A stretch of 64,000 nucleotides of DNA from Thermoanaerobaculia bacterium (GCA_038248205.1 JBBRUC010000002.1:1571-65570); one strand, 5' to 3'; numbered from the stretch's first letter, positions 1 to 64,000 are shown. Notes: generated from the letters alone by a model not told the origin. Program-made: numbers and translations.

Positions 1-2084
1 GCCTGCTCTTCCATCATCACCTCGCCGAGCCCCATGTAGACGCCCCCTTCCACCTGGCCGATCGCCAGGACCGGATTGAGCGCCCGGCCGATGTCGTGGG
101 CGATCCAGACGTGGACGGGGCGCCAGAGGCCGGTCTGGGGATCGACCTCCACCTCCACCACCGAAGCCGAATACGAATAGGTGGGGGAGGGGCCGACGCC
201 CGCGCCGCGGTACTTGCCGGGGGAGCGGGGGGGAATGTAGGACCCGACCGTTCCGAGGGTTCCGAAGCGCGCTTCTGCGGCGATCACCGCGTCTTGGAAA
301 GTGAGCCCCTTCTCGGGATCGCTCGCGTCGAACACCTGGCGCTCGGCGAAGACCAGCCGGTCGGCGGGGACCTCCAGCTGGTCGCCCACCGCCTTGGCGA
401 TCAGGTCGCGCGCCCGCTCCGCCGCTTGGAGCGCGGCGTTGCCCATCATCAGCGTCACTCGCGAGGAATAGCTGCCGAGATCGACCGGGGTGAGATCGGT
501 GTCCGCGACGCAGAGGCGCAGGTCCGAAAGATCGATGCCCAGCACCTCGGCGACGATTCCCGCGAGGACCGAGTCCGACCCCTGGCCGATCTCCGCCTCG
601 CCGCAGAAGACCGCGACGCAGCCCGAGCGGTCGATCTTCAACTGCACACCCGACTGCGGCATGTGGTTCCAATAGATCGGCAGCCCCGCGCCACTCAAGT
701 ACGAGCCGCAGGCGAGCCCCAGGCCGCGCCCCTCGGGGAGATTTCCCCACCGCTCGCGGAAGCCGCTGCCGGCGACCACCGCCTCGATGCAGCGGTCGAG
801 CGAAACCGTGTGGAGCTGGAGCCAGTTGGCGGTGATCGTCTCGGGGGCCACCAGCATCCGCAGGCGCAGATCGGCGGGGTTTTGGCCGAGGGCGACCGCG
901 ATCTTGTCGAGCTGGACCTCCAGGCCGAAGCGCGGCTGCGGCGTGCCGTGCCCCCGTTTCGGCCCGCAGGGGGGCTTGTTGGTGAACGCGCGCAGGCCGT
1001 CGAATTGATAGGCCGGCATTTCGTAGGTCACCGTTTCGAGCGCCCCGGTGTAATAGGTCGAAGCCACCCCGTAACTGCCGTACGCGCCGCCGTCGAGCGC
1101 GGTCTCCAGATGGTGCGCGGTGATCTTCCCCTCTTTCGAAACGCCGGTCTTCATCCGCATCGTCACCGGATGCCGGCCGCGGTGGCAGTAGAAAACCTCC
1201 TCGCGGTGGAGCACGATCTTCGCCGGCCGACCGAGGGCGAGCGCCATCTTCGCCGCCACGATCTCGTGGTTGAACGGGTCCGACTTGCCGCCGAAGCCCC
1301 CGCCGTTCGAGCAGGCGATCACCCGGATGCGCGACGCCGGCAGCTCCAGCACCTTGGCGAGCGCGCGGTGCAGGTAATGCGGCGTCTGGGTAGACGACCA
1401 GACCGTCACCCGGTCGTCGTCCTCGGGGACCGCCACCGTGGCGTGCTGCTCCATCGGCAGGTGGGTGTTCCCCTCGTAGAAGAAGAGATCCTCGAAAATC
1501 CGGTCGGCCGCCGCGAATCCCCCTTCGACGTCGCCGAAGCGCATCGAGACCTTCTTATGCAGATTGCCGTCGTCGCCGTAGTCGTGGATTCGCGGCTCGG
1601 GGGTAGCGATCGCCTGCTCGACCGACGCGATGGTCGGGAGACTGTCGTATTCGACGATCACCGCCAGCGCCGCCTCGTAGGCCGCGTCTTCGGTCGTCGC
1701 CGCCACGGCGGCCACCGGATCGCCCACGAAGCGGACCCGATCGGGGCAGAGCGCGTGTTCGTCCATCGAGACCGGCAGGATGCCGAACGGAATCGGGGTG
1801 TCGGCGCCGGTCAGGCAGCCGAGATAGCCAGGGATCTTCTCGGCCTGAGAGAAGTCGATGCTGCGGATCGTCCCATGCGGAATGCGCGAGCGGACGAGCT
1901 TCACGTGGCACATTCTCGGGAACGTCAGATCGTCCGCGAACTTGGTCGCCCCGGTCACCTTCGCGCGGCCGTCCACCCGGCGGAAAGGGGTGCCGATCCA
2001 GCGGAGGGGGCGCTCGGGGGCGGGTTCCGGGTCGGGGAGAGGTTCCTCTTCGATCGGATCTTCTTTGCGCAGCGGCTCGGCCAT
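1..2084 (-). CDS. Xanthine dehydrogenase/aldehyde oxidase-family molybdopterin-binding large subunit (partial; C-terminus runs off the window start)
   Basis: My own minus-strand translation from the ATG at 2084-2082 gives MAEPLRKEDPIEEEPLPDPEPAPERPLRWIGTPFRRVDGRAKVTGATKFADD...FGGKSDPF...VEVEVDPQTGLWRPVHVWIAHDIGRALNPVLAIGQVEGGVYMGLGE. These are typical family motifs. The frame stays open to base 1. It is absent from the ORF track because it is edge-truncated. Confidence 0.85.
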   Translation of the reverse strand, partial: MAEPLRKEDPIEEEPLPDPEPAPERPLRWIGTPFRRVDGRAKVTGATKFADDLTFPRMCHVKLVRSRIPHGTIRSIDFSQAEKIPGYLGCLTGADTPIPFGILPVSMDEHALCPDRVRFVGDPVAAVAATTEDAAYEAALAVIVEYDSLPTIASVEQAIATPEPRIHDYGDDGNLHKKVSMRFGDVEGGFAAADRIFEDLFFYEGNTHLPMEQHATVAVPEDDDRVTVWSSTQTPHYLHRALAKVLELPASRIRVIACSNGGGFGGKSDPFNHEIVAAKMALALGRPAKIVLHREEVFYCHRGRHPVTMRMKTGVSKEGKITAHHLETALDGGAYGSYGVASTYYTGALETVTYEMPAYQFDGLRAFTNKPPCGPKRGHGTPQPRFGLEVQLDKIAVALGQNPADLRLRMLVAPETITANWLQLHTVSLDRCIEAVVAGSGFRERWGNLPEGRGLGLACGSYLSGAGLPIYWNHMPQSGVQLKIDRSGCVAVFCGEAEIGQGSDSVLAGIVAEVLGIDLSDLRLCVADTDLTPVDLGSYSSRVTLMMGNAALQAAERARDLIAKAVGDQLEVPADRLVFAERQVFDASDPEKGLTFQDAVIAAEARFGTLGTVGSYIPPRSPGKYRGAGVGPSPTYSYSASVVEVEVDPQTGLWRPVHVWIAHDIGRALNPVLAIGQVEGGVYMGLGEVMMEEQ

Positions 2085-2088
2085 GGCG

Positions 2089-2739
2089 TTACCCCTCGCT
2101 CTCGGGTTTTTCCTGGGTGCGCGGGCCTCCGGCCCGCAATGGCGGGCGAGACGCCCGCGCACCCGGGAGAAGCCGAAGCGGCGGGATGGTGTTCTCTTGC
2201 GGAATCTCCCGCCCCGGCTCCGCCGCCCCATACAATACCTCCCGCGGCGCCACCCACTCCTCGCCCCTCAGCAACGCCGCCGCCCCTTCCACCGCCTCGA
2301 CGATCTTGTGGTACCCGGTGCAGCGGCAGAGATTGCCGGCGAGCGCCTGGCGAATCTCTCCGTCGGTGGGGGAGGGGTTTTCGGCCAGCAGCGCCTTGGC
2401 CGTCATCAGAATTCCCGGCGTGCAGTAGCCGCACTGGGCGGCGCCCAGGTCGGCCATCGTTTGCTGGAGCGGGTGGAGCGCGTTGCCGATCTGGAGCCCT
2501 TCGACGGTCTCGATTCTTTTGCCCGCCATGTCGGCGGCGAGCGCCAGGCACGAGAGGATCGGCCGGCCGTCCACCAACACCGCGCAGGTGCCGCATTCGC
2601 CCAGCTCACAGCCGTGCTTGGTGCCGGGGAGGGCCAGCTCTTCCCGTAGGACTTCGAGCAGCGTGTGGTGGGTGGGAAAGACGGCGGCGCGCGATTCGCC
2701 GTTGACGTCCAACAGCAGAGTGGTCCATCCCGGTTGCAT
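2089..2739 (-). CDS. (2Fe-2S)-binding small subunit of the molybdoenzyme (CoxS/XdhC-iron-sulfur type) with an unusual C-terminal extension
   Basis: Internal ATG (M61 of ORF 2089..2919). Both cluster motifs are present: GCELGECGTCAV and CGYCTPG...CRCTGY. The stop lies 4 nt before the large-subunit start. The last ~55 aa include the translated REP-like element (GARASRPPLRAGGPRTQ). Confidence 0.85.
   Translation of the reverse strand: MQPGWTTLLLDVNGESRAAVFPTHHTLLEVLREELALPGTKHGCELGECGTCAVLVDGRPILSCLALAADMAGKRIETVEGLQIGNALHPLQQTMADLGAAQCGYCTPGILMTAKALLAENPSPTDGEIRQALAGNLCRCTGYHKIVEAVEGAAALLRGEEWVAPREVLYGAAEPGREIPQENTIPPLRLLPGARASRPPLRAGGPRTQEKPESEG
2112..2167. repeat. REP-like nested palindrome, copy A (inside the 3' end of the 2Fe-2S gene)
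   Basis: Sequence CCTGGGTGC-GCGGGCCTCCGGCCCGC-AATG-GCGGGCGAGACGCCCGC-GCACCCGGG. Position anchored by the GTG of ORF 2117. Flanks are also partly palindromic (cgctctcgggttttt / agaagccgaagcggcgg). Confidence 0.9.
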
Positions 2740-2836
2740 CGATCCGGCTCCTTCGGTTGCCCCCATCGTTTCAGAACCGAGGGGTGCGGGGGAACCCTTG
2801 CCAGGGAAACCCCCGCGAGCCGGGCCGGTTGCGGAC

Positions 2837-3865
2837 CTACGGGACGATGAAACCTTCGAAGAGGGCGTCCCAGTTGAGCGAGGAGCTACCCGGCTTCGCC
2901 GAGTTGAACGAGTAGGCATAAACCTGCCAGTCGTTGTCCGGATCGGGGATGTTCCAGATCGAAACCCAGCCCGAGTCCGGCGTGCCGCTGATGTCGATCA
3001 GGTTGACCACATGGTCGAAACGGAAGGTCAGGTCCGCCACCAGCGTGCCGTCCTCGCGGTAGCGCTTGTAGGGGTACGCCTCGGCGCAGGTGCCCAGCGC
3101 TTGGCAACGCTTGGACGGGCCTTCGGTCCGGTGGGTGTTCCAGGTAAAGACGACCAGGCGGCTTCTTCCGGCGAGCGGCGTCGAGCCGAACTGGCGCAGC
3201 TGGATGCGGTTGATCACGTTGTCAGCGTTGCCCGTGCAGGGAACGGTGCCCGCGATGATCTGATCGGCGCACAGACGCGCCGGGGCGTCAATCTCTTCGC
3301 GTCGCCCGGAGGAGTAGAAGTCCTTGAGGAGGCCGTCGAGCGAAGTCGGGACGACTTCGAGCGGCACCATGCTGATGCCGTTGGCCGAGCCTTCGGAGAG
3401 GCGCGTGTAGTAGATGTAGCCTTCGAGGAAATTGGTGAACAGGAACGGGAACGAGAAGTTCGTCGGGTCGAGCGTCGTCGCGGCCGAGACGCCGTCGATG
3501 GTGACGAACCCGCGGTAGAACGCGCCCTGCGTGAGCTGGGTCTTGGCGGACGCCGAGGCTCCCGAGATCAGGTCGCGCATCGCGGCGGTCCAGCTGGCAC
3601 TTCCCGAAAGCGAAATGTTGCCGCGGATGGTGGTCGGGTTCCCGTCGATATCGAAGACGTGGTAGTGGATCAGGCGGGTCGTATTGCTCTGGTTGTTGAC
3701 CGCGAGCAGCGTGTCGTGAGGATTGATCGACGAGTTGATGCCGGTCTCGAAGAACGGCACGATGAGCGAGGCGCCGGGTACGCGGTCCGGGGTGCCGGGA
3801 ATGGCCAAAAGGGTGCCCGGTGCGATCAAGGCGGCGAGTACCAGTGTGAGGAGAAGCTTTTTCAT
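2837..3865 (-). CDS. Secreted hypothetical protein (N-terminal signal peptide)
   Basis: Starts MKKLLLTLVLAALIAPGTLLA (signal-like). Composition is protein-like and non-repetitive. No family recognised. Confidence 0.7.
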   Translation of the reverse strand: MKKLLLTLVLAALIAPGTLLAIPGTPDRVPGASLIVPFFETGINSSINPHDTLLAVNNQSNTTRLIHYHVFDIDGNPTTIRGNISLSGSASWTAAMRDLISGASASAKTQLTQGAFYRGFVTIDGVSAATTLDPTNFSFPFLFTNFLEGYIYYTRLSEGSANGISMVPLEVVPTSLDGLLKDFYSSGRREEIDAPARLCADQIIAGTVPCTGNADNVINRIQLRQFGSTPLAGRSRLVVFTWNTHRTEGPSKRCQALGTCAEAYPYKRYREDGTLVADLTFRFDHVVNLIDISGTPDSGWVSIWNIPDPDNDWQVYAYSFNSAKPGSSSLNWDALFEGFIVP

Positions 3866-4036
3866 GGTTTGGATCTTCCTTTCGTGCGGAGCGTACGAAT
3901 CTATGGAGGCAACACTGAGAGCGTAAGGATAGCGTGTCCCAGAGAAGGGGGCGGGGTCGTCCTTATATACGCTCGGATTTGGCCCTTGGAGGTAAGGCGC
4001 GCGAGGGCGGCCGGAAGTTACCGTCCGCCCCTCGCC

Positions 4037-5938
4037 CTACTCCTCCGCCAGCACCACGATTCGATCGGCGGCGGTAAAGGAGAGGGTCTCGGATTTCTTC
4101 GGATTGAGCTTGATGCCGTAGGCGCGATCGGCATTCTTCACGTCGGCCGCGATGCGATAGCCGATCGCCGATTCGCCGCGGCGGCGCGCGGATTCGACCA
4201 CGGTGTAGAAATCGACCGGAGTGCCGGGCCGCACGTAGGCCCCGGCGGGTTTCAGGTAGATCTCGCTGCCGTCGGGGTCGAGCAGGTCGTCGAACACGGC
4301 GGCAAGCTGCTTGTTTTCCGAGATTTGCGCCAACATCAAGCTGATCAGCCGGTCGCTGACGATGAAGTCGTCCGCCTTCGTGACTTCGGCGAGAGCGCGG
4401 TTGCGCACGTCGAGCATCTCGCTGACGATCGAGAACGCCTTGCCCTTCTGTTCGCCGATCTCGCGCAGGTGGAGCAGGGTGACGAGCGTCTTGGCGTCCG
4501 CCCGCTGCGCCTCCAGATGATCGGCGTAGGAGAGGACGATGATGTGATCGAACGTCTCCAAGCCGAGAGAGTCGAGCAGGCGCCGGTCCGAGGTGTCCCC
4601 TTCGATCCGCTCGATCGCCATGTTGGCGGAATCGCCGAGGGCCGCGATCCGCTCGGCCGCCTCGGGCACTTCGTCGACCACGGTGGTATGCGATCCGGGG
4701 GCGACATACTGCGAGAGTTCGGAAAGGATCTTCGTCGCCCGCCAGTTCCAGCCCAGAAGCAGCGTCCGCTCCGGCGCCTGAGGCACGTCGATCCCTTCAA
4801 GGATCGCCTCGTCGCGCACCGGATGGGGCTGGCCCGAGAGGCGGATCGAATCGTCGTCCTGCGCGACCAGGATCAACCGTTCGCCCGCGGCGATCCGCTG
4901 GTCCATCGGTGGATTGAGCCGCGGGCGGCCCGAGAGCGGGGCGATCCCCATCACCGCCGAGTCGTCGTAGGCGACCAGCGCCTCGGCGTAGGTCTTGCCG
5001 ACCAGACTCGGCTCGTCGCGGAAGTAGATCTCGTCACCGCCGAAATCGAACAGCTCGGTGTAGATCACCGACAGGCCGGACTGGCGGCAGGTCTGGGCGA
5101 TGATCCGCGAGATCAGCTCGCCGACCAAGAGCAGCTCGACCTCGTCGCGGCCGACCATGCGGGCGACCTCGAGGTTGTTCGGATCGCGGATCTCGGCTAC
5201 CACATGGTAGGGCGCGGGGCGCCGGTCGGGCGCGTTGGTGATCGCGAGCAGGGTTTTGATCACGCTCGCGTCCGGATCGTCGCCTTGAGGCGACAGGACG
5301 ACGATCGAGTTCGAGGTCTGAAGGCTCACAATCGACAAGTCCGCGAGGTCGATCGGGCTGCCGGAGCGGCAGACGATTCGGGTCTTGCCCGTCGGGCCGG
5401 TGCGTGCGGCGATCTCGTCTTCCATCTCTGCTTTGTCGCCGTCGCCCAACACGACGATGCAGGCGCCTTTGCGGCTTTCGTTCGCGAGCAGCAGCTCGGA
5501 AAGGATCGGGAAGATTTGCTGCGACCAGCCGAGGATGATCGTATGCCCTGTTTCGATCACCCGCGAGCGCCCTTTGCGCAGGTTGGAGAGCTTGCCTTCG
5601 AGGCCGTTGTTTAAGACGCCGATCAGAGTCGAAACGGTGAACACGCCGCCCAAGGTCACCGCGAGCATGGCGCCGACGAACCAGACGCTGCCGGCGTCGC
5701 CGCTCATCGTGCCGGTGTCGAGCGAGCGCAACAAGCCCATCCAGGCGAGGCTGGAGAAGCCGACCGGCTGGCCGTCCTCTCCCGGCGGGGCCACGTGCGC
5801 CAGGGTGACGAACGCGGCGATCGAAATCACCATGAGGGCCGAGGCGACCGCGAGAGCGAGGAGGAGCGCGCCCGTGCCGCGGGCCATGAAATTGTCAAAG
5901 CGGTAGCGCCAACGGTCGCGCCAAGTGACCTGAATCAA
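4037..5938 (-). CDS. CASTOR/POLLUX-related putative ion channel with tandem RCK/TrkA-N domains
   Basis: N-terminal RDRWRYRFDNFMARG motif followed by TM helices and two RCK-like repeats (HTIILGW..., LLLGWNWR...). I place the start at the TTG at 5938, which has GGAGG 8 nt upstream, rather than the GTG at 6040. Confidence 0.75.
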   Translation of the reverse strand: MIQVTWRDRWRYRFDNFMARGTGALLLALAVASALMVISIAAFVTLAHVAPPGEDGQPVGFSSLAWMGLLRSLDTGTMSGDAGSVWFVGAMLAVTLGGVFTVSTLIGVLNNGLEGKLSNLRKGRSRVIETGHTIILGWSQQIFPILSELLLANESRKGACIVVLGDGDKAEMEDEIAARTGPTGKTRIVCRSGSPIDLADLSIVSLQTSNSIVVLSPQGDDPDASVIKTLLAITNAPDRRPAPYHVVAEIRDPNNLEVARMVGRDEVELLLVGELISRIIAQTCRQSGLSVIYTELFDFGGDEIYFRDEPSLVGKTYAEALVAYDDSAVMGIAPLSGRPRLNPPMDQRIAAGERLILVAQDDDSIRLSGQPHPVRDEAILEGIDVPQAPERTLLLGWNWRATKILSELSQYVAPGSHTTVVDEVPEAAERIAALGDSANMAIERIEGDTSDRRLLDSLGLETFDHIIVLSYADHLEAQRADAKTLVTLLHLREIGEQKGKAFSIVSEMLDVRNRALAEVTKADDFIVSDRLISLMLAQISENKQLAAVFDDLLDPDGSEIYLKPAGAYVRPGTPVDFYTVVESARRRGESAIGYRIAADVKNADRAYGIKLNPKKSETLSFTAADRIVVLAEE

Positions 5939-6375
5939 AGGAAGGTACCTCCGGAAAGGGGAAGCGAGCGGCGGGAGCCTATGCCGCGGCGCGGCCGGGT
6001 AGCAAGCGTCACTTTGGGCGGTAACCGAAGGAGCCCACACCCTTCGGGGTCGCGGCCTGCGGCGTTGGGTCTTTGCCCAGGGGCGTTGGGGTCGCGCCCA
6101 GCGGAAGCACGGTCCGGCTCACCCGTGGTCTGTTCCAGCTCTGGGGTGACCTGGCTCAGGTCAGGGGTGATCCCGTACAGGTCAGTAGTGATCTGGGCCA
6201 GCTCCGGGGTGATCTGGCCCGGCCCAGTAGTGGTCTGGTCGAGGGTAGCGGTGATCCGGTCCAGCTCTGTGGTGATCTTGCCCAGCTACGGAGTGTGCTG
6301 GGCCGTCTCCGTGGTGATCTGAATCAGCTCGGGAGTGTGCTGGGCCGTCTCACCGGTGAGCGCGTTCGTTGCCAT
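5935..6375 (-). pseudogene. Heptad-repeat (Q-I-T-P-E-L-x) ORF interrupted by an in-frame TAG
   Basis: The ATG at 6375 gives MATNALTGETAQHTPELIQITTETAQHTP, then TAG at 6288-6286. The frame continues LGKITTELDRITATLDQTTTGPGQITPELAQITTDLYGITPDLSQVTPELEQ... to the TGA at 5937-5935, which overlaps the TTG start of the channel gene (TTGA). Third-codon positions are GC-rich on this strand and frame only. The TAG sits where the other units have GAG. Confidence 0.4.
6146..6360. repeat. Tandem repeat, 10 units of exactly 21 bp (GTGATCTGGCCCAGCTCCGGG-like)
   Basis: Units start at 6146, 6167, 6188, 6209, 6230, 6251, 6272, 6293, 6314 and 6335 with no indels. Phase was checked against ORF 6073. Confidence 0.9.
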
Positions 6376-6537
6376 CTCTCCGGTGCTGCTCGGTGCGACC
6401 GATAGAACGAAGTCTTCGTACTCCAAGCAGCCTCCAGGTTCCGTGGCACGGAGCGAGGATGCGATTCGTTACCGAGAGGTTACGCGAGATCGAAGTTCGT
6501 GTGGGATCACGCGCTCAAGCTCCTGCGTTCCTTCCCC

Positions 6538-9500
6538 TTACGGCTTTTCATTCTTGCCCCCCTTCTTCCCCTTTCCCTTCGCCGGCCCTAGCGCCGCGAG
6601 CCTTTTTTGGGCGAGGGCAAAGGCGCTCACTTGCGGGTAGTCGGTGGGTTTTTCTACTCGGGCGTAGTAGGAGCGGGCCTGGTCGGGGAGGCCGTAGGTT
6701 TCGGCCATGCGGCCGAAGACGTACCAATCGAAGGTCGCTGGTTTGCCGCCTTCGGCGTCGATCGATTGCAGCAGCACGCGGTAAGCCTCGGCCGGGCGGT
6801 CCAGCTCGGCGTAGACCGAGGCGAGGGTGTGGAGGATCGACCGGTCGGCGTGCGCCGACATCTCCGAGGCGCGCGAGGCGTCGGTGAGCGCCTGCTCTTG
6901 GACCGGCGGCTGGAACAGCTGATCCCAGGCCAGGCGGTTGTAGTCGCCCGCTTCCGCTTTATTTCGCTCGATCAGCGTCCGGGTGATCTCCAGCGAGCGA
7001 GCGATGTCGCCCTTGGCTTCGGCGAGATCGGCGAGCAGGTGGAGGCCGACGAGATCGTTCGGCGATTGGGCCAGGCGCGCTTCGACCTGCGGCCGGACGT
7101 CTTCGGCGTGGCCGCGACGGCGCTCGGCGAGGAACAGCGCAGTCAGGGCGCGGTCCGAGTCCGGCTGCGCGGCCACCAGGCGCCGGAGCAGGGGGGAAAG
7201 ATCGTCCCACCGTTCGAGCAGCTCCAGCCCCCGCCAGGTCGCCACGTCGAGCGCCACCGCGCTTTCCGGCGCGGCGGTCGGTCGAAGTTCGGCGATTTTG
7301 CCCAGGCAGTCTTCGATCGCCGCGCGCCAGGCGGGGCTCATCTCTTCGTCGTCGCTCACCTCTAACAGCACGGTCGCGGCGGTGCGGATCTCGTCCGCGG
7401 TGCCCGGACGGCCGGAGGTCCATAGCTGGGCGAAAGGCTGGATCGCGTAAGGGTCCGAATTCTTCGCGTCCTCGAACTCGTCGCGCGCCCAATCGAGCCA
7501 GTGGCGGGCGTCGTCCAGACGGTCCGCCGCGGCCAGTTCCAGGACCAGGCGGGCGACCGGCGCCCAGTCCTCGTTGTCGCCGAGGACGCGATACTCGCCG
7601 TCCTCACGGACCACGAACGTGGTAAACGCATCGGAGGAGCCGAAGCCGTCGAATCGCGAGCGGACCCGGTAGCCGAGATCGTCGTTGCCCGAGGTGTCGG
7701 AGCGCAGCAGGCTGGAGACGAGGTCGAGGGCGAACCGGCCCTGGTTCTCGGACCCGGAATCCTGCCCGAGTCCGAATTTGGTGTCGGCTTCCGAGAGTTG
7801 CTTCACCTCGCGGTCGAGCTCCAGCGGCGGGAGCCGACGGGACATATACCCCTTGATCTCCTCCGGCGCCAGCTTCCCCTGGTAGGCGAGCCGCAACAGC
7901 CGCAGCGCCAGGGTGCCGGGGGCACGCTCCGGCAGCTCCAGGTCCTCCCAGGGGCGGATCGTGGCGATCCGGCTCATCATGCCGAGCTTGGTCGCGCCGT
8001 TAGGAGAGAGCGAGGCGACGATCTGGAACAGCTGGCCGGCTTCGGCGTAGCGCCGGTTTTCGATCAGCTGCTGGCCGGCCAGGGCGAGCATCGCCACCCG
8101 TTGGCTGGAGTCGGCGACCCCGCGGGAGAGCCGCGCGACGGCGTCTGGCCCTTCGAGCAGCGCGAGCGCCGCGGCGAGATATTGCTGCTGCGCCGCCGAG
8201 CTGTCGAGCTTGGAAGCGAAAGTCTTGAGTTCGGGGAGCTTCTTGCGGCGCAGCAGGTTGATCATCAGGTTGACGTCGAGGCCGGAGATCCCCTTGTCGT
8301 GCAGCTCGCGGTAGAGCGTGCCGGCGGTTTCGAGGTCGGCTCCCGGACCGAACTGTTTGCCCTCGGCGTTGAACTCCAAGAGGATCGCCAGATCCGCCCT
8401 CGCTACGTCGGCGTCGGGATCGAGCGCCACGGCCTTGCGGTAGGCGGCGAGCGCACCGGTCCGGTCGAATCCCGCGGCGCCGCGCAGCCGGCCGAGCGAA
8501 TCGTGCTGGAGCACCCAGCCGAGGTTCTGGTGCGCGTCGGCGAGCTTCGGCGCGAGCGCCACGGCCCGCTTCGCCTCGGCCGTCGCGGCCTCTTGCAAGC
8601 CGCCCGCGAGCAGGGCGCGCGAGAGCTGGAGGGCATAGAGCCCCCGGTCCGGATGCGCGGCGGCCAAAGTGCGGAAGGCGGCGAGCGCCTCGGTCACCTT
8701 GCCCTGGTTGAGCGCCGCGGCGCCTACCTGATCGAAATAGATCAACACCGCCTCGCCCTTGGCGAGCGCCAGGGTCTTCTGGCGCAGAGCCTCGAACTCC
8801 TCGGGCGAGAGGTGGTTCTTGCCGGTGTCGAAGCGGAACACGGCTTCGAACGTGCCGTCGGGCAGCGAGCGGTAGCGCCGTTCGAGCGTCGCCGTGCCGT
8901 AGGCCTCCTGCCGCGACTCCGGCATCTCGCGCAGCGCGAAGCCGGGGGGCGGATGAATCTCGTACCGCCATTCGGTGACGTAGGGCTCGCGGAAGGCGTA
9001 CGGTCGGGTGCGCCGGGAGGTGGGCACGGCGTCCGCGTCGTCCTCCTCGCCTTCCGCTTCGTCCGCGCTCTCGTCGTCTTCGCCTTCGGCGTCCTCGGGA
9101 CTCAGATCCTCTTCCGGATTCGCGCCGACCTCATCGGCGATGAGGTTGCCTTCCAAGAACACGGAAGGGAGGCGTTCGAGAAGATTCTCCAACCGGATGC
9201 CGACAGCGGCTTCGTTCAAGTCCGACGAACCGCGCGGCGAGGCGGGAACTTCCAACCGGGTGTGGAACGGTTGGGAGAGATCCGTCGCCGCGGAGGCCTT
9301 GTAGGGGCCGATCTGGTCGGTCAGGAAATACGCTTTGGAATAGTTCTCGAGCCAATCATTCCGCGTCTTTTCGTCGGCCATCCCGAGGTTGCGGCGCGCC
9401 CAGATCTCCAGATCGCCGTGATACTCGTTCTCCTCGACCAGTTTCGCCTTGCCCAGCTCGGCCAGCTCGATCGTGCGGACGCGCAGTAAACGGTTCTCGG

Positions 9501-10830
9501 CGGCGGAGGGCTCCGGCGTCTTTTGGAGCGACTTCGTGCCCGGCGCCGCGACGAGCGCCCAGCGGTTCCGGTCCGAGGCCGGCAGTTCGCCCGCACGGGC
9601 CAGTTCTTCCGTCGCGTCGATCCAGATCGGCGGCGAGGCGGGCACGTAAACGATCGCGTGATTGAACGCCCCCAGGCCGGGCAGCTCGGGATCGACGTCG
9701 AGGCCCCAGCCGCCGGAAAGTAGGGCGAGGTAGGCGGGGATGTCGGCGGCGCGCAGGAGGGCCACCAACAGGGCCGACTTGTCCTTGCAGTCGCCGAAGC
9801 GGCGAGCGAGCGTCTCGGTCGGGGAGCGGGGCACGATCCCCGCGTCGTCGAACTCGATCCCGGTGTAGCGGACTTGCGCTTGCAGGTAGGCGAGCAGGCG
9901 GTGGATCACCTGCGTCTGGTCGGTAGCTCCGGCGCTCGCCTTTTCGACCACCGCCCGCACGTCGGCCCCGGCGAGGGCGCGATCGACCACCTCGGAGTAG
10001 AGCTTGGCGACGCTCTGCCAGCTCGCGGCCGAGCTGAACGCGAGGTAGGAAAACCCGGGCGTCTCGGACGGCGGGCCGACCTCGTATTCGTGGTTGAGGT
10101 CGAGATCGGTGTACTCGAACGACAGGATCCTCCGGCCGTCGATCGTCCGTTCGACCGGCCCGGACTCGGGCAGCAGACGGCGCACCCAATGAAGCGGTAC
10201 CTCGGCCGCGGCATTCATCTCGATCCGGGCGATCCGCACGTTATTGCTCGGGAAGGTCAGGCGGCGGATGCTGCCGGCGGCGAACAACGGTCGTTGGTCG
10301 CGCACGGAGACCTCGACCTCGACGATCGCACCGGCCTCGACCGCGGGAAGCGGTGCGCGCAGCACTTTGCCGTCATCGAACATCACCGCCGACGATCCTC
10401 CGGAGGAGGTCTCCGAGATCGTCTTCGGATCGAGCCAGCGCTCCGTGCCGTCGAGGCCGATCACCCGCGCCCGCATCTCCGGCCGTAGCTGGTGCCAAGG
10501 CGACCAGGCTTCCTCGATATAGGCCCAGTCGTCGACCGCCGTTGGATCGAGCACCCGGTAGATCTGGTGCTGCCGCTCGCTCCACAGCCCGTCTTTGTCC
10601 AGGGTCAGGTGCGATTCGAACAGGAGAAAGTCGACCTCCTGGCCGGAGATGGACGGCAACGCCTTGGCCGCCGCAAGAAGCGCCGCCGGAGAGGTCGCGA
10701 ACGCCTTGCCCGACCAGGGCGAAGCGGGCGCGGTCGCCGGGGGCGTCGCCGCCACTACGGGCAATGCGATAAGGAGCAGGGCACCCGCCACCGGGTACCG
10801 AATCTGTCGAACGAGTGAGGCGCTACGCAT
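6538..10830 (-). CDS. Large secreted transglutaminase-like (DUF3857-type N-region plus Cys-His-Asp core) / TPR-repeat protein
   Basis: Core motifs RRFGDCKDKSALLVALLRAADIPA, FNHAIVYVP and WIDAT. A long TPR-like C-terminal half follows. Start placed at the ATG at 10830 (MRSASLVRQIRYPVAGALLLIALPVVAA signal) with GGAG upstream. Confidence 0.8.
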   Translation of the reverse strand: MRSASLVRQIRYPVAGALLLIALPVVAATPPATAPASPWSGKAFATSPAALLAAAKALPSISGQEVDFLLFESHLTLDKDGLWSERQHQIYRVLDPTAVDDWAYIEEAWSPWHQLRPEMRARVIGLDGTERWLDPKTISETSSGGSSAVMFDDGKVLRAPLPAVEAGAIVEVEVSVRDQRPLFAAGSIRRLTFPSNNVRIARIEMNAAAEVPLHWVRRLLPESGPVERTIDGRRILSFEYTDLDLNHEYEVGPPSETPGFSYLAFSSAASWQSVAKLYSEVVDRALAGADVRAVVEKASAGATDQTQVIHRLLAYLQAQVRYTGIEFDDAGIVPRSPTETLARRFGDCKDKSALLVALLRAADIPAYLALLSGGWGLDVDPELPGLGAFNHAIVYVPASPPIWIDATEELARAGELPASDRNRWALVAAPGTKSLQKTPEPSAAENRLLRVRTIELAELGKAKLVEENEYHGDLEIWARRNLGMADEKTRNDWLENYSKAYFLTDQIGPYKASAATDLSQPFHTRLEVPASPRGSSDLNEAAVGIRLENLLERLPSVFLEGNLIADEVGANPEEDLSPEDAEGEDDESADEAEGEEDDADAVPTSRRTRPYAFREPYVTEWRYEIHPPPGFALREMPESRQEAYGTATLERRYRSLPDGTFEAVFRFDTGKNHLSPEEFEALRQKTLALAKGEAVLIYFDQVGAAALNQGKVTEALAAFRTLAAAHPDRGLYALQLSRALLAGGLQEAATAEAKRAVALAPKLADAHQNLGWVLQHDSLGRLRGAAGFDRTGALAAYRKAVALDPDADVARADLAILLEFNAEGKQFGPGADLETAGTLYRELHDKGISGLDVNLMINLLRRKKLPELKTFASKLDSSAAQQQYLAAALALLEGPDAVARLSRGVADSSQRVAMLALAGQQLIENRRYAEAGQLFQIVASLSPNGATKLGMMSRIATIRPWEDLELPERAPGTLALRLLRLAYQGKLAPEEIKGYMSRRLPPLELDREVKQLSEADTKFGLGQDSGSENQGRFALDLVSSLLRSDTSGNDDLGYRVRSRFDGFGSSDAFTTFVVREDGEYRVLGDNEDWAPVARLVLELAAADRLDDARHWLDWARDEFEDAKNSDPYAIQPFAQLWTSGRPGTADEIRTAATVLLEVSDDEEMSPAWRAAIEDCLGKIAELRPTAAPESAVALDVATWRGLELLERWDDLSPLLRRLVAAQPDSDRALTALFLAERRRGHAEDVRPQVEARLAQSPNDLVGLHLLADLAEAKGDIARSLEITRTLIERNKAEAGDYNRLAWDQLFQPPVQEQALTDASRASEMSAHADRSILHTLASVYAELDRPAEAYRVLLQSIDAEGGKPATFDWYVFGRMAETYGLPDQARSYYARVEKPTDYPQVSAFALAQKRLAALGPAKGKGKKGGKNEKP

Positions 10831-10906
10831 GAGGATCTCCGAAAGCACCATGGCATGGTATCCCGCCACGGCTGCTCTGGGAGGACGCGTTTTGCGCCGA
10901 ACGGTG

Positions 10907-11701
10907 TTAGCGCCGCCGCCGGATCTCGAACAGGGCGACCGCGGCGGCGACCGCGACGTTCAACGATTCGACCGGCGGCGCAAGCGGAATGGTGAGCAGG
11001 AGCCCTGCGCGCTCCACCCGCTGCTCGATCGGGCGCGACAGGCCGGGGCCTTCGGCGCCGAGGGCGAGGATCAGCGCGCCGGGAGCCAGCGGCAACGCCG
11101 GATCGTAGAGATCGCGCCCGCCCGTGGCGGCGAGCGCCGCCCAGGCGGGAACGAGCGGCGCCAGATGCTCGGACAGCTCCTCGGGGCCGGCGCCGACGAC
11201 CACGGGGAGGCGCAGCAGGCTGCCGGCCGAAGCGCGCAGCGCGCGGGGGTGGTTGGGATGGACCCCGCCCGGGGCGAGTGCGAGACCGCAAGCCCCGGTC
11301 GCTTCGGCGACCCGCGCGATGGCGCCCAGGTTGCCCGGATCTTGGAGGCCGTCGAGATAGAGGTACAGGCCGCCCGGCCGGAGCGGCAGCGTCTCCACCC
11401 CGCCGCGCGGCAGGCGGGCGATCGCGAGCAGGCCCTTGGGCGAATCGGCATCGGCGAGCGAATCGAGCACCTCGGCCGAGGCGAGCGTCGGCTCGCGAGA
11501 GTTATCTCTAAGCTGCCGGGCGATCTCGCGGCCTTCGGCGGTCGCCAGGAACTCCGGGGTCGCGAGCACGGTTTCGAGCACTAATCCCGCGGCGAGAGCC
11601 TCGCCGACCAGGTGGGGGCCTTCGAGCACGGCGTGGTCGCCTTTACTTCGCCGCAGGCGCCGAATATCCTTCGCTGCACGGTTCTGCCGACTCTCAATCA
11701 T
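10907..11701 (-). CDS. TrmH/SpoU-family RNA 2'-O-methyltransferase
   Basis: Starts MIESRQNRAAKDIRRLRRSKGDHAVLEGPHLV. Contains GNLGAIARVAEATG and a C-terminal ESLNVAVAAAVALFE knot motif. Confidence 0.8.
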   Translation of the reverse strand: MIESRQNRAAKDIRRLRRSKGDHAVLEGPHLVGEALAAGLVLETVLATPEFLATAEGREIARQLRDNSREPTLASAEVLDSLADADSPKGLLAIARLPRGGVETLPLRPGGLYLYLDGLQDPGNLGAIARVAEATGACGLALAPGGVHPNHPRALRASAGSLLRLPVVVGAGPEELSEHLAPLVPAWAALAATGGRDLYDPALPLAPGALILALGAEGPGLSRPIEQRVERAGLLLTIPLAPPVESLNVAVAAAVALFEIRRRR

Positions 11702-12311
11702 GGCCCACGATCTTAAGGAATTCTGGCAGCGACTCCAATCCGGGGTCGAAGTGGCCGTCGCCAACCCCTCGATGGATCGAGAGGATCGGTCGGATCGGCT
11801 GCTCGGCGTACGCGATGGGTTCTACCGTTACCTCCGCGACGGCTACGATCGTCATCTGACCGTGGTGGTGGTGCCGCAGACGGTCGAAGAGATCCCGAGC
11901 GGTCTGCCGACCTCGGACGACGAAGTGCTGGGGATCTTGGGCGAGCGCACCGCCAAGATGCAGAAGCTGCTCGGCGAGCAGTACCACTTCTACGCCGCGA
12001 CCGAAGGCGGGCTCCACTCGTTGACCATCGACGGCGAGCCGCGCCTGTTCGTCCACAACTGGACTTCGATTCGGAGCCGCGTCGGCCAGGCGTGGGGGGC
12101 GTCCGGCTCGGTCCAGCTGCCGGATCGGATTGTCGCTGGCCTCGACAGCGACCAGATCCGCTTCTCGGTCCCCGGCACCCGCAAAGCCGGCGGCCTGATC
12201 GCGTCGCTCACCGGCGGCTTCGAGACCCGCCGCCAGACGATCGCGCTCTCCACCTTCCATGCCCTCTCGACGTTGTTCTACGGCATGATCGAGGGGCACC
12301 CGCGCGGGTAG
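11700..12311 (+). CDS. YjjX/DUF84-like inosine/xanthosine triphosphatase
   Basis: By-eye match to E. coli YjjX: VAVANPS near the N-terminus, an ATEGG block, and C-terminal RKAGGLIASLTGGFETRRQTIALSTFHALSTLF versus [31 protein letters not shown]. Confidence 0.65.
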   Translation: MAHDLKEFWQRLQSGVEVAVANPSMDREDRSDRLLGVRDGFYRYLRDGYDRHLTVVVVPQTVEEIPSGLPTSDDEVLGILGERTAKMQKLLGEQYHFYAATEGGLHSLTIDGEPRLFVHNWTSIRSRVGQAWGASGSVQLPDRIVAGLDSDQIRFSVPGTRKAGGLIASLTGGFETRRQTIALSTFHALSTLFYGMIEGHPRG

Positions 12312-12338
12312 GGGATTCGCAAAGCGGGCGGCCTGCTC

Positions 12339-12794
12339 CTACGGGGCAATGTACCGGTCTCGCGGCGATGGGTCGTCTGCCGCCTCCGGCGCCGGACCGA
12401 CCCGCCGCTCGAAGCGCACGGCCAGGCGCATGATCTCCCGCCGTTCCTCCGCCGCCCATTCGCACAGCCGGCGGTCGGCCGGATCGAGCGTTTCTCCGAG
12501 CCGCGGTTCGTCCGCGACCTCTGCCGCGAAGTTCTGGAGGTGCCGCAGCTCGCGCCCGATGGCGCGCAGCTTCGCCCGGGGCACCGATTCGCCGAGCCGG
12601 CGGGGGTCGAGCGGCGGCTCACCCGCTCCTTGGAACAGCGCCTCGACGAAGTACTCGATGATCTTGCGGACATTGGGAACCCACCGGAGCCGCAACAGCG
12701 CCGTCTCGCGCAGCAACCCGGCCCGCTGGCGTGTGGTCTCCATCTTTTCCAGGTTCTTCTTGATCTTTTCCTTGATCGGGCTGGCCTTTTTCAC
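12339..12794 (-). CDS. Hypothetical protein (about 151 aa, basic N-terminus)
   Basis: GC-rich third codon positions. The proposed GTG start at 12794 overlaps the upstream stop (GTGA) and has GGAGG 7 nt upstream. No family recognised. Confidence 0.55.
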   Translation of the reverse strand: MKKASPIKEKIKKNLEKMETTRQRAGLLRETALLRLRWVPNVRKIIEYFVEALFQGAGEPPLDPRRLGESVPRAKLRAIGRELRHLQNFAAEVADEPRLGETLDPADRRLCEWAAEERREIMRLAVRFERRVGPAPEAADDPSPRDRYIAP

Positions 12795-13294
12795 GATACC
12801 GCCTCCGGGTCCGGCCATTCGTTGGCGCGCGGCGCGCCGGCGCGGCGGGCACGGCGCCGCATTCGAATCAGATGAAGGAGCGGCACGGGCTCGATGTCGC
12901 CCCGCCGCAGGATCGCGGCCCACACACGCATCGACAGGCGACCGCCTTCGGGCAAGGACTCGGCGCTCTCCCGCACCAGGTTCTCGATTCGTCCGGCGAG
13001 CGAGGGGAGCATCTCGCCGTGGCGCAAAAAGAGGAGGCTGCGGCCCAGCTCAAGGGTCGCCTCGGCGGCGGCGAGCGGCTCGCTCAGATATTCGTAGCCC
13101 CAAGCCGCCCGCTCGAACTGGACGGCGGCCTCGGTGAAATCACCGTCTTCGGTGGCGCGTTCGCCGCGGTACATCAACATTCGGGCGAAGCGGCGGATCC
13201 GGGAAAGGTCCGGAGGTCTCGTTCGCGGCCTGCCGCGGGTGGGAGCGTCGACCATAGAGCGAAGGCTAGGGCCAAGAAGCGCACGAATGCGCAA
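12791..13294 (-). CDS. Hypothetical protein (about 155-167 aa)
   Basis: Coding-like codon usage. Start is ambiguous: TTG at 13294 or ATG at 13255. Translationally coupled to the downstream small ORF. Divergent from the XRE-TPR gene. Confidence 0.55.
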   Translation of the reverse strand: MRIRALLGPSLRSMVDAPTRGRPRTRPPDLSRIRRFARMLMYRGERATEDGDFTEAAVQFERAAWGYEYLSEPLAAAEATLELGRSLLFLRHGEMLPSLAGRIENLVRESAESLPEGGRLSMRVWAAILRRGDIEPVPLLHLIRMRRRARRAGAPRANEWPDPEAVS

Positions 13295-13465
13295 GATGTC
13301 TTTCGCTCACATGATCTGTGATACTTCCGGTGGGAAATCCCGGAGATTGAGTACCTTGAGAGGCAATTGCCGCACAAAATATCGGCGGACCGGGTTTTGG
13401 TTGTCCCGAAAAGGGCCTCAGCGGCAACTACGCTCTAAGAAGCTCCTGATTGAGATCGAACGACG

Positions 13466-14920
13466 ATGCCTAAACCCCGAGTACCTGCGACGAATGCCGC
13501 GCTCAAAAACCTGCGCGAGGCCAAGGGCCTGACCCAGGCCGACCTGGCCGTCAAGGTCGGTATGGCGGAGGGAACGATCTCGGCCTACGAATGCGGCGAG
13601 CCGACGCTCTCCAAGGCGCGCCTCTACGAGATGATGGCCATGATCGACGTCGGGCCGGAGCTGGTCGACACGTTCGTCGAGGCCCAGGAGGTCTTCGACC
13701 GGCAGTTCCTGGAGCCGGCGATTCCGCTCGCCCACGGGGTGCAGGCCGCGATCTGGACTCTGGCGACCGCCTCCGGCCGGGTGGTTCACGAGGCGCTTCT
13801 CGAAGGCATGATCGCGGCGCGCGCGAGCTTGGATCGCGAGGAGGCGGCGGAGGTATGGCAGCGACTTCGCGCTGTCGAGGAGACCAAGCGGCGGATGATG
13901 ATCGAGTCTGTGCCGGGGGTGGCCACCTGGGCTCTCGTCGAGCGGTTGTCGATCGAGAGCATCGAAGAGGCGCCCCACCGGCCGGATCAGGCGCTGCACC
14001 TGGCCCGGCTCGCCCTGAGCGCGGCCGAAGCGGCCCCGGCGGCCGAGGAGCTGCGCGGCTGCCTGATCGGCTTTGCCCACGGCCACATCGGCAACGCCTG
14101 GCGGGTCGCGGGCGATCTCCACGCGGGCAAAGCGGCGTTCGCCCAAGCCCGCCGGTTCTGGCCCGTGGGGACGCTCGCGCCGGCCGGCCTGCTCTCGGAA
14201 GCCCGGCTGTTCGATCTGGAGGCGTCGTTGCAGCGAGACCTGCGGGAGTTCGACGAGGCTCTCGCATTGCTCGATCGGGCGCTCGATCTCGAAGGTGAAG
14301 GGCCGGCGGCGGGCCGGCTCTACCTGAATCAAAGCGCCATCCTCGAACAACAGGGCGATCACGAAGGGTCCCTCGAAGCTCTACGCGCCGCTGTGCCCCG
14401 GATCGATGAAAGCGTGGAACCGAGACTCTACGGCGGACTTCTGTTCAATCTCTGCGCGAACCTCGTGGACCTCTCTCGTTTCGCGGAGGCCTACGAGATC
14501 CTCCCGGGCGTGCGAGAGCGATTCGTGGCGCAGGGGAACGATTTCGAACTCGTCCGGCTGTCGTGGCTCGATGGCAAGATTCAGGAAGGGCAAGGGCGAA
14601 CGGAGGAAGCGATCGCCACGATCGATCAAGTACGTAAGGATTTCACCTTTCGAAAGAAGCCCGACGACGCGGCCCTCGCCGGACTCGACCTCGCCGCAAT
14701 CTATCTCGATGCCGGGCGTACCGCCGAGACCCGAGTTCTCGCTCGCCAGATGGCCAAAGTGTTCGGCTCGTTCGGCATCAAGCGCGAAGAGTTCGCCGCC
14801 GTGCGCCTGTTCGTCGAAGCCGCGGAGCAGGAGATGGCCACGGTAGAGATGGCCCGGCGAGCGGCGGCTGCGATATGCGCCGTTCGCCGAGCCCGAGAGG
14901 CCGATGAGCTTCGTTTCTGA
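13466..14920 (+). CDS. XRE-family HTH regulator fused to a TPR-like domain
   Basis: N-terminus LKNLREAKGLTQADLAVKVGMAEGTISAYECG (HTH_3-like). About 380 aa of helical TPR-like repeats follow. Confidence 0.75.
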   Translation: MPKPRVPATNAALKNLREAKGLTQADLAVKVGMAEGTISAYECGEPTLSKARLYEMMAMIDVGPELVDTFVEAQEVFDRQFLEPAIPLAHGVQAAIWTLATASGRVVHEALLEGMIAARASLDREEAAEVWQRLRAVEETKRRMMIESVPGVATWALVERLSIESIEEAPHRPDQALHLARLALSAAEAAPAAEELRGCLIGFAHGHIGNAWRVAGDLHAGKAAFAQARRFWPVGTLAPAGLLSEARLFDLEASLQRDLREFDEALALLDRALDLEGEGPAAGRLYLNQSAILEQQGDHEGSLEALRAAVPRIDESVEPRLYGGLLFNLCANLVDLSRFAEAYEILPGVRERFVAQGNDFELVRLSWLDGKIQEGQGRTEEAIATIDQVRKDFTFRKKPDDAALAGLDLAAIYLDAGRTAETRVLARQMAKVFGSFGIKREEFAAVRLFVEAAEQEMATVEMARRAAAAICAVRRAREADELRF

Positions 14921-14938
14921 GGTTCGGACCGTTGCCGG

Positions 14939-15295
14939 CTACTGGCGGCAGCTACCGTTCGGGTCGAAGATGCAGCCTGAATCCAGTGTGACCACCGAAC
15001 CGGCCCGGCATCGGCCGTCCGGGTCGAAGATGCAGCCGCTGTTGGCCGTGATGGAGGATCTACCGGGATCTACCGTCAGGTTCTGCTGGTCGCGGCACCC
15101 GCCATTGGGGTCAAGAATGCAGCCTGACTCGGCCCAGATCGCCGACAGCGCACCCCAGAAGCGGGCGAAGAGCGCACCGGCCGAATCGCCGCCGGGCCAG
15201 GGAGCGGCGGTTGCGGGGGCCGGGCTGAGGATCAGAACGAACAGGGTCAGGACAAGCAGGAACGGAACGAGCGGACGGGGCGTCGGTTTTGACAT
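14939..15295 (-). CDS. Small secreted protein with three Cys-bounded SGCI(F/L)DP(N/D)GxCR loops
   Basis: Signal peptide MSKPTPRPLVPFLLVLTLFVLILSPAPATA. GGAG lies 8 nt upstream of the ATG. The three loops are SGCILDPNGGCR, SGCIFDPDGRCR and SGCIFDPNGSCR, and they are also visible as DNA repeats gggtcgaagatgcagcc. Confidence 0.65.
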   Translation of the reverse strand: MSKPTPRPLVPFLLVLTLFVLILSPAPATAAPWPGGDSAGALFARFWGALSAIWAESGCILDPNGGCRDQQNLTVDPGRSSITANSGCIFDPDGRCRAGSVVTLDSGCIFDPNGSCRQ

Positions 15296-15400
15296 TGCGG
15301 TTCTCCAGTCGCCGGGCGAGCCGACGCGGCAGGCGGCGGTCCCCGGGCGATCGATCGGGTCCGATTAAACCGGGAAATCCCGGTCGGGAGATCATGAACC

Positions 15401-16279
15401 ATGACAAAGGCGCCTGCCGAGGTAACCGTTGGGACGGTTGACGAGAATCTTTTCCGCCTTGAAGCGGTCATCGTCCGCCTCCTGCTCTCGATCCCCGAAT
15501 GGTCGCAGGCGCGGCTGGCCGCGGAATCGGGAATCGACCAGAGCCTGATCTCGCGATTCCAGCGCGGCACCCGAATCCCCACCCAGGAGGTCTTGAGCCA
15601 GCTGGCCGAAGCGGTGGGTTGGTCCCTGCCGTTCGTCACCCAGCTAGCGACCGCCGTGATTCGCGTCCGCGAGCTTCGCAACGCGCCGCTGGCCCTGGAT
15701 TTCGGGGCGATCACGGTCGACGCGGTGTACCACCGAGTGGCACTTCAGGTCGAAGCGGGAATGGCCGAGATCGGGCGCCTGATCTGGGCCGACGCCGAGC
15801 GCAGAAAGTGTGCCCCGAGGGGAAAACCCGCCGCCTCCGACCACGAGGTCGCGGAGGATCTCTGGTCGCGGCTCGCCCATCTCGACGCGAACGATCGCCG
15901 CCTGCTGATCGACTTCTCGCCGGTGTTCCATCTCTGGAGCTTCGCCCTGCGCCTGGCCGAAGAGAGCGCCCGGGCCGCGGGAGAGAGCGCGCAGGATCCC
16001 GAGCGCCGGACCGAGGCGGTCGAGCTTGCCCGGCTGGCCCTCGATGTCGCCGAAAGGTGCGAAGTGCCGCCGTCGTTCCTAGGCTGCTTGCGGGCCTACG
16101 CCCTCGGCCACCTAGCCCACGCCCGCCGCGCTACGGGCGAGGCCAAAGCCGCCGAGACGAACTGGCAAGAGGCATGGACGCTCTGGCGAGACGACGACCC
16201 GCACACAGCGGACCTGTTGCCCAAGGCGCGGCTGGTCGAGCTGGAAGCTTCGCTTCTCCCGGGCGATGGGAAGGGCTAA
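15401..16279 (+). CDS. XRE-family HTH regulator, truncated paralog of 13466..14920
   Basis: HTH segment WSQARLAAESGIDQSLISRFQRG. The shared block ...LLPKARLVELEASL matches ...LLSEARLFDLEASL in the longer paralog, but the ORF stops about 10 aa later. Confidence 0.7.
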   Translation: MTKAPAEVTVGTVDENLFRLEAVIVRLLLSIPEWSQARLAAESGIDQSLISRFQRGTRIPTQEVLSQLAEAVGWSLPFVTQLATAVIRVRELRNAPLALDFGAITVDAVYHRVALQVEAGMAEIGRLIWADAERRKCAPRGKPAASDHEVAEDLWSRLAHLDANDRRLLIDFSPVFHLWSFALRLAEESARAAGESAQDPERRTEAVELARLALDVAERCEVPPSFLGCLRAYALGHLAHARRATGEAKAAETNWQEAWTLWRDDDPHTADLLPKARLVELEASLLPGDGKG

Positions 16280-16452
16280 AGGACATCAGGTCGAGCGACG
16301 ACAAGGATGTTGACCCGCCGACCCTCGATCGACGTGGCACGCGCCGCTTGGCGATAGGTCTCGATCTGTGCCGGGGAGGGCGAGATCGAGGTCAACTCCC
16401 CGCGCTCGTAGGCCAGAAGGAACTCCGCGTCCGAATCCTCAGGATCTTTCAT
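16276..16452 (-). pseudogene. Remnant of a CopG/BrnA-like antitoxin gene (58-aa ORF, C-terminus lost or frameshifted)
   Basis: My translation: MKDPEDSDAEFLLAYERGELTSISPSPAQIETYRQAARATSIEGRRVNI... This matches, from memory, the ..E.GE..S......Y...A......rVNIRLs..DL pattern of that antitoxin family. The expected LSSLDLM continuation appears only in the -1 frame. The ORF overlaps the stop of the convergent gene. Confidence 0.35.
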
Positions 16453-16619
16453 CACTCTTTAAAGGATAGATCAGTGTGTGCCTTTTGTCACCAGGCTTCG
16501 GATTTCGGCCGAGAGCGGTCGTCTGACCCTCATTCGCCGCCCGAGGTTCGGTCGTTGTCTCAGGATTAGCGGGCCGACGGAGCGTTTCCGATCCCACCGC
16601 GCCATTTCCGCCCCGGCCG

Positions 16620-16709
16620 GCCCGTTCTGGCGAGAAATATTCCGGCGAGTCTCAGATTCCGCCCGTTTTGGCGGGTAACCGCCCGTTTTGGTTGGAAATA
16701 CCCTGGCGG
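16620..16709. repeat. Direct repeats GCCCGTT(C/T)TGG...GAAATA..CC.GGCG (2 full copies plus 1 partial)
   Basis: Copies at 16620-16647, 16661-16680 (partial) and 16681-16709, in a non-coding-looking stretch upstream of the Cys-rich peptide gene. Confidence 0.5.
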
Positions 16710-16832
16710 CCGGGGGTTTCAGCACGCGGCGAAACGACTTCGAGGATTCGTGTCCCGTTTCCGCTTCCGCCCACACCGGATCTAGTAGTGCGGTATAGTG
16801 CCGCATACTTCTCCGAATCGCAGGGGATCAGT

Positions 16833-17048
16833 ATGAAACGAATAATCTTGGGGCTTGCCATCTTGTTGGCCGGGCTGGCGGTCGGTGCACAGCCGGCTTC
16901 GGCAGGAATTCACTGCTCGTCGTACAGCTACTCGCGGTGCGGCTTTTGGGTCTGCTGCCATTACACCTGCGTGTATTGTGAGGACACGGTGACCGGCGAG
17001 ATACTCTCCGAGTATTGCTCCGACGAGTGCTGGGAGCGGACGATCTGA
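16833..17048 (+). CDS. Small secreted cysteine-rich peptide (71 aa precursor, 8 Cys in the mature part)
   Basis: MKRIILGLAILLAGLAVGAQPASA signal, then GIHCSSYSYSRCGFWVCCHYTCVYCEDTVTGEILSEYCSDECWERTI. GGGGA lies upstream. The stop overlaps the next ATG (TGATG). Confidence 0.6.
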   Translation: MKRIILGLAILLAGLAVGAQPASAGIHCSSYSYSRCGFWVCCHYTCVYCEDTVTGEILSEYCSDECWERTI

Positions 17049-18280
17049 TGTGGAACGCTCCGCGCCGAACCGTGCTTCTTCTCGCCCTCGGGCTCCCTCT
17101 TGGGCTCTTGGCTGCGGAGCCTTCGAGCCAGCCGAAGGGCGAAAAGAAAATCGAGAAGAAAAAGCAAGAGGGCTTCGCTCGGGTCCAGGCGATCGCACTT
17201 CCCGACAACCCGGCGACGGCCTGGCCCGGCATACAGTTCGTCCAAGCCGATAAACAAGGCCGGGTCTTTCTCCTTCGCGGCGATACGTTGGAACTCTTTG
17301 CCCTCAGCCCCGGTTCGAAGTTGGTTCCTCGCGGACTCCTGGAAGGCGCAGAAGAGCAGGGCGAAAAGGGCGGCTGGGTCGATACTGCGGCACTGTCGGC
17401 CGCGGGAGATGTCTGGGTGACTTTCATGCCGCCGAATCAGCTCGAGGTTTTCCGAGGAGGCAAGAGCGCGCTACGCCTCGAAAGCAAATGGTTGGTTTCC
17501 GCCGTGGCAGCCGCCGACGGCCCGGTGGTGGGCGTCCTGCCCGGTGAGTTCGACCGGGTGACCGGTGAGGCACCCCGCCTCGCCGCGCCGCCATTGATCA
17601 AGGCGTGGGACGGCAAGCGCTGGGAGACCCTGGTCGACGGCGCCGTGCCTGATGGTCGGGAGGCCACCGGCGCGAGCGAGATGGAGTGGCTTCGCGGGCA
17701 GTTCGGAACCCTGATCGCGCTCGCGCCCAACGGTCAGCTCTGGGTGGCCGACCGGAACGCCTATCGCGTCCGCCGTTTCACCGCCTCGGGCCTGCCGAAG
17801 GACGAGCTGCGTGTCGGCAGCGGGGAGGTGGGGTGGTCCGAACGGTCGGACGAAGCCTTCGCCCGCTTGGAGAAAAGCAGCGCGGCGCAGGGCTACTCCT
17901 TCGATCGCACGAAGGTCAGCTCGGTCGTGGCGAAGCCTCTCTACCGTGCGATGACGGTCGGCCGGGACGGCTCGGTCTATCTGATCGCCGAAACGAACGA
18001 CGGTCTGGCACTGGATCGGTTCGATCCTACTTTCCCTGCGTACGATCGGGTGTTGCTCGCCGGGGTGACACTCGCCCCCGGGCGCATCACGTTGGCGTCG
18101 GGCGCACATTCGCTCCTCCTCGCCCCCCGCCTGGCGAAGGATGGCCTCTGGGAAATACCTGAAGAAGCGCTGCTGGAGGCCGACTGGCGAGAGGTACCGG
18201 ACGCATCGGTGAACGGTACGCCGATTCCCTCGAGGCCGCCCGATCCGCCTCCCGTGGCTTCGCTTACGCCAAAGAACTGA
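17048..18280 (+). CDS. Secreted hypothetical protein (possibly beta-propeller-like)
   Basis: Starts MWNAPRRTVLLLALGLPLGLLAAEP (signal). Coupled to the upstream peptide gene. No family recognised. Confidence 0.7.
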   Translation: MWNAPRRTVLLLALGLPLGLLAAEPSSQPKGEKKIEKKKQEGFARVQAIALPDNPATAWPGIQFVQADKQGRVFLLRGDTLELFALSPGSKLVPRGLLEGAEEQGEKGGWVDTAALSAAGDVWVTFMPPNQLEVFRGGKSALRLESKWLVSAVAAADGPVVGVLPGEFDRVTGEAPRLAAPPLIKAWDGKRWETLVDGAVPDGREATGASEMEWLRGQFGTLIALAPNGQLWVADRNAYRVRRFTASGLPKDELRVGSGEVGWSERSDEAFARLEKSSAAQGYSFDRTKVSSVVAKPLYRAMTVGRDGSVYLIAETNDGLALDRFDPTFPAYDRVLLAGVTLAPGRITLASGAHSLLLAPRLAKDGLWEIPEEALLEADWREVPDASVNGTPIPSRPPDPPPVASLTPKN

Positions 18281-18364
18281 GCGGCGGCACCGATCCTGAC
18301 CCCCGTTCGCCGCAGTTGGATCGATCTTGGCTCGGGTAAGGGTGGCAGCTATTCCTGAGGGCGA

Positions 18365-19297
18365 TCACGGCCGATGCGGTCGCGGCTTCTTGGCGACGCT
18401 CGGCTTGGCTTGCACCGGCGACTTCTTGGCGGGCTTGGGCTTGCCTTTCGTCGGCTGCTTGGCTTTCGCGAGGGGCTTGGCTTTCGCGAGGGGCTTGGCC
18501 TTCGCGAGGGGCTTCGCTTTCGCGAGTGGCTTGGCCTTCGGCTTCGCTTTCGCGCGGGTTTTCGACGGCCTTGGGGCGGCTTCCTCTCCGCCGAGGTCCA
18601 GGCCGAAGAGTTCCGCGAGCCCATCGCTTGCCAGGACCTTTTGCGCCGCGGGCGCTTTGCGGCCGACCGGCGAGGCCTTGGCCGCCTGGGCGATCAGCTC
18701 CTGCTGATCCACCTGGCGCAGCGCAAACAGAAGCTCGGGCCGCTCGTCGAGCCGGGCTCCGATGCCGTAGAGCACCGCCGCCACGTGTTTGCACATCGAG
18801 GCCCAGTCGGGGCAGGAGCAGGCGAGCCGAATCTCGCCCGGTGCCGGAAACAGCCCGGTGTGCTTCGCGCAGAGCCGCTCCATCACCCCTGCGGAGAAGC
18901 GCCCTTGGAGCAGTTCGACGAGCGAGTCGATCGCCCCCGCGCAGTCGCGGCAGATCGCGCTCCAACGTGCTTTCGGCAACGGGGCCACCGCGATCTGCAC
19001 CCGGTAGAGCCGGGAGCCGCTGACCAGCGCCGCCACGCCCTCGGCGGTGATCTTGAGGTCGACCACGGAGCCGTTTCGGACGTAGGTGCGGCCGCGCGGC
19101 AGGCGATTCGCATAGTCACTGTAGCGCTCCAGGTTCTCGCACCAGGCCTTGCCCCAAAAAGTGCGGGCGATGGCGCGTCCTGAGATCGCGACCGGCGTGG
19201 CGGGGGTACCTTTCTTGGCGAGTTTCGCCGTTTCCTTGGCCGCTTTGCGCTGCCGTACGGCGACCGGCACATAGGGGCGCCATCCCTCGTCGGACAT
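18365..19297 (-). CDS. SWIM zinc-finger protein with a Lys/Ala/Pro-rich repeat tail
   Basis: CSCPDWASMCKHVAAVLY (CxC...CxH SWIM motif). C-terminal (KAKPLA)x4 plus further AKP-rich sequence. Sits immediately downstream of the SNF2 gene. Confidence 0.85.
   Translation of the reverse strand: MSDEGWRPYVPVAVRQRKAAKETAKLAKKGTPATPVAISGRAIARTFWGKAWCENLERYSDYANRLPRGRTYVRNGSVVDLKITAEGVAALVSGSRLYRVQIAVAPLPKARWSAICRDCAGAIDSLVELLQGRFSAGVMERLCAKHTGLFPAPGEIRLACSCPDWASMCKHVAAVLYGIGARLDERPELLFALRQVDQQELIAQAAKASPVGRKAPAAQKVLASDGLAELFGLDLGGEEAAPRPSKTRAKAKPKAKPLAKAKPLAKAKPLAKAKPLAKAKQPTKGKPKPAKKSPVQAKPSVAKKPRPHRP
18467..18538. repeat. 18-bp tandem repeat (4 units) encoding KAKPLA
   Basis: ggctttcgcgaggggctt-like units. 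Coordinates derived from aa 254-277 of the SWIM protein. Confidence 0.85.
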
Positions 19298-19300
19298 GAG

Positions 19301-22087
19301 TCACTCCCCGAGCGCGGACGAAAGGTCGAGCGCCACCAGCCGCAACAAATCGGCGTCGTTCAGCTCGGTCAACTGCGGTCCGGCGTCGCCTTCCAGCAGG
19401 TCGCGCGCCAAGCCCCGCTTCGACTCGATCAACTGGTCGATTTTCTCTTCGACGGTGCCGCGGCAGACGAATTTGTGTACCAGAACGTTACGGGTCTGGC
19501 CGATACGAAACGCGCGATCGGTGGCTTGATTCTCCACCGCCGGGTTCCACCAGCGGTCGAAGTGTACGACATGCTGCGCCGCGGTGAGGTTCAAGCCGGT
19601 CCCTCCCGCCTTGAGCGACAGGATGAAGAAGGGCACCGACTCATCCTCCTGGAACCGCCGTACCAGCTCTCTCCGTGCCTTCACTTCGGTCGCGCCGGAG
19701 AGCACGAGACCCGGCCGGCCGAAGACCTGGCCGAGAAAGGCCGCGAGGGGCGCGGTCATTTCGCGGAACTGGGTGAAGACCAGAATTTTCTCCTGCTTGG
19801 CGGCGACCACCTCGGCGATCTCCCGCAGGCGCGACCACTTGCCGCTGTCGCCTTCGGCCCAATCGCCGTCGCCCAGCCACTGCGACGGGTGGTTGCAGAT
19901 CTGTTTGAAACGCATCAGGAACGCCAGCACCAGGCCGCGGCGCCGGATCCCGTCGGTGATCTCAAGGCGTTGAGCCAGCTCCCGGACGGACTCCTGGTAG
20001 AGCGCCGCCTGCTTCTTGCCGAGGGGGCAAAAGGCGGTGAGTTCGATCTTTTCGGGCAGATCGGCGATGACGCTCCGGTCGGTCTTGAGCCGGCGCAGAA
20101 TGTAGGGTCGCACCAGCTCGCGTAGCGGGCCGAACGGCTCGTGAGGCCGCTCGGCGAGGCGCTTGGTGTAGGTCGCGAATTGCTTGGCCGAGCCGAGCAG
20201 GCCGGGGTTCAAGAAATCGAAGATCGACCAGAGGTCGCTCAACCGGTTCTCGATCGGCGTACCGGTCAGAGCGATGCGCGCGCGCGCCTTGAGCTGCTTG
20301 GCGGCCCGCGTTTGCCGGGCATTGGGATTCTTGATCGCCTGCGCCTCGTCGAGGACCAGCAGGTGCCATTGGGTGGTCACCAGCCAGGGGAGCCGGAGGA
20401 TCGAGCCGTAGGTCGTGATGACGAGATCCTTGCCTCGGATCCGATCGGCTGACAGCCCTTTCAGTCCTCCCAGCTCGGCGGCCGGCAACGCCGAGGAGTG
20501 GGCGACGAAAACCTTGAGGCTCGGCGCGAAACGTTCGATCTCGGCGGCCCAGTTGGCCAGCAGGGAAGCCGGTGCGATGAGCAGGCTGGGGCGCTTCGAC
20601 TTCTCCTTCCGCGCCTGTTCGACCAGCAGCAGCGCCAGGATCTGAATCGTCTTGCCGAGCCCCATGTCGTCGGCAAGGCAGGCGCCGAGGCCGAGGCGCG
20701 ACAGCAGATGAAGCCAACGCAGCCCCGCTTGCTGGTACGGGCGCAAGGCACCGATCAACGCGCGCCCCGGATCGATCGGCGCCAGACCTTCCGGAGAGCG
20801 GAGCCCCGCGAGCGTCTCGGCGAGCCAGGCGCCGGCGACTACGCGCGACCCTTCATCGTGGGCTTGGCCCGCCAACTCGCCCGGGGCGATGTCGGCGCCC
20901 GCGAGCGCCCGCATCGCCCCGAGAAAGTTGAGCCCTTCCGCCGCCGCCAACTCCTCGGCCTGCCGGAAGCGGTCCATGGTCGCCTTGAGCCCCGCCGCAT
21001 CGATCTCGACCCAGCGCCCACGCACCAGCGCGAGCCCCTCCGTGGCGCCGAGCAGGGCACGGATCTCCTTCGGGGTGAGGACTTCACCTTCCAGGGTGAC
21101 CGACATCTGGAAGTCGAGCAGCGCCTCCTGGCCCAGCCCCGAAGGCGGCCGGCTCCCCAAGGTCGCACCGACCTGCGGACGGGGCGGACGATGCGCCCGC
21201 CAGCCGGCCGGCATCCGCACCACCACGCCGGAGCTTTCGAGCGCCGGGACGTCGCGCAGCAGGCGCAAGGCCTCCCGAGGTGTCCAGCGCAGCGGATGGT
21301 AGATCTCGTCGGCGTCGACCATCTCGCGCAGCCAGGCGCAGCGCGCCGCGGCGCGCTGGACCGGTAGGAGCAGAGCGAGCAGGCGGTCCCGGTTCGCCGC
21401 GTCGGCGGATTCGCGCAGGGCGGCTCCGAGCGGCAGATGCTGCGCCTTGCCGTGGGCCGAGAGCCGGGTCGTATAGGTTGCGAGGAAGGCGAACGGCGCC
21501 GCCTCGTCGGTGCGGTTCTCGGCCAGATTGAAGTGGACCCGGCCGACCAGGTTCCAGGCCGGATGGAGCCGCTGAAGAAACTCCGGCAACGAAGCCTGCG
21601 AAGCGGCAAGCTCGGCCGAAAACGCCCTGCCGGTCTCGTCCCACAGGGCGGCGAGGACGGCAGGGGTCAGGTATTCGGCGCCAGCCATCGGCGGCACGGC
21701 CCGCGCGAGATGCTCCAGCGCCTCGGTCGGCGGCGCAGGGAGACGGACGGGAGTGCGCGGACTCTCGCCCTCGGCGGCCTCCGGTTCGGTACACAGCGTG
21801 GTGACGTAGCGCGCGCCGAACTCGCGCCAGAAGGCGAAAGCAGGGGGCAGAGCAACGCCCACCTCGCACGCGCCGAGGCGCAACAGAGCGTGGCCCGAAC
21901 CCCGCGCGAAGGCCTCGCCGAGGCGTCGAGCGAGGTCGGGTGCAAGGGCAGGAGCTTCGCTCGCGCCGCGCAGCACGAGGCGGCCGTGCGGGGTGAGGCA
22001 CGGGGCGAGGCGAAGCTCGGCCGGGGGATCGGCCGGAGGATCGGCCGGGCTCGCCAGCGGACGTTGGGGGGTGCGCATGGGAGGCAT
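19301..22087 (-). CDS. SNF2-family DEAD/DEAH helicase with an SNF2-associated N-terminal region
   Basis: LADDMGLGKTIQ (motif I), LVLDEAQAIKN (motif II), and helicase-C motifs LSLKAGGTGLNLT and DRWWNPAVENQATDRAFRIGQ. Confidence 0.9.
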   Translation of the reverse strand: MPPMRTPQRPLASPADPPADPPAELRLAPCLTPHGRLVLRGASEAPALAPDLARRLGEAFARGSGHALLRLGACEVGVALPPAFAFWREFGARYVTTLCTEPEAAEGESPRTPVRLPAPPTEALEHLARAVPPMAGAEYLTPAVLAALWDETGRAFSAELAASQASLPEFLQRLHPAWNLVGRVHFNLAENRTDEAAPFAFLATYTTRLSAHGKAQHLPLGAALRESADAANRDRLLALLLPVQRAAARCAWLREMVDADEIYHPLRWTPREALRLLRDVPALESSGVVVRMPAGWRAHRPPRPQVGATLGSRPPSGLGQEALLDFQMSVTLEGEVLTPKEIRALLGATEGLALVRGRWVEIDAAGLKATMDRFRQAEELAAAEGLNFLGAMRALAGADIAPGELAGQAHDEGSRVVAGAWLAETLAGLRSPEGLAPIDPGRALIGALRPYQQAGLRWLHLLSRLGLGACLADDMGLGKTIQILALLLVEQARKEKSKRPSLLIAPASLLANWAAEIERFAPSLKVFVAHSSALPAAELGGLKGLSADRIRGKDLVITTYGSILRLPWLVTTQWHLLVLDEAQAIKNPNARQTRAAKQLKARARIALTGTPIENRLSDLWSIFDFLNPGLLGSAKQFATYTKRLAERPHEPFGPLRELVRPYILRRLKTDRSVIADLPEKIELTAFCPLGKKQAALYQESVRELAQRLEITDGIRRRGLVLAFLMRFKQICNHPSQWLGDGDWAEGDSGKWSRLREIAEVVAAKQEKILVFTQFREMTAPLAAFLGQVFGRPGLVLSGATEVKARRELVRRFQEDESVPFFILSLKAGGTGLNLTAAQHVVHFDRWWNPAVENQATDRAFRIGQTRNVLVHKFVCRGTVEEKIDQLIESKRGLARDLLEGDAGPQLTELNDADLLRLVALDLSSALGE

Positions 22088-22299
22088 TGTGACGCAGGAA
22101 AGGATGGGAACTCATGGCAGCCCGGTTCGATGTATCGGTGGGAGTGGATCGGGTGGGGATTTGGGCCGCTGGCACCCCCTCGGCTCGATTTGGTACCATC
22201 CGCCGGTCCGTTCTCGGTCTCGCCGGCTGGCGCCGGGAGATCTTCCCTTCGTTTCTACAGGCTCGGGGGCCCTTGCAGGTCCTCGCGAGAAGGTGCCCG

Positions 22300-23466
22300 A
22301 TGGCGCAACGCGACGTACATTTGTTTACTTCGGAGTCGGTGACCGAGGGTCATCCCGACAAGGTCTCCGATCAGATCTCCGACGGCATTTTGGATGAGGT
22401 TCTACGTCACGATCCCACCGGTCGGGTGGCGGCCGAGACGCTGGTGACGACCGATCTGATCGTCCTCGCGGGCGAGATCACCAGCACCGCGCAGGTCGAT
22501 TTCGAGAGCATCGCCCGCCAGGCCGTGCGCGAGATCGGCTATGTCCGTTCCGATATCGGCTTCGACGCCGATTCCTGCAAGGTGATCAACCGGATCCATT
22601 CCCAGTCGCCCGACATCGCGATGGGCGTCGACACCGGCGGCGCGGGCGACCAGGGACTGATGTTCGGCTTCGCCTGTCGCGAAACCGAAGAGCTGATGCC
22701 GCTGCCGATTACGCTCGCCCACGCGCTCACCCAGCGGCTTGCGCGTTCCCGTCATTCGGGCGAGCTGGGCTGGCTACGACCCGACGGCAAGAGCCAGGTG
22801 ACGGTCGAGTACGACGGCAAAAAGCCGGTGCGGGTGCATACGGTCGTCATCTCGACCCAGCATGCGCCGGAGGTCTCTCAGCACGAGATTCGCGAGAGCG
22901 TGATCGAGAGCGTGATCCGGCCGTCGATTCCGGCCGAGCTGCTCGACCGCAACACCATTTTCTACGTCAATCCCACCGGCCGCTTCGAAATCGGCGGTCC
23001 GCACGGCGATTGTGGCCTGACCGGGCGGAAGATCATCGTCGATACCTATGGCGGCTATGGCCGTCACGGCGGCGGCGCGTTCTCGGGGAAGGATCCCACC
23101 AAGGTCGACCGTTCGGCCTGCTACATGGCGCGCCACATCGCGAAGAACCTGGTGGCGGCGGGCCTCGCCGAGCGCGTCGAGGTGCAGCTCGCCTATGCGA
23201 TCGGCGTCGCCGACCCGGTCTCCGTGCGGGTCGATTCCTTCGGCACCGGTTCGATCGGCGAGGACGAGATGGAGCGTCTGGTGCGCTCGGCGTTTCCGCT
23301 CACCCCGAAGGCTCTGATCGAAAATCTCGACCTGCGGCGACCGATCTATCGGCCGACCGCCGCCTATGGGCACTTCGGCCGCGCCGAGTTCTCGTGGGAA
23401 AACACCGACCGGGCTCCGGAGCTGCGCATCGCCGCCGGCCTCGGCGAGCTGACGCCCGCCACGTAA
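22300..23466 (+). CDS. metK: S-adenosylmethionine synthetase
   Basis: [28 protein letters not shown]..., [28 protein letters not shown]. Start is the internal ATG (M63 of ORF 22114). Confidence 0.95.
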
Positions 23467-23532
23467 GCCCTTTCTAAAAGCACCGCCTACCGATTCGATT
23501 AAGCCGGAAGCGAACTTTCAACGTAAGCCCAT

Positions 23533-23557
23533 GGGAGCGCCTGAACAAGGCGCTCCC
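23533..23557 (+). other. Perfect 9-bp stem hairpin between metK and ahcY
   Basis: GGGAGCGCC-tgaacaa-GGCGCTCCC, 21 nt upstream of the ahcY ATG. There is no immediate T-run, so the function (terminator, attenuator or stabiliser) is unresolved. Confidence 0.35.
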
Positions 23558-23560
23558 TAG

Positions 23561-24853
<1,293 letters not shown>

Positions 24854-24856
24854 GCC

Positions 24857-24886
24857 GTAAGGGCGGCCCCCCGTGGCCGCCCTTAC
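24857..24886 (+). terminator. Putative intrinsic terminator after ahcY
   Basis: 12-bp perfect stem GTAAGGGCGGCC-ccccgt-GGCCGCCCTTAC followed by AATTCTT (weak T-tract). Confidence 0.55.
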
Positions 24887-25029
24887 AATTCTTGCGCCTC
24901 TTTGCGCGACTTCTCGTCGCCGATTTGCGTGTCCCGATCGGCGGCGTTCGGGACACCTTGCGTAGGAACCGGGCGATTCGCCCGGTTTTCTCTTCCCCGC
25001 CATCGATCAACGTTTCCGAGGAGATTCGG

Positions 25030-25323
25030 ATGCTCCCTACGTGCTCTCGACGTGTGCTCGCCGTTTTCGCCTGCTGTGTGGTTCTGCTCACCGTCGGGGC
25101 GCTTCCGGCCGCCGCCTTCCCGGGTTTCGGGTCGTCGAGCGACAGCGGACTTTCCTTCGGGTTCGAGCCCGGGGCGTGGCTCGCGAGCCTCTGGCAATCC
25201 CTCGGCGCGCCGGTCGCTTCTCTCTTCGCGGCCGATGAAACCCCGCCGCCGCCGACGGTGCCGACGCCGCCGATCAACAACGTGGGGATCACCATCGATC
25301 CCGACGGTACGCCCCATCAGTAG
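25030..25323 (+). CDS. Small secreted protein related to 14939..15295 (Cys-less)
   Basis: GAGGAG lies 7 nt upstream. Signal MLPTCSRRVLAVFACCVVLLTVGALPAAA. GAWLASLWQSLGAPVASLFA resembles GALFARFWGALSAIWA, and C-terminal GITIDPDGTPHQ resembles GCIFDPDGRC. Confidence 0.55.
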   Translation: MLPTCSRRVLAVFACCVVLLTVGALPAAAFPGFGSSSDSGLSFGFEPGAWLASLWQSLGAPVASLFAADETPPPPTVPTPPINNVGITIDPDGTPHQ

Positions 25324-25338
25324 GGGTTTGGGCGGCCG

Positions 25339-27144
25339 CTACCGCTTCCGCGACAACCCGGCGATCAATCCCACGACGAACAGGATCGACCAGGTGTACC
25401 AGGGGCCGCCGGAGCTGGCGAGCACGGCTCCGGCGACCATGCAAAACCCGCCGAAGATGGTGCCGCGTAGGCCGGCGAACGGGTTCTCCGGCGCCCGGCG
25501 GGCCATCTGCTCGATCATCTTGGCCCCTTCCATCACCAGCCCGGGGGTCTTGCCCAGCGCTTCGAGCAGCTCGGGCACGCTGCGCAGGAACTGGCGGCCG
25601 AGGGTGATCGGGCTGAACTGATCCATGAAGATCTTGTTGGCGTGGCTCTGCGAGACCGCGGCCACGTCGAGCCCCGGTTTCAAGATCTGCCCGACCCCTT
25701 CAAACGTCACCAGGGCTTTGACCATCAGCACCATCTCGACGGGGAAGAACAGCCCGTGCTGGGCGCCCATGTTGACCGAGTAGAGAATCAGCTGGGCGAG
25801 CGAGAAGTCCTGGAAGTTCTTCGACCGCCCCCAGCGCGCGAGGATCTCGGTCAGCTCCCGGCGGAAGCCGTTCGGGTCGGCGCCGGGCCCTTCCTGGGCG
25901 ACGTTCACCAGGTAGCGCGCGGCGCCTTCGGCGTCGCCCATCACCAGCGAATAGAAATAGTTGAGCAGCGTCTTGCGGAGCTCCGAATCGAATCGGCCGA
26001 CCATGCCGAGGTCGATGAAACCGAGCCGCGGTCCGTCGGGGCCGGGGAGGATCAGGAGGTTGCCCGGATGGAGGTCGGCGTGGAAGAAGCCGTCCTTGTA
26101 GATCATCCGAATGATCGCCGCGGCGCCGTAGTCGATCAGCCGATCGCGATCGCTTTCCGACAGCTCCAACGCCTCCGGATCGCTCGGCTTGAAGCCGGAG
26201 AAAAACTCCATGCACAAGACCCGCGAGCCGCTGTGCTCGCGGTAGATCTTCGGGAACGCCACGCCGGGTAGATCGGCGAAATTGGCGGCGAACGTCTCGG
26301 CGTTGTCCGCCTCGCGGCGCAGGTCGACCTCGCGCTTCGTGTACTCGACGAACTCAGCGATCACCCGCTTCGGCTGGTAGCGGGGGAGGATCTTCTGGAG
26401 GATCGCCCCGAGACCCTTGAGCAGCCAGGCGTCGCGCGTGAGCGTGCCGCGAATGCCGGGCTTGACGACTTTCAGGATCACCGAGTCGCCCTCGATCGTC
26501 GTCGCCCGATGCGTCTGGGCGATCGAGGCCGAGCCGAGCGGTTTGGGATCGATCCAAGAAAACAGCTCGCCGATCGGCCGGCCGAGATCGCCCTGGATCA
26601 GCTCGCAATAGCGCTCGAACGTCACCACCGGCAGCCGATCGAGCAGGTTTTTAAGTTCCTCGGTAATCGACTCCGGCAGAATGTCCTGGCGCAAAGCGAG
26701 CACCTGCCCGAGCTTGATGTAGGTCGGCCCGAGGATCTCCAGCCGCCGCCGTAGCTGCACGGGAAAGGGGAGATCCCGCAGCTGTCTGTCGAGCAACGGC
26801 CGGACCATCCAGGCGAGCAGCTTTTCCAGCCGGAACAGGAGGGCAAAGCCGTTGCCCCGCCCGAACTGCTCCCCCTGCTGCGCATGGGCCACCAGCCCGC
26901 CGTTCAACAGCCCGAGAAAATGCTTGTGGGTGGTGAGCAGCCGGCGAAACACCCCCTCGGGCGGCTCGTCCGGCATCAGCTCCCAACCGGCCTGAGCGAT
27001 CCGCGGCGGCCGCGGACGCTCGGCCGACGGCGGTGGCGGCGGCCAGCTCGGCTCCACTGGCTCCGCAACCGTGGCGACCTCGATCTTCAACTCTAGATCC
27101 GGATCGAGCGACGTGATGGTTTCCGGGGGGGGCACAGGCGTCAT
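25339..27144 (-). CDS. ABC1/UbiB-family atypical kinase with C-terminal TM segment
   Basis: LGPTYIKLGQVLALRQDILP, PLGSASIAQTHRA, FFHADLHPGNLL, IDLGMVG. Confidence 0.85.
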   Translation of the reverse strand: MTPVPPPETITSLDPDLELKIEVATVAEPVEPSWPPPPPSAERPRPPRIAQAGWELMPDEPPEGVFRRLLTTHKHFLGLLNGGLVAHAQQGEQFGRGNGFALLFRLEKLLAWMVRPLLDRQLRDLPFPVQLRRRLEILGPTYIKLGQVLALRQDILPESITEELKNLLDRLPVVTFERYCELIQGDLGRPIGELFSWIDPKPLGSASIAQTHRATTIEGDSVILKVVKPGIRGTLTRDAWLLKGLGAILQKILPRYQPKRVIAEFVEYTKREVDLRREADNAETFAANFADLPGVAFPKIYREHSGSRVLCMEFFSGFKPSDPEALELSESDRDRLIDYGAAAIIRMIYKDGFFHADLHPGNLLILPGPDGPRLGFIDLGMVGRFDSELRKTLLNYFYSLVMGDAEGAARYLVNVAQEGPGADPNGFRRELTEILARWGRSKNFQDFSLAQLILYSVNMGAQHGLFFPVEMVLMVKALVTFEGVGQILKPGLDVAAVSQSHANKIFMDQFSPITLGRQFLRSVPELLEALGKTPGLVMEGAKMIEQMARRAPENPFAGLRGTIFGGFCMVAGAVLASSGGPWYTWSILFVVGLIAGLSRKR

Positions 27145-27218
27145 TCTACTCGTCTTGGGGGAGACCGAGGGCTCGCGCGCCCCGCCGGGAATGCCTGGAG
27201 GGGTAGAATGGCATTCCC

Positions 27219-27422
27219 ATGGAACCGATCGTCGATCCTCGAATCGAAGCCCGGATGCAAACGACGCTTGAGTTGTTCGAACTCGCCGAGATGATGATGC
27301 GCGAGAACCTGCTCCGCCGATTTCCGTCCGAGACGGACGAACAGCGGCATCTACGATTCATCGCCTGGCGCCAGAAGGGGCCCTGGGCCGGGCCGGTTCC
27401 GCCGGCCACTTCTCGAACCTGA
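27219..27422 (+). CDS. Small hypothetical protein (67 aa)
   Basis: Coding-like codon pattern. Its stop lies 2 nt before the next ATG. No family recognised. Confidence 0.45.
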   Translation: MEPIVDPRIEARMQTTLELFELAEMMMRENLLRRFPSETDEQRHLRFIAWRQKGPWAGPVPPATSRT

Positions 27423-27424
27423 GC

Positions 27425-27694
27425 ATGGCTGTCCTGGATCGGGCGCTGATCCGCCTCGATGCCGATTTGAGGGCGCTCGGCGTTCGTTGGGCTTTGGTCG
27501 GTGGGGTTGCGATCAACGTCTACGTCGAGCCCAGAACGACCAGCGATCTCGACTTAGTGATCGCCGTTCAGAGCGACTCGGCGGCGGAAGGACTGATTCG
27601 TTCTCTGAGGAATCGAGGGTACTCCGATAACCCGGAAGGTGCACTCGTCGAACAAACCGACGTGGGACGGCTGGCAGTCGCGGCAAAGACTTGA
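27425..27694 (+). CDS. Nucleotidyltransferase-fold protein, probably truncated (89 aa)
   Basis: WALVGGVAINVYVEPRTTSDLDLVIAV resembles the GG...R.T.D.D minimal-NTase signature. The length is about half that of typical family members. Confidence 0.45.
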   Translation: MAVLDRALIRLDADLRALGVRWALVGGVAINVYVEPRTTSDLDLVIAVQSDSAAEGLIRSLRNRGYSDNPEGALVEQTDVGRLAVAAKT

Positions 27695-27728
27695 TGCGCG
27701 AGCTGGGCCTGCTCTTGGCGGAGTTGCG

Positions 27729-29498
27729 ATGAACCGGCCGGTGATCCGAGTAGGTCTCGACGGCCAACCCACGGCCCTGTCGGTGACTCAACTCTCTCAA
27801 CGGCCCCTATCCGATCTGGAGCCGGTGGGGCGAGAGGCGGACATCCTCGCCTGCCTGAGCCTCGGCGGCGACCGTGGCATGAGTCTGGAGGATGTAAGGG
27901 TTTTTCTCGAACTCAAACCCGGAGAAGCCGGGCGAATCGCGTCAAAGCTGGCATCGGGTGGCGTCTTGCGTGAATTGGGAGGCGATGTCCTCGCGGTTTG
28001 GCCGCGAATGATTCGCAGCACACTTCTGCGGACGGTTTTCTTCTCGGGAAACGCCTTTGAAAGGGATTTTCGGAACCTTATCGACAAGGCACCGAGCCTA
28101 CCGAAAGCGGTTGAGGCGATCCTCTCGGCGATCACAAGCGGCGGCGAGATCGACCGCGACGAGGTTCGAGAGCTGGTAAGGGGGGCCGGCTCGATTCACG
28201 CCTGGAATCTGCTCGCAGCTCTAGACGAGCGGCATGCGGAGTGGGTGCTTGAGAATTACCCCGGCGATGTTCGTGACGTGGCTGCCGGTGCCCTGGCGAA
28301 GGCGCCGGATTTCGCAATCCGCAAGATCCTTGAGACGTTGGATTCTCGTGTAAAAGGCGGCGAGAGGGATCGAGTGGAAGATTTCGGTCCGTTGGCAGCC
28401 TGGATCGAAGATCTTGAGGTTGCGCGATACCAGCACAGCCAGCTCGTGGTGCGGCGAAAAATGCTCGCCCAAGCAGCGCGAGATTTCCTGTCGGAAGGGG
28501 GATCGCCGGGGATCGGTTTGCGCGCCATTCTTCTTGCGCTCTCGGCAAAGCTAAGATCCCAGTGGCGAGACCCCGGAGCCGGGCAGACTCTTTCGGACCA
28601 ATTCGGTCTTCTCTCCCTTGGCCAAATCGAACAGCTGAACACTCTATGGGGCGAGACTCGCGGCGCCGTTCGTGAAATCGACGACTCTGCCTGGCAGCAC
28701 CTGGTATCGGCCGCATGGGATTGGGCTGATCCGGAGTCCGTCATGATGGAGAGAGTTGACGAGCCATTGAGACGCGCTATCCATGGTTTAGGTGAGCGGG
28801 TTGTCCGAGATCTCGCTCCCCTGGCTCGGTCGAGTCCGGGGCTCTCCGCGGGTTTCTCCGAACTCGCGATTCGGCTGAACATTGAGCTGCCGGTCGATCG
28901 GGATCCTGGGTTTGAGTTTCTCTTTCCGGGCTGGACCGGCCCGGCTGAGTCTGTGTACTGCCGAGAGATTGAAGCGCAGCGGGTGCGCGAGTGGGCGGAA
29001 ATGTGGAGTGGATTTGGGCCGACAAGGGCCACGCAGTGTCTGGCCTTTTTCTTGAGCGAATGGAGGCGCATCGGTAAGGTGGACGCTGGCCGACTAGGGT
29101 CGGTTTGCCGGGCTCTCGCCGACGCTACCGAGCTTCGTCTTCCTTGGCTGGAGGCGTTCCTCGCAAGAGGCCTCGAAGGAGTTTTCGTCCGACCTTTCTT
29201 GCGCCTGGCCGTCGAGCAACTCGAGATCGGCTGGGAGAATTCACTCGAGGAGTGCCTAGACACCCCGAGATTGGGGCGGATCGCGCTTTGCGCAGCCCTG
29301 AAATCACCGGTTCTCTCGGCCGACCTCCTCACGAAAGTCCTAACGATTGCAGCGCAACATCCTGAGGAAATCCACTCGTTGAGTTGTGATCGAAAAATTC
29401 CCACTTCGACCCTCCGCCTCCTCCTTGAGCATCCATCGGCGGAGGTGGCGCTCGCGGCCGCGGCCGGGGGGCGCAGCTTGCTGACCGTCAACGCATGA
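27729..29498 (+). CDS. Large all-alpha hypothetical protein with a possible N-terminal winged-helix
   Basis: Internal ATG (M31 of ORF 27639). Segment ILACLSLGGDRGMSLEDVRVFLELKPGEAGRIASKLASGGVLRE looks wHTH-like. No P-loop or nuclease motif was seen. Confidence 0.6.
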   Translation: MNRPVIRVGLDGQPTALSVTQLSQRPLSDLEPVGREADILACLSLGGDRGMSLEDVRVFLELKPGEAGRIASKLASGGVLRELGGDVLAVWPRMIRSTLLRTVFFSGNAFERDFRNLIDKAPSLPKAVEAILSAITSGGEIDRDEVRELVRGAGSIHAWNLLAALDERHAEWVLENYPGDVRDVAAGALAKAPDFAIRKILETLDSRVKGGERDRVEDFGPLAAWIEDLEVARYQHSQLVVRRKMLAQAARDFLSEGGSPGIGLRAILLALSAKLRSQWRDPGAGQTLSDQFGLLSLGQIEQLNTLWGETRGAVREIDDSAWQHLVSAAWDWADPESVMMERVDEPLRRAIHGLGERVVRDLAPLARSSPGLSAGFSELAIRLNIELPVDRDPGFEFLFPGWTGPAESVYCREIEAQRVREWAEMWSGFGPTRATQCLAFFLSEWRRIGKVDAGRLGSVCRALADATELRLPWLEAFLARGLEGVFVRPFLRLAVEQLEIGWENSLEECLDTPRLGRIALCAALKSPVLSADLLTKVLTIAAQHPEEIHSLSCDRKIPTSTLRLLLEHPSAEVALAAAAGGRSLLTVNA

Positions 29499-29645
29499 TG
29501 CGCGGGTTTGGATGAGGCAAGGTCTGGCCAGCAAAAAGGCCGCGCCTACGCCCCCTCGTGATTTCTTGGTGAGGGAATCGCCCCGCGACCGTCGTTATCG
29601 ATCTCCGAAGGCGAAGGGTCGCCTTCACAACTTCGGAGATCCGAC

Positions 29646-30725
29646 ATGTTCAAGAACGTTTCCTCTTTCTCACTCCTCCTCCTGGTTCTCGGTCTATCGT
29701 CGTCGTCCGCCTCTTCCGCTGCCCCCTCGGCGAATCCTGCCGTCCAGGAGATCGCTCGCGTCTCGAAAGCTCCCGGCAACTACGTCGCTTGGCTGGAAAC
29801 CGCCGACGGCGAAATCCAGATCGCCGTCGCCGCGAGCTATCCGAACAAGCCGCTCGCCGCGACGGCGTTCATCAAGAAGCACGATCCCGTGGAGGTCTTC
29901 TTGGCCGTTGCCTCGCCGCGCCGGGCGGTGCCGCCGGCCCTCGTGCGCGGCACCCGTTCGAAGATCGTCGACGATGGTAAGACCCGGCAGCGGCTTCGAC
30001 AGGAAAACGCCGTGGCGCTCGCGGACTTCGCCTCCGGCCTTCCGGTTCTCGAAGCGCAGGCGGGATCCTGCTCCGCCTCGTTCCGCTCCTGGGCCGGCTC
30101 GGTGTACGGTGACTCCTCCTGCGGCCAGTCGGGCCTCGCGGTGGTCGACACGGTGTATCCGACCGATACCTATTGCACCAGCGGCTGCGACTATTCGCTG
30201 GGTTCCTACGACAAGGGGACCTGTACGCCGGCTCTCGCCTCGTGCGACATCGTTCGGGGTCAGGCGACCGACGTTCGGCTCCGCACGACGACGAAAGGGA
30301 GCCCGGTGCTCGACCACCTTGGCCACCGCGCCCATTTCGGAGTCGCCAACTGCTCGGGCAACGGACCGGTCCAGTTCAACCGGAAGCGCAACGCGACGAC
30401 CACCACCGTGGCCGTTCCGGTCAACGGCATGCTCCACTACTTTCAGGGTACGTCGATCATTCCGGCCGATGCCAAAGACTTCGTCGCCTACGGCAGCTGG
30501 AAAAGCGGCACGCCGCCGAGCGGTTCGACCTACCTCGCGAACCGTATGTGGATCGATGACAACAACGGCACGAACGATCTGGCGATCGCCTGCGGCGATA
30601 TCCAGACCCGTTACGACATGTCGGACGTCTCGAGTCCGAGCTGCCACGGCGCGAACGTCTCCCTCTGCACCGGCGGCAACTGCGACAGCCCGTGCTTTCA
30701 CTGCGTCGGCGGCACCTGCAACTAA
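29646..30725 (+). CDS. Secreted cysteine-rich hypothetical protein
   Basis: Signal MFKNVSSFSLLLLVLGLSSSSASSA. Many Cys residues, including the C-terminal CHGANVSLCTGGNCDSPCFHCVGGTCN. Confidence 0.7.
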   Translation: MFKNVSSFSLLLLVLGLSSSSASSAAPSANPAVQEIARVSKAPGNYVAWLETADGEIQIAVAASYPNKPLAATAFIKKHDPVEVFLAVASPRRAVPPALVRGTRSKIVDDGKTRQRLRQENAVALADFASGLPVLEAQAGSCSASFRSWAGSVYGDSSCGQSGLAVVDTVYPTDTYCTSGCDYSLGSYDKGTCTPALASCDIVRGQATDVRLRTTTKGSPVLDHLGHRAHFGVANCSGNGPVQFNRKRNATTTTVAVPVNGMLHYFQGTSIIPADAKDFVAYGSWKSGTPPSGSTYLANRMWIDDNNGTNDLAIACGDIQTRYDMSDVSSPSCHGANVSLCTGGNCDSPCFHCVGGTCN

Positions 30726-30756
30726 AGCCCGGCGATCACTACGCAACCAGAGAATT

Positions 30757-30780
30757 CGCCGGTCGCAAGACCGGCGTTTC
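30757..30780. terminator. Putative bidirectional hairpin between convergent genes
   Basis: CGCCGGTC-gcaa-GACCGGCG followed by TTTC. The complementary side is followed by AATTCT. Confidence 0.5.
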
Positions 30781-30781
30781 G

Positions 30782-33700
30782 CTACTCGAAATATCCATTG
30801 ACGTCGAACACGAAGCTCACCGCCCCGCCCGTCAACGCCGCGCCGACGACGACCTTGCCGTCCGCGCCGATCTCGAGGATGCCGTTGTTGGCTCGCGTCT
30901 GGCCGGAGCTGAAGTTGACCTGGCTGCCTTGAGTCCCAACCGTGCCGGAAGGATAGGCGCGCAGGAAGCCCGCGCCGGTCGGGGAGATCGCGGCGATGTT
31001 GAACGCCACCGCCTGGGCGGATGCCGGAATTCCGCAGACGCCTCGGATCTCGACCACCTGGGTAAATCCGGTCGAGAGCCCCGGACCGCTCCGGCTGTCG
31101 AACGCCCGACAGGGGGTGAGGGTGTAGTAGCCGAGGCCGACGCGGAAGGTCGTGGCGTCGTGTGCACCAGGCTGGTCGGGATCGTCGGTCGTGATGTCCG
31201 TATCGTCGATCCCGTCGGCGTCGGAATCGAAATGGACCGTCGCCTGGTTCGTGATCACGGTCTCGGCAGGCGCACCCGGCAGCACCCGGAACGTCAACAC
31301 GATCGTCACCTGCCCGCCCGCCAGGATCTCGCCGGACCAGTTGATCTGGGGGACGGAAACCGAATGGCTGATGGTTCCGGAGGTCGCCGAGGAACTCTGA
31401 AACAACAGGTTCCCCGAGATCGGATCTTCAAGCTGGAGGCCGGAATTGAGCAGCTGGGCGGCCGCGCCCGTGTTCGTAAGGACGATCGTGTAGGTCACCA
31501 GGCCGCCGGCCACGAACTGACCGGAAACCCGCTTGGTGGCGGTGAGGTGCGCGCCCAAGCTCGATCGCGGTACGCGCCAGAACTCGAAGCCCGAGACGCC
31601 GTCGCTCGCGGCAAAATAAAAGTCCGGGCCGACCGCGGTAAACGCGTACGGGCTCGACGGGAGATCTCCCGGAGCGAGGTCGGCGAGCCGGCGCGTCCCC
31701 TCCGGCGAGCCGTCGGTCACCCAGGGCTCGCGGCCGTTGACGCCGTCGTCGGCCGAAAAGAAGACGAGGCCGCCGAATCCCGTGAGGTGTTGCGGCACCG
31801 ACGAGGTCGGGCCGGGGTTGATGTCGGCGAGCAGCCGTGCGTTCAGGAAGTGTATTCCCCATAGCTCACGGCCATGGTTTCCGTCTTCGGCGACGAAGAC
31901 GATGTCTTCCCCAACCCGCGTCAACTGGCGCGGCTGAGAGCCCACCGGTCCCGGATTGATGACGCGAAGACCGAAGGTGTCGAACGGATGGGTACCTCCG
32001 AAACTCGCCCAGAGTTCTTCGTTACCGGGAACCTCCGAGGCGGCGAAGACGAGGAGGCCGTTCGGTAGGGTGACCATCGTGGCGCCGCTTTCCGAGGCGA
32101 AGGAATCGGTGGGAACACTTTCGATCGAAGACGCCGATCCGAAGGCCAGGTCGCGGACGAGGTGGGTACCCCCTTCGGTGCCGTCCGAGAACCACAGCTC
32201 GCGGCCGTGTTTGCCGTCGTCGGCGGAAAAGAAAATCGCCGGGGTAGGAAGGGAATTGGGCGATACAGTGAGCTGGGTCGGGAACGATCCGGCCCGTCCC
32301 GGCCGGATGTCGGCCACGCGGTTGGCGGTCGCCCCGTTGGTCAGCCATAGTTCACGGCCCGCGGCGGAATCGTAGGCGGTAAAGAACAGCCTTCTGCCGA
32401 GCGGGGTGAAGAACGCCGGATTCGAACTCTCGGTGCCGAGGACGAGATCGAACGCGAGACCGGTGCCGCCGGGCGTCCCGTCGCTCTTCCAGATTTCGGC
32501 ACCGTGGGCGGTGTCGGAAGCAGCAAAATATGCCGATCCCGCGAAGGGCGCGAGGTAGCTCGGCTGCAAAAGGGAGGTGAGCGGCGCCGTGGTCCCCGAC
32601 GAACCTTCGGTGGCCCAAAGAGTGCGATCGCCGGACCCCTGCCAGGCGCTGAAGAGCGTCCGCGAGCCGAGCGTAACCATGTCGCCGGGGCTCGACGTGT
32701 CGAAGCCCGGGTTCACGTCGGCGAGCAGGGCGGTCCCCGCCGAGGTGCCGTCGCTCGCCGCGGGCTCGCCGCCCAGGATTCCGTCGTCGCCCGAAAAGAT
32801 CAGCCGGCCCCCCAGGGCGGCGGTGGTACGCGAATCGAGCGAACGGCCGAAGAGAGGCAGCGTGACGCCCGAACGCTGCTCGACCAGTCGTTTGATCCTT
32901 CCCGTTCCCGCCGCGGTGCCGTCGGATGAATAGAGCTGGCGCCCTTCGGGGAAGGGTCCGTCGAAGGCGCGGAAATACCAGCGCCCGCCCGAGACCACGC
33001 GGATCTCCGGTGCACCGGAGAAGCTGCCGGTATCCGAAGGATCGGCGCCCGGATTCAGATCGGCCACCTGCGCGGTCCCCGCCGCGCTGCCGTCGGTCGC
33101 CCACAGTTCGTTGCCCGAAATGCCGTCGTCGGCGAAGAAGAGCAGTTTCGAGCCGACGGGCGTCAACGCGTGAGAGCTGTAATAAAGATTGAGCCCGGAC
33201 TCGGCGCCTGTCCGAATGTCCGCCACCAGCTCGGTTCCGGCCTCGGTACCGTCGCTCTTCCACAGCTCGCGGCCGTGAGGCTCGTCGTTGGCGTGGAAAT
33301 AGACCGCGTTGCCAAATCGAGTCAGATCGTAAGGGTCGGATCCAGTGATTCCGGCAAGGATGTCCTTGACCTGTACGGTGCCGCTCTCGGTGCCGTTGGT
33401 GCGCCAGAGTTCAGTGCCCGAAACGCCGTCTTGAGCCTTGAAGAGGAGGAGCGGCCCCAACGCTTCGAAGAGGGTGGGAACCGAGCCGCCCGGGCCGGGA
33501 TTGATGTCGGCGACCCGGGTGGTTCCTGCTGCGGTGCCATCGCTCGCCCAAAGCTCATAATCGTTGGCCGCGTCGGCGGCGGTAAAAAACAGGCGCGATC
33601 CGAGGGCGGCAAAGCGCTGGAAGCCGGGAATCTGGCCGAACGAAAGGAGCGAAGCCGGGGCGCCCGGGAAGATGTCGAGCACCATCCGCGTCCCGGCAAC

Positions 33701-34363
33701 GGTGCCGTCGGTGGCCCAGAGTTCTTGGCCGTGAACGCCGTCGTCGGCGGAGAAGAAAAGGTCGGCGCCGACCACCTGCCAGGGTTGCGCCCATGACCCT
33801 TCGGGGCCGGGCCGAAGGTCGACGAAGCGTTCGGTACCCGCACCGGTGCCGTCGCTGACCCAGAGTTCCGCGCCCGCGGCAGGATCGCTGGCGGCATAGA
33901 AAACCCGCCCGCCAAGCTCTCGGAGGGCGCCGGGTTGGCTGCTGCCGAGACCTGGAACGGCATCTTTGATCATCCTCGTGCCGGCGTCCGTGCCGTTGGT
34001 GATCCAAAGCTCGGTACCGTGCGCGCCGTCGTCCGCCGCGAAGTAGAGGGACGAACCGACGACCGTCAGATGGCGCGGGAACGAGTCGCACGAGCCGGGA
34101 CACAGGTCGGTCATGCGCACCGTGCCGGCGTCGGTGCCGTCGGTCTTCCAGAGTTCCGTGCCGTAGAGGATGTCCGAGGCGGTGAAATAAACGGCGCCGC
34201 CCAGCTCAACGAATTCAGTGCCGAAGAAAGGGTCCCCGTTGTCGTAGCGGGTCGTGTTCAGGTCCGCCACCTGAACCGGAGCCTGACCCCAAAGCGGCGT
34301 CGAACCGGGGCAAGCCGCGAACGTGAGCAGCGCTGCGGAAAGAAAAGCGAAGGTATGGCGCAT
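30782..34363 (-). CDS. ELWxxDGT-repeat protein with a DUF11-like repeat and conserved C-terminal domain (paralog 1)
   Basis: Signal peptide, then about 20 repeats of G.ELW.(S/T)DGT.AGT. C-terminal block FRVGLGYYTLTPCRAFDSR...DVNGYFE. GAGG lies upstream of the ATG at 34363. Confidence 0.85.
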   Translation of the reverse strand: MRHTFAFLSAALLTFAACPGSTPLWGQAPVQVADLNTTRYDNGDPFFGTEFVELGGAVYFTASDILYGTELWKTDGTDAGTVRMTDLCPGSCDSFPRHLTVVGSSLYFAADDGAHGTELWITNGTDAGTRMIKDAVPGLGSSQPGALRELGGRVFYAASDPAAGAELWVSDGTGAGTERFVDLRPGPEGSWAQPWQVVGADLFFSADDGVHGQELWATDGTVAGTRMVLDIFPGAPASLLSFGQIPGFQRFAALGSRLFFTAADAANDYELWASDGTAAGTTRVADINPGPGGSVPTLFEALGPLLLFKAQDGVSGTELWRTNGTESGTVQVKDILAGITGSDPYDLTRFGNAVYFHANDEPHGRELWKSDGTEAGTELVADIRTGAESGLNLYYSSHALTPVGSKLLFFADDGISGNELWATDGSAAGTAQVADLNPGADPSDTGSFSGAPEIRVVSGGRWYFRAFDGPFPEGRQLYSSDGTAAGTGRIKRLVEQRSGVTLPLFGRSLDSRTTAALGGRLIFSGDDGILGGEPAASDGTSAGTALLADVNPGFDTSSPGDMVTLGSRTLFSAWQGSGDRTLWATEGSSGTTAPLTSLLQPSYLAPFAGSAYFAASDTAHGAEIWKSDGTPGGTGLAFDLVLGTESSNPAFFTPLGRRLFFTAYDSAAGRELWLTNGATANRVADIRPGRAGSFPTQLTVSPNSLPTPAIFFSADDGKHGRELWFSDGTEGGTHLVRDLAFGSASSIESVPTDSFASESGATMVTLPNGLLVFAASEVPGNEELWASFGGTHPFDTFGLRVINPGPVGSQPRQLTRVGEDIVFVAEDGNHGRELWGIHFLNARLLADINPGPTSSVPQHLTGFGGLVFFSADDGVNGREPWVTDGSPEGTRRLADLAPGDLPSSPYAFTAVGPDFYFAASDGVSGFEFWRVPRSSLGAHLTATKRVSGQFVAGGLVTYTIVLTNTGAAAQLLNSGLQLEDPISGNLLFQSSSATSGTISHSVSVPQINWSGEILAGGQVTIVLTFRVLPGAPAETVITNQATVHFDSDADGIDDTDITTDDPDQPGAHDATTFRVGLGYYTLTPCRAFDSRSGPGLSTGFTQVVEIRGVCGIPASAQAVAFNIAAISPTGAGFLRAYPSGTVGTQGSQVNFSSGQTRANNGILEIGADGKVVVGAALTGGAVSFVFDVNGYFE

Positions 34364-34456
34364 GGATTACCTCATCGAGTGCCATAGTTTAACCCACTCG
34401 AAATAGCCGCCAGGCGAGGACGAAGGCGATCGCCCGCCTCGCCGCTACGGTTTTCT

Positions 34457-34512
34457 CCTGGGTGCGCGGGCGTCTCGCCCGCACCCGCGGGCCGGAGACC
34501 CGCGTACCCAGG
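34457..34512. repeat. REP-like nested palindrome, copy B (intergenic)
   Basis: CCTGGGTGCGCGGGCGTCTCGCCCGC-ACCC-GCGGGCCGGAGACCCGCGTACCCAGG. Opposite orientation to copies A and D. Lies 94 nt upstream of the ELWxxDGT paralog 1 start and 5 nt downstream of the S41 stop. Confidence 0.9.
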
Positions 34513-34516
34513 AGGG

Positions 34517-36787
34517 TCAGCGCCCGACGACCGCCAAGCCCTGCTCGATCACCTCGTCCCGGCCGGCGATCGCGCCCGCGAGGGTTCTGGCCGCCCGGAT
34601 CGTCGGTTCGATCCCTACGCCGTTCAACGGCGAGCCGTCGCGCGTAAGAGCGCGGCGGCCGATCCAGGCGATCGTCCAGCCTCCGGGGAGGTCGCTCCAG
34701 TTGGGATCGCCGACGTTGCCGGCCGTGCGCGCGCCGACGATTTCGCCGAAGCGATAGGAGGCGATCGTTTCCAGCAGCCGTTCGCCGTTCTGGAAGGTGC
34801 GGGCGTCGGCGAGGAAGGTGAGCTTCGCCGTGATCCTGGGCGCGCGCGGCTCGACGCGGTTGACGGTCCGGAGGAAGCGCGGATCTTGCCGGTACGGGAG
34901 TTGGAAGACCGGCACCTCCCAGGTGAGCGCATCCAGGGTTCTTTCCGTGAGGTGCGAAACGAGCAGCATCGTCACCTCGCTCCAGCCGCGAAGATCGAAC
35001 ACGATGCCCCGGGCCGCGACGAGGCGCGGGAGGGCCCGTTCGAAATCCGCGTCGCGCATCTCGCGCAGATCGACATAGAGAATGCCGGGGCGGGGCTCGG
35101 CGATCGGATCGTACGCAACCGGCGGAGCGGCCGCGGTGCCTGGGTTCGGCCGGTCGAGGCTCAGCTCGAACGGTGCCGCCGCGGCGCCCTGAACGAGCAG
35201 GCGGACGGCGCTCGCCGGGGCGCCCAGGCGGACCGCGTGGAGCGCCAGGGCGCGCCGCGCCTCCTCGGTCGTGCCGGAAACCACCGCCTCGGCCGCGGCG
35301 ATCGCTTCGCCGGCCGGGCGGCCGTCGATCGCGAGAACCCGGTCGCCCGGGTGGAGATTCGGGATCTCCAGGTCGACCCGGGTGATGATCAACTGGCCTT
35401 CGAGCCATTCCCATTGGATCGGCAGCCAGGCCGGGCGCGGATCGCCTTTCTGGTCGACGTCGTTGGCGACGGGATCGTGCAGCGGGACGACCAGGTGCTT
35501 GATCGCGCGGCGAAACGGCTCGCGATCGGTCTCGTCCGCGGCCGCGAGCGCTTCGGGCAGGACGGTGCGTAGAACCGCGATCCACTCGGCGGCCGAGAGG
35601 TCGAGCGTCGCGTGAAAGTGGGCGAGCGCGCCCCAGCCGAGCAGGAGAGCGGCGATGCGGTTGTCCCGGGTATCGGGCGCGGGATCGATCGAATCCCATC
35701 GGTTCGGCCCCCTCGGTCCCAGGGCGCGCGGACGCGTATGCCGCTCCTCGTCGAGCCAGAGGGCGATCGGCACCCGGGCGGAAACGCCCCCGCCGAGGTC
35801 GAATAGAAGCGGCTCGTACGGCCGGCCGAAGCGCGGCTCGGCGACGTCATCGCTCGAAATCACGGCGCAGGCGTCGAGCGCGCACGCCGCGCCGCGGTCG
35901 AGGTCGACGTGAAAGCCCGCGCCGATCGAGTCGTACGGCAATTCCCAGCCGGCCGGCTCGGTGCCGACCTCGCCGGAATCGAAACCGCCGTTTTCGAGCT
36001 TGACCTTCGTCCGCCCGGAAAGCGGCGCGAGCGACACCTCGTCGAGCCAGACTCGGCCCTGGCCCGAAAGGACGGCGAGGACGACGATCCGATCGGCGTC
36101 CGGGGCGACTTCGCCTTCGAGGTCGACGACGCGCCAGCCGGTAGTGCCGACGATCGGCCGATCGGCCATGTTGTCGAGGAAGCCCGGCCGGCCGTCCCGC
36201 CGATCGACGCGCAGGCCGAGCTGGAAGCGGCCGCCGCTCGAAAGCTCCGCGCGGACTCTCGCGCGGAGCCGGATGCGCCGGCCCTTCAGGTCGCCGGGGA
36301 GGACGGCCTGGAAAAGCCGGCCGAAACGCGGGCTCTGACTGTCGATCCGCAGGCTGCGGAAGGCTTTGGAGGTCCCATCGAACTTGCCGCAGAAATGTTG
36401 CCAGGCGACGACCGCCTCTTCGCCGTGGGGGGCCGGACGGAGCGCCTCCGGCAGAGGAGGAACCGCGCCGGCCGGAAACACCTGGACGGTCGGCGCGAGC
36501 GGGTGGAAGAACGCTTCGAGCGAGCGGGCGAGCGTCGCCGGGTCTTCCGCCCCTTCGATCGCGGACACGCCGGCCACCGCGACCCGGTTCCAGTCGGCCG
36601 ACGCCACCTCGTCGCTCGGATGAAAGAAGCGGATCGTCGAGAGCAACTGGGCGTAGGCGGTGAGATTCTCCAACCGCCGTCCCGACGGGGCAACCCTCTC
36701 CCCGAACGATCCGGCCGCGAGCAGGAATAACCCCATCCAGAAGGTGACGGAGACTCCGATCCGGCGGTGAGAGAAACGTAGGGGCAT
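34517..36787 (-). CDS. S41 (tail-specific/tricorn-core-like) peptidase-family protein, possibly catalytically inactive
   Basis: N-terminal TM/signal. PDZ-like segment PGDRVLAIDGRPAGEA. C-terminal S41-like block GIVFDLRGW...FLADARTFQNGERLLETIASYRFGEIVGARTAGNVG...NGVGIEPT. Confidence 0.75.
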   Translation of the reverse strand: MPLRFSHRRIGVSVTFWMGLFLLAAGSFGERVAPSGRRLENLTAYAQLLSTIRFFHPSDEVASADWNRVAVAGVSAIEGAEDPATLARSLEAFFHPLAPTVQVFPAGAVPPLPEALRPAPHGEEAVVAWQHFCGKFDGTSKAFRSLRIDSQSPRFGRLFQAVLPGDLKGRRIRLRARVRAELSSGGRFQLGLRVDRRDGRPGFLDNMADRPIVGTTGWRVVDLEGEVAPDADRIVVLAVLSGQGRVWLDEVSLAPLSGRTKVKLENGGFDSGEVGTEPAGWELPYDSIGAGFHVDLDRGAACALDACAVISSDDVAEPRFGRPYEPLLFDLGGGVSARVPIALWLDEERHTRPRALGPRGPNRWDSIDPAPDTRDNRIAALLLGWGALAHFHATLDLSAAEWIAVLRTVLPEALAAADETDREPFRRAIKHLVVPLHDPVANDVDQKGDPRPAWLPIQWEWLEGQLIITRVDLEIPNLHPGDRVLAIDGRPAGEAIAAAEAVVSGTTEEARRALALHAVRLGAPASAVRLLVQGAAAAPFELSLDRPNPGTAAAPPVAYDPIAEPRPGILYVDLREMRDADFERALPRLVAARGIVFDLRGWSEVTMLLVSHLTERTLDALTWEVPVFQLPYRQDPRFLRTVNRVEPRAPRITAKLTFLADARTFQNGERLLETIASYRFGEIVGARTAGNVGDPNWSDLPGGWTIAWIGRRALTRDGSPLNGVGIEPTIRAARTLAGAIAGRDEVIEQGLAVVGR

Positions 36788-36991
36788 GGAACGTCCGTTC
36801 GTGAGGCCAGAAGTGCCTCTAGAGAAGGTTTGGCGGGAACGGAGGGGGAAACCGATCAGGCCAGCGAAAAGCGGCGTAGGCCGAGCGGAGATTCTACGGT
36901 CGCGGGGCGCCGGGACGGGCCGTCCGGGCGAGAAGGGCCAGCCGGCCCCATCGAGCGGATCTGTACGCAGGGGCGGTCTCCCGCTTCCGTT

Positions 36992-39900
36992 TCACTCGAA
37001 GTACCCCACGACATCGATCACCAGATCGACCGGCCCGCCGACGGCCAGGGCTTCGAGAGCGCCGTTGGTGCCCAAACCTACGATCGCGTTGTTGGTGCGC
37101 GTCTGGCCGGAGTGAAAATTCAAGCTGCTCGCTAGCGGCTGCGGCGTGCCGCTCGCCCAGAGGGTGAGGAAGCCGTCGGCCGCCGGTGCGATCGCGGTAA
37201 GGTTCGCCGCCACCGAAACGGCGGCCGGCGGGATCTGGCAGAGATCGAACAATGGGATGGTGCGAGGCTCGCCAGCCGGCAGCGGCGTCGCCTGTCGCGA
37301 GTCGTAGGCCCGGCAGGGCGGCACGGTGTGGAAGCCGAGTCCCACGCGGAAGATGGTGGGCCCGTGGGTGCCTGATTGATTTGGATCGTCGCTCGTTCCC
37401 TGGCTTTCGCTCAGGCCGTCCAGATCGGCGTCGAAGGCAAAGGTAGCCTGGTTCGTCACGAGAGTTTCGGCGGCGACATCGCCGACCAGCGCGCGAATCA
37501 GGATCGTCACCGAGCCGCCCGCCGGCACTTCGCCGTTCCAGGTCACCGTCCGGCCCGCCAGCGCGACGGTACCCGAGGTGGCCGTGGCTTCGAGCGGCAC
37601 GAGCGCCTTGGGGAGCGTATCGGTCAGCTCGGCGCCCGGGTTGTCGGGCTGGCGGCCAGCGCCGGAGTTGGAAAGGTCGATCTGGTAGATCACCTCCCCG
37701 CCGCGGACGAAGGCGCCGGTGACCGATTTGGCTGAGTCCACCGCCGCGCCGAGGCCGGTGCGCGGCAGTCGCCAAAGCTCGAAGCCGGAGGCGGCGTCGG
37801 TCGCGGCGAAATAGACCTCCGAGCCGAAGGCGCCGAACGGGTAGGGGCTCGATGGAAGCGGCCCCGGGGCGATGTCCTGCACCGGCCGGGTGCCCTCCGG
37901 GGTGCCGTCAGAAATGTAGAGTTCGTTGCCGAAACCGGGCAGCTCGGCCGCGAACACGATCGCGGCGCCGATCGACTTCAGGTTTACCGGAAACGACGAC
38001 TCTGCGCCGGGTACCAGGTCGACGAGCAGGCGGGTACCCTCGGGCGTGCCATCGGTGACGAACAGCTCGTGGCCGCGGGTGGGATCTTCGGCGGCGAACA
38101 AAACCCGATCCCCGGCGGCGGCGAAGGAGCGAGCGAACGAGCCCTCGCCGGGATTGGGGGCCAGGTTGGCGAGCTGGAACGTGCCCTCGGGCGTGCCGTC
38201 GCTCACCCAGGGTTCGAGACCGCTTACGCCGTCGTCGGCGGCGAAGACGACGCGAGAACCGAGAGGGGCCGCACGTCCCTCGATACCGACGCCGAACCGA
38301 TCGCCGTAGGTGTCGAACGGCGAGTCGAGGTCGTCGCGCAGGTCGGCGACGAACCGGGTGCCCGCGGCCGTACCGTCGGAGACCCAGAGCGCCGGGCCTG
38401 CCGCGCCGTCGTCGGCGATGAAGTACGCCTGGGAGCCGGCGACGGCGAGACCGTAGGGATTGGACGAAAGCGGTCCCGGGGCGATGTCGGTGAGCCGCGC
38501 GGTGCCGACCGCGGTGCCGTCGGACACCCAGAGCTCGCGGCCATGCTGGCCGGCGGCTTCGCCGTCGGAGGCGGACAAGAGAGCTTTTCCGCCCAGACGG
38601 GCCACGAACCGTGGCGACGAGGAGGCCGATCCGGGGCGAAGATCGGCTACCCGTGTCGTGTTCTGGGCGGTGCCGTCGGAGCGCCATAGCTCGATGCCGC
38701 GATCGGTGAATCCTTGGGGTTCCGAGGTCGCGAGCAGCGCGAAGCCGTCCATCGCGGTGAGCACTGTGGTGCCGGAGCTGGGATTGGCGGTCTCGTGAAC
38801 GACTTGGGTGTTGGCGTTCGTGCCGTCGGTCGCCCATAACGGACCGGTCCCCGAAGCATTCGGGCGGGCGGTAAACAGCCCGAGCGTACCGATCGAAGTG
38901 AGGCCGGTGGGATAGGAACTGCCGACGCCGGGAAGGAGATCGGTGACGATCCGGGTGCCGGCGGCGGTGCCGTCGCTCGCCGCCAGCTCGAACCCCGTCG
39001 TTCCGTCGTCGGCCGTATAGAGGAACGTGCCGTCGTCCAGTGCCACCGGCCCCACCTGGTCGTAGGAGATCTGGAGCCGGTCGAGGCTCGAGGTCTGCTC
39101 GTCGATGCGCCGGACGAGCGCGGTGCCGGCGCTCGTACCGTCCGTCGCCCAGAGCTGCCAGCCCTGTTCAGGGGGGTCGGAAAAAGCGCGGAAGTAGAGC
39201 CGGCCGTTCCACGCGACCGGCAGGTCGTTGGCGGCGAAGCTGCCGAAGTGGGACGCCTCGGGGCCGGGCCGCAGGTCGCGGACCAGCTCGGTTCCACCAG
39301 GCGTACCGTCCGTGCTCCATAGCTCCACGCCATGGACGCCGTCGTCGCCGAAGAAGAGCAGCTTGCCGCCGAACACGGTCAGCTTGTGCGGTGCCCCAAA
39401 AACGTAAAGGCCGCTTTCCGGACCCGGAAAAAGGTCGATCACCGGCTTGGTCCCGACGGCCGATCCGTCGGTCGACCAAAGCTCGCGGCCGGAGGTGCCG
39501 TCCTCGGCAGCGAAGTATGCCTTGTCGCCGTAGGAAATCATCTCCCGCGGGTCGGAGGAATCGGCCCCCGGCCGCAGGTCGAGCCTCTGGGTGCCGCCTT
39601 CGGTGCCGTCGGTGGTCCAAAGCTCCGTGCCATGCACCGCATCGCGCCCGCTGAAGGCCAGGCCGATCGTGCCGATTCTGGTGAAAAAGGAGGGTCCGAT
39701 ACCGATCGGTCCCGGCTCGGCATCGGCAACCATCGCGGTGCCGGCGGAGGTGCCGTCGGTCGCCCACAGCTCCGTGCCGTGTACTCCGTCATCGCCCGCA
39801 AAGTAGAGGCGATCGCCGAAGACGGCATAGGAGAGAAAACCAGGAAAGTCACTATAGCTCTCCAGGCCGCCCGCAGCGCCGGGAAGAATGTCGGCCACCA

Positions 39901-40567
39901 GAACGGTCCCTGCCGAGGTTCCATCGGTGGCCCACAGCTCGCGGCCGTGGATGCCGTCCTCGGCCGAAAAGTACAGCCGGCCGCCGAGTTCGGGGAGAAA
40001 CCGGATCCCCGACCACTGCTCGCCGGGAAAAATATCCGCCAGAAACTGGGTTCCGGCGACCGTGCCGTCCGAGATCCAGAGTTCCGAGCCATGCAGGGGG
40101 TCGGTGCCGACAAAGAGCAGTCGGTTCCCCAGGACGCGCAATTGGTTTGGATTGAGTCCATCGGTGCCGGGGATGATGTCGGCCACCCGAAAGGTGCCGG
40201 CGGCCGTGCCGTCGCTGGTCCAAAGCTCGCGCCCGTGGGCCGGGTCGGCGGCGGAAAAGAAGGCACGGTTCCCGAGAAGGGCGAATTCGTAGGGATATCC
40301 GGAGCAGAACCCCGGGCAAAGGTCCATCAGCAGCTCGGTTCCGGCCGCCGTGCCGTCGCTTCTCCAAAGCTCCGTGCCGTGAACGCCGTCGTTAGCCGAG
40401 AGCAGCATCACGTCGCCGAGCACCAGATACCGAGAGCCGAGAAAATAGGGAAGAAAGAGGCCAGGCGTGGACGGATTGAGATCCGCCACCTGCACCGCCG
40501 GCTGAGCGACCGCGGCGGCGCCCGCGCAGAGGGCGAGGACAAGGATTGAACCCGTTACGGAACGCAT
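36992..40567 (-). CDS. ELWxxDGT-repeat protein with a DUF11-like repeat and conserved C-terminal domain (paralog 2)
   Basis: Same architecture as 30782..34363. C-terminus FRVGLGFHTVPPCRAYDSR...DVVGYFE. ATG at 40567 preferred over the TTG at 40576. Confidence 0.85.
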   Translation of the reverse strand: MRSVTGSILVLALCAGAAAVAQPAVQVADLNPSTPGLFLPYFLGSRYLVLGDVMLLSANDGVHGTELWRSDGTAAGTELLMDLCPGFCSGYPYEFALLGNRAFFSAADPAHGRELWTSDGTAAGTFRVADIIPGTDGLNPNQLRVLGNRLLFVGTDPLHGSELWISDGTVAGTQFLADIFPGEQWSGIRFLPELGGRLYFSAEDGIHGRELWATDGTSAGTVLVADILPGAAGGLESYSDFPGFLSYAVFGDRLYFAGDDGVHGTELWATDGTSAGTAMVADAEPGPIGIGPSFFTRIGTIGLAFSGRDAVHGTELWTTDGTEGGTQRLDLRPGADSSDPREMISYGDKAYFAAEDGTSGRELWSTDGSAVGTKPVIDLFPGPESGLYVFGAPHKLTVFGGKLLFFGDDGVHGVELWSTDGTPGGTELVRDLRPGPEASHFGSFAANDLPVAWNGRLYFRAFSDPPEQGWQLWATDGTSAGTALVRRIDEQTSSLDRLQISYDQVGPVALDDGTFLYTADDGTTGFELAASDGTAAGTRIVTDLLPGVGSSYPTGLTSIGTLGLFTARPNASGTGPLWATDGTNANTQVVHETANPSSGTTVLTAMDGFALLATSEPQGFTDRGIELWRSDGTAQNTTRVADLRPGSASSSPRFVARLGGKALLSASDGEAAGQHGRELWVSDGTAVGTARLTDIAPGPLSSNPYGLAVAGSQAYFIADDGAAGPALWVSDGTAAGTRFVADLRDDLDSPFDTYGDRFGVGIEGRAAPLGSRVVFAADDGVSGLEPWVSDGTPEGTFQLANLAPNPGEGSFARSFAAAGDRVLFAAEDPTRGHELFVTDGTPEGTRLLVDLVPGAESSFPVNLKSIGAAIVFAAELPGFGNELYISDGTPEGTRPVQDIAPGPLPSSPYPFGAFGSEVYFAATDAASGFELWRLPRTGLGAAVDSAKSVTGAFVRGGEVIYQIDLSNSGAGRQPDNPGAELTDTLPKALVPLEATATSGTVALAGRTVTWNGEVPAGGSVTILIRALVGDVAAETLVTNQATFAFDADLDGLSESQGTSDDPNQSGTHGPTIFRVGLGFHTVPPCRAYDSRQATPLPAGEPRTIPLFDLCQIPPAAVSVAANLTAIAPAADGFLTLWASGTPQPLASSLNFHSGQTRTNNAIVGLGTNGALEALAVGGPVDLVIDVVGYFE

Positions 40568-40628
40568 AGATCTCAAAGTTTACAGAGTTTCGTTCAAATC
40601 GGGCGCTCCTCGCCGCTGCGCTTTTTTC

Positions 40629-40684
40629 CCTGGGTGCGCGGGCGTCTCGCCCGCACGAGCGGGCCGGAGGCCCGCGTACCCAGG
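40629..40684. repeat. REP-like nested palindrome, copy C (intergenic)
   Basis: CCTGGGTGCGCGGGCGTCTCGCCCGC-ACGA-GCGGGCCGGAGGCCCGCGTACCCAGG. Lies about 60 nt upstream of the ELWxxDGT paralog 2 start. The left flank cctcgccgctgcgctttttt matches the copy B flank cctcgccgctacggttttct. Confidence 0.9.
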
Positions 40685-40753
40685 AATCCCAGCGGCGGCG
40701 AAGGTGGGCCGGGACGGACCGTCGGAAGAGACCTCCGCGCCGCCGGAAGGGAT

Positions 40754-41157
40754 CTTCGGACGATCGGGAGAAGCTTCCGCGCGAGCGGAAGGGAGATCCG
40801 GGTCGTCCGGGAGGGCTCCGGCCGGCCGGGACTTCTCTTCCGGTCGCCGGTGAGCCTCTCCGGGGGTGCGGGATCTTTCTTCCGGTCCCGCGGATCACCC
40901 TTCCGAGGACGGGGAGGGTTCTACGCGCGGGTGGAAGGGTTCTTCCGACGACCGGGGAGGCCTTCGGTAGGCTCGGGATGCCCCTTCCGTACTTCCGTGA
41001 GGCTCTTCCGTCGGCGGGGATCTCTCTTCCGGGCCCGAGTAGGGCCCTTCCAGGGACCGGGAAGGGCCTTCGGACGGTCGGAAGGCCACTTCGAGCAGCC
41101 GGAAGTCCTCTTCGAGCAGCTGGAAGACCCCTTCGGGCGGCCGAAATACCCCTTCCG
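40754..41157. repeat. Degenerate tandem array of about 20 units with 21-bp period (GGAAG-N-CTTC(C/G)G motif)
   Basis: The CTTC(C/G)(G/A) core recurs at 40984, 41005, 41026, 41047, 41068, 41089, 41110, 41131 and 41152 (exactly 21 nt apart). Spacing is 20-22 nt further left (40754, 40774, 40795, 40815, 40837, 40857, 40879, 40900, 40942, 40962). Confidence 0.85.
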
Positions 41158-41328
41158 GCGGTCCATCTGGGTATTTTTTACTCCCGGAGACGAGAATCTT
41201 TCGACTTTTGCCCGAAAAGCTCGATTTCTCGGAATCTATGCTCTACAAGGAGGGTCGCGCTCTAGCCGGGCGTGGCCGGACGGCGATTCCGCCGCTTCCG
41301 CGCCGACCAGTAGAAAGAGGGTAGCGAC

Positions 41329-41709
41329 ATGAAGAGCATCCGTAGCTTTGCCGACGTGGTCCGCGATTGGGAGGAGTTGCTCGAAGCGGTCAACGACAAC
41401 GCCGAGGTTCTCGCCCCGGCGTCCTCCCAGCAGCAAGCGCTGGAAGCCTCGCTCGCGGCGCTCCGGGCCAAGCGGACGCAGCAGGCCTCCTGCACCGCCA
41501 ACCGCCAGAAGGCGACGCAGGATCTCCACGGTCTGATCCGTCAGGGCAACGAGAACGCGCGCCGCCTGCGCGGGATCGTCAAGGCTCTCTTCGGCACCAC
41601 GAGCGAGCAGCTGGTTCAGTTCCGGGTCGCCCCGATCCGCAGCCGCCGTAGCTCGAAGTCGACCGAGCCGGTCCCGGCCGAAGCGGCGGCCGGCGGTTCG
41701 GGCCAGTAA
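41329..41709 (+). CDS. Hypothetical coiled-coil-like protein (126 aa)
   Basis: AGAGGG lies upstream of the ATG. Protein-like sequence MKSIRSFADVVRDWEELLEAVNDNAEVL.... Followed by a strong terminator. Confidence 0.6.
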   Translation: MKSIRSFADVVRDWEELLEAVNDNAEVLAPASSQQQALEASLAALRAKRTQQASCTANRQKATQDLHGLIRQGNENARRLRGIVKALFGTTSEQLVQFRVAPIRSRRSSKSTEPVPAEAAAGGSGQ

Positions 41710-41730
41710 GGCGCGGCCTCCGTAGGCCGA

Positions 41731-41768
41731 GGGGGCGTGGAGCGTTCGGGCTCCACGCCCCTTTTTTC
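41731..41768 (+). terminator. Intrinsic terminator
   Basis: GGGGCGTGGAGC-gttcg-GGCTCCACGCCCC followed by TTTTTTCG, between convergent genes. Confidence 0.75.
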
Positions 41769-41804
41769 GTTCCATCGGGGCGCACGCACCCCGCCGATCG
41801 AACT

Positions 41805-44800
41805 CTACCGCCCCGCCTTCTGGAGCGTTTCGATCAGGAAAAGGATCTCGGCGGCCATCGTAGGGTGAAACTCCGGGTTTTCGGCGAGCGCAACGTCGCG
41901 GCTGCCGCCGACGATGGCTTGAAGGGCGCGGATGAAACCGCCGAAGCCGGCTGCCTCGAAACGCGGAAGCTGTTGCTGGAGGAGGGCCGCCGCCTCGTCC
42001 GTTTCCTCGGCGAGCAGCGACCGCGTCACGGCGAGGCTGATGCGGCCGGGGTCTGTATGGTTCTCGCCGCCGTCCCCACGGTAGGCGAGATAGCCGGCGA
42101 TGGCCTTGGCCCGAGCCTCCGCGGCGGCGGCGGGTTGGCCGGCGTCCGTCTCGATGTCGGAGAGGATGGCCCAGGTCGTCCACGGCTCGGACGCATGGCC
42201 GTAGGGCGCCTTGCATTCGATCGCCCGGCGGATTTCTTCGAGTGCTTCGTCGAAGCGGCGGAGCTTGCGGAGCGTTTCACCGAGGTTGCTCCTCGCGCGG
42301 CCTTCGTGTGCCAGGTCGCCGCTCACGACATACTTGTCGGTCGCCTGCCGGTAGAAAGCCACGGCCTCCTCCGGCCGGCCGAGGACCTCCTTATAAAGGT
42401 TTCCCAATTGCAGGAGCGTGCTCGCCTGCCCGGCGAGATTGCCGAGCCGCACGCTGATCGCGAGCGATTTCCGGTAGGCCTCCTCCGCCGCCTCCGGCTG
42501 GCCGGCCTCCTGGTGCGTGATACCGGTCTGATGCCAGCTCACGGCGACGATGCCCGGTTCGTTCAATCGGGTGAACCGCTCGCGCGCCTCCTTGTGCGCC
42601 GCGAGCGCCTCCGGGTAGAGGCGCTGAGCGAGGCGGACGGTCCCCAACTGGCCTTTGCCCACGGCGACCTGCCGGTCTTCGCCGAGTTGCTCGCTTCGGT
42701 GGATGCTCACTTCGTAGGCCGCCGCCGCTTCGTCGAGCCGGCCGAGGAAAAGAAGGCAGTCGCCCTGTTCCGCAAAGCAGGCGGCCGCCATCCGTCCCGC
42801 GCCTGGGTGTGGCCGTTCCTCGGCGACGGACTCGAAGCGCACGTGGGCCTCGTCCAGCAGGGGGAGGGCCCGCTCCGAACCGCCGGCCGTCTTCCATACA
42901 CGGGCCAGGAGAAAGCAACCCCCTCCCAGGTCATAGTCGGCACCCGGATAAGACTGCACGCCCGCCGCCCGAGCGCGTTCCAGCAAGATTTGCGCGCCTT
43001 CGAGCGCCTCGCGCAACCGCCCTTGGCCCCACTGTTGCTCGACGCGGGTCCGCGCCGCCTCGAAGCGGGCGTGGCTCCAGGCTCCGCCGGGCGCCTCCAG
43101 CTTCTCTGCCGCCGCGTCGCGCACCTGCCCCACACGCTCCAGCAGCCGCGGCTTGCCGAGCCATTGCAGCAGGCCGTAGAGCGAGGTGGCTAGGCCGATC
43201 GTTGCTTCCTGGTCCCTCGCGCGCTCCAGCCGGTCAAGCAGGGCGAAGAGGTTCGGCAGCTCCAGACCGGTCAGCGTCGCCACGACCTCAGTGCTTTGGC
43301 TCTGCTGCTGTCTAAGGAATTCGACATACCCGATCATCGCCTCGACCCAGCGGGCGGTGAGCGCTTCGCGCTCCTTGCCGTCCATCCGTCCGCGGAGGTA
43401 GGGGCAGAGGGCGGGGTCGAGGGTGAGGTGGTTGTAGGGGTTCGGCGTCGCTAGGCCGGTTTCGACCAGCTCGCCCGCGAGCGCGGTGATGTCCGACATT
43501 TCCCACTGCTTCATCACGCGGAGGACGTCCAGATCGACCGCGCCGTGAAACACGCCAAGCACGCGCGCTCTCGTCTGATTCTCGAGAGACAGGCGCCGCA
43601 GCGAAAGCTCGACGCTCGCGAAGACAGATTTCTCCCGGCTTTCAGGAGACCCGACCGGGAAGCGCCGGTCCATCTCCTCCATCAGCTCCACAAGCGCCTC
43701 GCGGGTGGCCTCCACCCCTCGGGCGCGGAGGGAGGGCGCCAGAAGGGTGAGCGTGCGGGCGTGGCCGTAGACGGCATCGACCAGCGCCTCGATCGCCTCG
43801 CGCGCGGCGTCGTAGGCCTTGCCGGTCCCGGCGGTTCCGGAGCTGCTCGATTCGTTCAAAACGCGCTCGACGAGCTTGACCGCGTCTTCGCGGCCGAGGT
43901 GGAAGAGTTCTCTCCGGTTGCGCGCCCCATCGAACGGCGCAGGGAGCGTCTCGCGGCTGGTGAAGACGAGGCGCGTGTCACCCGCCTTGAGCAGCCGAGC
44001 GCAGAGGTCGAGAATCGCCTTCAGCTCCCGGGCCGCCTCTTCGGTGAGGGCGTTCGGCATCTCCTCATCAAGGTAGGGCGGCAGGAGGATGCTCTCCATG
44101 TTGTCGACCACCAGGAGCGTCGACTGCTCGCGGAGGGCGCGCTCGATCGGCAAAATGGACTTCTCCAGAGTGTCGAAGGCGACCGAGTAGGACTCGCCCG
44201 CGAGCTGCCTGCCGATCTCGTTGAGTACTGACGCCGCGTTGCCATGCGTCTCGACCGAAACGAACGCCGCCCGGCGGACCTGCTGCGAGCGCACCATCCA
44301 CCGCGCGAATTCGGCCGCGAGGGCGGTCTTCCCTTCGCCGCCCTGCCCGCGCACCACGGCGTAGCGGTTGTCGCGGTCGTTGCGCAGCAGACGCTCTAGC
44401 GCCAGCAGCTCTCGGCTCCGGCCGACGAAGCCGGTCGCGGGAGTGGGTGGCAGATCGCCGAGGCGATCGGCGAGTGCCTTCTTCCAATCCTCAACCGTCT
44501 GCTTCGCAGGCGTGGTCTTGAAGAGCTGGGGATCGTCCTTTTCTTGGAACAGAACGGGCACGAACCAGTCCTCCAACCGCAGCTCGCCCTTTCCGAAGAT
44601 CTGTTCGCGAAACGTGTCGTCCTTGAGTCGGCGTTGGCCCGCGAGCATGGCGTCGCCCACCCGCTTGCCGGCCGCCAGCGCGCGGTAGAACTCGCCGACG
44701 AAGAGGCGGGCGGTAGCGACCAGGATGCTGTGGCTCATCGCGACGACCGAGGCGACCCCCACCTTCAGCAGTTCGGACGCGACCGATTCCGACGCCTTCT

Positions 44801-46247
44801 CCGCCTGCGCGCTTTGGCAGGCTTCGAGGAAGACCAGCGGGATGCGGTAATCGCGCAGCAGCGGGCCGAGATCGTTCGTGAAGATGGTGACGTGCCCGCG
44901 TTTCTCCAGTTTGCGCTCATCCTCGGGCAGCTCGAAACACAACCCGCCCAGACCGACGGCCTGGTCATAGACACCGTGACCATTGAAATGAACGACGTGG
45001 TACGGCTGTCGCACGGTATCGGCGCGGTCGAGTTCCTCGCGCAGAGCGGAGAGAGTCGGCGGGCTCAAGAGGCGAATCTCGACCAGGCCGGGCAGCGACT
45101 CCATCGCTTCGACCAAAGGCAGCGCGCTCGCGCGGTGGTCGATGTAACCGCAGGCGTCGTCCTCCGGACGCGCCGTAATGAGGAGGATGCGGATGGGAGG
45201 ATCGACGACCGGAACCCCGTAGGACTCCGTGCTCGCCAGTTGCCGGCGTACGCGAGTGGGCTTCTTGCCTTGGAACAGGTACGACTTGCGATCGTGAAGC
45301 AGTTCCCACGGAAGGCCGAGCAGCACGGTCGAGACTTCCTGGGCCTCCTTCCTCTGTTCCTTCGTGGCGTCGGCCTCCAGCGTGGCTTCGAGGTCCACAT
45401 GAACCGAGAATCGGCGCCCGGCGTGTTCGGCGATCTTGGCCCACGCCTCCCTGACGTTCGCGGTTTCGGAGAGGGGCATCGCGACCTCGTACAACCGGGC
45501 TCCCCATTCGGCGAGGCTTTCCACTACCCTCCGCGCCCGGTCCTGGATCACTGAGATTCCCGAGGGCCACTTGACGTACTGTTCGAGATACCATCGGATC
45601 TCCGCCGCCTCGATCGGCCCGATGGGCGCGACCAAGCGCCACGCTTTGGCGCTATGGGTCGCGCTCGAACCCAACGTCGCCGGCTGATACACTAACCGAG
45701 CCCGGGCCGACGCTCGAAACGTATTTTCGACCTCGACAAACCTGAAATCGGTCAACTCAAGGACCAACTCCTCCAACGGCTCCGCCGTCGGCTGCGGGGT
45801 GGGCGGCACTTCCGCGGGCAGGCGTTCGCCCATCGCCGCGAGGAGGTCATTCATCGCCGCCTCGACGCCGCCCGCGGCTCTGCTCACGGAGAGGAACAGC
45901 GGTTTCTTTCCGACCAGCTTTCCGAGCGCACCCAAACCCGCGCCGTCGAGCGCCAGCGGGATCAGCCGATAGTTCTTCGCCCCGCGCTTCCGCCTCACCC
46001 GGACCGCGTGCGCGACTTCGTCCGCCACCCAATCCGACTGCAAGGAATCCGTGCTGACGACGAACGCGAAACCCGAGGCCTCCTCGATCGCCTTTTGAAT
46101 CTCCGGCCAGAGCGCATCCCCGCCCCGCAGCTCGCGCGAATCGATCCATCCGTCGTGCCCATGGTCGGCGAGCGTCCGGCGTAGCTCGCGCACGAAGGCG
46201 TCGTCCTTCGAGCTGTGGGAAATGAAGAGTTTGCTCATGGCAGTCAT
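41805..46247 (-). CDS. TIR - CHAT (caspase-like protease) - STAND/NB-ARC-type P-loop NTPase - TPR fusion protein (1480 aa)
   Basis: TIR: KLFISHSSKDDAFVREL...STDSLQSDWVADEVAHA (aa ~5-135). CHAT: HVVHFNGHG (His424) and LVFLEACQS (Cys477), then VASVVAMSHSI...FYRAL. NTPase: FVGRSRELLALERLL, Walker A GQGGEGKT (aa 634-641; 44348-44325), Walker B LLVVDNME. C-terminal ~400 aa are TPR-like. Confidence 0.85.
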   Translation of the reverse strand: MTAMSKLFISHSSKDDAFVRELRRTLADHGHDGWIDSRELRGGDALWPEIQKAIEEASGFAFVVSTDSLQSDWVADEVAHAVRVRRKRGAKNYRLIPLALDGAGLGALGKLVGKKPLFLSVSRAAGGVEAAMNDLLAAMGERLPAEVPPTPQPTAEPLEELVLELTDFRFVEVENTFRASARARLVYQPATLGSSATHSAKAWRLVAPIGPIEAAEIRWYLEQYVKWPSGISVIQDRARRVVESLAEWGARLYEVAMPLSETANVREAWAKIAEHAGRRFSVHVDLEATLEADATKEQRKEAQEVSTVLLGLPWELLHDRKSYLFQGKKPTRVRRQLASTESYGVPVVDPPIRILLITARPEDDACGYIDHRASALPLVEAMESLPGLVEIRLLSPPTLSALREELDRADTVRQPYHVVHFNGHGVYDQAVGLGGLCFELPEDERKLEKRGHVTIFTNDLGPLLRDYRIPLVFLEACQSAQAEKASESVASELLKVGVASVVAMSHSILVATARLFVGEFYRALAAGKRVGDAMLAGQRRLKDDTFREQIFGKGELRLEDWFVPVLFQEKDDPQLFKTTPAKQTVEDWKKALADRLGDLPPTPATGFVGRSRELLALERLLRNDRDNRYAVVRGQGGEGKTALAAEFARWMVRSQQVRRAAFVSVETHGNAASVLNEIGRQLAGESYSVAFDTLEKSILPIERALREQSTLLVVDNMESILLPPYLDEEMPNALTEEAARELKAILDLCARLLKAGDTRLVFTSRETLPAPFDGARNRRELFHLGREDAVKLVERVLNESSSSGTAGTGKAYDAAREAIEALVDAVYGHARTLTLLAPSLRARGVEATREALVELMEEMDRRFPVGSPESREKSVFASVELSLRRLSLENQTRARVLGVFHGAVDLDVLRVMKQWEMSDITALAGELVETGLATPNPYNHLTLDPALCPYLRGRMDGKEREALTARWVEAMIGYVEFLRQQQSQSTEVVATLTGLELPNLFALLDRLERARDQEATIGLATSLYGLLQWLGKPRLLERVGQVRDAAAEKLEAPGGAWSHARFEAARTRVEQQWGQGRLREALEGAQILLERARAAGVQSYPGADYDLGGGCFLLARVWKTAGGSERALPLLDEAHVRFESVAEERPHPGAGRMAAACFAEQGDCLLFLGRLDEAAAAYEVSIHRSEQLGEDRQVAVGKGQLGTVRLAQRLYPEALAAHKEARERFTRLNEPGIVAVSWHQTGITHQEAGQPEAAEEAYRKSLAISVRLGNLAGQASTLLQLGNLYKEVLGRPEEAVAFYRQATDKYVVSGDLAHEGRARSNLGETLRKLRRFDEALEEIRRAIECKAPYGHASEPWTTWAILSDIETDAGQPAAAAEARAKAIAGYLAYRGDGGENHTDPGRISLAVTRSLLAEETDEAAALLQQQLPRFEAAGFGGFIRALQAIVGGSRDVALAENPEFHPTMAAEILFLIETLQKAGR

Positions 46248-46275
46248 TTTACCCGCTGCGCGAATGGGTGTGCCC

Positions 46276-48444
46276 CTACGTCCCTGCCGCCCGGGCGATC
46301 ACCGCCTGGCCGAGTGCCAAACCGCCGTCGTTGGGCGGCACCTTCCGGTGAGTGAGAACCTCAAACCCGGCGCGGGCGAGACCTTCGATCGCGAGGCGGA
46401 GCAGCAGCACGTTTTGGAACACGCCGCCGGAGAGGGCGACGATCGAAACCCCAGTCTTCCGGCGCCCGTGAAGGCAGGCGGCGACCAGGGCGTGGGCGAC
46501 CGCGGCGTGGAAGCGTCGTGCGATCCGACCGGGATCTTCGCCCCGCAGGCGGTCGCGTACCACCGCCGCGAGCAACGGCGCGGGATCGAGCAGCAGGTGC
46601 TCCTCGTCGCGCAGGGCGAAGCGGTAGCGCGTTGCGCCATCGTCAGCGATCCCAACGGCGGCGGCCGCCGCTTCGAGTTCCATCGCCGCCTGCCCCTCGT
46701 AGTGCGCGTCCTGGCAGAGACCGGCAAGAGGGGCCACCGCATCGAACAGGCGCCCCATGCTGCTCGTGGGCACCGTGCCGAAGCCGGTCGCGAGCTGGCG
46801 GGCGAGGATGCGCCGCTCCCGGTCGGGAGTGGCCGCGACGGGGGGAAGGTGCGGATGCCAGTCGATTCCCGCGGCGGCGAGGTGAGCGAGCGCCATCCGC
46901 CGCGGGTGGCGAATTGCGGCGTCCCCACCCGGCAGCGGCGCGTAGCGCAGATGGGCGAGCCGCTGGGCGCGGGTGTAGTCGGCGAGCAGGATCTCGCCCC
47001 CCCAGATCGCGCCGTCTAACCCATAGCCCGTGCCGTCGAAGCTCGCGCCCAGCACCGGTTTCTCGCCGGTGAGTCCGTGCTCGGCCATCACCGCGGCGAT
47101 GTGCGCATGATGGTGCTGCACGCGGACGAGCGGCAGACCGCGCTCCGCCGCTAGGGCGAGTGCCCAGCGGGTGCCCAGATAGTCGGGGTGGAGATCGCAG
47201 GCGATCCGCTCGGGCTCGATGCGAAACAGGCCGGAGAGATGGTCGACCATCCGTTCAAACGCCGCGAGTGTTTCGAGATTGCCCAGGTCGCCGATGTGCT
47301 GCGAGAGAAACGCGCGGCCGCCGCGGGCGAGGCAGAACGTCGCCTTGAGTTCGGCGCCGACCGCGAGCAGCGGCGGCGCCGGAGGCTCGACGGGCGGCAG
47401 CGCGATCGGCATCGGCGCATAGCCGCGCGAGCGGCGCATCGGCAGCTCGTGCCCGGCGAATAGCCGGACCACCGAGTCGTCGCAGACGGCGTGGATCGCC
47501 CGGTCGTGGAGCAAAAAGGCGTCGGCGAGGTCGCCCAGCCGTTCGAGCGCCTCGTCGTCCTCGCGGCAGATCGGCTCTTCGCTCCGGTTGCCCGAGGTCA
47601 TCACCAGGATGCGCCCGGCGAGCAGCAGATGATGGAGCGGCGAATAGGGCAGGACCAGGCCGAGCATCGCCTGGCCGGGCGCCACCTGATCCGAGAGGCG
47701 AGGAGGCGCACCGACCGGTCTCTTGGCGACCAGGACGATCGGCCGCTCGCGGCTTTCCAGCAGCCGTTCCTCGTCGGCATCGATCCGGGCCAGCCCGTGC
47801 GCGGCGGCGAGGTCCGGCACCATCACGGCGAACGGCTTGCCGCCGCGACCCTTCCGGCGGCGCAATTCGGCCACCGCCTCGTCAGACGTGGCGTCGCACG
47901 CGAGGTGAAAACCGCCGACCCCCTTGATCGCCACGATCCGACCCGCGTCGAGCATGCTCCCGGCAGCTTCGAGCGCCGCTTCGGTTTCTACCTGGGTGCG
48001 CGGGCCTCCGGCCCGCTGTTGCGGGCGAGACGCCCGCGCACCCAGGAACTCTAGCGAAGGGCCGCATTCCGGGCAGGCGTTGGGTTGGGCGTGAAAACGC
48101 CGGCTCGCCGGATCGTCATACTCCGCCTGATAGAGCGGGCACATGGCGAAGGCTCGCATCGTCGTCTTCGGCCGGTCGTAGGGGAGCGACTCGACGATCG
48201 TGAAGCGCGGGCCGCAATCGGTGCAATTGATGAACGGGTAGCGGAAGCGGCGATCCGCGGGGTCGAGCATTTCGGCGAGGCAGGCGGTGCAGACCGCGAC
48301 GTCGGGAGAGACCGGGGTGGGAACGGCCGCCGCCGCGCTGCTCTTTAAGGCGACCCGCAAGACGCCGACGCGGCGCTCGCCGCCCTGCGCTCCCACCCCC
48401 TCGGCCGCCAGGCAGCGATCATCGGCCGCGTCACCGATCGCCAC
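46276..48444 (-). CDS. hypF: HypF-like carbamoyltransferase lacking the N-terminal acylphosphatase domain
   Basis: Zn-finger region CTACLAEMLDPADRRFRYPFINCTDCGPRFTIV and RRFHAQPNACPECGP. YrdC-like IVAIKGVGGFHLACDA. Kae1-like C-terminal half. An in-frame stop lies 23 codons upstream of the GTG start. Confidence 0.85.
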   Translation of the reverse strand: MAIGDAADDRCLAAEGVGAQGGERRVGVLRVALKSSAAAAVPTPVSPDVAVCTACLAEMLDPADRRFRYPFINCTDCGPRFTIVESLPYDRPKTTMRAFAMCPLYQAEYDDPASRRFHAQPNACPECGPSLEFLGARASRPQQRAGGPRTQVETEAALEAAGSMLDAGRIVAIKGVGGFHLACDATSDEAVAELRRRKGRGGKPFAVMVPDLAAAHGLARIDADEERLLESRERPIVLVAKRPVGAPPRLSDQVAPGQAMLGLVLPYSPLHHLLLAGRILVMTSGNRSEEPICREDDEALERLGDLADAFLLHDRAIHAVCDDSVVRLFAGHELPMRRSRGYAPMPIALPPVEPPAPPLLAVGAELKATFCLARGGRAFLSQHIGDLGNLETLAAFERMVDHLSGLFRIEPERIACDLHPDYLGTRWALALAAERGLPLVRVQHHHAHIAAVMAEHGLTGEKPVLGASFDGTGYGLDGAIWGGEILLADYTRAQRLAHLRYAPLPGGDAAIRHPRRMALAHLAAAGIDWHPHLPPVAATPDRERRILARQLATGFGTVPTSSMGRLFDAVAPLAGLCQDAHYEGQAAMELEAAAAAVGIADDGATRYRFALRDEEHLLLDPAPLLAAVVRDRLRGEDPGRIARRFHAAVAHALVAACLHGRRKTGVSIVALSGGVFQNVLLLRLAIEGLARAGFEVLTHRKVPPNDGGLALGQAVIARAAGT
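47991..48046. repeat. REP-like nested palindrome, copy D (in-frame inside hypF)
   Basis: CCTGGGTGCGCGGGCCTCCGGCCCGC-TGTT-GCGGGCGAGACGCCCGCGCACCCAGG. Translated as LGARASRPQQRAGGPRTQV in the HypF linker. Coordinates anchored on the stop of ORF 47491..48054. Confidence 0.9.
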
Positions 48445-48629
48445 CCCGGCATGCTGGTCGCCAGGACCGGCATCGGCGGCACGCGGGTGATCCCGATGCA
48501 GTTGAGTGAGCAGTTACCGCGGATCTGTTGAACGGCGGAGGGCGCGGAGACAGTGCTTGAAGTGGCATATAACGGAAAGCCGGCTACTTTTTCTCGATGA
48601 TCACCGCGCAGGCGTTTCTCACCTGGACA

Positions 48630-48785
48630 TCAGGCTGCTTTGGCTTCCAAAGGCGAAGCATGTAGACGCAAGCCGAGAGCGCGGATGACTCGCAGGACGG
48701 TGGCGAGTTCAGGGTTTCCTTCGGGAGAGAGCGCCTTATAGAGACTTTCTCATCCGAGCCCCGTTTCGCGGGCAATCTGGGTCAT
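48630..48785 (-). pseudogene. HigA-family (addiction-module antidote) antitoxin fragment with an in-frame TGA
   Basis: My translation: MTQIARETGLG*ESLYKALSPEGNPELATVLRVIRALGLRLHASPLEAKAA. The family pattern, from memory, is GMsqiA.etGlsReslYkaLs..GNP.l.Tl.kvl.aLGl.L. The TGA at 48752-48750 replaces the conserved Arg codon (CGA). The N-terminal half of the gene and the toxin partner are absent. Confidence 0.7.
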
Positions 48786-48824
48786 TCCTTTCGCCCCTGG
48801 CTTTGGCAGGAATTCGAGGAGGGC

Positions 48825-49061
48825 ATGACACCCGAGGCTAGCTTCGCCCACGCCGTCAACCGGGCGATGCCGGTCCTGCTCAACCTCGCCAACGACGGAC
48901 AGAGCTGGCGGGAGAACGGCATCGCCTACGAAACCGTCGTCCGCCGCGTCGGCCCGCCGATCCGGGCCGGTTGCCCGGCGCTTTGGCAGTATCTGGAAGC
49001 CCGCCTCGAAGAGGAGCACCGGAAGGGTTGGTTCGGGATCGCCCCCGATGCCCACCGGTGA
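48825..49061 (+). CDS. Small hypothetical protein (78 aa)
   Basis: Strongly GC-rich third codon positions. GAGGAGGG lies immediately upstream of the ATG. No family recognised. Confidence 0.5.
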   Translation: MTPEASFAHAVNRAMPVLLNLANDGQSWRENGIAYETVVRRVGPPIRAGCPALWQYLEARLEEEHRKGWFGIAPDAHR

Positions 49062-49080
49062 TCAGCCTCCGTCACCCCTC

Positions 49081-50619
49081 TTACCGGTTCCGCCCGTACT
49101 GCTCGTGCGACGACACCCAGTCGAGCGACGAGATCGCCGAGGCGAGCGAGATCTCGCCTGCGAGGACCACTCCCGCGATGATTTCGGCGAGCTTTTGGAC
49201 TTTGCCTTTGCCGGAGCAACCGAGGATTTGCAGGCATTCCTTCTGGGTCGGCAGGGAGGTGCCGCCGCCATGGGTGGCGACGATCAGCGAGGGGATGGTG
49301 ATCGAGATGTAGAGGTCGCCTTCTTGGGTCACCTCGGTGTAGACCACGCCGGCCGAGGACTCGGAAACGTTTGCCACGTCTTGACCCGTCGCAATGAACA
49401 TCGCGGTGATCCCGTTCGGGCTGTGGCAGCCGTTGTTGTTGGCCCCGGAAAGGAACGCGCCGACGTTGGCGATGCCTGCGTGGTAGTGGAGCGTTTCGGG
49501 CTCCACCCGCATGTGTTGGATCAGCACGTCGCGCGGGATCGTACATTCGGCCGTGACCCGCTTGCCGCGGGTGCGCATGATGTTGATCTGCGAGGCTTTC
49601 TTGTCAGTCGCGAAGTTTGACTCAAGGTAGAAATGGCGAATGCCCTTGGCGTTTTCGAGCACCCAGGAACAGGCGGCGAACGTCGCGCGGCCGACCATAT
49701 TCTGCCCCGCCGCGTCGCCGGTCGAGTAGTTGAAGCGGAGGAACGCCATCTTGTTGGCGAGATAGGGATCGATGTAGAGCAGCTTTGCGACCGAGGAAGT
49801 CCCTTCCGCATGCTCGCGGATGGTCGCCAGGTTCTCCTCCACCCAGAAGACGAAATCGCGCGCCCCGCGCGCCGAGTCGAACACGAACACCGGCGCGCGC
49901 TGCATGCAGTCGCCGACCACCGTCGCCATCACGCCGCCCGAAAGGTTCAGCACTTTGATGCCCCGGTTGTACGAGGCGACCAGCGTCCCCTCCGCCGTGG
50001 CGAGCGGGATGATGAACTCGCCGATCGCGTGCTCGCCGTTGACCCGGAGCGGGCCGGCAAAGCCGATCGGCACCTGGGCGACACCGGTGAAGTTCTCGAT
50101 GTTGCCCTGGGTGACGGCCGGATCGAACGAAAACTTGTCGATGTGCTGGAGCTTTACCCCCGCGTATTCCTCGACGAACTTTTGCCGTGCCGCAACGATC
50201 GCCGGGGTGAAGTTGTTCTCCTTGTCGAGCGGGACGCTCACGTGCTTCGGCTTCTCGTCGGCGATCGCGTCCTTTACTTTGAACGCCAGATTGCCGAACG
50301 GTGTGGCGTCGAACTCGATCTCGATCTCGTGCTGGCCCTTGGGTAACGCATCGACCCTGGCCTCAATGTGGACGATCCGGGCCAGAGAGAACTCAATCGT
50401 CCGCTCTGGGCTGATTGCGGAGGCCGCGACCGTCTCGTCGGCGAGATGAAGCGTCAACCCCTCGATCGGCACCGCCTTGCCGTTGATCTTGATCTGCCGC
50501 AATTTGGTTAGTGTGGCGTTCGCCAGTCGGTTCTTCAAGCTGAATCGAACGCCGTCCTCGACGTTCTGGAGGCTGCCCAAGGTATACATCTGCTTCAAGA
50601 TCAAGCCCGGAATCTTCAT
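49081..50619 (-). CDS. Class I hydroxymethylglutaryl-CoA reductase with an extra ~115-aa N-terminal domain
   Basis: ENFTGVAQVPIGFAGPL, IPLATAEGTLVASYNRG, DAAGQNMV, THGGGT, LAGEISL. Confidence 0.9.
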   Translation of the reverse strand: MKIPGLILKQMYTLGSLQNVEDGVRFSLKNRLANATLTKLRQIKINGKAVPIEGLTLHLADETVAASAISPERTIEFSLARIVHIEARVDALPKGQHEIEIEFDATPFGNLAFKVKDAIADEKPKHVSVPLDKENNFTPAIVAARQKFVEEYAGVKLQHIDKFSFDPAVTQGNIENFTGVAQVPIGFAGPLRVNGEHAIGEFIIPLATAEGTLVASYNRGIKVLNLSGGVMATVVGDCMQRAPVFVFDSARGARDFVFWVEENLATIREHAEGTSSVAKLLYIDPYLANKMAFLRFNYSTGDAAGQNMVGRATFAACSWVLENAKGIRHFYLESNFATDKKASQINIMRTRGKRVTAECTIPRDVLIQHMRVEPETLHYHAGIANVGAFLSGANNNGCHSPNGITAMFIATGQDVANVSESSAGVVYTEVTQEGDLYISITIPSLIVATHGGGTSLPTQKECLQILGCSGKGKVQKLAEIIAGVVLAGEISLASAISSLDWVSSHEQYGRNR

Positions 50620-50778
50620 CGTGTGCCCCCGAGGTGCCAGGTCGAAAGAGGAGATCTATCGAGACCACCGCGAGTCTATCGCGGCGCTCAGCAAAATGAC
50701 CCGCCGCCGGGGCGTCTCTACGTACCTACGGCCAAAGGCGATTCGGGCCTGCTCCGGAACGGAGGAGGCGGGGCCGAG

Positions 50779-51429
50779 CTAGTGGCCGCCGGCCTCGTCG
50801 CCCCACAGCACCTTCAAGCGACGATCCCGGCCGCAGCCTTGGCGATAGTAGTTGTAGCGTAGCGGATTCTTCTGGTAATAGTCCTGGTGGTACTCCTCCG
50901 CCGGCCAGAAGGTGGCAGCCGGGACGATCTGCGTGACGATCTTGCCGGGCAGCTTGCCGGCCGCCTCGAGCGCCTGCTTGGACGCCTCCGCTGCCTGATG
51001 CTGCTCCTCGTCGTGGAAGAAGATCGCCGAGCGGTACTGCGTCCCGTGGTCGCAGAACTGGGCGTTCGGGGTCACCGGGTCGACGTTGTGCCAGAACACG
51101 TCGAGCAGCTTGGCGTAGGTGACCTTCTTCGGGTCGTAGCGGACCTGCAGCGACTCGGCGTGGCCGGTCCCGCCGGAAGAGACCTCCTCGTAGGTCGGGT
51201 TTTTCTTCGTGCCGCCGGTATAGCCGGAGGTCGTATCGAACACGCCGTCGATCTTGTCGAACGCCGGTTCCATGCACCAAAAACAACCGCCGGCGAACGT
51301 GGCGACAGCGAGGCCGCCGGGGGGAGTGATGGCGGGTTTTTCAGCGGCGGCGCACGACATCTGCGGCCAGGCGACGATCGCGACAATCAAGACGACGGCA
51401 ATTACAGTCGCCAGCAGGATGGTCTTCAT
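50779..51429 (-). CDS. msrA: Peptide-methionine (S)-S-oxide reductase with an N-terminal signal/anchor
   Basis: AGGAG lies upstream of the ATG at 51429. FAGGCFWCMEPAF and GYTGG...PTYEEVSSGGTGHAE are present. Confidence 0.9.
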   Translation of the reverse strand: MKTILLATVIAVVLIVAIVAWPQMSCAAAEKPAITPPGGLAVATFAGGCFWCMEPAFDKIDGVFDTTSGYTGGTKKNPTYEEVSSGGTGHAESLQVRYDPKKVTYAKLLDVFWHNVDPVTPNAQFCDHGTQYRSAIFFHDEEQHQAAEASKQALEAAGKLPGKIVTQIVPAATFWPAEEYHQDYYQKNPLRYNYYRQGCGRDRRLKVLWGDEAGGH

Positions 51430-51590
51430 TAGTTCTCCTTCGGTCTCGGAAGCGACGTTGAACGAGCCTCGCCCCCGTAGGAAGTCTACGGCACGGGCCG
51501 GCGAACGGATCATGCCGGCCGGCCTGGCCCCTGATGGTTTCCTTTGCCGAGGGTAAGTCTGCGGTTACAGGCGGAGATTCCGAGGAAGTC

Positions 51591-52190
51591 TTAGAGGTGG
51601 CGCAGGCGATCGAGCAGCCTCTTGGCGTGAGGAAAGGCATTCTCGACCGACGTTGGATCCAGCTGGCCAAGTAGCTCGAAAGAGACTCTGCCTTTGGCGT
51701 AGGGCTTTTTGCAGCCCGCCGTGGCTCTTGTGAGAGCGCTCAGAACGTCCGCCTTTGGGACATCTTCCAGGGTAGGTCGGGACCGAAGGTGCTCGTCTCG
51801 AAGGGCTGTGCCGAAGTATCGGCGAAGCGACGCTCGATCGGCCAGAAACCAACTCTCCATGATCTGTACCATCAGGAACGCCTGATCGTCCGACGATCCG
51901 TCCGGTCTGTCCCAGCCGTCCCGGGCCTTCAAGTGTTGCCATACCGAGGCGGTCGTCGCGACAGGCCCTTCGGAATCCACGAGCAGTAGCGGCAGCTCGC
52001 CGTTCCGAGGATTGCGAACCGCGGTAGCGAAAAGGTCGAACGTTCGGAGGCGCCCCTTGCCCCGAACGATTCTCGGCATGCGCCCGGAGAGGCCGGCTGA
52101 TTTGAAGAACTGAGTCCAGGCCTCCCGAAACAGCGTGTCCAAGTACTGCCCCTCGCCGCCCCCTTCGGCATAGATCTTCGCGGTCACCAT
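51591..52190 (-). CDS. DUF4276-like protein (partner of the upstream ATPase)
   Basis: MVTAKIYAEGGGEGQYLDTLFREAW...LLLVDSEGPV. This resembles, from memory, the DUF4276 family that is usually paired with an AAA/ABC-type ATPase. The start overlaps the ATPase stop by 7 nt (ATGGTGA). Confidence 0.6.
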   Translation of the reverse strand: MVTAKIYAEGGGEGQYLDTLFREAWTQFFKSAGLSGRMPRIVRGKGRLRTFDLFATAVRNPRNGELPLLLVDSEGPVATTASVWQHLKARDGWDRPDGSSDDQAFLMVQIMESWFLADRASLRRYFGTALRDEHLRSRPTLEDVPKADVLSALTRATAGCKKPYAKGRVSFELLGQLDPTSVENAFPHAKRLLDRLRHL

Positions 52191-53347
52191 CGATTGGCTC
52201 CCAACTCACCCATGCTCCAAAGATCGCCGAGGGTGTACCTTTCGAGCCAATCCGCAAGGGCCTCCCGGTTGAGCCGTTCGAACCGCGACTCGCCATCGAC
52301 CTTCTCGCAGACGACGACGCTGGACGGGCGATCCGAGAGCGCGTCGACCAGCATTCGGGAATGCGTCGTCACGACGAGCTGGGTGCGTTCCGAGGCGCGT
52401 ACCAAGAGTTCGGCAACATGAGGGATGACATCTGGATGGAGGCCAAGCTCGGGCTCTTCGATGGCGATCAACGGCGGAGGCTCGGGGTGGAGCAGAATGG
52501 CAAGGAGGCTCAGGTATCGGAGCGTACCGTCGGAGAGACGGGTGGCCGGGATCTCCCTCCCTCCGCTTTCCTCCAGAAAGAGCATGACGTTTCCGCCGCT
52601 TACGGAGAGATTAAGGTCCACGATTCCGTCGAAGAGTTTGCGAAGCGAGTTGAGCAAATCGACCTTGGATTGAGACCGAAACCTGGAGAGCACCAGGGCT
52701 AGGTTTTCGCCGCCATCATTCAAAACGTCGCCTCGACCCTGAGCGCTCTGCTCACGACGCCAAGCGGCCCCCGGCCCGAATGACCAGTTGCGGTAAAGGC
52801 GGATGCGTTCGTACTGCTCTTGCAGCCAGCTCAGCACCGGATAGGCCTCGGGGTCACGAACCTGCGAAAGAATCGATTCCTCGGGCTTCACGCTTTCTCG
52901 CTTCAACCCCCTTTGGGTTCTGGAGAGATCGTTCAGTACCGGTCGGCCCTCTTGGAACCGATAGTAGAAATAAGGCTCAGGGTAGCTGCCTATCGGAGCC
53001 TTGTTTTCGATCCTCTCGTCGGTTACCTCGAAGCGGCTGCCGTGTTCGGTGATCTGAAGGACGTGGCGGACCGGCATCTGACCGTTCGGATTGTCGACCA
53101 CTACGTCGATTTTGGCCTCGCGCGATGACGTTGGACCTTTCCAGAGCCATTCTTTGACTCCGCCCATCTCCTTGACCGGCTCCGGCAAGTGGCTGGGGGC
53201 CGCGCGGAGCAGCGCGAGCACTTCGAGAAGATTGGACTTGCCGGAGCCGTTGGGGCCGATCAGGACGTTCAAGCCCTCCAGCGGGAGGTCGATCCCCGTC
53301 GGGCCGAACGACAGCAGGCCGGAGACTTTGAGTCGGTGGATCAGCAT
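52184..53347 (-). CDS. ABC/SMC-like AAA ATPase (AAA_21/AAA_15-type)
   Basis: Walker A GPNGSGKSNLLE. ABC signature-like LSDGTLRYLSLLAIL. Walker B LIAIEEPELGLHP. H-loop TTHS. Confidence 0.85.
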   Translation of the reverse strand: MLIHRLKVSGLLSFGPTGIDLPLEGLNVLIGPNGSGKSNLLEVLALLRAAPSHLPEPVKEMGGVKEWLWKGPTSSREAKIDVVVDNPNGQMPVRHVLQITEHGSRFEVTDERIENKAPIGSYPEPYFYYRFQEGRPVLNDLSRTQRGLKRESVKPEESILSQVRDPEAYPVLSWLQEQYERIRLYRNWSFGPGAAWRREQSAQGRGDVLNDGGENLALVLSRFRSQSKVDLLNSLRKLFDGIVDLNLSVSGGNVMLFLEESGGREIPATRLSDGTLRYLSLLAILLHPEPPPLIAIEEPELGLHPDVIPHVAELLVRASERTQLVVTTHSRMLVDALSDRPSSVVVCEKVDGESRFERLNREALADWLERYTLGDLWSMGELGANRW

Positions 53348-53405
53348 CTCGTTTTTCTCGGCTTCTGTAAGGCCCGTGAGGCCGGGCGCTCCGATCCTTT
53401 TCGTT

Positions 53406-54206
53406 TCAGTAGCTTGGCGAGTCTACCCTGCGAACGATCGCCGCGACCAGCGCCGCGTCCGTCGGTTGCGTCGCTTCGATTGCGGGCTCAACACCCAACG
53501 CCCGCAAATCGGCGCTGGTAACCGGGCCGATCGAGGCGGCGCGGAGCTCGGGGCGGCGTTCGGGCCAATCGGGACCGAAGAGATCGGCGAAGCGGCGGGC
53601 GATGCCGCCGCTGGTGAAGGTCACCCAGCCGAGCGGGGATTCGGTGAATAGGGCTTCGGCGCGCTCCGGGGCGTCGGGCGGCAGGCGCTTGTCGTAGGCG
53701 GTGATGGTGGTGAGGTCCGCGCCTGCCGTTCGGAGACCTTGGGCGAGCAGGGGACGGGCGTCGGCGGCTTGGGGGAGGAGCACGCGCCGGTTGACGATGT
53801 GGGGGGCGAGCTTTTTGAGCAGCGCCTCGGCGTTGCCTTTCGGCGCGATGAGCCACGGCTCCACCCCCACCTCCCGGAGAACCGCCGCTGTGGCCTGGCC
53901 GACCACGGCGTAGGCCAGGCGGTCCGGCAGCGAGTCTTCGGCGGCATCGAGCATGGCCCGCACACCGTTAGCGGAGGTGAAGACCACCCAGTCGTAGAGC
54001 GGCAGCTCCGAGGTCGCCCGCAGCAGTGGGCCTGAGTCGGCGGGGGGAATCATTTCGATCAGGGGGAGGGCGGCGACGGTGGCTCCGGCCTCGGTGAGGC
54101 GCTTTAGGAGCCCGGCCGACTGGCTTTCGGCGCGGGTGACCACGACGCGGATTCCCGCCAGGGCCTTGGAATCGGTGAAAGGTGGGGCGGAATCGGTAGG
54201 GCTCAT
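53406..54206 (-). CDS. hemD: Uroporphyrinogen-III synthase
   Basis: HemD-like two-lobe pattern (VVVTR...LPLIE...WVVFTSANGV...VTFTSGG). 4-nt overlap with hemC. Confidence 0.8.
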   Translation of the reverse strand: MSPTDSAPPFTDSKALAGIRVVVTRAESQSAGLLKRLTEAGATVAALPLIEMIPPADSGPLLRATSELPLYDWVVFTSANGVRAMLDAAEDSLPDRLAYAVVGQATAAVLREVGVEPWLIAPKGNAEALLKKLAPHIVNRRVLLPQAADARPLLAQGLRTAGADLTTITAYDKRLPPDAPERAEALFTESPLGWVTFTSGGIARRFADLFGPDWPERRPELRAASIGPVTSADLRALGVEPAIEATQPTDAALVAAIVRRVDSPSY

Positions 54207-55183
54207 CGTTCGGCGCCGCGGATCGCCGCCAGGATCTCCTCGGCTCCCTTTTCCCGCAGAGTTGCGACCGCGGCCGCAGCCAGCGCCAGCGGATCGCTTC
54301 CCGTCGCCTCGTGCCGCAGCGTTCGCACACCGTCCGGCGTGCCGAGGAAAACCGTCAGCCGAAAGTCCCCGCCGGCAGCCAAAAGCTCCGCGAACGCCGC
54401 GAGCGGCAGCGTGCAGTCACCGCCGAACGCCGCGACCACCGCGCGCTCGGCCAGGGCTTGTCGGCGGCTGTCGGTGTGGTCGAGAAGGGTGCAGATCTCG
54501 TGTGCGGTGCCGCCGGCCCGTACTTCGAGCGCCAGGATGCCCTGGCCGGGGGCCGGGATCATCTCGTGCGTCGGCAAAAGGTGGATCGGCAACTCGGCCA
54601 GCTCCGGACGCTCGATCGTCAGGCGCTCCAGGCCGGAGGCGGCGAGGATCACCCCGGCCGCGCCCCGATCGCGCCATTTGCGGATTCGGGTGTCGACATT
54701 GCCACGGATCGGCTCGACCCGGAGGTCGGGGCGTAGCGCGAGGATTTGCGCCCGGCGCCGCAGGGAGCCGGTGAGCACCTCGGCTCCCGTGGGCAGTCCG
54801 GCGAGAGTCCGAGAAACCTCGGAAATCATCGCATCGCTGCCGTTCGCACGCCGGGGGTAGGCGGCGATCGCCAGCCCCTCGGGAAGCGCCACCGGGAGAT
54901 CCTTCAAGCTGTGGACCGCGAAATCGAGGGAGCCGGCGAGCAGCCCCTGTTCGAGTTCAGCGGTGAACATCCCTTTGCCGCCGAGCTTGGAAAGATCGCC
55001 CGCCGTGCGGTCTCCCGCCGTGACGATCGGCACCAGCTCGACAGTGAGTCCCGGGCGCGCGGCTTCGAGCGCGCGCGCCACCTGCCCGGATTGGGCGAGG
55101 GCGAGCGGGCTTTGGCGCGTACCGAGCCGGAGGCGGACGGGGCTGGTCTCGCCATTTCCCTGCATAAGATGGACGGAGCTCAC
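54203..55183 (-). CDS. hemC: Hydroxymethylbilane synthase (porphobilinogen deaminase)
   Basis: LRLGTRQSPLALAQ, GGKGMFTAELE, DFAVHSLKDLP, RGNVDTR. Confidence 0.9.
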   Translation of the reverse strand: MSSVHLMQGNGETSPVRLRLGTRQSPLALAQSGQVARALEAARPGLTVELVPIVTAGDRTAGDLSKLGGKGMFTAELEQGLLAGSLDFAVHSLKDLPVALPEGLAIAAYPRRANGSDAMISEVSRTLAGLPTGAEVLTGSLRRRAQILALRPDLRVEPIRGNVDTRIRKWRDRGAAGVILAASGLERLTIERPELAELPIHLLPTHEMIPAPGQGILALEVRAGGTAHEICTLLDHTDSRRQALAERAVVAAFGGDCTLPLAAFAELLAAGGDFRLTVFLGTPDGVRTLRHEATGSDPLALAAAAVATLREKGAEEILAAIRGAER

Positions 55184-56490
55184 TCTTCGTTTCCCTCGGA
55201 TGGGTCGGGCCGCGCATCGAGGCGAAACAGATCGCGGGCGATCGCCAGGCGGGCGGCGGTGTTTTCGCCTTCGGCCTCGCGCAGCCGGGCGCTGGGATGA
55301 TGGAGGATCTTCCGTATCAGCGAACGGGTCAGGCGATCGAGGTCGCCGTGGGTCTCGGCGGGGAAGCGGGCGTAGGCCGACGCCAGTTCGCGGCGGCGGA
55401 TCTCCTCGGCTTGCCGCTGCAACTCGGCGACGATCGGCTCGGCGTCGAGACCGCGGTACCAGGCGAAGAAACGGTCGAGTTCGCGGCCGAGCAGCTCTTC
55501 CACTTTCGGTACCTCTTCACGCCGCCGCTTGAGGTTGCGCTCGATCAGGTTCTGGAGCGAATCGATCGTGTGCAGAAATAGATTGCCGATCTTCGCCGCG
55601 CCGGGATCGACGTTTCGCGGCACCCCGAGATCGACCACCAGCAGCGGCCGGCTGCCGCGCACCTCCATGGCGGCGATCAGATCGCCCCGGGTGAGCACCG
55701 GTTCTTCGGCGCCGGTCGCGACGACGATCAGATCGGCTCCGGCGAGCGCGCCGACCCGTTCGGCAAAGGGCAGGGTCTCGATCGTCGGCAGCTCCCGGCG
55801 CATCTCTTCGAGCCGCGCTGCCGTTCGGTTGGCGACTTTGAGCTTCCGGGCACCCCGTTCAAGCAGGTTGCGCGCGACCAGCTTCGCGGTCTCTCCCGCC
55901 CCAAGAATCAAGATGCGGCACTGTTCGAGGTCGCGGAAGATGTTTTTCGCCAGCTCGACCGTGGCGTAGCCGAGCGACACCGCGCCGCTCGCGATCGCGG
56001 TCTCGCGCCGCGCCCGGCCACCGGCATCGATCGCGGCGCGCAGCAGATGTTGGATCACCGGGCCACCCGAGCCCACCTGCTCGGCGATCGAGGCGGCCTG
56101 CTTGACCTGGCCGAGGATCTCCGGCTCGCCGAGCACCATCGATTCGAGCCCCGAGGCGACCGCGAGCAGGTGATGGGCGGCCTCCCGGTTGCGCTGGACG
56201 AATAGCCGCCCGGGTTGCCCCAGCTCTGGGGCGCGGGCGAGAAACAGCAGGTCGAGCAGTTCGCGATAGGCCGTCTCTTCATCCCCCTCGTCGCGCGGCG
56301 CGAGGTAGACCTCGGTCCGGTTGCAGGTGGAGAGGGCGAACGCCTCGCCGATCGCCGGCCGGGCGAGTAGTGCGACCAGTAGCTCCTCGGTCTCTTGGGG
56401 CGACAGCGCGACCCGTTCGCGCAGCTCCAGCGGCGCGAGTCGAAAGTCGGTACCGACCAGAAGGAGCGGCGGGCCGTCGCGACGCGCCAT
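55180..56490 (-). CDS. hemA: Glutamyl-tRNA reductase
   Basis: LSTCNRTEVY, ESMVLGEPEILGQVK, ILILGAGETAKL. Confidence 0.9.
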   Translation of the reverse strand: MARRDGPPLLLVGTDFRLAPLELRERVALSPQETEELLVALLARPAIGEAFALSTCNRTEVYLAPRDEGDEETAYRELLDLLFLARAPELGQPGRLFVQRNREAAHHLLAVASGLESMVLGEPEILGQVKQAASIAEQVGSGGPVIQHLLRAAIDAGGRARRETAIASGAVSLGYATVELAKNIFRDLEQCRILILGAGETAKLVARNLLERGARKLKVANRTAARLEEMRRELPTIETLPFAERVGALAGADLIVVATGAEEPVLTRGDLIAAMEVRGSRPLLVVDLGVPRNVDPGAAKIGNLFLHTIDSLQNLIERNLKRRREEVPKVEELLGRELDRFFAWYRGLDAEPIVAELQRQAEEIRRRELASAYARFPAETHGDLDRLTRSLIRKILHHPSARLREAEGENTAARLAIARDLFRLDARPDPSEGNEE

Positions 56491-56493
56491 GGT

Positions 56494-57318
56494 CTAGAGG
56501 AACCCGTGAAAATCGGTGAAGAAGAAGTTGACCGCCAGGAGAGAGAAGAGGATGGCGCCCAGGCCGGTGAGCGCCACGATCGCCGTCTGTTTACCCTGCC
56601 AGCGACGTAGGCGGCGCAGGCCGAGCGCCGCGCCGTAGAGCAGCCAAATGGCGACCGTGGCGATGATCTTCGGATCGCGATGCCAGATCGCCGGGAACTC
56701 CCGTTGGGCGAACAGAATGCCGGTCGCGACCGCGCCGGTCAAAGCGACGAACCCGGTCACCAGCGCGCCGAGCATCATCCGTTCGAGCGCTTCGAGCGGC
56801 GGCAGCTTGCCGAAGAAGGTCGAGAATCGACCGCCTTTCAAGTCGCGGTACAACTGGAGGAAGAGAAACGCGTATCCCGCGGCGATCGCAAAACCGGTAT
56901 AGCCGAGCAGGGCGAGCGAGATGTGGATGGCGATCACGCCGTCCTTGAACCGGGCGAGATCCGGCGGCGTCGGCCGGCCCATGAGCGAGGCGAGGAGCTG
57001 GAAGAAAAACACCAGGCCGACCAGCCAGAACCCGGTCGAGCGCTCGCGCCCATGCCATTCGACGACCGCGTAGATGCAGCCGATCGCGAACGCGATGATC
57101 GACAGCGCCTGGCCGACGGTCGCGGCCGGGAACTGATGCCAGCGAACGGCGACCGCGATCAGGTAGATCAGGTGGTAGGCGAGGCTTCCGAGGAGCGCGG
57201 GAGTAGTCCAGCGCCGGGCTTCGTTCGGCCCGGAAAAAAACAGGAAGCCATACGCCGCGGCGACCACCAGATACGCTAGCGGCAGTAGGACGATGCCGAC
57301 GGAAAGGAAGGTCTCCAT
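56494..57318 (-). CDS. Cytochrome c assembly (CcsA/HemX-like) membrane protein
   Basis: Polytopic membrane protein immediately upstream of hemA, in the typical hemX position. WHRDPKI motif region present. Confidence 0.75.
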   Translation of the reverse strand: METFLSVGIVLLPLAYLVVAAAYGFLFFSGPNEARRWTTPALLGSLAYHLIYLIAVAVRWHQFPAATVGQALSIIAFAIGCIYAVVEWHGRERSTGFWLVGLVFFFQLLASLMGRPTPPDLARFKDGVIAIHISLALLGYTGFAIAAGYAFLFLQLYRDLKGGRFSTFFGKLPPLEALERMMLGALVTGFVALTGAVATGILFAQREFPAIWHRDPKIIATVAIWLLYGAALGLRRLRRWQGKQTAIVALTGLGAILFSLLAVNFFFTDFHGFL

Positions 57319-57477
57319 TCGGCGCGGATCGTAACACCCCCTTCGGTGCCTTCTTCATCGGCTGTTTGCGACGGCCTTTGCCTTGTCGCTCCGGACTCCA
57401 TCTGTTAGCCTCCCCGGCTTCCATAGGCGGCGACGGTTACAGTTCGGATCGACCGCCTTTTCTTCGAGGTTCGGCTC

Positions 57478-58809
57478 ATGGCGAACATGGTGATCGTCGG
57501 CATGCAATGGGGCGACGAAGGCAAGGGCAAGATCGTCGACCTGCTCTGCCCGGCGTTCGACGCCGTCGTCCGCTATCAGGGCGGGCACAACGCCGGCCAC
57601 ACCGTGAGATTCCGCGATCAGCACTTCTCGCTCCATCTGGTGCCTTCGGGAGTGCTCCATCCCAGTATGCTGTGCGCTCTGGGCAACGGCATGGTGCTGG
57701 CGCCCGATGCTCTCCTGTCCGAGCTGGCGAAGCTCTACGAGGCGGGGGTCCGGTTCGACGGCCGGCTGTTCATCTCGCACCGCGCCCACCTCCTGTTGCC
57801 GCCGCACGCCGCCCTCGACAAAGTGCGCGAAGCCGCCCAAGGGCGAGAAAAGATCGGCACCACCTCGCGCGGCATCGGCCCGGCGTACGAGGGAAAGGTG
57901 GCGCGCCGTGGCCTCCGGGTCGCCGATCTCTCCTCGCCCGACCTCGAAGATCGCCTGCGCTCCCAGCTCGCGCACATTCAGGCCGAGATCACCGGCTTAG
58001 GGGGAGATCCCCTCCCGTCACCGGCTTCGCTCGCCGACCAATGCCGCGCCTGGGCCGAACAATTGCGACCCTGCATCATCGACACCTCCGTCCTGTTGAA
58101 CGAATGGATCGATGCCGGCAAGTGCCTGTTGTTTGAAGGGGCGCAGGGGACGATGCTGGACGTCGACCACGGCACCTACCCGTTCGTCACCAGCTCGAAC
58201 TCGACCGCGGGGGGCGCCGCCACCGGCACGGGAGTGCCGCCCACCCGCATCCACGGCGTGATGGGCGTTCTCAAGGCCTACACCACCCGCGTGGGCGAAG
58301 GGCCGTTCCCGACCGAACTGGCCGGCGCCGAGGAAGAATATCTCCGCCGCCGGGGCAACGAGTTCGGCACCACCACCGGCCGCCCGCGCCGCTGCGGCTG
58401 GCTCGACCTGGTGGTCGCGCGCTACGCGAAGATCGTCAACGGTATCGACGGCATCGCGCTCACCAAGCTCGACGTGCTCGACACCCTGAAGGAGATCCCA
58501 ATCTGCATCGGCTACCGGGTCCGTGGCGAAACCGTCCGCACCCTCCCCGCCGAGCGTCACCTGCTGGAAAAGATCGAGCCCGTCTACCGAACCGTGCCGG
58601 GCTGGAACACCTCAACCGTCGGCACCCTGGAGCACGAAGACCTGCCGCAGGCGGCACGCGACTACCTCGACCTGATCGAGCAAGAGCTGGGCGTGCCGAT
58701 CGTCCTAACCTCGACCGGCCCCCGGCGCGAAGAGACGATTCTCCGCAACCACCCGACCCTTCACCGCCTGACCAGCCAGCGCCTACCGCAGGTTCTCGCC
58801 GAGCGGTAG
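57478..58809 (+). CDS. purA: Adenylosuccinate synthase
   Basis: VIVGMQWGDEGKGKIVD, GGHNAGHT, TTSRGIGPAYEGK, GTTTGRPRRCGW. Confidence 0.95.
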   Translation: MANMVIVGMQWGDEGKGKIVDLLCPAFDAVVRYQGGHNAGHTVRFRDQHFSLHLVPSGVLHPSMLCALGNGMVLAPDALLSELAKLYEAGVRFDGRLFISHRAHLLLPPHAALDKVREAAQGREKIGTTSRGIGPAYEGKVARRGLRVADLSSPDLEDRLRSQLAHIQAEITGLGGDPLPSPASLADQCRAWAEQLRPCIIDTSVLLNEWIDAGKCLLFEGAQGTMLDVDHGTYPFVTSSNSTAGGAATGTGVPPTRIHGVMGVLKAYTTRVGEGPFPTELAGAEEEYLRRRGNEFGTTTGRPRRCGWLDLVVARYAKIVNGIDGIALTKLDVLDTLKEIPICIGYRVRGETVRTLPAERHLLEKIEPVYRTVPGWNTSTVGTLEHEDLPQAARDYLDLIEQELGVPIVLTSTGPRREETILRNHPTLHRLTSQRLPQVLAER

Positions 58810-58874
58810 AAGCCAGGCCTTCGACGCGACGCCCAGCATCCTCTATACTCCCCGCTTCGCAGTTCCTGCCGTAC

Positions 58875-58950
<76 letters not shown>

Positions 58951-59062
58951 ATAGAATCAATAAGATGTGGTGGTTTAATGGGCTGCAATCGGCCCGCGCC
59001 TCCGGGATCACCGCCCCATACTTTCCCTATGCTCCGGGAGAAGCTCGGGAGTTGGTAATCCT

Positions 59063-60559
59063 TTATGCTGCCACGGAAGGCTGTCCGCCCAGGTTTGCCA
59101 GCGCGGCCCCCAGCTCGCGCACCCCCCGCTGGATCTCCTTTTCATCGACCGCCGCAAAGCCCAGTTGCAGCCCCTCGCGCACGGCGTGGCCTCGCGTGTA
59201 GCGGCTGAGCGGGGTGACTTCCACCCCGCGCGACGCGGCCCCGAGGGTGGCGGCTTCGCCGTCGATCCCCGGGGCGAGCCAACCGGCGGTTTGGAGGCCG
59301 GCTTCGAGATCGGAGAGTTGGAGGAGTCCGGCGAGCCGCTCGCGGGCGGCTGAGACCAGGACGGCCGAGCGTTCGGCGTAGATCTCGCGCATGCGGCGAA
59401 GGTGGCGGCCGAAATGCCCTTCGGTGATGAAATCGCAGAGCACCGCCTGGTCCAAGAGCGGCGCATGGCGGCTGCCGATCGAGCGCATCGCGGCGACGGT
59501 GTCCACCAGGTCTTCGGGGAGGACCAAGTAGCCCAGTCGGAGGGAAGGGAACAAAACCTTGCTGAAGCTGCCGGTGAACAGGACCGAGCCCTCTCGATCG
59601 AGACTCTGAAGGGCGGCAACCGGCCGGCCGGAGTAGCGAAACTCGCTGTCGTAATCGTCTTCGAGGATTGGCGTGCCGCTGGTCCTGGCCCATTCGAGGA
59701 GGGCGAGGCGGCGCGGCAGGCTCATGCACAGGCCGGTCGGAAATTGATGCCCGGGGGTGACGTAGGCGAGCCGCGATCCCGCTTGGCGGGAGCCGGGGAC
59801 CACCATCCCCTCGGCATCGAGCGGCAGGGCGGAGATCTTGGCGCCGATGGCCGTAAAGACCAGCGCCGCGCCGGGGTAGCCTGGATCTTCCATGCACACG
59901 CGGTCGCCCGGATCGAGGAACAGCCGGGCGGCCAGGTCGAGCGCCTCCTGCACGCCGGAGACGACCGCGATCTGGTCCGGACCGCAATGGACCCCGCGCG
60001 AAGTGGCGAGGTATTCCGCGAGTGCCTGTTGAAGTGGCAGATAGCCCATCGGGCCGCAGCCGCGTAGGAGGCTCGCCGGGGCGTTGCGATGGCGGCGTGC
60101 GACGAGCTGTGCCCAAAGGGAGGTGGGGAAGAGGTCGAGCGCGGGGAGGTTGGTGCGGAAGGCGCGCGCGGGTCCGGCTTCGAGCCCCGAAAACTGCCGG
60201 GCGGCCCGGCCGAAAGCTGAGATGCGCCGACGTTTCGGGCGTTGGACGGTCGTCTCGCGACCGGTACGCCGTCCGGCTTCGAGCAGGTCGTCGGGCAAAA
60301 TCCGATTGACGAAGGTTCCGGAGCCGGTGGCGGCCAGAACGTACCCTTCCGCCGCGAGCTCCTCGAACGCGGTGACGATCGTGCCGCGCGACAGCCCGTA
60401 CTGGCTCGCTAGATCGCGGGTGGCCGGCAGCCGCGCCCCGGGCTTGAGGCGTCCCTCCAGGATCTCCTTTCGCAAGGCCGACGCGAGCCAGCGCGCGGCG
60501 GGTTCTCCGGGTACGCGGGATGGCAGAGCGAGAAGCGGAGCGGAGGTCGTCTTCGGCAT
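59063..60559 (-). CDS. MocR-family regulator (GntR HTH fused to an aminotransferase-like PLP domain)
   Basis: Internal ATG (M150 of ORF 59063..61006). LPATRDLASQYGLSRGTIVTAFEEL HTH. SFSKVLFPSLRLGY PLP-Lys region. Confidence 0.85.
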   Translation of the reverse strand: MPKTTSAPLLALPSRVPGEPAARWLASALRKEILEGRLKPGARLPATRDLASQYGLSRGTIVTAFEELAAEGYVLAATGSGTFVNRILPDDLLEAGRRTGRETTVQRPKRRRISAFGRAARQFSGLEAGPARAFRTNLPALDLFPTSLWAQLVARRHRNAPASLLRGCGPMGYLPLQQALAEYLATSRGVHCGPDQIAVVSGVQEALDLAARLFLDPGDRVCMEDPGYPGAALVFTAIGAKISALPLDAEGMVVPGSRQAGSRLAYVTPGHQFPTGLCMSLPRRLALLEWARTSGTPILEDDYDSEFRYSGRPVAALQSLDREGSVLFTGSFSKVLFPSLRLGYLVLPEDLVDTVAAMRSIGSRHAPLLDQAVLCDFITEGHFGRHLRRMREIYAERSAVLVSAARERLAGLLQLSDLEAGLQTAGWLAPGIDGEAATLGAASRGVEVTPLSRYTRGHAVREGLQLGFAAVDEKEIQRGVRELGAALANLGGQPSVAA

Positions 60560-60682
60560 GTCGCGATCGAGAAAAGCGGTCCGGTCAATATACCGTAAAT
60601 GGATCTGTCGACTGTGCCGCCTGCGGGCTATCGTCCTCTCTGTCGAAACCACCACGAGCCACGGAACGAAAGGGAGAAACCA

Positions 60683-61153
60683 ATGAAACCGCGAATCCAT
60701 TACGCCAAGGCAGCCCCCGGACTTTACGAAGCCATGGAGGCCTTGGACACCTACCTCGCCGGCTGCGGATTGGACGAGACGTTGCTCCATCTGGTCCGTC
60801 TGCGGGCCTCGCAGATCAACGGCTGCGCCTACTGTATCGACATGCATTGGAAGGATCTGCGCGCGCTGGGAGAAACCGAGCAGCGCCTCTACTCGCTCGA
60901 CGCCTGGCGCGAGACACCGTTCTATACCGAGAAGGAGCGCGCGGCACTCGCCTGGACCGAAGCGGTGACGTTCGTCACCGAAGGGCACGTACCGGATTCG
61001 GTCCACGCCGAGGCGCGCCAGCAGCTGAACGAACAGGAGCTGTCGAACCTGACCCTCGCGGTCGCCGCGATCAACGCCTGGAACCGTCTATCGATCGCGG
61101 CCCGATTGACCCCCGGCGAGTATCAGCCGGCCGGGCGGGAAAACCTCGGATGA
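60683..61153 (+). CDS. Carboxymuconolactone decarboxylase/AhpD-like protein
   Basis: AGGGAG lies upstream. RASQINGCAYCIDMH (CxxC motif) is typical of the family. Divergent from the MocR regulator. Confidence 0.85.
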   Translation: MKPRIHYAKAAPGLYEAMEALDTYLAGCGLDETLLHLVRLRASQINGCAYCIDMHWKDLRALGETEQRLYSLDAWRETPFYTEKERAALAWTEAVTFVTEGHVPDSVHAEARQQLNEQELSNLTLAVAAINAWNRLSIAARLTPGEYQPAGRENLG

Positions 61154-61271
61154 ACGCGCGCCCGTTCGAGGGAGAGGGAGATCGGTCCCGCCGACTCGAA
61201 GCGATTCGAGTATCATCGCAAGACGTACTCCCTTCCGAGTTCGGCTTGGCCCCTACCGAAAGGAGCTGTCT

Positions 61272-61622
61272 ATGCGCCGCCTCCTCCTCTCCTTCTGCGC
61301 TTTACGATTGCTGGCGATTCCCGCGGTCGCGGTGGAAGCCGATCTTTCCTGGCTCAACCCGCCGGCCACGGTTTCGGTCTCCTGCGGCCGGACCTTCCTC
61401 GACCTCATTCAAGTCGATCCGATCGACCCGGTCCCACACGATGGCGGACCGGTCAACACGTCGGATCCGAACTGCATCTGCCCCAGTCCCGTGGGCGCCG
61501 GTTGGGTAATGTTGAACGATGACTGCCTATATCACCCAGAGACCGCGCTCTGCTCCGGCCACTGCTATTGGGACAATCCGCGCCAGATGATCGGAACCCG
61601 TACACCCTGCGGCTCGCCCTAG
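61272..61622 (+). CDS. Small secreted cysteine-rich protein
   Basis: Signal MRRLLLSFCALRLLAIPAVAVEA. 8 Cys in the mature part. Lies 33 nt upstream of the metallopeptidase-like gene. Confidence 0.55.
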   Translation: MRRLLLSFCALRLLAIPAVAVEADLSWLNPPATVSVSCGRTFLDLIQVDPIDPVPHDGGPVNTSDPNCICPSPVGAGWVMLNDDCLYHPETALCSGHCYWDNPRQMIGTRTPCGSP

Positions 61623-61655
61623 GCGGCTTCGACCCGGAACGCTCAGGACGCCCGA

Positions 61656-63155
61656 ATGTTCGTCTCGACCCTTCGATCCTCGCCATCGCCCGCGGCGCCC
61701 GCCGCGGGGCGGTTGCGTTCGGAAAGGCTCGAGGCCAACGGACGCGGGCCGGACCTTCCATCCGCCGCCCGTCTCGGCCACCGGTTCGAGGCGTTGGCGG
61801 CGCCGGGGAGCGCTCCGAGCCCGCGGCCGCTGCGACTATTGCCGCCCCAGCCGACGGTTCTCGGGAGGACGGGAATCACCGACCTCGCCGCGCCTGCCGC
61901 GACGCTGGCGGCCCATTCCCCGATCCAGCGGATGCTCTCGACCGACGGGCTCGATACCCTGCCGGAGGGCCTCCACCGAAGTCTCGCGCCCAAAGTTCGG
62001 GCGTTCAATCGTCATTTGGCCGGGCCGCCGCCGAAAGGGAACAAAAGGGCGCATCGCGACGAACAGTTTCGCCGGCTCCACGAGATCGACCGGCTGGTCA
62101 ACTCGCACCTCAAGGCCAACCCGAACACCGGCAAGAGAAGCCGCCAAGCGCTGTTCTCGCTGCTCCGCGAGACGGAAGACCATCACGTCGAAGCGACCCG
62201 CCGGGCGGTCGATGCCGGGGACAAGCTCTGGCTGCCCTCCGATGTGGGCAAGGGCGACCGAAGGCACGCGGAGAAGCTCTGGAATTCAATCCTCAAGGGA
62301 CAAGGCAACATCAGCATCACGGGAAATCGAGCGTTCAAGGCCGAAACCCACTCAGGGATCGCCAAGCTCCTCCAAGGCGCTCACGGCCGCGGGCTGCTCG
62401 GCGAGCTGAATCGGCGCCAGGTTGGCCCGGATCGAGGGATCGAAATCCGCCGCGGCGACGAGTCGGTGGCCGATCCGCGCGACCAGAACAGCTACGAGAC
62501 CCTCAACACCGGCGCTCCCAATGTCGGAACCGGCTCGACCGTACACATCGCGGAGCGCGAGGCTCCCCCCACCTCGCTCGACGAGCACCAGTCGGGGGTT
62601 CACGGCGAGGCGATTTTCGATCCTCGCTTCATTACCCTGGGGCATGAGCTGGGCCATGCGCGCCACATTCTGGGCGGGACGGTCCCCTCCGAGTGGGAGG
62701 ACTACCCGCCGGTCCAGGATCCGATCGAGCAGGGACCGTGGAGCAAGCCCGAAGAGCACCGCAACATCACGGGCGAGGAAAATCCGCTGCGCGCCGAACA
62801 TGGCCTGCCGGCCCGGAACTACCATGCGACGATCGGCTCCGGGCGGAGCACCCGCAATCGCGTAGAACTCCAGGGCCGGTTGGAGCGGCTGATCGACTCG
62901 GTTCCCAAGGAACACAAGGGCGCTTTCAATGGGCCTTTAGGCGGCTTGTACGGTGAGCTGCATCACTCCGACCTTTCCAATCGCCAGGTGGCTACGCGGC
63001 TGCGCGGCCGGGTCGATGAAGCCGAACGGAATCTGCCGGGCCAGCTGCGTTGGCAGCAGGCCAAGTCCTACGGCAAAAAGGCGCTTCCCTATCTTGGCGC
63101 GGGCCTGGTGGGGTTGGGCGGGATCGTGGCGGCGAAGAAGTACGGCTATTTCTAG
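61656..63155 (+). CDS. HExxH zinc-metallopeptidase-like effector/toxin-domain protein with a C-terminal TM anchor
   Basis: ITLGHELGHARH (62643-62657 encodes HELGH), followed by KPEEHRNITGEENPLRAEHGLPARNY, a pattern I recall from effector/toxin metallopeptidase families. C-terminal ALPYLGAGLVGLGGIVAAKKYGYF. The true start within the Pro/Ala-rich N-terminus is uncertain. Confidence 0.6.
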   Translation: MFVSTLRSSPSPAAPAAGRLRSERLEANGRGPDLPSAARLGHRFEALAAPGSAPSPRPLRLLPPQPTVLGRTGITDLAAPAATLAAHSPIQRMLSTDGLDTLPEGLHRSLAPKVRAFNRHLAGPPPKGNKRAHRDEQFRRLHEIDRLVNSHLKANPNTGKRSRQALFSLLRETEDHHVEATRRAVDAGDKLWLPSDVGKGDRRHAEKLWNSILKGQGNISITGNRAFKAETHSGIAKLLQGAHGRGLLGELNRRQVGPDRGIEIRRGDESVADPRDQNSYETLNTGAPNVGTGSTVHIAEREAPPTSLDEHQSGVHGEAIFDPRFITLGHELGHARHILGGTVPSEWEDYPPVQDPIEQGPWSKPEEHRNITGEENPLRAEHGLPARNYHATIGSGRSTRNRVELQGRLERLIDSVPKEHKGAFNGPLGGLYGELHHSDLSNRQVATRLRGRVDEAERNLPGQLRWQQAKSYGKKALPYLGAGLVGLGGIVAAKKYGYF

Positions 63156-63194
63156 CGTCTCGCCCTTCGCCGCGCGAACCCTTCGAGATCGGAA

Positions 63195-64000
63195 TCAGAA
63201 ATACGATTGCAGCTCGCCGCGGCGCCGTACGTCGAGGGTCGCGCAGTGGAAGGAACCGCCGAAGGTGTAGAAGTTCGCGAACGAGCAGAGGAGGGTCTCG
63301 AAACCCCAGTCGCGCAGCTTTTTCGCCAGCTGCGTCTCTTGCCGTTCGACCACCACCCGCCGCTCGTCGAGCACCAGCAGGTTCATGCTGATCCAACGGC
63401 TGCACATGTACAGCGGATGATCGATCACGAATTCCGGCGTCGGCGCTTCGAGCACGTCCCAGGTTTTGAACAAATCGGGGATCTTCTGGATCCGCTCCGG
63501 ATTGATCAGCAGCTTGCCCGGTGCGAGCGGCAAAAGGGATGCATCGATGTGCATCGGGTGCGGGTCGCAAGTCTCGACCTCGTGAATTCTGTACCCCTTC
63601 CCTAAGTGGCGGCGCATCCATTCGATCCCGAGGGCGTTCGTCACGTGACTCTGCTGGACGAAGAGATCCCGGCCGCAGCGAACGAAATCCGCGGCATCGA
63701 ACACCGGTTCGCTCTCGCCGATGATCGAGGAGAACGTCTCCGCCTCTCCGGCATCGGCCGGCAGAGGAAGAAAAAGGTCGTCGCGCAGCATCGGCGTCGG
63801 CGCCGAGGTCCAGCGCGCGCCGCGACGGAAATAGTCGGTGAGCAAAGGGCGGAAGGCGTGGATCTCGCAGTGGCGCGAGCGCCAGGACAGAGGCGATTCG
63901 ATGATCTCGTCGCCCACCACGATCAGGAGATCGCGCGGCATCGCGGCATACAGGCCCGTGCTCGACCAGTCGGGCGTGGCGAAGCCCCGCGTAAAGTCGA
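63195..64000 (-). CDS. Amidinotransferase (glycine/inosamine-phosphate amidinotransferase family), partial; N-terminus beyond the window end
   Basis: MPRDLLIVVGDEIIESPLSWRSRHCE...HIDASLLPLAPG...FGGSFHCATLD (catalytic Cys region). The frame stays open upstream of 63941 to base 64000. Confidence 0.8.
   Translation of the reverse strand, partial: DFTRGFATPDWSSTGLYAAMPRDLLIVVGDEIIESPLSWRSRHCEIHAFRPLLTDYFRRGARWTSAPTPMLRDDLFLPLPADAGEAETFSSIIGESEPVFDAADFVRCGRDLFVQQSHVTNALGIEWMRRHLGKGYRIHEVETCDPHPMHIDASLLPLAPGKLLINPERIQKIPDLFKTWDVLEAPTPEFVIDHPLYMCSRWISMNLLVLDERRVVVERQETQLAKKLRDWGFETLLCSFANFYTFGGSFHCATLDVRRRGELQSYF

Follow-up and report, generated by a model that had tools for sequence, protein, structure and literature searches.

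A candidate single-chain NLR-like receptor with TIR, CHAT, STAND and TPR domains in a Thermoanaerobaculia bacterium

Gene and domain architecture

The window analyzed here, a stretch of 64,000 nucleotides from a Thermoanaerobaculia bacterium, carries on its minus strand a single uninterrupted ORF (41805..46247, 1480 codons plus stop; ORF list and translation) that encodes a TIR domain, a pre-CHAT module, a CHAT domain, a STAND NTPase and a TPR-like sensor. Its GC content (0.670) is close to that of the window (0.667). Because homologs begin at MSKLF, translation probably begins at Met4 (46238) instead of Met1; residue numbers throughout are counted from Met1, as in the original prediction. That prediction described one chain with two effectors placed ahead of its STAND and TPR parts. 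The order is borne out, all four domain calls hold in Pfam and in AF2/Foldseek comparisons, and every motif named was found at its given position. In the Pfam profile searches that it proposed, TIR_2 and CHAT score above their cut-offs and TPR families match, with NB-ARC (20.1 bits, cut-off 23.5) and NACHT (15 bits, cut-off 26.7) below theirs.

The TIR domain spans residues 4-140 (45828..46238, minus strand) and matches Pfam TIR_2 over residues 8-102 (E 5.1e-21, 75.9 bits, cut-off 28), in agreement with the TIR_2-like N-terminus first proposed. Glu77, encoded at 46017-46019 within QSDWVADEV, sits at the NADase catalytic position as had been claimed, and is present in 120/120 closest homologs and in 57 of 60 TIR-bearing representatives at 50% identity. 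Among solved structures, the predicted domain is closest to enzymatic NADase TIRs, matching AbTIR, Cat1 and SPARTA TIR-APAZ in the PDB by sequence, and SPARTA TIR, AbTir and SARM1 TIR by Foldseek. In animal TLR signaling, TIR domains can serve as pure adaptors, and MyD88 TIR assemblies do appear low down in our Foldseek list, which would suit a TIR that acts as a scaffold or oligomerization adaptor like those of animal TLR/MyD88, leaving CHAT as the sole enzyme. We regard this as very improbable, since the best matches in both sequence and structure are enzymatic, the glutamate of the W-x-x-x-E helix is as widely kept as the above counts indicate, and it is retained even in lineages where CHAT is catalytically dead.

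A flexible Pro-rich linker, ERLPAEVPPTPQPTAE (residues 141-156; 45780..45827, minus strand; AF2), with pLDDT below 50 at residues 144-156, joins the TIR to a conserved pre-CHAT module (residues 157-306; 45330..45779, minus strand; family alignment and AF2). This module consists of a long beta-hairpin and helices, carries the family motif APLGPIEAxELRWYLExYxxWP in the alignment, and has no sequence match in Pfam or the PDB. AF2 models the N-terminal part at only moderate quality (pLDDT 65), with block means of ~51-90 over residues 161-300 of the module, rising to 85-90 in the beta-hairpin and the helices at 241-270. The CHAT domain that follows, a caspase-like protease domain of clan CD (residues 307-560; 44568..45329, minus strand), is matched by Pfam CHAT over residues 307-544 (E 3.8e-19, 69.7 bits, cut-off 24), and no match to the PF00656 caspase family was found in the Pfam search of the protein. 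The predicted catalytic dyad is indeed intact: His424 (HFNGHG; codon 44976-44978) is kept in 119/120 and Cys477 (LEACQS; codon 44817-44819) in 120/120 of the closest homologs. The domain also matches the PADLOC SAVED_CHAT model (E 3e-7), and the protein weakly matches HetF in NCBIfam (E 1e-4, far under the cut-off).

Within the STAND module, the P-loop nucleotide-binding domain (residues 606-780; 43908..44432, minus strand) was identified with Pfam AAA_22 (29.7 bits, cut-off 27). Both motifs on which the STAND call had been based are intact, Walker A as GQGGEGKT (residues 634-641, 44325-44348) and Walker B as LLVVDNME (residues 711-718, 44094-44117), and across the family the Walker A lysine is kept in 245/246 members and the Walker B aspartate in 244/246. 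Sequence support for the NTPase assignment is weaker than that for TIR, CHAT and TPR, and structural matches add to it: an AF2 model covering residues 561-1480 (pLDDT 78) has the NB-ARC-TPR STAND protein 6mfv as its top PDB match in Foldseek, with Apaf-1 (3shf, 3sfz) also matched. The helical and winged-helix part of the NOD module (residues 781-955; 43383..43907, minus strand; AF2 and Foldseek) is made up of helices, with short strands at residues 903-943. The remainder is an all-helical TPR-like repeat region (residues 956-1480; 41808..43382, minus strand; Pfam TPR and AF2), which we presume to be the sensor; TPR_12, TPR_1 and TPR_8 match at residues 1213-1346 (E down to 3.9e-24, TPR_12), block-mean pLDDT is 68-97 and mostly above 80, and LGN/Pins TPR proteins are matched by both Foldseek and phmmer. 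The TPR identity originally proposed therefore stands, but the region is nearer 525 aa in the AF2 model (~956-1480) than the ~400 aa first estimated.

Distribution and variation of the family

About a dozen phyla contain full-length relatives (58-76% identity), and 240 of 185,579 GTDB species representatives encode a relative. The hosts are chiefly environmental and unicellular, for example Acidobacteriota, Competibacter/Accumulibacter, Nitrosomonas, Cyanobium and Planctomycetota. With the N-terminal 1130 aa as the query, 1173 clusters at 50% identity were matched at E<=1e-30; the architecture, initially considered unusual, is thus not rare. Identity is as high between phyla (67.6%) as within them (68.5%), 21 of 49 loci have their nearest neighbor in a different phylum, and some genomes hold several paralogs or tandem copies. 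The family is widely transferred across phyla, with a phylogeny decoupled from taxonomy, and among sequenced plasmids and phages no close homolog was found on any. By domain, mean pairwise identity is highest for CHAT (77%), followed by the nucleotide-binding domain (71%), the TIR (66%) and the TPR region (63-64%). This near-equal conservation of the TPR region departs from the hypervariable-sensor pattern of arms-race receptors.

Several relatives lack the TIR domain altogether. They begin at the pre-CHAT module, their N-termini falling just past the Pro-rich linker; no TIR gene was found upstream of them, and one carries a C-terminal PNP_UDP_1 domain in place of the TIR. The family core is the pre-CHAT module, CHAT, the NB-ARC-like NTPase and the TPR region, with the TIR as an evolutionary add-on. 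Among the 60 TIR-bearing representatives at 50% identity, both predicted catalytic sites (TIR Glu and CHAT dyad) are intact in 48 clusters, nine keep the TIR Glu and have lost the CHAT dyad, two keep the dyad and have lost the Glu, and one has lost both. In some lineages, the TIR is hence the only predicted effector left catalytically intact.

This pattern bears on how the two effectors might be connected. Type IV Thoeris, in which a caspase-like protease is activated by TIR-made N7-cADPR (bioRxiv 10.1101/2024.10.24.620036), likewise places a TIR enzyme and a clan CD cysteine protease in one system, and our protein could be its fused analogue: STAND oligomerization would turn on the TIR, which would make a cyclic ADP-ribose-type signal that the pre-CHAT module reads to set off CHAT as the executioner. 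The conserved module at 157-306, lying between TIR and CHAT and lacking a Pfam or PDB match, would suit such a relay, as would the near-constant retention of the TIR Glu wherever a TIR is present. However, in many relatives without a TIR the pre-CHAT module is retained and the CHAT dyad is intact, so CHAT activation there would be independent of any TIR product, and in the nine clusters that keep the Glu without the dyad the TIR cannot work through CHAT catalysis. Type IV Thoeris also differs in consisting of two separate proteins (TIR and ThsE) with a diffusible signal between them, in having no STAND or TPR, and in its PF00656 protease with a C-terminal signal-binding domain, whereas the protease here is a CHAT (PF12770) in the same chain. 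These family data argue against obligate TIR-to-protease signaling, and we give the fused relay a low probability.

About as improbable, in our judgment, is the reverse dependency, in which CHAT acts as a processing protease that, once activated, cuts at a specific site. This site could lie in the Pro-rich linker, so that the TIR would be released or unleashed, or in another protein, a proenzyme or pore-former whose gene is elsewhere in the genome. The disordered linker does set the TIR apart from the remainder of the chain, and protease-activated partners recur in bacterial immunity, as in nuclease-protease pairs (PMC12799240), with the SAVED-CHAT to PCaspase cascade as another example. Yet TIR is retained in CHAT-dead lineages, where it would need no CHAT cleavage, TIR-less members retain an intact CHAT dyad, so that TIR cannot be an obligate substrate, and a conserved partner gene is absent near the gene in 83 loci.

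Genomic neighborhood

Both neighbors described in the original prediction are present, namely a HypF gene (HypF_C_2, E 7e-83) on the same strand, ending 28 nt upstream, and a convergent 126-aa ORF (41329-41709). Neither recurs outside close relatives, and so they are not partners. There is no recurrent neighbor family (the most frequent cluster was found at 8 of 83 loci), and among the 141 nearest neighbors no Pfam family is common to more than three. As no gene travels with it, the TIR-CHAT-STAND-TPR gene is a single-gene module. As to whether homologs sit in defense islands, a further point raised at the outset, TA/RM islands surround some loci, but most neighbors are ordinary metabolic or housekeeping genes. 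An estimated ~10-14 of the 141 immediate neighbors, a figure that sums per-family counts and not distinct members, match PADLOC models, and defense-like neighbors are only modestly over-represented. In the window, one of the 10 proteins encoded near the gene matches such a model, as a candidate HEC-01A defense ATPase.

These contexts could also accommodate a role other than antiviral, in which a STAND-regulated stress, dormancy or programmed-death switch responds to a conserved ligand of the cell's own, for example a metabolite or a host protein that has been damaged or misfolded, and uses TIR and CHAT to reshape metabolism and the proteome. Such a switch would be consistent with the predominance of housekeeping surroundings, the window-like GC, the uniformly high conservation (sensor included), the developmental roles that CHAT proteases also have, and the weak HetF match; in Thermoanaerobaculia the gene is moreover syntenic and conserved far above neighboring genes (70-71%, versus 45% for the adjacent DUF11 gene). 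We nevertheless consider it unlikely. The patchy spread, taxonomy-decoupled phylogeny, multi-copy and tandem paralogs, effector swaps (TIR present, absent, or a PNP domain instead) and enrichment of defense-like genes beside some loci are the marks of accessory conflict genes rather than of core physiology. The cross-phylum transfer, the several paralogs or tandem copies, the TA/RM islands and the PADLOC-matching neighbors are behavior typical of defense genes.

Proposed mode of action and comparison with known systems

We favor, with slightly better than an even chance, a stand-alone, single-chain bacterial NLR-like receptor whose oligomerization would activate its TIR NADase and, in parallel, its CHAT protease. 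Most likely, the receptor serves in immunity or cell suicide; we infer the immune role, and the two predicted effectors most likely act side by side and are partly redundant. The steps proposed here are modeled on how STAND/NLR proteins, TIR NADases and caspases are known to behave. At rest, the protein would be an autoinhibited monomer, kept so by the TPR arm and bound ADP. A conserved cue (a protein or peptide), most likely from a phage or other invader, would bind the TPR region and allow nucleotide exchange and oligomerization, which would gather the N-terminal domains, so that the TIRs could form a composite NAD+-cleaving site and CHAT could be activated by induced proximity. NAD+ loss and proteolysis would then stop or kill the infected cell (abortive infection).

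The closest structural relatives are NB-ARC-TPR proteins of the PH0952 type (6mfv) and Apaf-1, the best matches of residues 561-1480, which share the succession of NBD, helical/winged-helix NOD and repeat sensor, and autoinhibition by the repeat arm is expected as in these proteins. PH0952, however, has no enzymatic effector, and Apaf-1 recruits a caspase via its CARD, whereas here a caspase-like protease is fused in-chain, together with a TIR. Plant TNLs (RPP1, ROQ1) similarly place a catalytic-Glu TIR N-terminal to an NB-ARC-type NTPase; the NADase activity of their resistosomes depends on oligomerization, and the same would be expected here. They differ in having an LRR sensor instead of TPR, in lacking the ~400-aa pre-CHAT and CHAT block between TIR and NTPase, and in their EDS1-type downstream pathway, which is absent from the system described here.

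Avs/AVAST proteins (Avs1-5 and later families; PMC13581612) resemble our protein in coupling, in a single gene, an N-terminal effector (TIR being among the known types), a STAND NTPase and, at the C-terminus, a large helical-repeat sensor, and in their horizontal transfer and patchy distribution. Our protein nonetheless matches no PADLOC Avs model at E<=1, has two catalytic effectors in tandem versus one, carries an NB-ARC/AP-ATPase-like NTPase, and has a canonical LGN-like TPR sensor, with no Avs structure in its top 50 PDB fold matches. CRISPR-associated CHAT proteases, TPR-CHAT/Csx29 (type III-E) and SAVED-CHAT (type III-B), also combine a His/Cys-dyad CHAT immune effector with TPR in one protein, and the PADLOC SAVED_CHAT match reflects this likeness at the domain level. 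Those proteases are triggered by a Cas effector complex or cyclic oligoadenylate and cleave defined partners, whereas our gene has neither CRISPR context nor SAVED domain, and its predicted switch is the STAND NTPase.

The original prediction did not recognize a characterized system. This stands in so far as PADLOC models of named systems (Avs, bNACHT, Thoeris) match nothing beyond an isolated TIR or CHAT domain, and our literature search found neither a paper describing the TIR-CHAT-STAND-TPR architecture nor an experiment on any family member; the ingredients, however, are already known. In bacterial NB-ARC/TPR NLRs, a TIR or a CHAT domain is reported to be common at the N-terminus (bioRxiv 10.1101/2020.01.06.895854), and proteins combining AP-ATPase, TPR and caspase have been described (PMC8195603). 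The NLR-like conflict proteins of Aravind, Koonin and Dyrka (PMC7159879, PMC8195603, 10.1101/2020.01.06.895854), with AP-ATPase and TPR behind an N-terminal caspase or TIR, draw on the same domains and are likewise predicted to act in death or immunity, but those reports emphasize multi-gene ternary systems and multicellular bacteria (cyanobacteria, actinomycetes and myxobacteria), whereas the present family is a stand-alone gene found mainly in unicellular lineages. A DGR target in Thiohalocapsa holds both CHAT and TIR in one protein (PMC10907252), with a hypervariable C-type lectin sensor in contrast to the conserved TPR region seen here. Within Thermoanaerobaculia, the syntenic position and high conservation of the gene also fit a conserved cellular role.

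Domain architecture and predicted structure

The gene at 41805-46247 on the minus strand is real and intact, and the first description of it, made from the sequence alone, was accurate: the single long chain corresponds to one unbroken open reading frame of 1480 codons, and all of the motifs named were found at the expected residues. The TIR, CHAT, and TPR assignments also held up, each scoring above its Pfam cut-off, with TIR_2 at residues 8-102 (E 5.1e-21, 75.9 bits; cut-off 28), CHAT (PF12770) at residues 307-544 (E 3.8e-19, 69.7 bits; cut-off 24), and TPR_12 with other TPR families at residues 1213-1346 (E down to 3.9e-24, 85.1 bits; cut-off 30.1). The proposed P-loop STAND module fared less uniformly. 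The P-loop region is weak in sequence, and AAA_22 (residues 627-748; E 8.9e-07, 29.7 bits; cut-off 27) is the only NTPase family to pass its cut-off, whereas NB-ARC (PF00931; residues 618-716; E 4.1e-04, 20.1 bits; cut-off 23.5) and NACHT (PF05729; residues 628-769; E 0.022, 15 bits; cut-off 26.7) both fall below theirs; the STAND assignment is supported by the fold match. The NB-ARC cut-off is passed by two other members of the family, P0128 (29.7 bits) and P0245 (27.1 bits).

The residues expected of each catalytic centre are present. Glu77, in QSDWVADEV, occupies the position of the TIR catalytic glutamate and is identical in 120/120 close homologs, and the CHAT dyad is formed by His424 (HFNGHG) and Cys477 (LEACQS), with H424-G425 and A476-C477 kept in 119-120 of the 120 close homologs as well as in most divergent clusters. 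Walker A (pattern GxxxxGK[ST]) lies at residues 634-641 (GQGGEGKT) and Walker B (pattern hhhhD[D/N]) at residues 711-718 (LLVVDNME). Because homologs begin MSKLF, Met4 (nt 46238) appears to be the likelier start codon. One stretch of the TIR domain, residues 81-120 (nt about 45888-46007), is only 37% identical to close homologs in the window protein, where the family consensus is ~80% conserved. Charge is reversed within this stretch, which reads EEFFGEEP in the family and GKLVGKKP here, and the frame is intact.

In an AlphaFold2 model of residues 561-1480 (pLDDT 78), an alpha/beta P-loop domain precedes a helical and winged-helix module, after which helical repeats run without a break from near residue 956 to the end of the chain. 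The PDB structure that matches this model best in Foldseek is 6mfv, an NB-ARC-TPR STAND protein (E 2.8e-10), the Apaf-1 structures 3shf and 3sfz are also among the matches, and the repeat part resembles TPRs of the LGN/Pins type. Given these three matches, the modeled switch is best described as a NOD of the NB-ARC/AP-ATPase-like kind that bears a canonical TPR arm. Residues 1-600 gave a model that is moderate overall (pLDDT 65), but the TIR domain within it is confidently modeled, and its nearest solved TIRs in Foldseek are the NADases SPARTA, AbTir, and SARM1; a sequence search of the PDB likewise places AbTIR, SPARTA, and Cat1 among the nearest solved sequences. A proline-rich linker (141-156) is modeled as disordered. 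The pre-CHAT module that follows (157-306) is modeled as a beta-hairpin and helices, with block-mean pLDDT ranging from about 51 to 90 and reaching 85-90 in the hairpin and in the helices at 241-270. Profile searches of this module returned no significant match to PDB sequences or Pfam, and the Foldseek matches of the N-terminal model were dominated by TIR.

Relation to known systems

The protein carries both Walker motifs and an NBD that leads into a helical and winged-helix module, resembling solved STAND folds, a TIR fold with its catalytic glutamate, for which NAD+ cleavage is predicted, and a CHAT domain with the His-Gly ... Ala-Cys dyad of clan CD. The architecture is that of a dual-effector NLR-like STAND protein, and not a new category. 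Bacterial NLRs of the NB-ARC/TPR type frequently bear TIR or CHAT as their N-terminal domain (10.1101/2020.01.06.895854), architectures joining AP-ATPase, TPR, and caspase are on record (PMC8195603), and CHAT and TIR have been reported together in one protein that is a DGR target (PMC10907252). We found no description or test of a TIR-CHAT-STAND-TPR chain in the literature; a 2026 survey of 589 STAND clades (PMC13581612) may cover this clade.

PADLOC models do not support membership in Avs1-5, bNACHT, or Thoeris. All 16 PADLOC-DB v2 families matched by the protein at E<=1 are TIR-, CHAT-, or TPR-domain families, and no model of Avs (AVAST) types 1-5 is among them; for bNACHT, the NACHT score lies under the cut-off and there is no PADLOC match. 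What the protein does share with Avs is the layout of a single gene combining effector, STAND, and repeat sensor, without a conserved partner across 83 loci, and by analogy it would resemble an Avs/NLR-type receptor in how it works. Type IV Thoeris (10.1101/2024.10.24.620036) differs in being a two-gene operon: it pairs a separate TIR protein with a caspase-like effector of family PF00656, which has a signal-binding domain at its C-terminus, and it uses diffusible N7-cADPR, whereas here everything lies in one polypeptide; the window protein has no PF00656 match at E<=1 in Pfam, and there is no conserved adjacent gene.

Family size, conservation, and spread

The family is large, conserved, and widely transferred. 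A word-indexed search gave 1460 matches, of which the best 120 are full-length, 66-76% identical, and labeled with widely differing phyla. An exhaustive search with residues 1-1130 gave 1173 clusters (50% identity) at E<=1e-30, many of them full-length at 35-60% identity, and 240 stretches with the gene for a relative were found in the species representatives of GTDB. From these representatives we sampled 79 full-length loci (58-76% identity), which span about a dozen phyla as labeled, the groups including Acidobacteriota, Pseudomonadota, Verrucomicrobiota, Planctomycetota, Cyanobacteriota, Chloroflexota, Gemmatimonadota, Myxococcota, Chlorobiaceae, Nitrospirales, and Armatimonadota; two loci come from cultured isolates, Nitrosomonas oligotropha Nm45 and Rhabdochromatium marinum DSM 5261. 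Mean identity is 68.5% within phyla versus 67.6% between them, and the nearest relative belongs to another phylum in 21 of 49 loci. Across family loci, gene GC correlates with host GC (r = 0.77) and is on average 4.4 points higher; the window gene has a GC of 0.670 versus a background of 0.667, and its closest relative, at 76%, is from Thermoanaerobaculia.

In some genomes the gene is present as two or three paralogs or as tandem copies. Multi-copy genomes include those of a Cyanobium (L031), a Pyrinomonadaceae member (L047), a proteobacterial MAG (L067), and Holophagales MAG loci (L014, L020, L032), with diverged copies that share about 60-73% identity with the query, some of them tandem or a few kb apart. 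Frameshifted pieces in L067 may be pseudogenes or long-read assembly errors.

Conservation is almost flat along the chain, with mean pairwise identities of 66% for TIR, 66% for pre-CHAT, 77% for CHAT, 71% for the NBD, 68% for HD/WHD, and 63-64% for the TPR region. A hypervariable sensor is not borne out by this per-domain divergence, the TPR region being just slightly more variable than the other domains, and paralog pairs show mixed patterns of divergence. We infer strong purifying selection on the window protein, because two Thermoanaerobaculia loci (L006 and L007), in which the downstream DUF11 gene is syntenic, retain 70-71% identity in the TIR-CHAT protein versus about 45% in the adjacent DUF11 protein. 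These comparisons also point to a Thermoanaerobaculia-like acidobacterium as the probable origin of the window.

Genomic context

The gene is a single-gene module. When all ORFs within 6 kb of 83 loci were clustered all-versus-all, the top cluster occurred in 8/83 loci and the remainder reflected lineage synteny, so that no conserved partner gene emerged; likewise, neither the Pfam nor the PADLOC scan of 141 nearest-neighbor ORFs found any family in more than three members. The two neighbors noted in the original prediction do exist, a HypF-like gene on the same strand that ends 28 nt upstream (HypF_C_2, E 7e-83) and a convergent 126-aa coiled-coil ORF, and neither qualifies as a partner: HypF is absent beside all homologs, and the 126-aa ORF recurs in one Thermoanaerobaculia locus only (L007). 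A mobile-element vehicle was also rejected, since flanks are not conserved outside congeners and the window shows no GC anomaly. Flanking DNA is conserved between congeners only, and no close homologs were found on sequenced plasmids or phages, where the best matches are CHAT-STAND relatives at 24-34% identity.

Most neighbors are metabolic genes. An estimated 10-14 of the 141 nearest-neighbor ORFs match PADLOC (E<=1e-5), a raw count obtained by summing per-family counts; the models matched include PDC-S66/TIR, PDC-M28B, AbiU, PDC-S01, mad3/8, MzaE, and bSEFIR. Among three long contigs read gene by gene, two proved to be housekeeping and one a toxin-antitoxin and restriction island. The surroundings in the window are housekeeping (HypF, HMG-CoA reductase, MsrA, hemA/C/D, purA).

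Effector modularity and a proposed mechanism

A sizeable subfamily lacks the TIR domain, its proteins starting at the pre-CHAT module, and no TIR gene lies upstream in the two such loci inspected. One TIR-less member (P0245) has a C-terminal PNP_UDP_1 nucleoside-phosphorylase domain. In a census of 60 TIR-bearing representatives clustered at 50% identity, both catalytic sites are intact in 48 clusters, the TIR glutamate is kept and the CHAT dyad lost in 9, the reverse holds in 2, and both are lost in 1. The Walker A lysine, by comparison, is kept in 245/246 family members and the Walker B aspartate in 244/246. Taken together, the TIR-less and PNP members and the census suggest that pre-CHAT, CHAT, NOD, and TPR form the family core, to which a nucleotide-directed effector (TIR or PNP) has been added. 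Judged by these residues, either catalytic centre can apparently be lost alone and the NTPase never is, a pattern consistent with two parallel effectors under one STAND switch. An obligate signal from TIR to CHAT is argued against by the intact CHAT dyad of TIR-less members, as is obligate processing of TIR by CHAT by the TIR glutamate retained in CHAT-dead members.

By analogy with what is established for STAND/NLR proteins, TIR domains, and caspases, bound ADP together with the TPR arm would hold the protein autoinhibited until a conserved ligand binds the TPR region; nucleotide exchange and oligomerization would then assemble an active NADase from the TIRs and an active protease from the CHAT domains, and NAD+ depletion and proteolysis would lead to growth arrest or death. 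The original prediction of a candidate dual-effector immune or abortive-infection protein is plausible. Our best guess is that the trigger is invader-derived, because the distribution is patchy and HGT-driven, paralogs have expanded, the effectors are modular, and defence-like neighbors appear to be in modest excess. The conserved sensor and the housekeeping contexts would also fit a role in non-viral stress or cell death, which we regard as unlikely. We give still less credence to a pan-bacterial, slow-evolving, all-in-one innate immune receptor with its two effectors coupled in-chain, where the TIR, once assembled by the STAND module, would produce a signal derived from NAD or alter local NAD+, the pre-CHAT module would detect this signal and thereby permit the CHAT protease to act, and the conserved TPR sensor would recognize a near-universal invader or danger ligand; such a ligand would explain how a protein so little changed can function across a dozen phyla.

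In plants, the TNL resistosome places a TIR on an NB-ARC, and in the apoptosome a caspase is activated on an Apaf-1-like NTPase. If the model of two parallel effectors is true, the family would be a compact prokaryotic counterpart of both these eukaryotic death machines in one polypeptide. It would then be possible to test directly whether death effectors of two different chemistries, borne by the same receptor, are redundant, act in synergy, or act in sequence. The conserved sensor suggests that one trigger, once identified, could generalize across phyla. The family abounds in bacteria of environmental and industrial importance (Accumulibacter, Competibacter/Contendobacter, Nitrosomonas, Cyanobium, and Acidobacteriota), in which, to our knowledge, phage defence is poorly studied. 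In practical terms, what the gene offers for now is a well-defined candidate to be tested by experiment.

Additional observations

Three observations concern relatives. The P0245 loci (L084, L085) are adjoined by Frankia_peptide genes and another CHAT protein, an FGE-sulfatase-domain gene begins 8 nt downstream of the TIR-less relative P0124, and the relative P0017 has a C-terminal nucleotidyltransferase (NTP_transf_2) extension that may be a fusion with a downstream gene.

The remainder concern the window. The HypF homolog (46276-48444, minus strand) starts straight at the zinc-finger region, with zf-HYPF at residues 51-84; it has no acylphosphatase-domain match, and the ORFs scanned nearby include no further hyp or hydrogenase genes. 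The 126-aa ORF (41329-41709, plus strand), which has no Pfam or PADLOC match and whose counterpart at the same position in L007 is 74% identical, is followed at 41729-41764 by a strong 15-bp GC-rich hairpin and T-run resembling an intrinsic terminator. Between this ORF and the divergent giant DUF11 gene, the intergenic region holds a degenerate array (40715-41160) of 21-nt periodicity with units like CGGAAG...CTTC, also present as 42-nt repeats; a related repeat stretch before the 126-aa ORF was found in L007 only. A 232-aa Arg/Gly/Phe-rich ORF reading through the array (40634-41332) is probably spurious. Two paralogous proteins of ~1190 aa, each with a C-terminal DUF11, are encoded at 30782-34363 and 36992-40576 (both minus strand), with a 756-aa Peptidase_S41-domain protein between them (34517-36787, minus strand). 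About 6 kb from the TIR-CHAT gene, among housekeeping genes, 51565-53347 looks like a separate two-gene candidate defence system, comprising a 387-aa AAA_21/ABC-type ATPase (52184-53347, minus strand; PADLOC HEC-01A, E 1.4e-158) and an overlapping 243-aa ORF downstream of it (51565-52296, minus strand) with no Pfam or PADLOC match. Finally, a 499-aa ORF at 61656-63155 (plus strand) carries a Peptidase_M91 "effector protein" domain (E 3e-10), unusual amid metabolic genes.
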